This document shows positions 1-64,000 of a stretch of DNA of 64,000 nt, piece after piece. Location: contig CM022676.1 in NCBI GenBank assembly GCA_012295275.1, positions 16,058,001 through 16,122,000 on the forward strand, given 5' to 3'. Numbering within the stretch: position 1 is the first letter of the stretch; each line of letters begins with the position of its first letter. Origin of the DNA: Chrysomallon squamiferum. Lineage: Eukaryota; Animalia; Mollusca. The notes beneath the pieces are model-generated. The model saw only the letters and a program-made list of their open reading frames with translations. It was not told where the DNA came from and made no database searches. The translations under genes and the position numbers were made by a program.

Positions 1-1074
1 CTGCTAGCCCATCATCATCATCATTTTTGTTATTATTATTATCATAATTATAATAATTTTTATTTTTATTATTGTCATCGTCTTTATTACTGTTATTGTT
101 ATTGATGAATTGCAGTTATTTATCATCTGACAATGTAGACAAATGCAGATAATTTTTACTGTTTGTTTCTGCACTTATGCACAGACTATTAACAATGAGT
201 TTATCAGATCGTCGTACAATACACCCGGTGTACCCTTCTTGTCTCGCCATACACCCTGTTTAATCTGATCTACATAAGAAACAAACACGCACTCGCTATA
301 CTGGTTACACGAGTATCATTTGAGCAGGTTGTGTTAGGAGGTTAAATCTGTTTCAGATTAATGACTCTTTATTTTACGTGGCTTTGCAAATAATTTAGTC
401 TGGTTTATTTTACAACTTTGGCGTGTGATCTACTTGGCGTAAAACTAATTTGGCGTCAGATTTATAGCTGGCAGGTAAAATAATATTTCAAGATATACAT
501 ATATGCAAGAACATTACTTCGAAGCTACTTGGTCACTGATACATATATGATAATAAAAACAAAAATAAACAAAATAATAATTAAAATAAGTGTGTAGAAT
601 CTTCTGGTTGTAGAATAAATGTGTAGATTACACTCCAAATATTTTCTTGCGTTTCAGTTCATCGATTAATTATAAACATATAAATTAGAGAATAAAGAAT
701 AATAATGAATAAAAAAAAATAATAAAATAAAATAAATTTAAAAATTAAATTAATATAACAATAATAATAAAAATAAGCTTGTAGAATGTTGTCGGTGTAG
801 ATCACAAGGCAAAATAACACCCATCTAGCTATCGTGGTAGCAGTACTGAGCTGTTGCTGTCTGATCTAAATAACAAACATTCACGTTTTAGAAAATTCAC
901 TGAGTGAAAACGAGCTATTAAGTCATAAACAGTTCACAGCCAACAGAACATTTTAAAATTATTTTGACGTAAAATATAATTCTTTTGTGTGCGAGTTTTT
1001 TCAATTGCATATATAACTATAGACATGGGTGCCACATAATAAACAACATAATTTAGATTTTTAATGACTGTGAT

Positions 1075-1089
1075 TATATATTATTATTA

Positions 1090-1181
<92 letters not shown>

Positions 1182-1195
1182 ATTATTATTATTAT
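1075..1195 (+). repeat. (ATT)n microsatellite, representative of many such tracts
   Basis: Similar tracts at about 4143, 11240, 11890, 21385, 22105, 31640, 35010, 39700, 48490, 52845, 57603, 61945; they generate the poly-Y/L/I/N ORFs. Confidence 0.97.
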
Positions 1196-2452
1196 TTGAC
1201 TTTCACGGTCAACAAAGGGAATCTTGAGAGCAAAGATTTGCTATTTAATTTTCTGAGATATTTTTCTACCCCGTCTCTGTTTATGATTTAAATTTGCTAT
1301 GAATCTAATTCACAAGATTTGAATATGGGATGATTTTCACTGGTTTGTCGATAAGCGATGTTCTGACCTGCGTATTAATAACTGAAAAAGAGGATGAGGT
1401 AGTAGAAGAAGAAGATAACGTTCAACAATCTAAATGCAGCAAATAATAAAATGCATCTGCTTACCTTTTTTTTCATGTTTTATAATATATTATTGTTGTT
1501 TCTCCCGTTATTTTTGCTATTGAGCATGTGTTATTATTTATCATGAATGTTGATACACGTAAATTAATTCATATTTTCCTATTTATTTCTACAGTTAAAC
1601 GCGGACACCGTATAAAAAGTGAATTTTTCAAATCGTCGTAAATAACACTCGTCTGTACCTCTGTGTATCTTGTGCAGCAGTGACAGACTATTGTTATCTG
1701 ACGTACATGACAAACAAACACACATTTGCTGTACTGGGTATCCAAGTATGATTTCAGTGCCATTCCATGTACAGGGATCTATTTGGAAAACGAAAACAGC
1801 ATTACAAAATTATCTTTACGTATGCTGTATCTATCTACAACATAAAATAATAATTAAAAAAACATATAAACAAAACAAAAAAAAAAAAACCGGAAAAAAC
1901 AACAAGAAACAAACAACAACTGCACAATAATTAACATTAATCTACAATGGTTGTGTATATAGAATCATTCGAAACCGCAAAGTACGAAACGGACTATTTT
2001 CCGCTAGAAATATAATGAAGTATTTAAAGTTGTCGTCAGTCCGTGTTAAGCACTCAGAAACAGTCGTTATATTTTAACATATTTAACATCTGAGTGTCCA
2101 CCCTTTGTTAAGTGTCAACAATCATATCTAAATAGTATCCTTTGTCTGTATGTGCGTTTATGAATTGTGAAACAATCGTATCAAGTTATAGTCCTACAAT
2201 GTGCACAGTTGGTTTAAGTTATATATAAACATTTGTGTAGTTGCCTGTTTATGATTTGTCAAACAGTTACATCTAGAATAATTCTACAGTGTGTACATCT
2301 GGATTCAGTTAGCTTTCCGATTATAAGATTAAGCTTAGTCAGTCAGAATGTTATGTATATAAAGAAAGGAATCAGGATAAACATTAAGTTGTTTGTGTGT
2401 GGCAGAGAAAAAATGATTTCTTCAGTTTTTAAATAAGTAATATGAATCTTAA

Positions 2453-2842
2453 GGCAACTTAACGGCACAGAGATACCGAGATGAAATTTTGCAGACAAAT
2501 GTCGCTCCAATTATGAATAATGGTAACTCTGTATTCAATCACGATAATGCGAGACCACATACTGCCAGACTCACAACAGCGTACCTACACAACAACAACA
2601 TTCAGGTGCTGCCCTGGCCCTCTAAATATCCGGACTTGTACCCTATAGAGCATTTATGGGACGAGTTGGATAGACGACTGAGGCAGCATCAACCACACCA
2701 ACAGTATTGTGGTCAGTTGACATTATTACTACATACAGAGTGGGCCAGCATTCAATAAAGTGTAATTCGTAATGTCATTACTGTCATGGGAAGAATATGT
2801 CAGGCAGTTCTGGACTCCCATGGTGGGCACACAAGGAATTGA
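2453..2842 (+). mobile_element. Tc1-family (DD34E) transposase C-terminal remnant
   Basis: GNLTAQRYRDEIL..FNHDNARPHTA..VLPWPSKYPDLYPIEHLWDEL..GGHTRN; 34 residues between the second D and E; in-frame stop at 2756-2758; 5' truncated. Confidence 0.93.
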
Positions 2843-3918
2843 TATTATACTGCTATAACCTTGAACTTTAACCTTTTAATATAACATCATGAACATTAAT
2901 GAATTGCGAAAGTGTGTGTAAAATGTGAACATTCTGCTGTTTTCTGTTGATCAATTAGATAGATATTCCCAATGTCAGTCAAATCTACTTTTGCGGGTTG
3001 TTTTTTGTTAGAGCATACATCTTAACGTATTTAATATATGTCTGTGTTTACTTTTGTTAACTATTTTCCCCGCGATATATGATAAAACATTTGTATTTGT
3101 CGTCTGTCCCTGTTTAGAATGCACGAACAGTCGCTATATTTTCAGCATGTTCGGTATCTGAGTGATATCTGTGATATCTGAAAATTATTATAGTATGTAC
3201 ACTTGGTTTTAGTTAGCTGGCCTGTTACAAAATACTTTTATTAACTTTTATATGCTGCGATAAATAACAGATACAACTAATATTTATATAATTTTATTAT
3301 TATTTTTTGTGTGTGTTGATGTGTCTCTGTTTGAAAGTTTATAAGTTACCAAACTGTTATATCCAGAAAGATTCTATACTGTGTTCAGCTGGATTCAGTC
3401 AGCTTTCTTGATACAAAATTAAAGAGTTAAATGAACAATTTCATCACTAATTTCTTTTCCGGTTACTAATTCGCTGAAGAAAAGATTTTGAGAAAAAAAA
3501 AATAAAAAAATAAATAAATAAAACTTACGTATTGGAAGAAGAGAACTTAGACATAGATAGGTCTCCAGTTGTGGAAGAAGTAAATAGTTTTGAAAAAAAC
3601 AAAAACAAAAACAACTTCCTGCTGAATTATTATCTCAGTAACTATAATTCAGTGCATCTGTGTATCTTTATATATTTGAACCTTTGAGTACATTAATATT
3701 ATAAATATTGGTAACCGATATTTATAGCAATACTAGAGATAGAGCGACATCTTTATTTTACTCAACTTTACGTATATTACCGAATATCTGTTACATAATT
3801 TTCTTTACAAGGAAAAGTGATATGTTAGTATATACATGTCCGTTTCTTTGGGTTTTTCTTATTAAACAAATCATTATATTCTTACTCACATATCATATAT
3901 AACCTGTTATTGTTTCAG

Positions 3919-4063
3919 TCCCAGTACGGTTAGTGAATGGAAGAGGAATACCAACACAAGGTCGAGTTGAGATTCAAGTAAACGGGACGTGGGGAACAAT
4001 TTGTAAAAATAGTTTTGACACAAAAGACGCTGGTGTTCTCTGTTCAATGATGGGATTTAGTCG
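3919..4063 (+). CDS. Gene 1 SRCR1 half-exon A (W-type)
   Basis: ttcag|..cg|gtaaaa; [47 protein letters not shown], the classic VRL-GRVE-WGTxC SRCR N-half. Confidence 0.93.
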
Positions 4064-4145
4064 GTAAAAGAAAATATATCTTTTGTGTAATATTCCGTTG
4101 TTACGAACAACAAGATGATGAATATGTCTCATTATTCTATTTGTA

Positions 4146-4214
<69 letters not shown>

Positions 4215-7200
4215 GGTGTTATTATTAAAATTGTTTTTAGTTTCGAAGCAAAATTCTACACAGCATCACAGTTTGGACAAGGCAGTGGACCTATTTGGCT
4301 TGATGGACTTGACTGTAAGGGAGATGAAGAAAGTGTAGACTACTGTTCATTCTCTACTTGGGCTGAAAACAACTGTAGTCACAATCAAGACGTGGGAATC
4401 AGCTGTTTAAATCGCTGTAAGTAGATACATAAAAATTGTCGATAAAATTTACTAAACCATCAGTCTGTACCAGACGAAGTAGCCCGATAAAAGTCGAATA
4501 CCACCTATTTCATTGTGTGGTAAAAAGAATGAAAAACATCCGGGTATACTTCACTGTATTTTATTTAACAGTGGCAGTCTAATTATATCTGACCAACAAA
4601 AAAAAAAAAAAAAACATTCACTTCCTATACAGGTTACGCCAGTATCTTTTGAGTACCATTACACAGACATTGATATAGATAGAAGACGAAAAGAGCTTTA
4701 TGAAATTATAACATAAAAGAAGTAGGAAAAAGAGCTGCAACATAATTAAGATTAATCTAATCTAGAATGGATGCGTATATAGAATCATTCAAAACCGCAA
4801 AGTACGAAACTCACTGTTTTCACCTCCAAATATGACCAAAATATTTAAGGTTCGCATCATTCCGTCTTATATATGCCATTATTATTTGTTTAGCATGGAC
4901 GAACAGAATACACATGTTAAAGTATTTAATATATTCTGTGTTTACTTTTGTTAACTATTTTCCCCACGATATATAATAAAACATTTGTATTTGTCGTCAG
5001 TCCCTATTTAGGAAAAACGAACAGTCGCTATATTTTTAGCATATTCGGTTTCTGAGTGTGCACCCTTTTAAATGTGATACCTGGAAATTATGATACAATG
5101 TGCCCACTTGGTTTTAGTTAGCCCGCCGGTTGCAAAATAATTTTATTACCTTTTTTATGTTGCGTTAAACAACAGATACAATTACTTTAAAAAAAAAATA
5201 TATATATATATATATATTTTTGTTCTAATTTATTTTTTGTGTTCATGTGTCTGTGTTTGAAGGTTTATAAATTGGCAAACAGTTTTATCCAGAAACATCC
5301 TACACTGTATACAGCTGGATTCAGTTTGCATTCGTGTTACAAAATTAAAGAGTGAGAGGGTACCTGTTATATATATATACATACATATCTAAGATATGCT
5401 AACATTTATAACATTTTGGGGATACTAAATGTGCTTTTGTGCTGAAATAAACTTCAATATACTGCTGACGCCAGTAAGCGCGTTTCAATAATTTATAGAT
5501 AACAACATTTTATCCGTTATTATATTTGAATTTCTATATACATTTTTGCGGGTCTTAATTCATTTTGATAGTTTTTGATCAAGCTATTGAAGAAGGCTAA
5601 CGTTATGAAAAAACTCTCAAATTAGTGTCGTGAAAAAATTGTAAAATTAAATGTTGACTGGAAGTTCTCTACAGTCTTACTTCAGTCAAAACATGCTACT
5701 GGACTTAGAGACTGAAAGTGAAGAGTCGCTCGCCTAACTTACTTCTATGTACACTGGTCTGTGTTAGAACTGACACTGTATTTTTCCACTTTCTCACTGG
5801 ATATTTCCATTTTGTGACTGAATCCATCAAATAACCGTTCCAAGCATCGTGACACGAACAGTAGCTGTCCTCCATTTGTGATATTGATGGCCTAGCAGAT
5901 ATTATGATACGTCATTTTAGTTTTTCTGTTCACACAGATCCAAAGGATAACACATGAATACGCATTAGCATCTCTCTATAAGTTTTGATAAATGAGTTCA
6001 CAGATACATTATCGTATCTAGTTTATTGACATGTTTATAGTGATATCAATTTAACGAACAGCTTATGAACATTTACTGGATTCTTTCTTGTCTCAGTTTG
6101 TATGTAATCTGATAGTTCTCGAAATTGCATCAGTAGCATAAAATTCTAAACTAATTGAAGATTAGTAACTATCTAGTATCCTGATGAAATAAGGACATGA
6201 AATACGTCACATAATGCAGGCTAACTGTTTAGTGTCGTGCAGTTAGTCATGTCAGTGTCACTCGATTGCATTGTTCATCTTTAAACTAGCAGACTTAGTA
6301 TTTTTAGCAGAAACATAAGCATCAGATTCGAATGACGTATTCCAGTCTTTATGTGTCAGAATATTGGCTTATCGCCTGATGATGTTATAAATAGCTCGTT
6401 CTTTTACATTTGATGTTATTGATAAATGTTTGTCTGATATCTAGCATTCTGGTATTCAGACCATTGTCTAGTGGAACTTTGTTAAGCAGGAATGATACAT
6501 TACAGAAAAAAGTTAAGATGAATGACCAGAGTTCTGCTTTTCATCCACAGTATCACTGACACCAACATTACGTGTTGTTTGGTCTGTTATCACAAAATGT
6601 GTTTCTTCGCATAAGCTTTTGAAAGGGATTGTACTTGCAGCCTTTGACAGTTACAACATTTTCTTTCTTTAAACTTATTATTTTCGAATAGAGCTATTGT
6701 AACAAAACGCCTGTATATCAGAACTTATTATTTATTTTGCAATCTCTTTTATTAATGCTAAAATGAAGTTGAATTATATCATCCTATAGACATAACGATT
6801 GTAACAAATGCACAGTATTTATTAAAAGTTAAAGAAATCCAGATGGTTATTTCTAAAAGAAAAAAAAAAGAAACTAAAGAAACCAAAAAAAGAAGAAACA
6901 TTAGCACTAATATTTTTTCCGGTTACTTTTTCGCTGAAGAAAAAATTGAGAAAAAAATAATAATAATTAAAATAATTGAAGAAGAGAACTTTGACATACA
7001 TAGGTCTCCAATTGTGGAAGAATTAAATATTTTTGACCAAAACAAATCCTTCAGGTTGAATTATTATTTCACTAACTACAAGTCAGTGCATTAGTATATA
7101 TTTATAGATTGGAATCTTTGAGCACATTAGTATTAAAAATATTGGTTGCCGATTTAATACAATACTAGAGATAGCGCGACATCTTTATTTTACTCAACTT

Positions 7201-8960
7201 TACGTTTGTTACCGAATATCTGTTACATAATTTTCTTTCCAAGGAAGAGTGATATGTTAGTATATACATGTGTATTTCTTTTTTTCATTAAACAAATCGT
7301 TATATTCTTAACCACAGATCATATATAACCTGTTATTATTTCAGTACCAGTACGATTAGTGAATGGAAGAGGAATACCAACACAAGGTCGAGTTGAGATT
7401 CAAGTAAACGGGACGTGGGGAACAATCTCTAGAAGTAGTTTTGACACAAAAGATGCTGGTGTTCTCTGTTCAATGATGGGATTTAGTCGGTAAAAGAAAA
7501 CATATCTTTTGTGTAATATTCCGTTTTACAAACGTATTTTTGATTACTGCTGCTGTTGCTGCAGCAACTACTACTACTAATACTACAACTACTACTACTA
7601 CTACTAATAATAAAACTATTATTTTAATCAGCTATTTGATGTATGTCTGAGGTCTGTGTTTTGACACAAGAGATGCTGCTGTTTTCTGCTCACTGATGAC
7701 ATTTTGTGTCCGAAGTCGAGTTTACTGTGTAACTGTTAACGTTTCTCTGTCAACTAACCCGTTGGTTTAAGATAATGACAAGTTTTTAGTGTAATTTTTC
7801 CTCTTTCAAAAATACTGTTATCAGACATTGAACCTGATTGATATCTCCAGATATTAGAGTGATCAAAGCTTATTCTGTATTACTTTATTGTTTTGTGTCT
7901 CTGATTCTTATGTAAACAGTACTCGAAAACACATTTTGAATTAAGAAACAAAATAATTGATGGACAGGTTTCTTTCTACTTAAGAGGTTAGCATTAAAAC
8001 ATTTGGCTTTTTCAAAAGAGGAAGCAGTTTCCGTTATTCTCGCTATCGCTTCAGACGATATCAAATTGAAAAAAGAAGAAAAAAAAATCATGCTTTGTGA
8101 AGTTCTCAAAGACAAGAATATTTATTTCTTTTCTCATTGTTTTTCTTTAAATAAATACCACTCCAATAAAATAACTTAATAAGATAGATTCCACCATTCT
8201 TCATTCTCTAACGAAGACTCGTTTCATTGTAGCGTGATTCTAAAACATAAACTATGGAAATATAATTGTGTTAAAATGATTACTCCAATAGATGATCAGC
8301 AATGTATCATGATTTATCTCATATATATATTTCAGTGACGGAGCAAAGGTCTTTACAAATTATCCACCATATTTTGGAGAAAGTACAGGTCAAATATGGT
8401 TAGATAATCTTCAGTGTGAAGGAAATGAGACATCTGTTGAACAGTGTAGTTTTCGTCCTTGGGGAAAGAATTACTGTGCTCATTTTTTCGATGTTGGGAT
8501 ACGTTGTCAAGGTTCGCTACATAGAAGTGTAATTTTGCTGTATTTGTGTTGCTTTGCGTCAATATTTAGAATTTGAATGAGACAATACATTATGAAAATA
8601 TATTAGAAATGTAGGAAATACATAATAACAAGAATTAAAAACAAATTATACAGCCGATTTTGTGATGTATAATGTTCACACTAAATTATCTTTCATTTTG
8701 GGAACATAATAAATTACTGAGGAAACAATTTACACACAAGTTTGTATTCACTCTGATTCAATGCTGTTTCCCTAATTAATTTAATGTTAAATTACCGAAA
8801 TCTCTGAAATAGAAAAATCAACAAAATTCTTCTTACTCGGTTATCATGGTTCTCAGTTAGGGAGTCTTATTAATTAAATTGTTTCTAAAAAAAATGTTTG
8901 CTTTTGTGTTATTGCTGTTTCTGAGGTCCTAGTTCGTATTAGTTTTCGTACTGTAATGAT

Positions 8961-9027
<67 letters not shown>

Positions 9028-9940
9028 GTAACAAAATATTACAAAATAAAGAAAAAAGTGAAATAAGGAAAATGAAAAAGAACGGCAGAACGACGCGTTC
9101 GTATTTTGTTTTGTGTTTTCATTCGTACTTTAATTGTTAAAGGAATAATGTTGCGGAAAAATAAGTAAATAGAAAATATATAAATACCCCCCCCCAAAAA
9201 AAAAAAAAAAAAAAACACAAGGATCCGTATAAACAATACTTTATCTCAGTTTCCGAACCCATAAATGAAATATATCATCCTTTATTTCAGAGTCTATCAG
9301 ACTAGTCGATGGTGGAGGTATTTCAACACAGGGTCGAGTTGAGATCAAACTTAACGATAAATGGGGAACTGTCTGTGGTGACAAATTTGACGACAAAGAC
9401 GCAGGCTTTATCTGTACACTTTTAGGATTCAGTCAGTAAGAATGTTTTGGTTTCAATTAAACTTAATATTTTACACAATAACAAAATCTCAGAACGTTTA
9501 TATTTGTGTTACCGCAATTAAAGTGAAATCTGAATAACCCCCACAGCTTGAACAATATTTGTACTAACAAGATCAGACAACTCAGTTTGTGTTTTGTAAA
9601 TCCTAGATTCAACGCAAAGACGTATAAGAATGCTCACTTTGGAGAAGGAACAGGACCAGTGTGGGTTGATGATGTTAACTGTGTTAAAGATGAGAATGGA
9701 GTGAATCACTGTTCTTTCTATGACTGGGGTAGAAAAAAGTGTACTCATAAACATGATTTGGGAATAAGCTGCTTTCCTCAGAGTATGTTGTTTGTTTTGT
9801 TGTTTTTGTTTGTTGTTTTTTGTGCTATTTTAAGAACAAAATATTTAGCATTAAATGTGAAATGCATGAACCACTTAGTGTGAAAGGTATAGACTGTACC
9901 TTTTACATTCTTTGATTTATAAAATAACGCTGCATGACAT

Positions 9941-10022
<82 letters not shown>

Positions 10023-11273
10023 ATCGGCGAAATTATTATTATTATTATTATTATTTTTAATTAATTAATTAATTTTTTTTTTTTATATCTATTTACTATT
10101 ATTATTTTTTTATTATTATTATTATTTTTAATTGTCTTTATTTATTTTATTTTTAACATAGTAGAAAAAAAAAGATATGTGGCTTCTGTGTATTTCAGGT
10201 AAAAGTTGACTTTGTAAAAATGTATTGCTAATTATATAGCTCGATGTTGAAGTGATATCGCTTGGTAATATTATTTACGTAGATCTATGAAGCAAAAATT
10301 AATTTGGAACCGGACCGTTAAAGAAAACAAATGAAATTTTGAAAATGGTTTGTATTTGATCGTTTCTTCAACTGACTTCAGTTTCTATTAGATTGGCCAA
10401 TGGAGGAGGCATTGCAACACGAGGCAGACTTGAAATAGAAAACAACGGGACATGGGGAACTGTGTGTGATAATGAATTTCAAGACAGAGATGCTGCTGTC
10501 ATCTGTAACATGCTGGGCTTTAGTCGGTAAACAAATATTTTCCTAAAAACGATTTATTTATATCTATCAACGTTTATATCTTCAAGATAGAGTTTATGTT
10601 GTTACAGCTTTCGATGGAGCGACATGTATACAGTTATATTAAATTCCGAGTTCTTAATTCAATATTTTGCCTATTCTGAATTATAACTTATTAGTGTATA
10701 TATGTCTATATATATGTATATATGTTATAGTAACTAGAAATGGAGGAACACTACCCTCCATTTCTACGTAGTAAAATATTTAACAGCAATATTTCAGAAT
10801 ATTAAATATCTAGTAGTTTTAATCCACTTTTGTTTTTTAACCATTTTCCTTACTTAAATGTTTATTACACTGTCACGTAAAATTCGATTTAAATGAGATA
10901 ATATTATTGTGTTTTTTTTTTGTTTCTACACCATTAAATTATTATTGATTATTGTACAATAATACAAACAATAATTTAGTAAAATGTTTAACCCTAAAAT
11001 TAGTGTACGCTGTATTAATGAATTAGTGATGAAAAAATACACATTCAAGAAGAATTGAATAGTGAAATATAAATATCAATAAATAATTTGTGAAACGAAT
11101 AGTAAAAAAATTACAGAAAATGATCTGACTATAAATTATTGCTTTCGATTCTTTGTCACATTCTTGTATTTTTGAAATTTATTTTATACAGGATAGTCCA
11201 TCAGCAACATGAGGAGTAAGTCTCATTATTCTATATTGTATTATTATTATTATTATTATCATTATTATTATTA

Positions 11274-11344
<71 letters not shown>

Positions 11345-11881
11345 TATTATTAGTCTTGTTATTAAAATTGTTTTCAGTTTAGAAGCAAAATTCTATCCAT
11401 CATCTCAGTTTGGACAAGGTAGTGGACCTATTTGGCTTGATGGACTTGACTGTAAGGCAGATGAAGAAAGTGTAGACTATTGTTCATTCTCTACTTGGGG
11501 TGACAACAACTGTAGTCATAATCAAGATGTGGGAATCAGCTGTTTATATCGCTGTAAGTCGAGACATAAAAGTTAGTAAAATTAATGATAAAAAGACGTT
11601 TAAGGAACAGACTAATAGTGATCAATCTAGGAGATTTAAGAAAAAAAAAAAAAAATAAAAATGAAAATCTGAAGGTTTATGTTAATCAGACTGTTGTGTC
11701 TGTTATTTTAATTGATGTGTTTTCCATGTGTGATGAGTTTCTCTTTCATATCAGAATAAGACAATATGAACGGTTTCATTGTTGTGTAAATTTTCTTTTA
11801 CTAATATATGTGCATATAAATGTTAATAGTGTAGGTCGATTTGAAAGTGCTCCTTAGGAATTCTTAAAACAGGGATAAACA

Positions 11882-11934
<53 letters not shown>

Positions 11935-11940
11935 TTATTA

Positions 11941-11991
<51 letters not shown>

Positions 11992-12249
11992 TTTTTTTTT
12001 ATTATTATTTTTTTATTCCAGTATAGCAGTTTTCTTTGTTTAATATTAATATTTGCTACCAAAAGATGTCCGTTTACTATTGTTATGTGTCGATAATATT
12101 TACTAAAGGATCAGTCTGTACCAGACAAAGTACGCCGCCAACCACGAGTACCACTAACTTCATGGTCTGGTAACAAGCATAAGTAACACCCGGATATTCG
12201 GATCTGTATTTTATTTAACAGTGACAGTCTAATTATATATGACCTACAC

Positions 12250-12281
<32 letters not shown>

Positions 12282-15200
12282 TTCCTATACAGGTTACGCC
12301 AGAATCGTTTGAGTGCCATTACACGCACATAGATATAAATAGAAAACGAAAAGAGCTTTATAAAACTATAACATAGAATAAGAAGAAAAAGCTGCAACAC
12401 AATTAACATTAATCTACAATGGTTATATATATAGAATCATTCGGAACCGCAAAGTACGAAACACACTATTTTCTCCTCCAAATATGACAAAATATTCAAG
12501 GTTCACATCAGTTCGTGATTCACAAGTATACGCCTTTATTATTTGCTTAGGATGGATGAAAAGAACATACATCTTAACGTATTTAATATATGTCTGTGTT
12601 TACTTTTGTTAACTATTTTCCCCGCGATATGTAATAAAACATTTTTATTTGTCGAAGTCCCACTTTAGGATGCACGAACAGTCGCTATATTTTTAGCATG
12701 TTCGGTATCTGAGTGTGCATCCTTTTAACTGTTAAATAGTCATATCTGAAAATTATTATAAAATGTGCACACTTGGTTTTAGTTAGCTGGCCTGTTACAA
12801 AATACTTTTATTAACTTTTATATTCTGCGAGAAACAACGGATGCATTTTTTATTATTATTTTTTTTTTTTGTGTGTCTGTTGATGTGTCTCTGTTTGAAG
12901 GTTTATAAATTGGGAAACAGTTATATCCAGAAACATTCTACACTGTGTTCAGCTGGATTCAATTAGCATTCGTGTTACAAAATTAAAGAGTGAGAGTGGA
13001 CCTGTTATATATATGTATATATATTTAACATATCACAACATTTATAATATTTTGGGGATACTGAATCTGCTTTTGTGATGACATAAAATTCAATATACTG
13101 CTGATGTCAGAACATTCTCATATTAAATGTTGACTGAATGTTCTCTACAGTCTTACTTCAGTCAGAACATGCTACTGGACTTGGAGACTGAAAGTGAAGA
13201 GTCGCTCGCCTAACTTACTTCTATGTACACTGGTCTGTGTTAGAACTGACACTGTATTTTTCCACTTTCTCACTGGATATTTCCATTTTGTTACTGAATC
13301 CATCAAATAGCCTTCCCAAGCATCGTGGCAAGGACCGTAGCTGTTTTCCATTTGTGATATTGATGGCCTAGCAGATATTATGATTCCTCATTTTTGTTTT
13401 TCTGTTGACACAGATTCAAAGGATCACTCATGATTATGCATTAGTATCTATGGTCAGTTTCGATAAATGATTTCACAGATACATTATCGTATCTAGTTTA
13501 TTGAACTGTTTATAGTGATATGAATTGATAGAACAGCTTATGAACATCCATTAGCTTCTTTCTTGGCTCAGTTTGTATGTAATCTGATAGTTCTTGAAAT
13601 AGGATCAGTAGCATAAAATACTAAAATATATGAAGATTAGTAACTATCTAGTATCCTGATGAAGTCAGGACATGAAATACGTCACATAATGCAGGCTAAC
13701 AGTTTAATGCCGTGTTCTAATTTTTGTATAAATGAGTAAACACAATGAAGATGAGAAGTGAGCAGTGAGCAGTGGGTCATATCAGTGTCACTCGATTGCA
13801 TTGTTCATCTTTAAACTAGCAGACTTAGTATATTTAGCAGAAACGTAAGCATCAGTTTCGAATGACGTATTCCAGTCTTTATGTGTCAGAATGTTGGTTT
13901 ATCGCCTTGATGATGTTGTGAATAGCTTGTTCTTTTACGTTTGATGTTACTGATACATTTTTGTGTGACAACCAGCATTCTGGTATTCAGACCATTGTCT
14001 AGTGGAACTTTGTTAAGCAGGAATGATACATTACAGAACAAAGTTAAGATGAATGACCAGAGTTCTGCTTTTCATCCACAGTATCGTTGACAACAACATT
14101 ACGTGCTATTTGATCTGTTATCACAAAATCAGTTTCTTCACATAAGCTTTTAAAAGGGATAGCACTGGGAGCCTCTGACACTTATTGAATTTTCTATCTT
14201 TAAACTTATTATTTTCGAATAGAGCTCAAGTAACAAAACGCCTGTATATCACAACTTGTTATTTATTTTGCAGTCTCTTTTATTGATGCTAAAATGTAGT
14301 TGAATTATATCATCTTATAGACATACCGATTGTAACAAATGCAGAGTATTTATTAAAAGTTAAAACAAATCCAGATTGTTATTTCTAAAAGAAAAATAAA
14401 ACGAAAGAAAAAAAAAAAAAAAAAAAGCATGGTCACTAATATTTGTTCCGGTTACTTGTTCGCTGAAGAAAAAAATTTGAGAAAATAAAAAATTAATAAT
14501 TAAAATAAATAAAACGTACGTACTTGAAGACATGAACTTAAACATACATAGGTCTCCAGTTGTGGAAGAATTAAATATGTTTGAAGAAAAAATCGTTCAG
14601 GCTGAATTATTATCTCACTAACTATAAGTCAGTGCATCAGTGTAGTCATAAACAGGATTTGGGAATAAGGTGATTGCCACAGGGTTTGTTACTTTTTGTT
14701 AATTGTGTTGTTGTTGTTGATTTTGTGAGCTATAAAACATATTTTATTATTATAAAGTATACTTAAATTAAAAACAGAACATTTACCATCGTGTATAAAA
14801 TGCAAAATGGAATAACCACTTACTGCGACTGTCATATCGCTTCGTAGTAATAATTACATAGATCTATAAAGAGAAATGAAATTCTGAAAAGTTGTCTCAT
14901 TATCACTATCCCAATTCCGGTTGCCAAATCTGGTGGCTATCAACCCGAATACCCTAGAGCCAAGGCAATACAGTGAGATATCCAAGCATAGTTACTACAG
15001 TTTTGAAGGAAGAGTTTTACGCACGTTCAGGAGATTATAATTTGGATACCTGACGACGGTGCTTATTCCAGGTCACATTTGCCTGTTAGACTACATCGTA
15101 GTCGCTATTGTATTTTTCGGCCTTCGCCAGGGATTACAAAATCAGTTTCTTCAAATAAGGTTTTGATAGGGATTCATTCCACTAGTAGCTTCTGACAGTT

Positions 15201-17215
15201 ATTATGTTTTCTGACTTTAAATGTATTATTATTATTTTCGATCAGACCATTGTCACAAAACGCCTATATATCAGAACTTATTATTTATTTGAAAATTGCA
15301 TTTATTAATGCCGAAATAAATTTGAATTATCTCATACTATTTATGATAGTATTTGTGAAACAAGGAGAGTACTACTTAACAATTAAAAAATTATATGTCT
15401 TTGCACGGGTGTATCTGTATATATTTCAACCTTTCAGTACATTAATATTAGAAATATTGGTTGACGATATTTATGGCAATACTAGGAATATAGCGACATC
15501 TTTATTTTACCTAATTTTATTTTATTTTACGACATGCATGCTTGTTTGTTGCTTTGTTCGTTGTTGGTTTTTATTACACAAATCATAATGTTCATAGTTA
15601 CAGATCAGACGTAACCTGTTATTATTTCAGTACCAGTACGGTTAGTGAATGGAAGAGGAATACCAACAGAAGGTCGAGTTGAGATTGAAGTAAACGGGAC
15701 GTGGGGAACAATCTGTGATGATGATTTTGCTGACAAAGATGCTTCTGTTTTATGTCACATGTTAGGATTTAGTCGGTAATTGCTTCATTTATTTACCTAC
15801 TTACTTACTTTCTTACTGAGTTTGTGCAAGAGAATATTTTATACAGATGTAATTTATTTGGTTTTACTGATGATGAAAGTTAGTGATGATATTTACGTGA
15901 AATACTTTTTGACAGGATCGTTAATAATAATAATAATAAGAATAATAATAATAACAATAATAATAATAATAAGAAAAGAAGAAGAAGAAGAAGAAGAAAA
16001 ATAACAATAGTAATAATAATAGTAATAATAATAATAATAATAACAATAATGATAATAATAATTGCTATGAGAGGAAGAAGAAACAAAAAAGAACATCAAC
16101 AGCAAGTACAACAAAAAGTAACAGCAGTAGTAATTTCTAGCAATGATGATCTTGAGCGTTATAGGAACTATAATCAAGTCATCTTTGAATAATCAAATTT
16201 CGCTGGCGATATTTACACTATCTTTTTGGTAGCAAAGCATACATATTAAACATAGTTGAAATCACTTAGAAATTAACAAATGTCTTCTGAAAACGTCAGG
16301 ACTACGAGAAGATCTGTTGAAGGTGTTGTGGAAACCATGTTCAGTAATATTCATTTTACTCTACATATTATTTATTTTACAATGCATATTAATTTTATTT
16401 AAGGTTTAATGCTACATCATATCAAAATGCTCACTTTGGAGAGGGAACTGGACAAATCTGGCTTGATGATCTGAGATGTGATGGAGATGAAGACAGTGTT
16501 GAAAAGTGTTCATTTCGTGGCTGGGGAAAACACAACTGTCATCACTCAGAGGATGCTGGTATCAGCTGCCAATGTCAGTTTACATGTGACATTTTATTTT
16601 ATTTTATATTATTTAATTTACCTGTTTGTCAGCTACAAAACGTGATGCATGTTTTCTAAAAGATTATATTTAAAAATTTAATTTTGCAATCATCAGCTTC
16701 TCACAAAATAGCTTAACTTTTTTCATCCACATGTTTTATCACCATCTTACATTCTGTCTTTAAATTGGTATTCGGATGGGAATCGTTACACTCAAATGTC
16801 ATTATCCGTTACATGTCTCTAGAAGCAATTGGATACATTACGTTATGTGATTCAAGATATTCTTTACTTATGACTATATTTAGTTTTTATTAATTCATTC
16901 ATGAATTTGTATTTCCATTTATTTTTAATTTCTGTATGTATTTTATAACGGCTGGACATACTGCAGAGCTGTAAGAAATTCCATCTGCTCATATGAAACA
17001 TCTATCTCATTTACTTAAAAGCTATCTTCAAATGCATTAAACCCGCAGCAAATATCAAATTAATTTTTTATTTTTTTTTCTAACTTTACTTGAAATAAGA
17101 ATTATTGTTTTTATTCACTTGTTTTTTTTCTGACCATGATAAATTAATACTCTCATACCATATCTTTCATTTGCAGTTATAATGATACTATTTATTTATT
17201 TATGTATTTATGTAT

Positions 17216-17250
<35 letters not shown>

Positions 17251-20200
17251 TTTCTAGATGGAGTCCTGTCTGTTGCATTCATTCCCTCAGCTCCAGGAAA
17301 CATTGTTGAAGGAGAGACTCTAAATGTGTCCTGTGTGGCTAATTGTGACTCATCTTGTGTCTACACGTGGATAAGTGGAGATCGGTATTTGGTTAAGAGT
17401 TCTGTATTAACTGTTGGTCCTGTCAGCAGAAATCAGACAGGAGAAACATTTACATGTACAACAAGATATAATAGAAATTCAGGAAGTAACGAGTTCCAGC
17501 TTAGAGTTCTGTGTAAGCTCCAGATTCACAGATAAACTTACAACTATAAATACAAAGACGCTATAAATAAATAAATGAATAAACATCACATCTCAGGTTT
17601 ACATTTCTAACTCGTCTCGCCAAAATATGTGTTAAATAAAAGCATATTAATAAAATATACAAATATTTTAAAATAAAATCCAATGGTGTCTTCAGATTTT
17701 TCGCTTACATATTTTACCTTTTTTAAACTATATTTGAAACAAAAACTCAACATTTTTTAAAAAAAAAAAATTTATGCATTCATTATGCAAAGTTTTAAAA
17801 AGATAAACATTTACCATTTCTTTTCCGGTGTAATAGGCATACACTTCCACACCAGTAATATCTCATCTGTATTAAGAATTTATCCTTCACAATCATTTCT
17901 TTTTTAGTCATAATTAAATTATATTCAAGTTTTTCTTTATCTTGGATTCGAACTCAACACCATGAAATCGACTTCTAAATTTTTGCAGATCAAAAGTCAG
18001 TGACTTCAGATTTAGTAAATAGTTTTCTTTCATTGCAGACCAAACTTCTATTACATATTTGAGGTTGAACTCAAATTCTACAAAGATAACAGTTGATGAG
18101 CTGACTCCCATGACTCTGAGATGTGAAGTAGACAGTAATCCAGCATCTCACATCAAACTGTTGAACAACTCACACATTCTACGTGAAGTGAACAACTCCA
18201 AGTCAGTGGAGTACAGCTGGAATGAAGCTGGATGTCTGGATACAGGATTTTACACTTGTGAAGCAGGAAACAACGTCAAGTCTGATGTCAGTCAAAGCGT
18301 CGAACTTGTTGTTAAATGTAACTGCTATTTTTTACACACATTAGAATATCAGTAATCGTAAAATAGGCAACTTACATACACTGGTATATAAGTATATACA
18401 CAAACACACATACAGCAACACATATGCAGACACGTTCAGACATCCAAACATACACTAGCGCACTCTTTTCAATTTATTCTAATATGATCAGGTTTATCAA
18501 CGTTAATTAGCCTGACTGTCTTTTTGCCTACAAGGTCCACCGAGGATTCCTTCCAATGTGAACATAAAGAGAATCAGCTCTTCTGCCATCTCAGTGTCTT
18601 GGACAGAGGAATTTAACGGCGGCTTCGTGCAAATATTCATTGTACAGTACAGAGAAAGCACGTCAACACACTGGAACAACGTCACAGAGAAATTTCTAGA
18701 ACGTGGTCTACACACAACCCATACAACAGTGATAGCATCTCTGAAATCAGACACGAAGTATTTTGTGAGGATTTTGTCTTATAACAAATACGGAGATAAA
18801 GGTTTTACAGATGAGAAAGATATTTTGATGACAGGTACGCATATTAATAAAGAGGTAACATGCACTTCAGTAAAGTTATGTATCATAGTATTTTATTTGG
18901 TGACAGTCTCGATAGGACCGGAAAACAGTTTTATAGCTTATTTGACCATGAACGTTTTAGAAATTGCAATTATTGTGCGCTATCTTTGCACTTCTGGATG
19001 CAAATTTATTGCATAGATGAATCATTTTTGCACCTTTTCTTTTCAAATAGAAACTAAAATATTCTTCGTGATGTTTCTAAATGCACATTTCATTTGCTGT
19101 TACACTGATGCAAGTTATTTCGTTTATGTTTTTTCTTTCTTTCAAATATATGCATATATATATATATATATATATATTTGTAGATGGAGCCCTTTCTGTT
19201 GCATTCAGTCTTTCAGCTCCAGGAAACATTGTTGAAGGAGAAATTCTAAGTGTGATCTGTGTGGCTGATTGTGATTCATCTTGTGTCTACACGTGGAGAA
19301 GTGAAGATCGGTATTTGGTCAACAGCTCTGAGTTAACTGTTGGTCCTGTGAGCAGAAATCAGACAGGACAAACATTTTCATGTACAGCAAATAGTTCTGA
19401 ACGTTCAGGAAGTAACCAGTTCCAGCTTAGTATTCTTTGTAAGTTCCAGATTCACAGATAAAGTTCCAACTTCAAATTCGCACGCACGCGCACACACATG
19501 TCAAAAAAACAAACAGAAACATTAAGATAAACATTAAATACAAGCTTTGCATTTTTTCTTCATCTCTGCAAACTGTGTGTTACGTGAAAGCATGACAATG
19601 ATATATAAGTATATCATATATTAGCATAATTCAAGCTTTTCAACTTTATAAATAGCATGTGTGCAGCGATTACTTCATCATTTCTTCATCCTTTTCCATA
19701 TCTCACTCGCACCAAAATTGTACTTTAGTGCTCACAGCTTAACAATGTTTTTCTATTTCTCATTCCCAGTAAAACAGTTGTTGAAGCTTTTCAACTTTAT
19801 AAACATCATTTTGTTGTTGTTGTTCTTCTTTTTTTTGTGTGTTTTTTTCGCTTTATTTCTTTTTGACAGACATACATTTCCAAGCCAGTAATGCTTCACC
19901 TATTATAAGAATCTGTCACTCACAATAATCGATTGTTTATCATATATAAATTATATTGTAGCTTTTCTTCATTCTGGACTCAATTTCTAAAATGATTCAT
20001 TCAAAAAAGCGAATGTCTCTTAAATTGTTCAAAACTAATGACAAGTACATGTGGAATATCTTTGACCTTCCGCTTTACTGAACTCTTCAAATATCTGATT
20101 GCTATCATCATTTCGTTTTGAAACTTCATTACATGTTCTGTTTCTTCATTTTTTTTTACGAAATTATTGTCATCCACAATAGAAAACATCAGAGTCTACT

Positions 20201-21380
20201 GGAGAAAGGTGTCAGAGTAGACAGTGATACAGATGTGCTGACACTGTCACCTTCGCACTACAGTACTTGTGTGAAAAAGTTAAAACTTATTTTGCTTTAG
20301 CTACATAAAAATAAACAATTTTTATAAATATCGTTCCTACTTTAAATCAATATAAATAATATTTAACTTTTTTCATTTTATTCTGTGTTCATTCGAATTT
20401 ACTAGTAAATGGCTTGTTTCATCTTGCAGCTCAAACGTCAGTGATTTCACGTGTAGTAAATGTGTTTGTATTATTGCAGACCAAACTTATATTACATCTT
20501 TGACGTTAAACTCGAAGTCTACAAAGATAACAGTTGATGAGCTGACTCCCATGTCTCTGAGATGTGAAGTTGACAGTAATCCAGCATCTCACATCAAACT
20601 GTTAAACAGATCATACATTCTACGTGAAGTGAACAACTCCAAGACAGTGGAGTACAGCTGGAATGAAGCTGGATGTCTGGATACAGGATTTTACACTTGT
20701 GAAGCAGGAAACAACATCAACTCTGATGTCAGTCAAAGCGTGCAGCTCGCTGTTAAATGTAACTTCCATTTTTAACACATTAGATTATCAGTAATAGCAA
20801 AATAAACAAGTTACGCACATGAATATAAGCATATATACATATATGCCTATATACATATACACGGAGACGCACATACAAACGCATATATCCACACTGTTTT
20901 CTTTTTTCTTCTGATATGGTCAGGTTTATCAACGTTAATTAGCCTGACTGTGTTTTTGCCTACAAGGTCCACCTAGGATTCCTTCCAATGTGAACATAAA
21001 GAGAATTCAGCTCTTCTGCCATCTCAGTGTCTTGGACAGAGGAATTTAACGGCGGCTTCGTGCAAACATTTATAGTACAGTACAGACAAAGCACGTCAGC
21101 ACAGTGGAACAACGTCACAGAGAAATTTCTAGAACGTGGTCTGCATACAACCCATACAACAGTGATAGGGTATCTGAAATCAGACACGAAGTATCTTGTG
21201 AGGATTTTGGCTTATAACAAATACGGAGTGAAAGGTTTTACAGATGAGAGATATATTTTGATGACAGGTACGTATATTAATAATGAGGTAACATACATTT
21301 TAATATTCTGTTTCTTGCTTTTCCGATACAGGTAAACATGATATTGTTTTATTCGTTTGTAGTACCTATTTTTCTGAGAG

Positions 21381-21457
<77 letters not shown>

Positions 21458-22103
21458 GTTATTATTAGTAGTATTCATTTTGGTTTTGCGATAACTATAA
21501 CATTTGAAAACCAATTGTACAGGTGAAATTTTATATAAATGATCTTAGTAACAATACTGATGATTTTCTGGTATTTGTATAGTGTAGTTGCTTTTTTCCA
21601 GTACTGATTTACATATTAATTTTAAAATATTACATTATTCTCAGTATGATATTTAAAATTCATTAGCAAACTTTCCTTACCTCTGTCCTATCTTAAACCT
21701 TTATTTCAATATATTAGCGTGTTGTAATACATATTCCTTTAAGCTATATTTTATTACCTGTGTCAAACACTAGTAGTTTGTATGACATATCTCTATTCAA
21801 ATGAACAATTGTTGTTTCAGATGACGTGTCTAATATAAATTTGATAGTAGTCGCTGTTGGATCTGGATCAGGGATTCTCGTTTTAACTCTTCTTGTTGTC
21901 GCAACTGTCTTCATGTGCCGTAGACTGAGAAGAAGTTCGTACTGTTTCTTTCTTTTGTTTAAGTTTCAAAGTGCAAACGTGTGTCGTAGTGCATCTTCCT
22001 CTACGTCTATGTGTTTGTGAAAGAGATAGATCGGAAAATATGTAATACTTAAACAATTTGAGATAAATAGGAATACGCTTTGAAACAAAATAAAATTATC
22101 ATG

Positions 22104-22168
<65 letters not shown>

Positions 22169-25100
22169 CATCTTCCATAATAAAATAAAATGAAATTTAT
22201 TTTTATAAAGTATCGTTATTTAATATAACAAAATGTTGTGAAACGTTTTACCAGTTCACCTCATATTAGTTTGTGTTTGTTTGTTATTTTAGTACCTGTT
22301 ATTTTTATTTAACTTTGTTGTTTTTAGGAAATGCAAAAGATGAACATGTGCATGGAACAAGGTAACACTGACTCATAGTATGAATTAATGTAGTTTATTA
22401 TTGTTGTAACAGTGTATATGTTGGTAAATAGTGTGTTCATGTGTAACAGTGATTGTACATTTTATTGCCTATAAATGAATGAAAACATGTATAATGGAAA
22501 CGAAATGTTAAGAGTCTTCTGATAAAATATCCTATCCTGTTTTAATATCAGTGGTGTAACTTTCCAATCGGTTATTTGTGTGTTGAAGTGAAGCTTTGAG
22601 TTCTAAATGACGAACACAGTTCAGAGTTTTTATAACCAGTGAATCTGTAACCATGAGCAAATACCGATTGATGTCCCAAATATTTATGTGTAGTAGCCTC
22701 TGGTTTATTGACTATCTTGTGAGAGTTGACACATTGTTGTCTGGACGTAGATTCTCATTCTAACTCCAGACAGTTGGGTTAATGACACTGCGCTGTCGTG
22801 TACAGTTGTGTTAAATACACTGGGCTGTCGTGTACAGTTGTGTTAAATACACTGGGCTGTCGTGTACAGTTGTGTTAAATACACTGGGCTGTCGTGTACA
22901 GTTGTGTTAAATACACTGGGCTGTCGTGTACAGTTGTGTTAAATACACTGGGCTGTCGTCTGCAGTTGTGTTAAATACACTGGTGTCTAGTGTACAGTTG
23001 TGTTAAATACACTGGGCTGTCGTCTGCAGTTGTGTTAATGACACTCGGCTGACGTGTACAGTTGTGTTAATGACACTCGGCTGACGTGTACAGTTGTGTT
23101 AATGACACTCGGCTGACGTGTACAGTTGTGTTAATGACACTCGGCTGACGTGTACAGTTGTGTTAATGACACCCGGCTGACGTGTACAGTTGTGTTAATG
23201 ACACCGGCAGTCGTGTACAGATTAATGACACTCGGCTGACGTGTACAGTTGTGTTAATGACACTCGGCAGTCGTGTACAGTTGTGTTAATGACACTCGGC
23301 AGTCGTGTACAGTTGTGTTAATGACACTCGGCTGACGTGTACAGTTGTGTTAATGACACTCGGCAGTCGTGTACAGTTGTGTTAATGACACTCGGCTGAC
23401 GTGTACAGTTGTGTTAATGACACTCGGCTGACGTGTACAGTTGTGTTAATGACACTCGGCAGACGTGTACAGTTGTGTTAATGACACTCGGCTGACGTGT
23501 ACAGTTGTGTTAATGACACTCGACTGACGTGTACAGTTGTGTTAATGACACTCGGCTGACGTGTACAGTTGTGTTAATGACACCCGGCTGACGTGTACAG
23601 TTGTGTTAATGACACTCGGCAGTCGTGTACAGTTGGACACTCGGCTGACGTGTACAGTTGTGTTAATGACACTCGGCAGTCGTGTACAGTTGTGTTAATG
23701 ACACTCGGCAGTCGTGTACAGTTGTGTTAATGACACTCGGCTGACGTGTACAGTTGTGTTAATGACACTCGGCAGTCGTGTACAGTTGTGTTAATGACAC
23801 TCGGCTGACGTGTACAGTTGTGTTAATGACACTCGGCTGACGTGTACAGTTGTGTTAATGACACTCGGCTGACGTGTACAGTTGTGTTAATGACACTCGG
23901 CAGTCGTGTACAGTTGTGTTAATGACACTGTCCTGTCGTGTACAGTTGTGTTAATGACACTGTCCTGTCGTGTACAGTTGTGTTAATGACACTGGGCTGT
24001 CCTGTACAGTTGTGTTAATGACACTGGGCTGTCGTGTACAGTTGTGTTAATGACACTCGGCAGACGTGTACAGTTGTGTTAATGACACTGTCCTGTCGTG
24101 TACAGTTGTGTTAATGACACTGTCCTGACGTGTACAGTTGTGTTAATGACACTGTCCTGTCGTGTACAGTTGTGTTAATGACACTGGGCTGTCCTGTACA
24201 GTTGTGTTAATGACACTGGGCTGTCGTGTACAGTTGTGTTAATGACACTCGGCAGTCGTGTACAGTTGTGTTAATGACACTCGGCAGTCGTGTACAGTTG
24301 TGTTAATGACACTCGGCAGTCGTGTACAGTTGTGTTAATGACACTGGGCTGTCGTGTACAGTTGTGTTAATGACACTCGGCAGTCGTGTACAGTTGTGTT
24401 AATGACACTCGGCAGTCGTGTACAGTTGTGTTAATGACACTCGGCTGACGTGTACAGTTGTGTTAATGACACTCGGCAGTCGTGTACAGTTGTGTTAATG
24501 ACACTCGGCTGACGTGTACAGTTGTGTTAATGACACTCGGCTGACGTGTACAGTTGTGTTAATGACACTCGGCAGACGTGTACAGTTGTGTTAATGACAC
24601 TCGGCAGTCGTGTACAGTTGTGTTAATGACACTCGGCAGACGTGTACAGTTGTGTTAATGACACTGTCCTGTCGTGTACAGTTGTGTTAATGACACTGGG
24701 CTGTCCTGTACAGTTGTGTTAATGACACTGGGCTGTCGTGTACAGTTGTGTTAATGACTCTGGGCTGTCGTTGTCAATGTTAGTGAATTTTACACCGTTT
24801 TCCACGTATCTTTAATGTGTTTATTGATTAACACATCTTTCTCTGAAGTGAGAAAACTGATCCTTGCTGATCCAGAATGTGTTATACTAAACATTTATAA
24901 CCATATTCTGAAATGGTGATCTATCAGTAGGGGATGTTTTTGATGTGATATTTGCTGCTTTCAATGTCCAATCTTGACCACACAGATTTCTTTAAGAGAG
25001 TGACCGCAGGCGTACATCACTCTTTGGGTCCCGTTTTCCACTTCAGACAATGGAACACTGTCAAATTTACATTTTTCTTTTTCTTTTGATATCTTTCCAG

Positions 25101-26765
25101 CTAAGAGTAAGTGTGTGTATGTCAGTATATGTAGGCATACCACGGACCATCTTCCTAACAAAGAGTCTGCCTACGTGTCTGTATGTGGTGTATTTCTGTA
25201 TGTGATGCGTTTATGTATGTTTATGTGTATGCATGTATGTAAGTCATCTGTCCATATTTTGTGTTTGTACGTGTGGGCATATTTTGTGTGTGTTTGTGTG
25301 TATACATATATGTCTATGTGTGATGTGTGCATTTCTTTGTGTTTGTGTGTGATATGTATATGACGTCTGTCTGTACGCCCCTGTTTCTCGTGTTTTCACA
25401 TAAAAAGATTCAACTGTATAAGAAAGAAATGTCACATAAAATAATAACATAAAACGAGTCTCTGTTCAGTAGTCATCGTGAAGAATGATCGGCTATGATT
25501 ATTTCATGTAACGCCTTTCATATTAATGTCGTTCATATAAATAATGAGGATACATCGAGTTAGTTGTTTTATAGCATTTGCTTTATGTATGTGCACGTAA
25601 ATATGTTAATATGTGTGGGTTTGTTTGTGTTATTATCCAAGAATCCATAAGTTACATTATTCAGTAATTACCTTTTAATTAACTATTATTAACTTTTATA
25701 TAGTTATTTATTTTGTTAAATATATTATTTTTCTCTCATTTTCTTATTTTAACGTATTAGTCAATAACTGTATTGCTCTTCTTATTATTTTTATGATTGT
25801 GTTTGCTGTTATTATTGTTATTATTATTATGATTATTATTATTATTATTACTACTACTACAGAGAAATCATTTAACTTTGAATTGTGAGAAGTCTGTAAA
25901 TTTTATTATTAAAACCGAAAAGCTACCACTTAGAATACTTGTCTCTTTCAAATCACAGGAACGTTTCTGAACCGCAGTCTCGAACGTACGACAATCTTGC
26001 TTTTGAGCCTGGTAAGTGCAACATTTTCTAAATGTTTATTTGAAGACTTACTTTACTGAAAGCTGTTTAAATTCTGCTCGTTCAATACATATTAAGACGT
26101 CTGTGGTGTCCATCAGGAGAGAATGAATGAAGCTACGAAAGGAAGTGATCAATGAACAAGAAAAGAAAGGACTATGAAACAGAATGGTGAAAAGTAATAA
26201 TGAAATAATAATAATATAAAAAAGTTGTCATTTATATACTGGGCTAAGAACGTGTGAGTTATTTTGCATAACGTTAATGAGATAACAGAACTAATTTATA
26301 TTATCTCCTCAGATACGCAAAGTTTAATATTTGTCTGTGATAAATACAGAGTGTTTATAAACTAATGTTTGTGCAGTATCACAGGTTGTTTTATAAGCAC
26401 CATAAACCAATTTCTATCTTAATAGCTGAGTAAATTAGAATCTGGTGAAGTTAGGCTGTATATCGCGTTTGACATTGTTTTCTCTGTGTCACTCCTGTTT
26501 TTTATTTTTATTATTATTAATTTTTTATTTTTTTTTTTTTTAATGTGCGTGTATGTATGTGTGTGTATATATATATATATATATATAATAATATGTTGTT
26601 GTTGTCTTTTGTTACTTCTACGTTTAATTGTTAATGTATGACTTACTGTTTTTTGAAACGAAACATAAATACGTATATATGTTTTTTTTATTTCTTGTAG
26701 GGAACAGTCCAGAACCGAATCTGTATGAAGTACTTAGTGTCAAGGATAATGGACGAAGAAATTAA
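3919..26765 (+). CDS. Gene 1 (5'-incomplete, 20 exons): SRCRx5-(Ig-Ig-FN3)x2-TM-cytoplasmic ITAM-like receptor, about 1,175 aa in window if the FN3-2 frameshift is corrected
   Basis: Manual splicing of AG/GT-bounded exons with compatible phases from 3919 to stop TAA 26763-26765. The only lesion is a +1 T in exon 20967-21267. No signal-peptide exon seen in 1-3918. Confidence 0.85.
4241..4416 (+). CDS. Gene 1 SRCR1 half-exon B (Z-type)
   Basis: tttag|..t|gtaagt; [58 protein letters not shown]. Confidence 0.93.
7345..7489 (+). CDS. Gene 1 SRCR2 half-exon A (W-type, conserved Cys to Ser)
   Basis: [47 protein letters not shown]; 145 nt, AG/GT. Confidence 0.9.
7659..7705 (+). pseudogene. Degenerate orphan SRCR A half-exon fragment in a gene 1 intron
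   Basis: ttt gac aca aga gat gct gct gtt ttc tgc tca ctg atg aca ttt = [15 protein letters not shown], homologous to [15 protein letters not shown]. Confidence 0.65.
8336..8511 (+). CDS. Gene 1 SRCR2 half-exon B (W-type)
   Basis: [58 protein letters not shown]; ttcag| ... g|gttcgc. Confidence 0.9.
9291..9435 (+). CDS. Gene 1 SRCR3 half-exon A (Y-type)
   Basis: [47 protein letters not shown]; ttcag| ... ca|gtaaga. Confidence 0.93.
9607..9782 (+). CDS. Gene 1 SRCR3 half-exon B (Y-type)
   Basis: [58 protein letters not shown]; cctag| ... a|gtatgt. Confidence 0.92.
9943..10020 (+). repeat. (CT)n microsatellite
   Basis: Direct reading. Confidence 0.98.
10382..10526 (+). CDS. Gene 1 SRCR4 half-exon A (Z-type)
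   Basis: [47 protein letters not shown]; ttcag| ... cg|gtaaac. Confidence 0.93.
11220..15530 (+). repeat. Intragenic duplication (Z-B exon plus following long intron) of about 4125-7200
   Basis: Collinear intron blocks, e.g. GAGACTGAAAGTGAAGAGTCGCTCGCCTAAC at about 5708 and about 13184. Confidence 0.9.
11378..11553 (+). CDS. Gene 1 SRCR4 half-exon B (Z-type)
   Basis: [58 protein letters not shown]; ttcag| ... t|gtaagt. Confidence 0.93.
15631..15775 (+). CDS. Gene 1 SRCR5 half-exon A (X-type)
   Basis: [47 protein letters not shown]; ttcag| ... cg|gtaatt. Confidence 0.93.
16404..16573 (+). CDS. Gene 1 SRCR5 half-exon B (X-type)
   Basis: [56 protein letters not shown]; ttaag| ... t|gtcagt. 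Confidence 0.92.
17258..17512 (+). CDS. Gene 1 Ig-like domain 1
   Basis: [53 protein letters not shown]; phase 1-1 exon, tctag| ... t|gtaagc. Confidence 0.9.
18039..18317 (+). CDS. Gene 1 Ig-like domain 2
   Basis: ..[39 protein letters not shown]; DxGxYxC motif; tgcag| ... t|gtaact. Confidence 0.92.
18535..18834 (+). CDS. Gene 1 fibronectin type III domain 1
   Basis: [51 protein letters not shown]; 300 nt, acaag| ... g|gtacgc. Confidence 0.92.
19184..19438 (+). CDS. Gene 1 Ig-like domain 3 (duplicate of Ig1)
   Basis: [44 protein letters not shown]..; 255 nt, AG/GT. Confidence 0.9.
20480..20758 (+). CDS. Gene 1 Ig-like domain 4 (duplicate of Ig2)
   Basis: ..[30 protein letters not shown]..; 279 nt, AG/GT. 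Confidence 0.9.
20967..21267 (+). CDS. Gene 1 FN3 domain 2 (duplicate of FN3-1) with +1 frameshift
   Basis: 301 nt versus 300 nt in copy 1; gagaaTTcagctc versus gagaaTcagctc (21006-21007) gives TAA at 21047-21049; the rest of the exon is open in the shifted frame. Confidence 0.85.
21821..21934 (+). CDS. Gene 1 transmembrane exon
   Basis: [37 protein letters not shown]: hydrophobic helix plus basic stop-transfer; ttcag| ... a|gttcgt. Confidence 0.88.
22328..22361 (+). CDS. Gene 1 cytoplasmic micro-exon 1
   Basis: tttag|GA AAT GCA AAA GAT GAA CAT GTG CAT GGA ACA AG|gtaaca ([10 protein letters not shown]); phase 1 to 2 bridges its neighbours exactly. Confidence 0.7.
22770..24771. repeat. 32-bp minisatellite, about 62 tandem units
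   Basis: Unit GTGTACAGTTGTGTTAATGACACT + variable octamer (CGGCTGAC / CGGCAGTC / GGGCTGTC / GTCCTGTC / CGGCAGAC). Confidence 0.97.
25959..26011 (+). CDS. Gene 1 cytoplasmic exon 2 (first YxxL)
   Basis: cacag| ... g|gtaagt; [17 protein letters not shown]; phase 2 to 1. Confidence 0.78.
26701..26765 (+). CDS. Gene 1 terminal coding exon (second YxxL)
   Basis: tttcttgtag|; [21 protein letters not shown]-stop. Confidence 0.75.
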
Positions 26766-26826
26766 TATATCTCTTTATTAATGTGTTTACTTATAACATC
26801 GAAACAGCTTATTATGTCACTTTTAT

Positions 26827-26876
<50 letters not shown>

Positions 26877-27971
26877 CAAACACACACATACAGAGACCTA
26901 TACACACATATATGCATTTATAGGATCAAATATTATAACACCTATTCACCATTATTGAATTTTATTATTCAGGAAAGCTAGTTAAATATGTACCTTTTTC
27001 ATTTTCATACAATAACGCCTTTAGAGCCATTTAAAAAAAAAAAAAAAAAAAAAAAAACAACAACTAAAAAAACGTATATGGGTTCGATACTTCTGTTATG
27101 TCTACATGTGTAGTATACAGTATTTGTTGGTATATTGTATGTGCTACAACTACAGTCTAGTAAAATTGTGATTAACTGTGTCTATTGTGATTCTGCTTAA
27201 AGTATATCTAATAGAATTGTGATTAAGTGTGTCTAGTAAGATTCTCATTAAACAAAGTCTAGTAACAAAAATGTGTGGCGTTGATTTTTTGTGCGGACAC
27301 ATGCACTAAACTCTGTGACTTGATATCTTCTTGAGGACAGTAAATTATAATGATGATGAGCTACTATCGCACAGAACGATACTTTCTAAAAAAGAGACTA
27401 GATTATTATCCACCGAACATAATGCAGTCTAGGAAACATGTTTATAGTTTTATTGTTTGTCGTCATAGCAAAATACAATTGAAAATAAATAAAATAGCAT
27501 ACAATAAAATTAAAATAAAAACTCAGTGATGAGCATTATAACAGAGATCCTTTCTTTACTTACTACAAGAGTTGTGTAACGACATCTCACCTAAATGTGC
27601 CTGTAACAGCAACATGTCCTAAACATTTCCACAACAATCAAATTTACAAAATGTCCTTCCCTTCTTAATCTAGTTGTGCTTCTCGCATGACTATCGTCTT
27701 CAAGTCGATGCTATTTATATATCACCTCATCTAGCGGACGTCAGAACAATCAACTAAAGACTCAATTACATCCGAAATTACTATAACCTTAGACAGTCTT
27801 AACATTTCTGTAAACATAACTGTAACAGGTTGTAGCTGTCAAATCACAGGTGAAAACCGGTCTATACAGTCATACTCAATTAGTTTGGTATAATCAGTTA
27901 TATGTTACACATATATCTGTATGACACATTTCTCTTCATAATAATCTACAACTACATCATTTAAAAATAAA

Positions 27972-28655
27972 TAAACGTTTTATTAGAAATATACAGTGAA
28001 ACTTTAAACAAGGACGTATTTTTAGAATATATTCAGGATAAGGTTAAACAAAAACTTATAAGTAGAAAATATATGAAATAACTTTAAATGAAAACGTATT
28101 ATTAGAAAATATACAGGATGGCTTTAAACAAAACACGTATTTCAGAAAATATACAGGATAAATTTAAATAAAACACGTATTATTAAACATATGCGTTGAA
28201 ACTTCAAACAAAAGCGTCTTATTAGAAAATAGAAATGGTAATTTAAAAGAAAAAAAAACAAACGTATTATTAGAAAATATACAGTATATCTTTAAACAAC
28301 AACGCATTAATGGAAATATGGTAGACCAACTTTAAACAAACACATATTATTAGAAACAAAAGAAAAAAAGAAACCAAAAAAAACAGAATGACTGAACAAA
28401 GCACGTATTATTAGAAAACTATACACGATAAATTTAAAAATGCGTATTATTAGAACATATACAGGGTAACTTTAAACAAAAACGTATAAGTAGAAAATAT
28501 ACACGATAACGTTAAACAAAAACTTATTATGAGAAACATACAGTGAAACTTAAACACAAATGTCATATTAGGAATATGTAGAGCAACATTAAATAAAAAC
28601 GTGTTATTAGAACTGTATGTGGTAACTCTAAACAAAAAATATATTATTAGAAATA
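27972..28655. repeat. Degenerate AT-rich tandem repeat, unit about 41 bp, about 16 copies
   Basis: Recurrent AAACGTATTATTAGAAAATATACAGGATAACTTTAAACAAA-like units. Confidence 0.8.
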
Positions 28656-30006
28656 GGCACCTTTATATCGTGAAGTAACTACAACTCGTTAATAACACAC
28701 TGAAACAATATAACAATAAACGATTTGTTTTTATCCTTGATTATAATATTCATGCATGAATGGATGCAAGTGTAAACATAAATATATACACACACACTCA
28801 CACACACTGTATATGAAATCTTTGTTTCGTTAGGTGCATTTCTATTACGTATAATAACTACAGATATTTTATTAACGGATTAATATATATATATATATAT
28901 ATATAACCTTGAAATGATCTAGTCTTTATATATAAATTAGAGAAAAGACAAAGGAAGGACAAATAATTAGATAGATATGTTTGAGTAATTATCATCAGTT
29001 AATAAGGTGTCATTAACTACCGATATATGCTAATACATAAAGTTCTGTTTGGCCATCAGTAATACTATTTTACAGGAAAGTACGCGATGACGAAATTTTA
29101 AAGGCAATTTTTAAATTGTAAAGTTCCGTTAATTTGTGGTGAAGATATAGCGAGTTCAGTGTGACAAAGTAAATCAGCTTTCAATTTTTTCCTCTCCGTG
29201 GACTTCTATTTTTCAATCGATTTCTCTGTTTTCATCGACGTCCGCAGAAATTTTCTATGTTTTCGGTTTCCACGTTGAGCTTAGAGTTCAGGCTTTGGCT
29301 CGGAATGTGTGTGTGTGTGTGCGTGTTTGTGTTATGATTGTGTGCGTGTAAGTTTCTGAGTATTTTCATGTGTGATCGCCAGGCTGAGTATATTCACATA
29401 CATATACAGATATATAAAAACGATAGACATGTATCCATCCATACATAAATATGTGTGTGTTTGTATCTATGTATGTGTATACAAATTAAAATGATATTAA
29501 TGTTTAAATTTGATTTGTATAAATTAGTGTGTTAATACAATATCTATAGTTAACATACGGAAACGAAATATGTCTAATGAAACACAAAGTTTCAAAGATA
29601 AATATAACAAACTCTATGTCTAGGAAGGATCAAGGTACGATGCTACTGTTCATTGAAACTGAATTGCGGCTACTTCAGTAATGTATCGTTTGACTCAACT
29701 TTGGATTTCTCGTAGACAGTCACAAGAATTAACTGTTGATGGGTTGTGTGTCTGAAATCACAGAAATACTAAACAAAGACACACTGACTAAATACCGGAA
29801 TTCACAATTATTTTGTCAATTTAAAACATATCAAATTTTATATACAATTGTTACAGCCATTTGTTGTTTTATCATTGTATAAATTGTCATGAACTCTCCA
29901 TAACAAACATTTACGTTTGTATAGGTTATATATATAGAGAGAATTGTTAAAGCCATTTATTTACAGGTCCAGAACTCTCTATAATAGACATTTACGTTTG
30001 TATAGG

Positions 30007-30060
<54 letters not shown>

Positions 30061-31110
30061 TTTACTGCAGTCGGTTATGCACACGTGCGTATGTTTGTGC
30101 TACATTACTATTAGATTCTCCAAAGCATTTGTATTTATTGTCCGCTATTTTTAGTGAGTTTTGAATCCTTGATCTGTTTTCTATTCGAGGTCGAATCTGA
30201 ACAAAATTCTATGAACGGAACATTTCAAGTATTTTCTTTGCCTTGTTGTACGAAACTTACCTCGTCTTGTGAAAGAAGCATTTAGTATCAGTCAAAAGTT
30301 TATTTATCTTTTATCTCTCTTTGTGTAAGCAAAAACGTTTATATTGGACATTACAAATGATATTACGCAACAGAAATGTTGTTTTGTCTAGTTTATGTGC
30401 AGCGTGTGAAAGGTGTATCGCGAACGTTGGTCACACACCACACATAAAATATACAAAACAAAAGTTATGTCGTGTAATGTCATTTATAATATCCAATATA
30501 AACGTCTTTGCTTCCAGAAATTTGGAGAAAAGGTTTATGAAAAACTTCTGTAGCAGCAGACACGTTTCAAAACTAACAGCTGTGTTTCGTCTCTTAAAGC
30601 ACAGAGAAAGGGAAGATTTAACCCTCTGTCTGAGAGAGAAGTCAACAGCGTGTTTATTCCGAACCACGCGGAGTCTTACAATACGACTGATGAAATCCAT
30701 TCTCCTCACCCAGAACCTCCTGAATTCTGTTACACCTCCCCAAAACACTCCCCCCCTGTAAATACGCAAACCTATACTTTTAAATAGAATTTAAAACATA
30801 CCATCACAAATGTTCGATAACTGTGAAGACGATGACCGTAAATATACATGTTTCAAGTAACTACTGTTATAAGAATATGGTACACAAAATGTCAGAGGTC
30901 ACTTACAGACACATAAAATGTATCTATATGTCATATCACGCACCGGCGTCACCCTTCACCTAACACGTTTCAAGAACAACAAGTCGAGTTGTATTCAGAT
31001 TTAAACTCTAAACTTCTTTTCTATATTTACGGTGATTGATTCATGGACTCTAAACGCGTTTCTGTAATTATTATTATATTTATTATTTTTTAATATTATT
31101 ATTGTTACTG

Positions 31111-31148
<38 letters not shown>

Positions 31149-31639
31149 TCTTTGGTTGTTTGTATCGATCTTTTAAATCAGTAATGTCAGACGTTTTGTA
31201 TTGTACTTTTCTTTTAAATATGAATATAATATTTGGATGTCAGCCATGTTGTTGCACATTTTTTATGGCAATATTTTGAAGTAACCCAGCTCTAGAATAA
31301 TCCAACGTTATATCGAAGAGAACAGTTCTTTGTGTATGTATGAATGTCTTGTATGTGTGTATGCACATCTGTGTGACAGAGTAGTAGTCTTTGACAGACA
31401 TATTTTTAATCATAATTTTGTTTTCTGTGTAGTGAGTTATATAATATTCACACAATCCTCATTTTTAAATGCACATTTAAAGCAGCATGTCTGTTACATT
31501 TTATAGCAATAAAGGCATGATATTACAGTAATATTTATTGAGCTGTAGTGTACATTATGTTTATAAATTCATATTCTTACGGTTCTTGAATGTTTAGCTG
31601 ATTAGTGTCAGAAAATGGGGGCAACTACGGATCATTATG

Positions 31640-31704
<65 letters not shown>

Positions 31705-32719
31705 CGTTACCATTATTATAATATTATTTATTTAGTTATTATACTACTACTAGTAGGAGCCCTATTATTATTATATTTATTATTATTATTATTTTTTTAT
31801 TTATTTATTTGTTTCTTTAATCATTGACGTCAGACATTTTGTATTTTATTTGTTGTTGTTATAAATATTTGGACCTCAGCCAACTGTTTTGGTATATGTT
31901 TTATGGCAGTATTTGGACGTAAGCCAGCTCTACAATAATGGAAAGTTTCGTAGAAGAGAAAAGTTCTGTGTGAATGTATGCATGTTTTCGTATGTGTGTA
32001 AGCGCATATAACAAATGAGAGATAAACAGAGAGATATATATTATTTGTCATTATATTTTACTTTCCGTGAGAATTTGTTACAACTTAACTAGATCTATAT
32101 CTATACCTTTACGTTTTATACATTAAATATTTAATTCATACCTGAAATTCATGCCCTGTAAAACACCACAGACATTGAAAAACAGATAAAGGAAACCACA
32201 TCAGTTTATGATGTTTTGTCAGAAAACAAAATAATAAGAATAGTTTTAATTTTACTTTTTTAACATTCAAAACCAAAACTGATTAAATATTTAAGAACAG
32301 ATTTTAGATTTAGACTTAGGATAATATTTTATTGGTATAATTTGTTTTGAATGTGGGAATACAATGTTTGTGATAATTTTTTCTTTCTGGCTTCAGTTGA
32401 AAAATACATTCATTTTAAAACTGCGTGTATTTATCTTTGAAACAAAAACTGATCAAAAAGTATTCGAAAACCAGTTTGTAATTTTCTAGAGCTGTCCTAT
32501 TTGTTCAATGGTATATAAAGTGTTTTTTAATAGTGGAAGTTATGCTTTAAATAATTAAAAATATATAATTTTCCAGGCTCCTTGGTCAATGATAATAAAA
32601 CTTTTAAAATTATCTTTAACAAAATTATAATTATTTTCTCTGTGATTGTTCAATGGTATATAAAGTTATTATTATTATTAAATAATTAAATTAATTCAGA
32701 TTCCTAATGACTGTAATTG

Positions 32720-32757
<38 letters not shown>

Positions 32758-35010
32758 GTCATTGTCATTATTATTATTATTATTATTATTATTGTGATTG
32801 TCATTATTATTATTATTGTTCTTATTATCATTACTGCTATTATTATTATCCATATTACTATTATTATTTGATTTTCACGGTAAACGAAGGGAAACCTGAG
32901 ATCAAAGATTTGCTATTTAATTTTCTGAAATACTCTTCACCTTTGCCTCTTTTCATGATTTCAATTTCTTGTGAATATAATTAATTGAATTTTAATGCCA
33001 AATACATTTTACTTGTGTTCAGTCCTGTCTAATAATAAAAGAAGAAGAAGAAGAAGAAGAAGAAGAAGCAGAAAAAGAGCAAAAAGAAGATAACATTTAA
33101 CGACAATGTTTATGATTTAAATTTGCTATGAATCTAATTCACAGAATTTGTATATGTGATGTATTTCATTGGTGTGTCGATAAGCGATGTTCGTTCCTGT
33201 CTATTAATAACTCAAGAACATGAAGAAAACAACGCTCAAATAATTAGATTTATCTGATTGCATTTATTATTTTTATCTTCATTTTATATAGTATATTATT
33301 GTTGTTGTTGTCTTTCTCGTTATTATTGTTATTCAGCTGTTAGTATTATTTATCTTGAATGTTCACAAAGATAAATGATTTTATATTTTCATATTTATTT
33401 CTCCACTTAAGCGCTGAGATTGTATTAACAAAACAGTTTTCATATCATAGTGAATAAGATCCGAGTATATCTCTGCGTAATTCGTGCAGCAGTGACAGAC
33501 TATTTTTATTTCACGTAAATACGCAGCAAATGTGTACTTGCTATGTTGGTTATGTCAGTATCGTTTCAGCATCAATACATATCTGAAAAACGAAATAGCG
33601 TTATCAAATCATACTTACGTAAGCCTTTAACGTTCTGTAACATAAAACAGACAAATATACATATAGAAGCACAGCAATTACCACTAATCTAAAACGGTCC
33701 TGTGTATACAGAGAATCATCGAAAGCGGAATGTACGAAACGCACAATTTTCCTCCGAGAAATATCATAACAGTTATCGCCAGTCAATGTTTCACAAGTAT
33801 AAACCATTATTATTTGTTTAGCTTGGACGAACAGTCGCTATATTTTTACATATTTAATGTCTGAATGTCCACGCTTTCATTAAATGTCAATCACAGCTAA
33901 TCATTATCTTTTGTCTGTTTGTTCCTTTATGGATTCCAAAGCAGTCGTATCTCTATATAATCCTACAATGTGCACAGTTGGTTTAAGTTTACTCTGCGAG
34001 AAACAACTGATACAATTATTTACTTTTTCATATCTCTGTGACTTGTTAGTGAGTCTTTGTCAGACATATTTGTATTCATAATTTTGTTTTCTGTCTAGTG
34101 AATTATATAATATTCTCACAATCCTTATTTTTAGATTCCCAAATAAACCAGAATGTCTGATACATTTCATATTATGTAAGGTATGATATTACAGTAATAT
34201 TTATTGAGCTATAGTGTATATTAGGTTTATAAATTCATATTCCTATGGTTATTCAATGTTTCGCTGATTAGTGTCAGAAAATGGGAGCAACTACAGGTCA
34301 TTATGATTAAGATTATTATTATTATTATTATTATTATTATTTACTTATTTATTTCTCTGTTTGTATGTTTCTTTTTAGTCACTGCCGTCAGACATTTTGT
34401 ATTTTATTTTTTTGTTATTATGAATATAATATTTGGACGTCAGCCAACTGTTTTTGTATATATTTTATTGTAATATTTGGAGGTAAGCCAGCTCTACAAT
34501 AATGGAAAGCAATGTCAAAGAGAACAGTTCTGTGCGAATGTATGAATGTTTTTTTTTTTTTTTTTTTGCGTAAGAGCATATAAGAAATGAGAGATAAACA
34601 GAGAGAGATACATTATGTTTCATTATATTTTATTTTCCGTGATAATTTGTTACAACTTAACTATATGCATATCTATCTATTAACGTTTTGTAAATTAAAT
34701 ATTTAATTCATACCTGAAATTCCTGCCTTGTAAGCGACACCAACACCGCAACCATTGTTATCAACAGCAGCAATCTCACCACCACATCGTGTACCATGAT
34801 GTTTTGTGGCTGCAACAAAATAATCAGAATAGTTTTAATCTTACTGTTCAAGTATTTACTTTTATTCAAAAGTAAAACTGGTTATAATATATACGCTCAG
34901 TATGATATTTTTGATTTAGACTTAGGATATATTTTTATTATTCATTACTGCCCCAGAAAACAACTGATAATATCCGAAACTGGGCCCTGGATTATGGTTA
35001 ATAATCATTA

Positions 35011-35056
<46 letters not shown>

Positions 35057-36235
35057 ATAGATATATTTTTTTACTTTTTTGTAAGCACATAAATATATAG
35101 CAAAATAATCATAATGTAAAGTTAAATACAAATACGAATTTAATAACAGATAGAGGACACAGAGAGGGACAGGTAGAGACAGAGACAGAGAGAGAGAGGA
35201 GATATTATGACTATGAATATATTAAAAACAAAGTATCGATAATATAATATTGTTTATGATAATGAGATGACGATGATCATAGTGATGATGATGATGAAAC
35301 AAGTACAAGTACTAACCAAATAAAAAATGGTTTAACTCAAGGTACACAAAGTTAATACAAATAAATTAACAGACACTCGAGTCACCTCTGTGGTCTCTAG
35401 GCATAGAGTCAGAATCATGATCACTGAAATCCCAGCTGCCATTTTATGGCTTAATTTTATCTAAAATTGTGCATTTGTCTACTTGTTATGAAACAGTTCT
35501 CCGTTAAAACATTACAGGTTACCTAAAGAAAATGTGAAGATGCTTTCCTTTCCGAAATTTCAGTATACCAAGACGAACCAATGAAGTCAAATCTGCCAGG
35601 TGTCAATTATGCACTTGAGATAAAACTAGTGCACAAAGGTATATGTGAATGTTATTTACCAGGATCAAATATGTTACTGTGGCTTAGAGCACAGCAGACT
35701 ATTCTAAGCAACTGTCACATGTCAATAAATTAACGTGTGTGTGTGTGTCTCTGTTTGCTAAGCTGTGTGCATGTCATTGTCTACATGTTTGTGTGTTTCT
35801 GTGTGTTTTTATATGCTTGCCGAAATTTATGATAAAATGTGCTGATTGAGAAAAGTAATCTAAATATATTCTGCATACTACTAAATTGGCTCATCGACTA
35901 TTAGGACAATTCCACGGTTTCAAGATTCAGAAGGGTTTGATATCCTAGCAGCTGTCATGACTACTAAATGGGTTCCCCACAAATACTGTGTACTGCCTCT
36001 GATGATAAAAGCATTTTATTGCATGATCAAGATCATGATGTAATCTACTGACTTATCTAAACATTCAGAACTATTAAAAATCAAACCGAAGTTTCCCAGG
36101 ATTTACCACTGTTTTGTTATAGTAGTATCATGGTAATTCCCGTCATGAATGAGCTTTACCTCTCTGGAAAAGAGTTCAGTAGCAGACTGTACAGAACAAC
36201 CTTTTTTGTTCTTTTTTCTTCTATTTTATTTACTA

Positions 36236-36280
<45 letters not shown>

Positions 36281-37034
36281 TTGTTTTTATTTGTTGTAAA
36301 TAGTCAAGGAAATAAGCAAAAAGGCTATACTGAAAAATTATGTGTGATTATCAGGATCCTTGTGGTAATGAGCTAAAGCGCTTTTTCTACTAAATATATT
36401 TAATCACAATAATTAAAATAAAGAATGTTTTTTCTTCTTCTTTTTTTATTCTTTTTTTTTTAATCCACCTGTTCATAATACAGAAATGTTGAGACAGGAA
36501 TCCCATAATCACACAATACCTCTAATATTTGTGTTAGTAGCAATGAAACGATAGCATGCGCTTCACCACTGATATAATAACACAGACCACAGATCACATT
36601 AAAAGAAAACAGATGAGATTGTGTTTTTAAAACTGTTGGACAATATAGTAGGAAATAAGAAGCTCTCGGTATTGTTCGTATTCTGCAAATATCAAACAAA
36701 TATCCATTCATAATTTTAATAATCAATTAGCAAGAACAAAGAGAGAAGGGAGAGGATTATACTAAAATTCATATTCATTAATTGTTTAATAGTTAAGATT
36801 CAGCCTGCGCCTATTCTGCGTATCGTAGTCACATTCAGTGCTATTCTGATCAATATCATGATTTTTGATCGTTGATGAACCAATTATTTATGTGTGTTTT
36901 ATATTCAATAATCAAAAGATATTTATATCTCAAATCCTGAATTCGCTTAAAAATGTAAGATAATTGATTGAATCAACATAGATTTTCATATTAGAATAAC
37001 CAAACAAATGAATCAGTGTTCACTTAATCTCTAT

Positions 37035-37081
<47 letters not shown>

Positions 37082-39693
37082 TCACACTTAAGCACACACT
37101 TTCCTTATATTAGTTTGGGTTTCTGAGAATACACAATGAGAAACTATTTTAAATAAATAAATAAGTAAACATAGACGTCGTATTGGCAGATATATGCACG
37201 GGGTATGTAAATTGGTCGATAAACAGACATGAATAAGTAACATACGTACTTTGCCGTTATGTCACACTGACATACGCCACTTGTAAACTTGCAACGAGCT
37301 ATGTATATAAAGAAACGAATCAGGATGTAAATCACAGTAGTTGTGTTTGACCGAGACAAAATGATCTGTACAGTTTTTATAAAAGAAATGTCTTTCTTTC
37401 AGTGTACATGGATTTACTCATTTCTTATATCTACAGTCGTTTCAGGTATGTCAGTTTTATTATTCGTTTTATTAATATACGTAATAAGAGTGAACTACTT
37501 AATAATAATGGCACAAAAAGTTGCATTCACATGGATAATTATCGGATAAATCGAATTTCTTTTATACTATCCATTTTATTTAAGTCTCAGAAACATAGAA
37601 TTATGTTCTGAAATGAGAATTATGTTCTGGCCTGAGTAATGGCTTAAACTGCATCAACAAAATATTCACTGACAAACTTTCATATAAAGGATGTTATTGC
37701 TTTAGTGATAAATGTACTTCGTTACTATCACTGACCCTCGAATGTTGACATTGTCATAAAAACGTTTCAGACCTGATATCTGGTAATCAGGTAGTCCTTT
37801 TGGATGAAACGATTTCATTCGAAAGCTAAGTTGATAGGGTTTCCAAATGCGCCGTTAGTTCCTTAATACGTACAACTAAACTTTGGAACCCTTTTCACCT
37901 TTTGTTTGACATTACATTTGAGTTTGTTACCATGAGATCTTGAAATGACCACATAATATAGATATTACAGAATCTATAACATTTTGAGCTCAGTAGTGAA
38001 ATATACGCAATAGAGATGTGCAGAACCTTTTTAATGATTTAATATACACACATGTCTTGAAGTTAAACTATTCTTGGATACAGTTTTTGTTATTTGATTG
38101 CATTGTTATGTTACGGCTAAAATATAATGTGGCGAATTTAAAATTGTATTGTTACTTTACTTGGGGAATTTGACCTGGAATGAAACTCTGTCATATTTTA
38201 TTACATTTTTTGTTGCTTACTCTTAAGAATATGATATCTACTCCTCTAACTTCACCTTCATTATTAAATTACCCCGACATAGAACAAAAAATAAGAACCA
38301 AACAAAATAAATAAAAATAAAAATGCCATTTACAACCAAATAAATATGATGTGATACCGAAGAACTGTGACTTACAAGGCAAAGGACGAGCGGAAGATTT
38401 TAGTCAACAAGAAAAATTAATCCAGGAGAAGTAGTATGGAACCTTGTTTTGCTGTCTGTTATTACCTCTGTACTGTTCATAATTGATGTTCAGAAACTGC
38501 TGGGTGATATCGTCTCACGATTAAGCAATTTGTGTTAGGAGATGGCCGCCATATAGTCTATATTGTTCATAATCTTCGTACAAAATTATGGTGAATTTCA
38601 TATGAATAAGAGAGATAAAATCAAACTTTGAAAACCTGGCATAAATACTTTGGCTCTTTCATTCCGCACTGGTTCTTTTTTTCTTTCTTTTTTTGTTTCT
38701 GTTTTTCTTCGGGAGGAATAGAAAATATACAGGCAACAAGGAAAACTGTTTTTGAAAATAATACGCCTCGTCGAGACAAGTGTGTATTTGCAGAGCCCGT
38801 GTTTACCTTCGATCTACTCAGAGGTCTCTGTGGAGAACCACTGAAACGTTGGTCATAAGTAATGAGTTTGACTCTGAGATTTAGTAATATTGTATTCATA
38901 TTTGTCTTCATGCTATAATTATGCAGTATAGTCTGTGTTTCTAACTGTCTATATGTTTAATACACTCGACTTAAAATTTATACAAAATAATTATTTTGAT
39001 TCTCCGGTTATCAGTTTTGTCATTAAACAGGTTTCAAATGAATGCTTCTGTATTTTGGTTTATTTTGTTTTGTGTAATTATAAATGTATTTCGGAGATAA
39101 TACATCTCTTTGTACTGTTTGTTACTGTGCTGCTTATCTAATGGTTGAAGGTGGCATTATCGGTGATAGATATTATTAGTTGTATATTATTACTTTTTAG
39201 AATATCGTTTTATTTTTTTTATTTTTTTTTTTTTTCAGTTTTAATTATTATTATTATTACTTCTGGTCCACAATGTTTCTGACTGTGCATATTAAATTAA
39301 ACAGCTATAGAATAATAGAAAATTTCAAAAATTACAAAATACAACAGCACCAAACAATTTAGCAGTACCCTTAACAAGTCGACCCCGATAAAGTAACACA
39401 TGGCAACCGAAGAACCGTGACATATAAGATATGTGACTTCAGTCACGTTTTCAGGAGCAGACGATGCTTTTGTTAACGAGATTTTTACACTGAAACAAAA
39501 TAAACAGAAAGTTTTCATTTGGAAAGTGTTCAACGACAATACAACGGTTTTTCATAATTATAATTATACGACGTATTTACTATTATTATTTTCTTTTTTA
39601 ATTATTATTGTTTTTGCTGTGGTCCTTGATGGTGATACAAAAGTACTTCAAGCAAGCATTTCTCATTTGAAAATTTGGTATCTATATTATTTG

Positions 39694-39749
<56 letters not shown>

Positions 39750-40234
39750 TTTTCTTTTTCAGTTTAGGCTTTTGGACCCTAAGGCATGTTTGTATTTTCT
39801 TGATTATCTCTATTTTAATATAGTTTGTGATATGTCGTAATCTGTTGTTTGTTGTTTCAGTGGAACGATACATTCCTGTTAACTGTGAGTTACCCCTGTA
39901 CTCTGTAACTTAGTTTGTTTGTGATAGTGTTTGTTAACGTCCAGCACAGACAGCAGTTTGTAATAAACTATTTACACACATTTAGCTGTTGCGGTATAAG
40001 TAATGAACCGTTGTTGTCTGACCTAAATAACAAACATTAAGTTGATAAAAAAATCATCTCTATTCTGCCCGAATCGTTGCCATTAAAACGTGAACAGTCG
40101 ATAGCATAAATAATATTTAAAATAGTTTTCCAAGTGGACGTAAATAAAACTGTGCTTTATATTCTTGAATAATTGTGATTGTTTCTAGAAAAGGACCAGT
40201 ATGCATTATTATTATTATGTTATTTATTTTCTGA

Positions 40235-41494
40235 GTATGTAGAGAAATGCAAATAATTTTTACTGATTGTGTCTGTGCTTATGCGCAGATTATCAACAAT
40301 ACATTTTTCAGATCGTCGTACAATACACCCGGTATACCTTTCTTGTCTCGTCATACACTATTTTTAATCTGACCTATATAACAAACAAACACACACTCGC
40401 TATACAGGTTACGCGAGTATCATTTGAGTAAGTTGTGTTAGGAGTTTAAATCGGTTTCAGATGAATGACTCTGTATTTTACTGCTAGAAATCAGACGCCG
40501 AATTATATATATATATATATATACAGGGTGTCCCAAAAGTAACCGAACCGCAAACCTAAATAAAAATAGATATTAAAAATAACAAATTTAATCTGTATAT
40601 TTAGTATTTACAAATGTTCAAAATGTCTTCCTTGAACTTCAATACAATCACGACACCTTTTGACAACACTGCAACATACTTTTTGGCAAGCTTGCACTGA
40701 CATATGGTTCCATTAGTACTGAATACTTTGTTGATGAATTGTCCTAGGTTTACTAGCATAAACTGCGTTTTTTAGAACTACCCATAGAAAGAAATCAGGT
40801 GGTGTCAGATCCGGGGATCTAGCAGGCCATTCGATTGGTCCCCGGCGTGAACAGTATTAAAAGACCACGTCTTAAACATCTGCGTCGTCCCGGTAAAACA
40901 AGTCTCGATCACAAAGAACACTACAATCAACTACTACTGACAGAAGTAAATGAATAGTACAAAAGATAACATAAAATGACATAAGAGATGGAATTAAATT
41001 TGTTGTTTAAAATATCTAATTTTATTTAAGTTTGCCGTTCGGTTACTTTTCGGACATTACTTCCAAGCTACTTGGTCATTGATACATACATATGATTAAA
41101 AAGACAAAAATAAACAAAATAATAATTAAAATAAGTATTTAGAATCTGCTAGTTGTAGAATAAATGCGTAGATTGCACACAAAATATTCTGTTGCGTTTC
41201 AATTCATCGATAAATTATAAATATATAATAAAAAGTAATAATAATAATAAAATTAATATAACAAAAATAATTAAAATAGGCGTGTAGAATGTTGTCGGTG
41301 TAGATCACAAGTCAAAGTACCACGCATGTAGCTATCGTGGTAGCAGTACTGAGCTGTTGCTGTCTGATCTAAATAACAAATATTCACTTTTTAGGAAATG
41401 CACTGAATGAAAACGAGCTATTAAGACGTAAGCTGTTCACAGCCAGCAGAACACATTATTTTCACATAAAATATAATTATTTTCTCTGCGTGTG

Positions 41495-41526
<32 letters not shown>

Positions 41527-42536
41527 CCTCAATAAAAACATAATTTAGATTCTTAATGATGTGATTATTATTGTATTGTTTCTTCTTCTTCTTCTCCTTC
41601 TTCTTCTTCGTCTTCTTCTTCGTCTTCTTCTTCTTCTTCTTATTATTATTAAGTAAGCACAGGGAATCCTGAGAGTAAAGGTTTGCTATTTAATTTTCTG
41701 AGATATTTGTTACCCTGTCTCTGTTTACAATTTCCATTTGCTATGATTCTAATTCACAAAATTTGAATATGGAATGCATTTCACTGGTGTCGATAAACGA
41801 TGTTCGGACCTGCGTATTAATAACTGAAGAAGAAGAAGAAGATAACGTTCGGTATCCTGGTTACCGTGTATGATTTGAGTACGATTACATGTACAGGGAT
41901 ATATTTGTAAAACGAAAACAGCATTACAAAATTATCTTCACGTATGCTATAACGATCTATAGAATAAAATAATAATTACAAAAAAACAAACATACAACAA
42001 CTGGATAATAATTAACATTAATCTACAATGATTGTATGTATAGAATCATTCGAAACCGCAAAGTACGAAACGGACTATTTTCCGCTCGAAATATCATAAA
42101 ATATTTATAGTTCTCGTCAGTTGGTGTTCAGCACTGAAAAACCGTCGTTATATTTTAACATATTTAACATCTGAGCGTCCACCCTTTTGTTAAATATCAA
42201 ACAGTCATATCTAAATAGCATCCTTTGTCTTCTCTTTTGTGAATTGTAAAATGTTCGTACCAAGATATAATTCTTCAATGTGCACAGTTGGTTTAAGTTA
42301 GCTGTTCGGTTACAAAATGCTTGTATTATTATATTTGTCTCTTTGCCTGTTTATGAATTGTCAAGCAGTTACATCTAGAATCATTCTACAGTGTGTACTT
42401 CTGGATTCAGTTAGCTTTCTGATTATAAGATTAAGCTTAGTCAGTCAGAATGTAATGTATAGAAAAACAGGAATCAAGATAAACATTAAGTCATTGTGTC
42501 TGACAGAGGCAAAATGATTTGTTCAGTTTTTAAATA
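40235..42536 (+). repeat. Direct duplication of about 130-2435
   Basis: Shared anchors such as CAGATCGTCGTACAATACACCCGG, AGCTATCGTGGTAGCAGTACTGAGCTG and GATTATAAGATTAAGCTTAGTCAGTCAGAATG in the same order. Confidence 0.9.
40524..41056 (-). mobile_element. Internally deleted Tc1/mariner-superfamily element with D-type third catalytic residue (rosa/maT-like) and about 65-bp TIRs
   Basis: TA|CAGGGTGTCCCAAAAGTAACCGAACCGCAAACCTAAATAAAAATAGATA at the left end; imperfect reverse complement at about 40995-41056; minus-strand remnants RRGPIEWPARSPDLTPPDFFLWVVLKNAVYASKPRT and KRCRDCIEVQGRHFEHL-stop. Confidence 0.9.
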
Positions 42537-43654
42537 TGTACTTTTTGTAACTACAGTGGTTTAATATATATAATGTTTATCACAATACAAATTGGGTTAC
42601 ACATACTGGATTTGAGCATTCAGCAAACAAAATTTGGCGATCTAAACAGGTTTAAATCAAGAGATTAAATTTCTCAGGAACAGTGAATGCTACTTGTAAT
42701 GCATAATAGGGAGACTTGAGTTTAAATAAAGTGTGAACATCAATGAACGCAATTAATAACATGAACTGAGAGAGAAAACATTTTAAAAATTCAGTTGATT
42801 GTAGAAGAAAAAATATAAACATTAAAATAATTTAAAAACAACGAAAAAATATATTAAAGCATAAAAGTAAAAGAAAAAACTGTTTGCAGCAATCTGTCTG
42901 CGGATAGATATCAATTCCTAATCTCAAAATGTCGACGAAATTTTTACTTAAACTGACGAAGTGACTGAAAGAAAATACAAGTGAAACAAGATGAAAATCA
43001 TAACGAATGAACCCATAACGAGAATCGACTGATAAGTTTAGATATACCAGATTTTTCTAATTATTGATTGATGCATTTATTTAGTTATTATAAGGTATTC
43101 ACACTGATAATTTGAGTTTGCGTGTCATATGTATGGCAGAGCAATTTTTAAGTTAACGATCGTTAAAAATAACGAATTATGAAATCAAAATGTTTCGGTT
43201 TAAATAATATTATTAATTTCATTATTTTGATCTTTGCTTAAAACTCGTGTTTTTAAATACTTTTGTACTGGTTGATGACAACACTTCCTGGTTCACAAGT
43301 ACGATCAATGTTCGGCTTAATGGACGATATTACGTGTTAAGTTATTATTGTTCAGCTCTTCCGCTGGGTATAGGCGGCTAAACGGAACCAAATATTAGAA
43401 GGACACATTAGCTATATTTTATTACATCACAAATTTGATAATTTACTTTAATACTTACTATAATAATGCTTATAAACATTAGTCACATGCACAGATGCTT
43501 ATTAATACGTGCATACATGATTATTTAAACGCATACATATATATATATATATACATATGTACAAACATGTATATATACACACATACAAATAAGTATCCAT
43601 TTTAGTTAAAAGCAAATCGTTGTAGAAAAAAATATGTATTTGTGTTGATTTGTG

Positions 43655-43686
<32 letters not shown>

Positions 43687-45980
43687 CTTTGTGTGTATGC
43701 ACATACACGTTTTTGATTATACCTATGGAGAAAAAGGTAAATACTCTGAATATATTTTGCCTGCTACCGAATTGTTTTATTTTATTTTGTCTGATCCACT
43801 ATTAGGACAAGTCCACGGTATCAGAATTCAGAAGGTTTAATCTAAAACAAAATACCAGAGATATATGTGGTTTGATGGGTAATAGGAAATGTGTGTATGA
43901 AGGATGTAACACCAAATGGACGTGAGAAAAAAAGTAACCTTATTTCCAAAGTGTCTACAATTTTTGGGATGGTCAAATAAACATTTATCATTTGCTTCAT
44001 TTACCATTTCCATAAAAAAGGAATTAATTAATTGTTTAATGGTTAATATATGTTGGTAACAGCTTCGGAATGTGCCTGTGTTGGTAAATCACCAATAACA
44101 TGATTCTTCGATAGTTACAAATTAAAAATGTGTCTGTGTACAATATTCAAGACATTAAAGATATTTATTCGCTGAAAAATGTATTAGAATTTGTTACTCA
44201 ATCAGTACAGAAGTTCAGAACAGAACATCTGTATTAAAACACACGGACATACGAACCGTTGTTCACAGAATCAGATACACACAAACAGAACCACAGAAAT
44301 ACACGCTCCCGTGCAATCACATTTAGACATGTTCATTGAGGTATATACGTATCTCAAGTATACATAATGACAAACGATTTGAAATAAATAAATACAGATA
44401 GACAGATAAATCAAGATGAATAGAAAGACAAGTGGACAAACTATACAAATAAAGGTTTTCTTCAGTGTTCTTGATTACAATAAAAATGTTTACCTCATCT
44501 GTGTTATACGTTCCATTCCAACTACTAAGAACAAAGATGCGTACGATTACGAAATAAACTTCGTCAGTCAACTTGTCATGTATATAAGGCTAGGAACGAG
44601 GATCTGAATTAAAGTAGTTGTGTTTGTTGGAGACAGATTGATGTAGTCAGTTTTTAATTAAGAAATGTCTTTCTTTCCATAAGCATGGATTTATTTACTG
44701 CAGTCATTTCACGTATGTCATATTATTTGTATGTATATAGTTATAAAGAAAGAAATAATCGATAGTTATAATGATAATTAAAATTGTGTATCAGTGAGGT
44801 ATGGAATTATGAAGATCGTGAATTGAAAAATGGATAAGTCTGCACTGACAAAAGATTCACAGCAGAAAGTATGTTTGTTAGATGATGTTGGTACAACAGG
44901 CTTAATAATATTCGCGCTCGAATGTTGAGATTTTGGCGCAATGGGCATAACTGCGACTATTTTTAGATTGATACATTTTGATGAAAATGTTTTATTGGAA
45001 GGATAATTTGGTAAGGAGTCCAAATGAGCCACTAGGAGGTAGGAACTACATTTTGGAATATTTTTACCTTTTGCTCGACCTTGAAATGACTTCAATTGAA
45101 AATTAAAGTTCAAAGTGTTACCTACAACGCAAAATGTAATATTTTGAGTTTAATTGTGAAATGCACTTAAAACGAACATGCTGACCACACAATGTCCATT
45201 TTCACACTTTTAGAGATTAAATAATACAAAAAAGCACCAGGTTGCAATATTTTTAAAAAACTAAGATTATCAAACTATAGATTTTAATTATTTATTTATT
45301 TAGTTATTTATTTATTTTTTTGTGTGTGGGGTATATATATATATATATAAACCGGTAAGAAAGAACCAACTAGAGGACTAGATGTAATAATCTCAAGAAT
45401 AACAAAACATTCAGCACAGAAATAATAAAATATATGTGTATGTATATGTTCTCTAGTTGTATCGTTCTTACTGGTTTCTGGTAGTACAAATTAAATTACA
45501 CAGCCACAGAATAAAAGAAAATTTAAAAAATTACAAAATACAATAACATCAAACAATTAAGCAGTATCAGTTTGTTTATTTACCCGTAACAAGTTGCACG
45601 GCTTCTTTAAACTCTTTTTATCTTAATTTGACCCCTGTAAAGTGACACCTGATAACTTAAGAACCGTGACTTGCAAGTTATGTGACTTCGATCACGTTCT
45701 CAAGAACAAACGAATACAAAACAACTTCAAACAGAAAGTTTTCATTTATAAAGTGTTCAACGACGATAAATGATGTTGAGTAATGTCTAATAATAACTGA
45801 AGATAAATATGAAAATAACACTTAAATATTTTGTATTTAATAATTACTATTGACATCCGTATAGACATTCATATTCACACGTCAAATTTTTTAATGACAT
45901 TGTCTTCACGAAAGAGCGTGGCAAACAATAGTCTATTATTATTTTGATAGGCTGTAATGTGCAGTTAACTTGTGTCAATA

Positions 45981-46180
45981 NNNNNNNNNNNNNNNNNNNN
46001 NNNNNNNNNNNNNNNNNNNNNNNNNNNNNNNNNNNNNNNNNNNNNNNNNNNNNNNNNNNNNNNNNNNNNNNNNNNNNNNNNNNNNNNNNNNNNNNNNNNN
46101 NNNNNNNNNNNNNNNNNNNNNNNNNNNNNNNNNNNNNNNNNNNNNNNNNNNNNNNNNNNNNNNNNNNNNNNNNNNNNNNN
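45981..46180. other. Assembly gap (200 N)
   Basis: Run of N; the round number suggests a scaffolding placeholder of unknown true size. Confidence 0.99.
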
Positions 46181-46487
46181 AATTTGTTGATTTTAAATTT
46201 GAATGGGTTTCAGTACTTTAGCAATAATTTGACCTCAAGATTTTCGTATTTCGCAAACAATTTTAGGTCTTTTTTAAAATGAAACAGAACACAGCGTGAA
46301 GAAAATATAGTGGAATAAATAAACAGGGTGTTACATTTACTACAAATATTCATAACAAACCAAACATTGAAGAATTTCTAACAGTTTTCATATTGCGTCA
46401 TTTCATTCAAATTCTACATGTTTACCTTTATATACTGATAGAAGGAAAAACAAAGACAACAAAAAAAATGATTTCTGTGCTGCGAAC

Positions 46488-52815
<6,328 letters not shown>

Positions 52816-52843
52816 TCCTGAGTGATTCTAGTGCATTATCTGA

Positions 52844-52886
<43 letters not shown>

Positions 52887-52951
52887 TAATAATGATGATA
52901 ACAATAATAATGATGATGATGATAATAATAACAATAATAATACTAATGCTG

Positions 52952-53003
<52 letters not shown>

Positions 53004-54461
53004 CAACGTCAATGGTAATAGTAAAAACAATAACTGTTCATGAAATCCAAGCAGTCAGAAAAAATATGACCTATTTTAATTCTAACTTCAAATTGTTTTC
53101 GCTATCTCCAATATTTTTTCTTCCTATTAGAGCAGCCAATGAAATGTGTGTAAAACTCCCTAGAAGAAGGAAGTCAGTCTTGTTAAGTATTTCAACAAGC
53201 TGCATTGTTTTAAAAAGGAAACATGTTACTATTGTTCATACAATATAAAAAAAAATGTAAACATAAAATAAAGTTGTAACTTCTCAGTAATATTACTATA
53301 TCTATAGTTGTGACAAAAATAAATGCTATATCATTACTTTTGTTTATCATTTTTTACGTTAATCCCGGAGATCTATGAAACTGTATTTCAGCAAATATAT
53401 TTATTTTCTTTATAAAAATAGAGATCATTTTATTGAATTAATAATTTGTATATGTATTTTACATTAAGGTTGTGTAGTCTCTATTAATCTAATAGGGAAA
53501 TTCAAAGCCAAGTAAAATCCGTATTAATAATAATAATAAATAAATAAGCTTCATCTAAAATAAATATTAATGTTTAACATGCGTAGTACACTTTTGTTAT
53601 GGGAAAATAAGTGATGACGAACGCTTCAAGGTATTTTTGAACTCACTTCGACATATACTACGTACCTAACAAATCATACAATAGTAGATCATTTAGTACA
53701 AATTGCATTATTCAGTCTCCTTTTTCGTACGATACAGTTTGTTTTATACAGTCTAATACGAATTCAAACAGGTTCTAAAAAAAAAACTATCCAACTGAAA
53801 TTCAACTTTCACAATACAAACTTGTAACTTCTGTAACTATTATTGTTCATTGTAATTCGTTATCCATCCAGTTTCTCTCCATGTTTTCTTCAGATACTCT
53901 CATTGTAAAGTGCTTTGAGTGTCCCTGTTAGGAGGAAAGGATACTCAGCAAGTCATCCTTATTACTAAAATAGGTTAGACTTTACTAGCACTTAAATAGT
54001 AACTAAATTCTGAAGAAAACTGGAACTTGTTAAATAAAAACGTTAATATTTCAGATTTTCTCAAATGTATTTCATAAATTCATTTCAGATATTGGACTGT
54101 GTCCTCCTGCGACAGTGCGTTCCTGAATATTGTCAATGCGCAGAGTCTAATCAGATGTATTTATGACAGAGAATATTCAAATCCTGAACTACATACACAC
54201 ATACATTTACTCATACATACAAACAAAAACATAAATACAAAGCAAACTCCTACCCTGTTTTCGCATCTCTTACAAAATGCAGGGCAAGAAAGTTGGGTCT
54301 TTATGTGTATCGTCATTCCATTTAGATTTTTTAATTTAGTGATCGGCTCTCTCTGCCAAATGTTGCTTTCGTACAGTTTCCAGTAATAGTCACTACGTCG
54401 TAAAATGTCAAATATTTCATGACTTCATATTTTAAACTACAGAGTCAGTGTTCACTCGCGA

Positions 54462-54469
54462 TGACGTCA
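54462..54469. promoter_or_regulatory. Perfect CRE palindrome TGACGTCA in the spacer between divergent genes 2 and 3
   Basis: TCACTCGCGATGACGTCACGGG, a locally CpG-rich patch; function inferred only. Confidence 0.35.
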
Positions 54470-55004
54470 CGGGCTAAATCTCACCCTTTTGTACTGAACT
54501 TCACCTTACTTTTAACCCACGGTAACGTTTAACTCGCCTTCTTAATTTCATTTGTTTTTCTTGTATTTTATTTCTTTCTTTGTTTTTTTTTTTTATTATT
54601 ATTAGTAGTAGTAGTATTAGTAGTAGTATCAATATTTGTAGTAGTAGTATTTTAACCACTAATAAATATATCACTTTTAAGTTGAAAGTATCAGTACATC
54701 TTGCATCCATTTTCTGAAACGATCACGTAAACACATTTTGCGATCGGACATCTGACTTCTGTTCTTTTCGTCATGTTATACATCTTTTAAATAAATCGTG
54801 TGACAAACTGTATGAATAGCTCTTTAAATGCATTGTTTTACAGTTGTGATTAGAGTTTGACAATAAACACACCTTCTTTAAAGTTGTGTACAAACCAAAT
54901 TAATAGAAATGAATATGATAACTGACTGTACATAATTATATGAGTAACAAAGATTACAATTAACAAACCAACTTAAGTAGAGGTCCGAAACTCGAGAAGA
55001 CACA

Positions 55005-57601
55005 ATTGTACAATAGTCACCTGTTTCCTTTTTGAAACAATGCAGCTCGTTGAAATACATAAGTAGACTGACTTCCTTCTTCTACGAAAGCTTTGAACAA
55101 ATTTCATTCGGTGCTCTAACAGTAAGAGAAAAGTATTGTAGATAGCGAAAACATTTGACGTTAGTTTTCAATAAGGTCATGCTTGTTTTTTTTTTTTTTT
55201 TTTATTTGACTTTTTTGTTTGTGTTTTTCTGGCTGCGTTGGTTTCATAGATGGTTACTGCTATTACTATTTCTGTTGTCGTTCGTATTAGTATTATTATT
55301 ATTAATAATGTTTTGTTGTTAGTGTTATTGTTATTATTATTATTATTATTATAATTACTATTGCTATTATTTCAGATACTGCATTAGAATCATTCAGATA
55401 TGCGGACAGATATTTTATTTTTCTGCTTTCTTTATATAAATATTTTTATTCTGCGCTCGAGCACTGGTAAGTTAAATCTAAACTAATTTCATATATTTGT
55501 TTTTCATCTTCTTCTTAAGAGTTCAATTTAGTATTTATAATTTAATATTAGTGTTAGTAGCTGTGATTGTTGTAATAGTAATATAATAAGGAAATGTAAT
55601 AGTCGTAATTGTAATAATAGTAAAACTAGCAACAGTAAAATTATACTACTATTTGTAATTACAACACAAGCACTAGTATTAAACATAGCAACAGCAGCAG
55701 AATAATAGTTATAGAAAAACAAGTATATATTTTAAAATAATAGCTTTGGTAGAAAAAGGTTATGACAAAGAAACAGTAATAATTTTATTAATATTAAAAT
55801 ATCTATGATCAAATTAATGTTAAAAATACTAATTACTGATATTTATAACAACACTAGAGTTCTAACAGATTTCATGGCTCTTTAATTTTATTGCAAAATT
55901 ACTGTTTTTACAACAGAAAATTAAAAGATATGTTAATTCACATTTCTTGTTTTTCTTCTAAGAAATTATACTATTGTATCGCACTTATCATATTTAACAT
56001 GTTATTATTTCAGTACGAGTAAGGTTAACGAATGGAAGAGGAATACTAACACAAGGTCGAGTTGAGATTCAAGTAAACGGGACGTGGGGAACAATCTGTG
56101 ATGATGATTTTGATGAGAAAGCTGCTGCTGTTTTATGTCACATGATAGGATTTGCTCGGTAATTGTTTTATTTACTTGTTTTTCATTTACTTATTTACTT
56201 TCTCATGTACTACTTATTGTTAAACAACAATTTTATACGTAGATGTAATTTCACACAAAATCAAAGTTAGTAAAGGTGTATATATCAGGTTGTTTTCGAC
56301 GTGATTCCTAATAATAATAATAATAATAATAATAAATATAATAAACCTAGCAATATTTTCACAACCACTTTTGGCATCAAAGCATTATTGTATTAAATGT
56401 TGTTGAAATCAGCAAGTAACGAATCATTTTTGAAATCCAGGACTAAAATGAGGCTTGTTGATTGTTTTGTAAACCATGTTGTATTCTATTTCCTATACTG
56501 TACATATTTTTTCTTTTTCTTTTAGTTTTAGTGCTACACCATATCAAAGAGCTCACTTTGGAGAAGGATCTGGTCAAATATGGCTTGATGAGCTGGAATG
56601 TGATGGAGATGAAGACAGTGTTGAAAAGTGTTCATTTCCTGACTGGGGAAAGCAGAACTGAGGTCACAGGGAGGATGCTGGAATCAGCTGTCAATGTCAG
56701 TGTACACGCGACATTTTATTTTAATTTAATTTATTTTATTTTACTTTATTTTACTTACTTCTTCATCTATGAAAAAAACGTGTATCTTTTACAAATGATT
56801 ACATTAGCAAATTTAATGTTGTTTCTTTAATCGTTAGGAAGCACCTTACCTCTGTAGCGGCAGAATATGTTCTGGCAGTATCAAACAGTGACATATCAAA
56901 TTCAGTCCATTTATTCTAAACGATGACAGTTTTAGGAACTGAACAGGACTGAATTGTTTGTCATTTATTGATGTCAGGGTTCAAAGGTTTGAAGTTTCTA
57001 TATTTGTTTAGTGCACGCTAATAATGATAATAGTAGTAATAATTGAAACAAACAAACAAGCAATAAGTCAGAAAATGGACAAAATGTTTCACTACCAAAA
57101 AATTCAACATAATCTTAAATGAAATAGAGATTCACTAATGATTTAATAAAATTAGTGTGCCACCAAAATATTTTAAAATTTACTTTGAATTCTGTTTGTA
57201 ATGATTCCAGCCATTTTGAAAACACTGGAATGAAATATTTTTTCTTTTACTTCAGTGTAAACAGTTAGAAATTTGATGATGTTCAGTTTACCTTGAATGT
57301 TTGTAATAAATTAAACAGCCGGTTTATTTGTTCTACTGTGTTATCTTCATGTTGTGTCTATTTTTCTTTAAAAAAGACCTAAACAAATTTGGGAAATATA
57401 TTTTTTTACTATTTCTATCAACAAAATTTCAACGCATCAATCTTGAGATTACCGAAATCTGTTCAAAATAAGAATAATGAAATGTTTTAATTCGTAGTCT
57501 TATCAGTTTAATTTTCTTCTAAACATCTTGAATCTTTTGTCTTTAATTTTTGTTGTTGTTTATTTTCTAGTTCTTCTCCTGCTTTCTCTTCTTCTTCTCC
57601 C

Positions 57602-57683
<82 letters not shown>

Positions 57684-58273
57684 AAAAAAAAAAAAAAAAA
57701 AGTGTGTATCTCAGACTAATCAGGTGGAGTTGAACTAAAACTGAATTTTCATTTTAATATTTGAACAAAAATGAGATATCAGAATATGGAAAAGTGACAG
57801 GGTCAAACATATGGAACAATTTTCGCTATTTTCTTTTACTTTTTATTCCAGTGCCTGTCAGACTAGTCAATAGTGGAGGTATTTCAACACAGAGTCGAGT
57901 TGAGATCAAACTTAACGATACATGGGGAACTGTCTGTAGTGACAAATTTGACGACAAAGATGCAGGCTTTATCTGTACACTTTTAGGATTCAGTCAGTAA
58001 GAATGTTTTATCTTCATTTAAACTCTATAATTTATAAACAGTGATAAACAATTATTATGTTTATATTTCCGCCATAAAAAGTAAATTAAAATTGGAATTA
58101 AAAAATTATGTTTGAAATTAGCCCGCAGTACATCTTCATCAACATTTCTGTTAATCAAGATGAGACAACTCAGCTTGTGATTTGTAAATCCAAGATTCAA
58201 CGCTAAGACGTATCAGAATGTTCACTTTGGAGAAGGAACAGGACCAGTGTGGGTTGATGATGTTAACTGTGTT
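55005..58273. repeat. Inverted duplication arm pairing with about 50550-53245
   Basis: 55021-55150 is the approximate reverse complement of 53095-53230; homology extends through signal, X and Y exons and parts of the introns. Confidence 0.88.
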
Positions 58274-58457
58274 ATTTTATTTTTTATTTATTTGTTTTTA
58301 TTGGTTTTGTTTGTTGTTGTTGTTTTTTTTTTTTTTTTTTTTTTTTGCCAATATGTTTTAACTACTACTATTACTATTCTTTGTCTTACTACTACTAACA
58401 CTACAGCAACAATTAATAGTACTACTACTACTGCTACGATTACTACTACTATTACTA

Positions 58458-58503
<46 letters not shown>

Positions 58504-59038
58504 AATATTTGTGTCAGAGTTTTCTGTTGCCATATAGCTGCTAAGATTTCTCTGTGAAATTACAACGTAAATTAAATACATATTTTTTACTGAAATAACG
58601 AACTGTCTAGAAGCCAGTCCATCAGCTGGTTCGAAAATGGTAATAATTATAAAGCTGTTTCGTCGTTTTGTGTCCTGTTTCAGACAATATCAGACTGAAA
58701 AACTCAGATACTGACGTTGTCATGACAGGTGGTTGGAAAATATATATGTGTTAACTCATTCTTCTGAATCAAACAAGTAACAGACCAGTAGAGGAACCGA
58801 ATAAGATATATTCATTGTTCTGAGGTGATAAATTATTTTATATCTGGTTGTAAAATTAAATTTCCTTAAAATGTTATTTTTCTTTTCCTTGAATAATATT
58901 TCAGTGAAGGAGCAAAGATCGTTACACACTTTGGAGAAGGTTCTGGTCCAATATGGTTAAACAATCTTTAGTGTGAAGGAAATGAAAGATCTGTTGAACA
59001 CTGTCGTTTTCCTGGTTTCAGAAACTATTACTGTAGTC

Positions 59039-59112
<74 letters not shown>

Positions 59113-59348
59113 GAAGGAGATAAGTTCATTAGGCAGTGTAATATATCTGAACGACATATTTTTAATGTAAGTAATTTAGATTTTTATTAAAGTAATAACT
59201 TGGTTATCCCTTGACTGATTTCGTTCTTAATTATTTTAAGTCAGGTTTCCAGAAAATCGTAAATAACGTAGTTGCATTTATTTTGCTTTATATCATAAGA
59301 AATTTTCTATATACAGAAACAAATCACATAGCACTTGTGTTAATATGG

Positions 59349-59416
<68 letters not shown>

Positions 59417-59527
59417 ACTGTCACCATTTGAAATCGGCCAATATCCATCCCAGTGTACTAAAATCCTAGGTATGATGACGAGCTGATTAAACATTGTCAC
59501 CGTCAATTGTATTTTATTATTTCTTTT

Positions 59528-59570
<43 letters not shown>

Positions 59571-59743
59571 CGAAGCATTATCCTATACAAGATCTCAGTT
59601 TGGACAAGGCAGTGCACCTGTTTGGCTTGATGGACTTGACTGTAAGGGAGATGAAGAAAGTGTAGACTATTGTTCATTCTCTACTTGGGGTGATAACAAC
59701 TGCAGTCATCATCAAGACGGGGGAATCAGCTGTTTGAATCGCT
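55400..59743 (+). pseudogene. Gene 3: SRCR receptor pseudogene, inverted paralog of gene 2
   Basis: Exons: signal peptide 55400-55466 (MRTDILFFCFLYINIFILRSST); X-A 56014-56158; X-B 56526-56695 with TGA at 56659-56661 replacing Cys; Y-A 57852-57996; Y-B 58195-58273 truncated; W-B 58905-~59040 with TAG 58969-58971, a 4-codon deletion and a (TA)n insertion; Z-B 59568-59743 with its acceptor AG lost. Confidence 0.88.
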
Positions 59744-59785
59744 GTAAGTAGTGAAATATAGAAGTTAACATTTACTGCACAGACA

Positions 59786-61418
59786 GTTCAGTGTGACAAA
59801 CTAAATCAGCTTCGAATTTTTTCCACTCCGGTTGCTTCTATTTTTCTTTTCTTTCTGCTGTTTTCTCCGACGTCCACAGAAATTTTCTATGTTTTCGGTT
59901 TGCACGTTGAGATTAGAGTTGAAGTTCTGGCTTGGAAAGTGTGTGTGTGGCATGGTGTGTGCGTGTGCGCGTGTTTTGTCAGTCTCGCAGTCACACCTAC
60001 AAATGCACACACACGCATATAGACACATATTCACTGTATGTATTGTGATTGTTGCGTGTAAGTTTCTGAGTATTTACAGGTGTCATCGCCAGGCTGAGTA
60101 TATTCACATTCATATAGAGATATATAAAAACGTTAGACATACATCTACACATATATACGTGTCTGTTTTTGTCTATGTATGTGTATATAAATTAAAATTA
60201 CATTAATGTTTAAATTTGATTTGTATAAATTAAATTGTTAATACCATATCTATAGTTTAAAACATATCAAATTGTACAGAGAATTGTTACAGCCATTTAT
60301 TGTTTTATCAGTGTATAAATGTACAGGTCAAGAACTCTCCATAACAGACATTTACCTTTGTATAGGTATATATATATATATCCTTTATTGCAGTCGATTA
60401 TGCCCACCTGCGTGTGTTTGTGCTACATTACCATTAGATTCTCCAAAGCATTTCCATTTATTGTCCGCTATTTTTAGTGAGTTTTGTATTCGAGGTCGAA
60501 TCTGAATAAAAATTCTCTGAATGGAACATTTGAAGTCTTTTCTTTGTGCTACTTGTACGAAACTTACCTCGTATTGTGAAAGAAGAAGCATTTAGTATCA
60601 ATCAAAAGCTTATTGATCTTTTATCTCTCTTTGTGTAAGCAAAAACGTTTATATTGGATATTACAAATGACATTACACGACAGAAATTTTGTTTTGTCTA
60701 GTTTATGTGCAGCGTGTGAAAGGTGTATCGCGAACGTTGGTCACACACTACAAATAAAATATACAAAACAAAAATGATGTCGTGTAATGTCATTTATAAT
60801 ATCCAATATAAAGGTTTTTGCTTCTAGAAATCGGGAGAAAAGGTTTATGAAAAACTTCTGTAGCAGCAGACACGTTTCAGAACTAACAGCTGTGTTTCGT
60901 CTCTTAAAGCACAGAGAAAGGGAAGATTTAACCCTCTGTCTGAGAGAGAAGTCAACAGCGTGTTTATTCCGAACCACGCGGAGTCTTACAATACGACTGA
61001 TGAAATCCATTCTCCTCACCCAGAACTTCCTGAATTGTGTTACACCTCCCCAAAACACTCCCCCCTGTAAATACGCAAGCCTATACTTTTAAATAGAATT
61101 TAAAACATACCATCACAAATGTTCGATAACTGTGAAGACGATGACCGTAAATATACATGGTTCATGTAACTACTGTTATAAGAATATGGTATACAAAATG
61201 TAAGAGGTCACTTACTGACATATAAAATGTATCTATATGTCATATCACACACCGGCGTCACCCTTCACCTAACAGGTTTCAAGAACAACAAGTCGAGTTG
61301 TATTAAGATTTAAACTCAAAACTTTTTTCTGTATTTACGGTATTTGATTCATGGACTCTAAACACGTTTCTATAATTATTATTATATTTATTATTTTTTA
61401 ATATTATTTTTGTTATTG

Positions 61419-61453
<35 letters not shown>

Positions 61454-61944
61454 TCTTTGGTTGTTTGTATCGATCTTTTAAATCACTAATGTCAGACGTT
61501 TTGTATTGTACTTTTCTTTTAAATATGAATATAATATTTGGATGTCAGCCATGTTGTTGTACATTTTTTATGGTAATATTTTGAAGTAACCCAGCTCTAG
61601 AATAATCGAACGTTATATCGAAGAGAACAGTTCTTTGTGAATGTATGAGTGTCTTGTATGTGTGTATGCACATCTGTGTGACTGAGTAGTAGTCTTTGAC
61701 AGACATATTTTTAATCATAATTTTGTTTTCTGTGTAGTGAATTATATAATATTCACACAATGCTCATTTTTAAATGCACATTTAAAGCAGCATGTCTGCT
61801 ACATTTTATAGCAATAAAGCCATGATATTACAGTAACATTTATTGAGCTGTAATGTACATTAGGTTTATAAATTCATATTCTTACGGTTCTTGAATGTTT
61901 AGCTGATTAGTGTCAGAAAATGGGGGCAACTACGGATCATTATG

Positions 61945-61994
<50 letters not shown>

Positions 61995-62019
61995 CGTTAC
62001 CATTATTAAAATATTATTA

Positions 62020-62057
<38 letters not shown>

Positions 62058-63143
62058 TACTTATATATTTATTTGTTTCTTTAAATCATTGACGTCAGAC
62101 ATTTTGTATTTTATTTGTTGTTGTTATAATATTTGGACCTCAGCCAACTGCTTTTGTATATATTTTATGGCAGTATTTGGACGTAAGCCAGCTCTACAAT
62201 AATGGAAAGTTTCGTAGAAGAGAACAGTTCTATGTGAATGTATGCATGTTTTCGTATGTGTGTAAGCGCATATAACAAATGAGAGATAAACAGAGAAATA
62301 TATATTATTTGTCATTATATTTTACTTTCCGTGAGAATTTGTTACAACTTAACTAGATCTATATCTATACCTTTACGTTTTATACATTAAATATTTAATT
62401 CATACCTGAAATTCATGCCCTGTAAGTGACATCAACACCACAGACACTGTTAGCAACAGCAGCAATCTAACCACCACATCGTGTACCATGATGTTTTGTC
62501 ACTTTAAAACAAAATAATAAGAATAGTTTTAATTTTACTATTTTAGTTTTTACTTTTATTCAAAACCAAAACTGATTATAATATTTACATTCAGTATTAG
62601 ATTTTAGATTTAGACTTAGGATAATATTTTATTGATATAATTTGTTTTGAATGTGGGAATACAATGTTTGTGATATGTTGTATTTTGTTCTTTCTGGCTT
62701 CACTTGAAAAATGCATTCATATTTATTTCTGAGTTGTAACTGCGTTTATTTGACATACTGCTTATTGATGTCCAGCAGAGCGGAATGTTTGACTGATTCA
62801 GAAAAGTATTCGAAAAACCAGTTTGTAATAAGCTGTTGGCAAACATCGAGCTGTCCTACTTTGGCGTGCGATCTACAATTGAAAGGGCGATGATAAAGGA
62901 AATTTCAGTTTATAGTAGAGATGTGAAGTTATACTTTAACAGTATGATACAAATATAAGAACAGTATTTCCAGGCTACTTGGTCATTAAGAAATGTATAA
63001 TAAAACGCCATTTTAAAATTATCTTCAAACAAAAATATAATTATTTTCTCTGTGACTTGTTCAATGGTATATAAAGTGTTTTAAATGTAGACGCTGTGCC
63101 AAATAATTAAATACATAATTCAGATTCCTAATGACTGCAATTA

Positions 63144-63180
<37 letters not shown>

Positions 63181-64000
63181 TATTATTATTATTATTTTCA
63201 TTGTCATTATTATTATTATTATTATTATTGTTCTTATTATCATTACTGTTATTATTATTATTATCCATATTACTATTATTATTTGATTTTCACGGTAAAC
63301 GAAGGGAAACCTGACATCAAAGATTTGCTATTTAATTTTCTGAAATACTCTTCACCTTTGCCTCTTTTCATGATTTCAATTTCCTGTGAATATAATTAAT
63401 TGAATTTTAATGCCAAATGCATTTTACTTGTGTTCAGTCCTGTCTAATAATAACAGAAGAAGAAGAAGAAGAAGAAGAAGCAGAAAAGGAGCAAAAAGAA
63501 GATAACATTTAACGATAATGTTTATGATTTAAATTTGCTGTGAATCTAATTCACAGAATTTGAATATGTGATGTATTTCATTGGTTTGTCGATAAGCGAT
63601 GTTCGTTCCAGTCTATTAATAACTCAAGAACATGAAGAAAACAACGCTCAAATAATTAGATTTATCTGATTACATTTATTATCTTTATCTTCATTTTATA
63701 TAGTACATTATTGTTGTTGTTGTCTTTCTCGTTATTATTGTTATTCAGCTGTTAGTATTATTTATCTTGAATGTTCATAAAGGTAAATGATTTTATATTT
63801 TCGTATTTATTTCTCCACTTAAGCGCTGAGATTGTATTAACAATACATTTTTCATATCATAGTGAATAAGATCCGAGTATACCTCTGCGTAATTCGTGCA
63901 GCAGTGACAGACTATTTTTATTTTACGTAAATACGCAGCAAATGTGTACTTGCTATGTTGGTTATGTCAGTATCGTCTCAGCATCAATACATATCTGAAA
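59786..64000 (+). repeat. Recent direct segmental duplication of 29154-33588
   Basis: Collinear near-identical sequence from GTTCAGTGTGACAAA to CATCAATACATATCTGAAA, with several indels. Confidence 0.93.

Follow-up and report, generated by a model that had tools for sequence, protein, structure and literature searches.

Can the front half of one SRCR domain and the back half of another come to stand together in a single gene, by what kind of event, and with what consequence for the protein? These questions are raised by a locus at the beginning of the window, the whole stretch of 64,000 nucleotides of Chrysomallon squamiferum DNA analysed here. The window has 30% GC and one gap (45981–46180), and it contains three copies of a gene with two-exon SRCR domains, which fall into four classes, termed W, X, Z and V. 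Each domain is split into a front-half (A) and a back-half (B) exon and, given that the SRCR ligand site is built from both, a breakpoint inside the domain matters. The features of the hybrid domain are as follows.

3919..4063, plus strand: SRCR front-half (A) exon of class W, with two cysteines and K-N after the first of them (145 nt, flanked by AG and GT)
4064..4108, plus strand: 5' part of the mosaic intron, W-intron-like, with GT donor (42 of 44 columns match 7490–7533)
4106..4109, no strand: breakpoint zone with about 1–3 shared bases (intron alignments)
4108..4240, plus strand: 3' portion of the mosaic intron, which resembles the Z intron and contains an (ATT)n tract (about 4147–4214) and a TAG acceptor (34 of 39 columns match 11202–11241; 22 of 26 match 11352–11377)
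4241..4416, plus strand: SRCR back-half (B) exon of class Z, with four cysteines (176 nt)

Both exons of the hybrid have an open frame, canonical splice sites and a match to the Pfam SRCR profile (PF00530; 44 bits for the A half over profile positions 5–41 and 48.6 bits for the B half over positions 50–99, with a cutoff of 26.1), in agreement with the earlier note on this DNA, which had described the two halves as intact. The A exon is 95% identical to the W-A exon at 7345, 92% to the W-A exon at 47158 and 69% to either Z-A exon. The B exon shares 93%, 87% and 90% identity with the Z-B exons at 11378, 47922 and 59568, respectively, and 59–62% with three W-B exons. At diagnostic sites, defined as positions at which two W domains share one fixed state and two Z domains another, the A exon carries the W state at 28 of 29 (none Z, one other), and the B exon carries the Z state at 34 of 37 (two W, one other; A versus B, Fisher p = 4e-16). 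These counts confirm, in the assembly, the junction that the earlier note had proposed, a W-A front half beside a Z-B back half, in frame. Its further observation that W-A pairs with W-B and Z-A with Z-B elsewhere also holds, as the nearest neighbours of the A and B exons belong to the same class in each of the 9 remaining complete domains of the window, a count that leaves out an X copy with a truncated B exon and two orphan B exons.

Separate trees of the A and B halves, which had been suggested as a means of detecting incongruence, place the hybrid A half with W (95/99) and the hybrid B half in the Z clade (97/97). Approximately unbiased (AU) tests gave a weaker result: the placement of A with Z was rejected (p = 0.016 and 0.005), but that of B with W was not (p = 0.098 and 0.078). 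For the B half, we prefer the diagnostic-site counts to the AU tests because the hybrid can stay beside Z even in a constrained tree. Group A SRCR domains are characterized by six cysteines, and the hybrid domain has six, two in the A half and four in the B half. Judging by this cysteine pattern and by matches to solved SRCR domains, the product, if spliced, would probably adopt the fold of a group A SRCR domain.

The mid-domain intron of the hybrid (4064–4240) is 177 bp long and lies in phase 2. Its first part (4064–4108) aligns to 7490–7533 with a local score of 75, the best of 473 random window pieces reaching 32, and the following stretch (4108–4143) aligns to the Z intron with a score of 47, the best of 473 random window pieces reaching 30. 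The intron is, as had been claimed, a mosaic that starts like the W intron and ends like the Z intron. The breakpoint, formerly placed at 4100–4125, could be narrowed by aligning the three introns to about 4106–4109, in unique sequence approximately 40 bp upstream of the ATT tract. Introns of the same phase let half-domain exons recombine in frame, a process known as intronic exon shuffling, and here the breakpoint lies inside introns of equal phase, with the frame kept. The two parent introns, W and Z, cannot be aligned at the joint, where the long shared sequence expected of non-allelic homologous recombination is lacking. Because the two introns are unalignable at the joint, share only about 1–3 bases there and switch about 40 bp before the ATT tract, we prefer a non-homologous, intron-to-intron deletion to a crossover between aligned repeats. 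The claim of recombination inside the mid-domain intron is upheld as regards a rearrangement joining W-A to Z-B.

The sequences flanking the hybrid can be compared with an intact domain triplet located further downstream in the same gene.

3010..3918, plus strand: upstream intron, a shortened copy of the Z-to-W intron (3010–3427 matches 12562–12991 and 4912–5353; 3445–3918 matches 6905–7344)
4417..7344, plus strand: Z-to-W intron, paralogous to 11554–15630 (4437–7098 aligns to 12088–14644 at 9–14% divergence)
7345..11553, plus strand: intact W-X-Z triplet, a model of the pre-deletion state (exons 7345–7489, 8336–8511, 9291–9435, 9607–9782, 10382–10526 and 11378–11553)

To the left of the joint, the sequence is that of a W unit (3445–4108 matches 6905–7533), and to the right, that of a Z unit (4108–7098 matches 11202–14644). 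Divergence from the intact triplet amounts to 11.6–12.5% on the W side and 8.9–14.2% on the Z side, so that the two sides are about equally diverged, as a single, earlier triplet duplication would predict. The upstream intron (3010–3918) implies a putative Z-B exon upstream that was either lost or is distant. In the intact triplet, the points equivalent to the two sides of the joint are 3,668 bp apart, with 642 coding nucleotides between them, a multiple of three. Intron phases are shared across all five A and all five B exons of this gene (gene 1), and the mid-domain introns are all in phase 2. Consequently, any cut from one mid-domain intron to another keeps the frame automatically, and the intact halves are, therefore, no sign of selection.

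We propose that the ancestral order was W1-X1-Z1-W2-X2-Z2-V, in a tandem (W-X-Z)n array. A W-X-Z triplet would first have been duplicated, and a non-homologous deletion would then have extended from the W intron to the Z intron of the first triplet copy. The deleted piece, of about 3.7 kb, would have included W-B, the whole X domain and Z-A (four exons), leaving W-A and Z-B in frame across the mosaic intron. Exon losses of this kind are also found nearby, in the gene at 55400–59743, where X-B is truncated and both W-B and Z-B occur as orphans, and they lend support to the proposal. On balance, the W-A/Z-B join probably arose by such a non-homologous deletion of about 3.7 kb in a tandem W-X-Z array, and the hybrid would have arisen as a side effect of turnover in the array, not as a new binding surface favoured by selection. 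Several points count against this reading: the junction rests on one assembly, the AU test of the B half is not significant, the RNA contigs and the signs of a functional copy described below speak for a working gene, and the parents W1 and Z1 are not seen in the window, a join of two paralogs fitting the same data.

Such a join would be a fusion of two paralogous genes, with W-A and its upstream intron illegitimately recombined into the Z intron of another copy. Close copies of the family are indeed numerous, as 109 contigs from DNA run X1 and 233 from DNA run X3 fall on 707 bp. Moreover, the upstream piece 3445–3664 branches outside the pair of in-gene copies (14% from either, against 10% between the two), and the sequence left of 2442 matches the intergenic stretch 40219–42540. 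We nevertheless consider a fusion unlikely, since it needs an extra event, whereas one internal deletion explains both the order of the exons and the equal divergence of the two sides.

It is improbable that the junction is an assembly chimera in which two loci were misjoined. The region is multi-copy and repetitive, the window contains the gap at 45981–46180, and the 1-nt indel of the second FN3 exon might reflect an error of the consensus. The joint, however, is located outside the microsatellite, in unique sequence and with almost no shared bases, and both flanks are 9–14% diverged from the neighbouring copies and so do not represent a duplicated haplotype. Furthermore, the left flank is found letter for letter in two other runs. 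Contigs from 4 of the 10 listed sequencing runs aligned to 3440–4146, with a best share of sampled words of 0.46 in any run, and the source reads of the assembly do not seem to be among those runs; the contig figures are drawn from the best 18 of 50 loose-end rows and the best 23 of 349 pieces. The left flank is identical in DNA contigs from two runs belonging to two studies (X1 over 3798–3906 and X3 over 3803–3911, with 0 other letters). In X1 and X3, W-type introns run on undeleted at 4083–4099, and therefore intact W copies close to the hybrid copy exist. Depth in these two runs is nil at 4112–4146, a short piece abutting the microsatellite, where the Z-type intron contigs of every copy are equally missing and some contigs are filtered from the alignment, so that it is no measure of absence.

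RNA contigs provide information on splicing in the family. In run X8, at least two contigs carry a W/V-type front half immediately preceded by the end of a Z-type back half, and at least one similar contig is present in run X9. The Z-type back half in the X8 contigs is nearly identical to the B exon of the hybrid. These contigs speak for splicing of Z-B to W-A and for the family being expressed, but not for expression of the hybrid copy. Linker exons after Z-B, for which candidates had been picked by eye at about 4475 and 12117, were discarded, as the RNA contigs join Z-B directly to a W/V front half. A same-species protein able to reveal the kind of front half that stands before a Z back half was not found: one comparison gave no candidates, and the best match was 52% among 9 matches in a second and 52% among the best 150 of 11,170 in a third.

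A third possibility, and a decidedly improbable one, is a tandem duplication of a Z-B...W-A block, with the joint lying between the copies and an ancestral order of Z followed by W, as in the minus-strand gene. Such a duplication would give the observed order W-A, Z-B, W-A, W-B, and Z does precede W at 49311–46488. It predicts, however, that 3010–3427 is closest to 4912–5353, while the measured divergence is 14.4% there and 9.5% to 12562–12991, and a Z exon is absent from 1–3918. Least credible of all is an unequal crossover, homologous or microsatellite-guided, in which the trinucleotide tracts of the W intron would have paired with those of the Z intron. ACT/ATT-type tracts do lie near the breakpoints in both parent introns, but the switch is upstream of each tract, and some 40 bp of unique sequence from the Z intron was kept before the ATT run. 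The tracts may have promoted the break, though the exchange was not aligned by them.

If a deletion within the W-X-Z array is taken as the origin of the hybrid, its function is a separate matter, for which the rest of gene 1 has to be considered.

2442..3009, plus strand: 5'-clipped Tc1/mariner-like transposase piece (Pfam PF13358, DDE_3, E 2e-8 in the ORF 2453–2755, a 101-codon frame; outer limits inferred from flanking matches)
15631..16573, plus strand: V-class SRCR domain in two exons (exon calls)
17258..21267, plus strand: duplicated Ig-Ig-FN3 cassette, the second FN3 exon (20967–21267) with a 1-nt frameshift (domain search and exon model)
21821..26770, plus strand: an exon with a predicted transmembrane segment, and a tail of three small exons that carries two YxxL motifs (exon model from splice signals)

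Gene 1, on the plus strand, has the predicted order W-A/Z-B hybrid, W, X, Z, V, Ig, Ig, FN3, Ig, Ig, FN3, transmembrane segment and short tail. The YxxL motifs of the tail exons (25959–26770) are YDNL and YEVL, suggesting signalling or endocytosis, and a minisatellite of about 2 kb, with units of about 32 bp, occupies 22770–24771 within an intron of the cytoplasmic tail. The second FN3 exon measures 301 nt, versus 300 in its twin at 18535–18834, a difference that is either real or a consensus error. When this exon is omitted, the frame continues to the membrane segment and the model runs through 1,076 codons without a stop. In comparison with the sister exons, pN is lower than pS both in the A half (0.028 vs 0.091) and in the B half (0.050 vs 0.181), these values resting on small counts. 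Given this pattern in both halves and the open 1,076-codon model without the frameshifted FN3 exon, the gene 1 copy may be functional.

The same copy also carries signs of decay. In the W-A exon at 7345–7489, the conserved cysteine after WGT is gone (S-R-S in place of C-K-N/Y), leaving five cysteines in that domain. Leftward of the hybrid, the order is upstream intron, clipped transposase and intergenic-type sequence. A signal-peptide exon of the type found in the neighbouring genes (52815, 55400) was not found in 1–3918. A weak signal-peptide candidate at 1543 is at the false-positive rate of control scans; the first exon may be situated to the left of the window. The predicted lack of a neighbour-type leader exon, the clipped transposase, the FN3 frameshift and the cysteine loss are thus all putative signs of decay.

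Whatever its origin, the hybrid might be expressed and favoured by selection as a receptor domain that offers a new ligand surface, such a surface being what the earlier note had inferred; we regard this reading as doubtful. It has open halves, six cysteines and canonical splice sites, and the cation sites of the human protein DMBT1/SALSA mix residues of the two halves. In the available text of PMC7043408, the exposed cation sites of SALSA SRCR8 are described as using D1019, D1020, D1058, D1059, N1081 and E1086, with site 2 formed by D1019, D1020 and E1086 and site 3 by D1020, D1058, D1059 and N1081. When mapped by motif spacing, D1019 and D1020 fall in exon A and the other site residues in exon B. 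A SALSA-type cation patch is, therefore, drawn from both halves, and a half-swap would change it. In the hybrid, the same motif-spacing mapping gives K, N and Q for site 2 and N, D, G and N for site 3, unlike the SALSA type. A near-complete acidic set is kept only in intact V domains. The composite cation patch of the predicted hybrid would thus be without the front-half acidic pair. Relative to the Z domain, the change is the loss of an acidic residue, and therefore binding loss is as plausible as a new specificity. A selected role is also opposed by the automatic retention of the frame, by the residues K-N in place of D-D and Q in place of E, by the frameshifted FN3 exon and by the lack of a signal-peptide exon for this copy among the features found in the window. 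An older discordance between front and back halves, in V versus W and in Gigantopelta, is in its favour and is described below.

The two other copies of the gene lie further along the window. Gene 2, on the minus strand, has a signal peptide followed by V, X, Z and W as far as the gap. Its sister, gene 3, is oriented head to head with it and has stops and missing exons. The two genes constitute an inverted duplication, head to head (50922–57258, 74% over 2.4 kb), with signal-peptide exons whose ATG lies at 52815 on the minus strand (gene 2) and at 55400 on the plus strand (gene 3). Gene 3 (56014–59743) looks like a pseudogene by its sequence. It has a stop in V-B, a truncated X-B and an orphan W-B with a stop, and its orphan Z-B is missing the AG acceptor at the expected place, all of them further half-domain losses. 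Intergenic duplications of up to about 90% identity (29153–33588 vs 59785–64000 and 115–2439 vs 40219–42540) indicate segmental turnover around the genes.

Discordance between halves is also seen beyond the hybrid. The V and W classes have front halves that are 81% alike and back halves that are 61% alike. For V at 15631 versus W at 47158, the front/back discordance has p = 5e-5, and five other class pairs range from p = 0.02 to 0.7. V (15631–16573, 51460–52152) and W (7345–8511, 46488–47158) have front halves and upstream introns in common, but not back halves, possibly an older half-swap. In the protein P0002 of Gigantopelta aegis, the front halves of domains 2 and 5 group with that of domain 6 (90/89), and their back halves with those of domains 1, 4 and 7 (88/87). 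Forcing the front-half group on the back-half tree was rejected (p = 0.0007) and the reverse was not (p = 0.065), values that are optimistic because the groups were named after viewing the distances, with the halves cut by motif and front halves being generally more conserved. These older cases, as far as sequence comparison goes, hint that half-swaps recur. We tentatively suggest, as an idea more likely to fail than to hold, that peltospirid vent snails diversify their SRCR receptors by repeated recombination of half-domain exons, at the DNA level and possibly by splicing, which would reshuffle a composite, cation-dependent ligand site. Under this suggestion, the present locus would be a recent case with its breakpoint, and V versus W and Gigantopelta would be older, fixed ones.

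The mosaic is real in the assembly, and its significance is modest. If hybrids of this kind are expressed and common, the SRCR arrays of symbiont-bearing, biomineralising snails would diversify by half-domain combination and not by domain number alone, and the SRCR family described here is a ready test set for such combination. If the copy is headless or decaying, the hybrid is commonplace debris left by a tandem array with fast turnover.

Half-domain combination is known from Dscam, in which half-Ig exons are combined by regulated alternative splicing; in contrast, the evidence at the hybrid locus is of one genomic rearrangement. The closest named relatives of gene 1 are the 'DMBT1-like' SRCR-Ig-FN3 proteins of Gigantopelta aegis (P0002, P0096), which have the best A-half identity, 77% among 93 matches. 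As in gene 1, the SRCR triplets of these proteins are arranged in tandem and precede Ig, FN3, a hydrophobic segment and a short tail, but the W, X, Z and V back halves of the window form a group of their own (88/85), and the available texts record no mosaic intron in Gigantopelta. Gene 1 combines an SRCR array, Ig, FN3, a predicted transmembrane segment and sequence affinity with the peltospirid DMBT1-like SRCR-Ig-FN3 receptors. In Chrysomallon squamiferum itself, which is the scaly-foot snail, the available text of PMC7142155 gives up to 65 tandem DMBT1-like paralogues with 0–5 SRCR domains each, and that of a second paper gives a count of 70 (PMC7736800); paralogues are expressed in the mantle and scale epithelium according to both. 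The array is multi-copy and variable in domain number, as in the window, and the available parts of the two papers treat domain number, not half-domain hybrids (PMC7142155, PMC7736800). True DMBT1/SALSA, as outlined in the accessible portion of PMC7736800, combines SRCR with CUB and zona pellucida domains, with SRCR domains of type B. No CUB or ZP domain was found in the predicted model of gene 1, which, with this model and its six-cysteine domains, is a predicted DMBT1-type scavenger receptor and not a true DMBT1.

In human DMBT1/SALSA, the gain and loss of tandem SRCR units within the gene alter the protein and its binding, as stated in the available text of PMC9038570 and PMC7043408. There, the domains are of type B, with four disulphides, are 88–100% alike and vary as whole repeats (PMC9038570, PMC7043408), whereas those of the window have six cysteines, fall into divergent classes and are interrupted by an intron. 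Sponge and sea urchin SRCR arrays show tandem expansion, multi-exon domains and exon loss among sibling paralogs (PMC10855680), and the available portion of that paper describes exon loss and whole-domain change, with no in-frame front/back hybrid that has a mapped intron breakpoint. Front/back SRCR hybrids were likewise not found in the titles or abstract openings among the open-access matches listed. Hence, same-phase exon shuffling and the turnover of SRCR repeats are already known, and what the present locus adds to them is the base-level breakpoint of a swap inside an SRCR domain.
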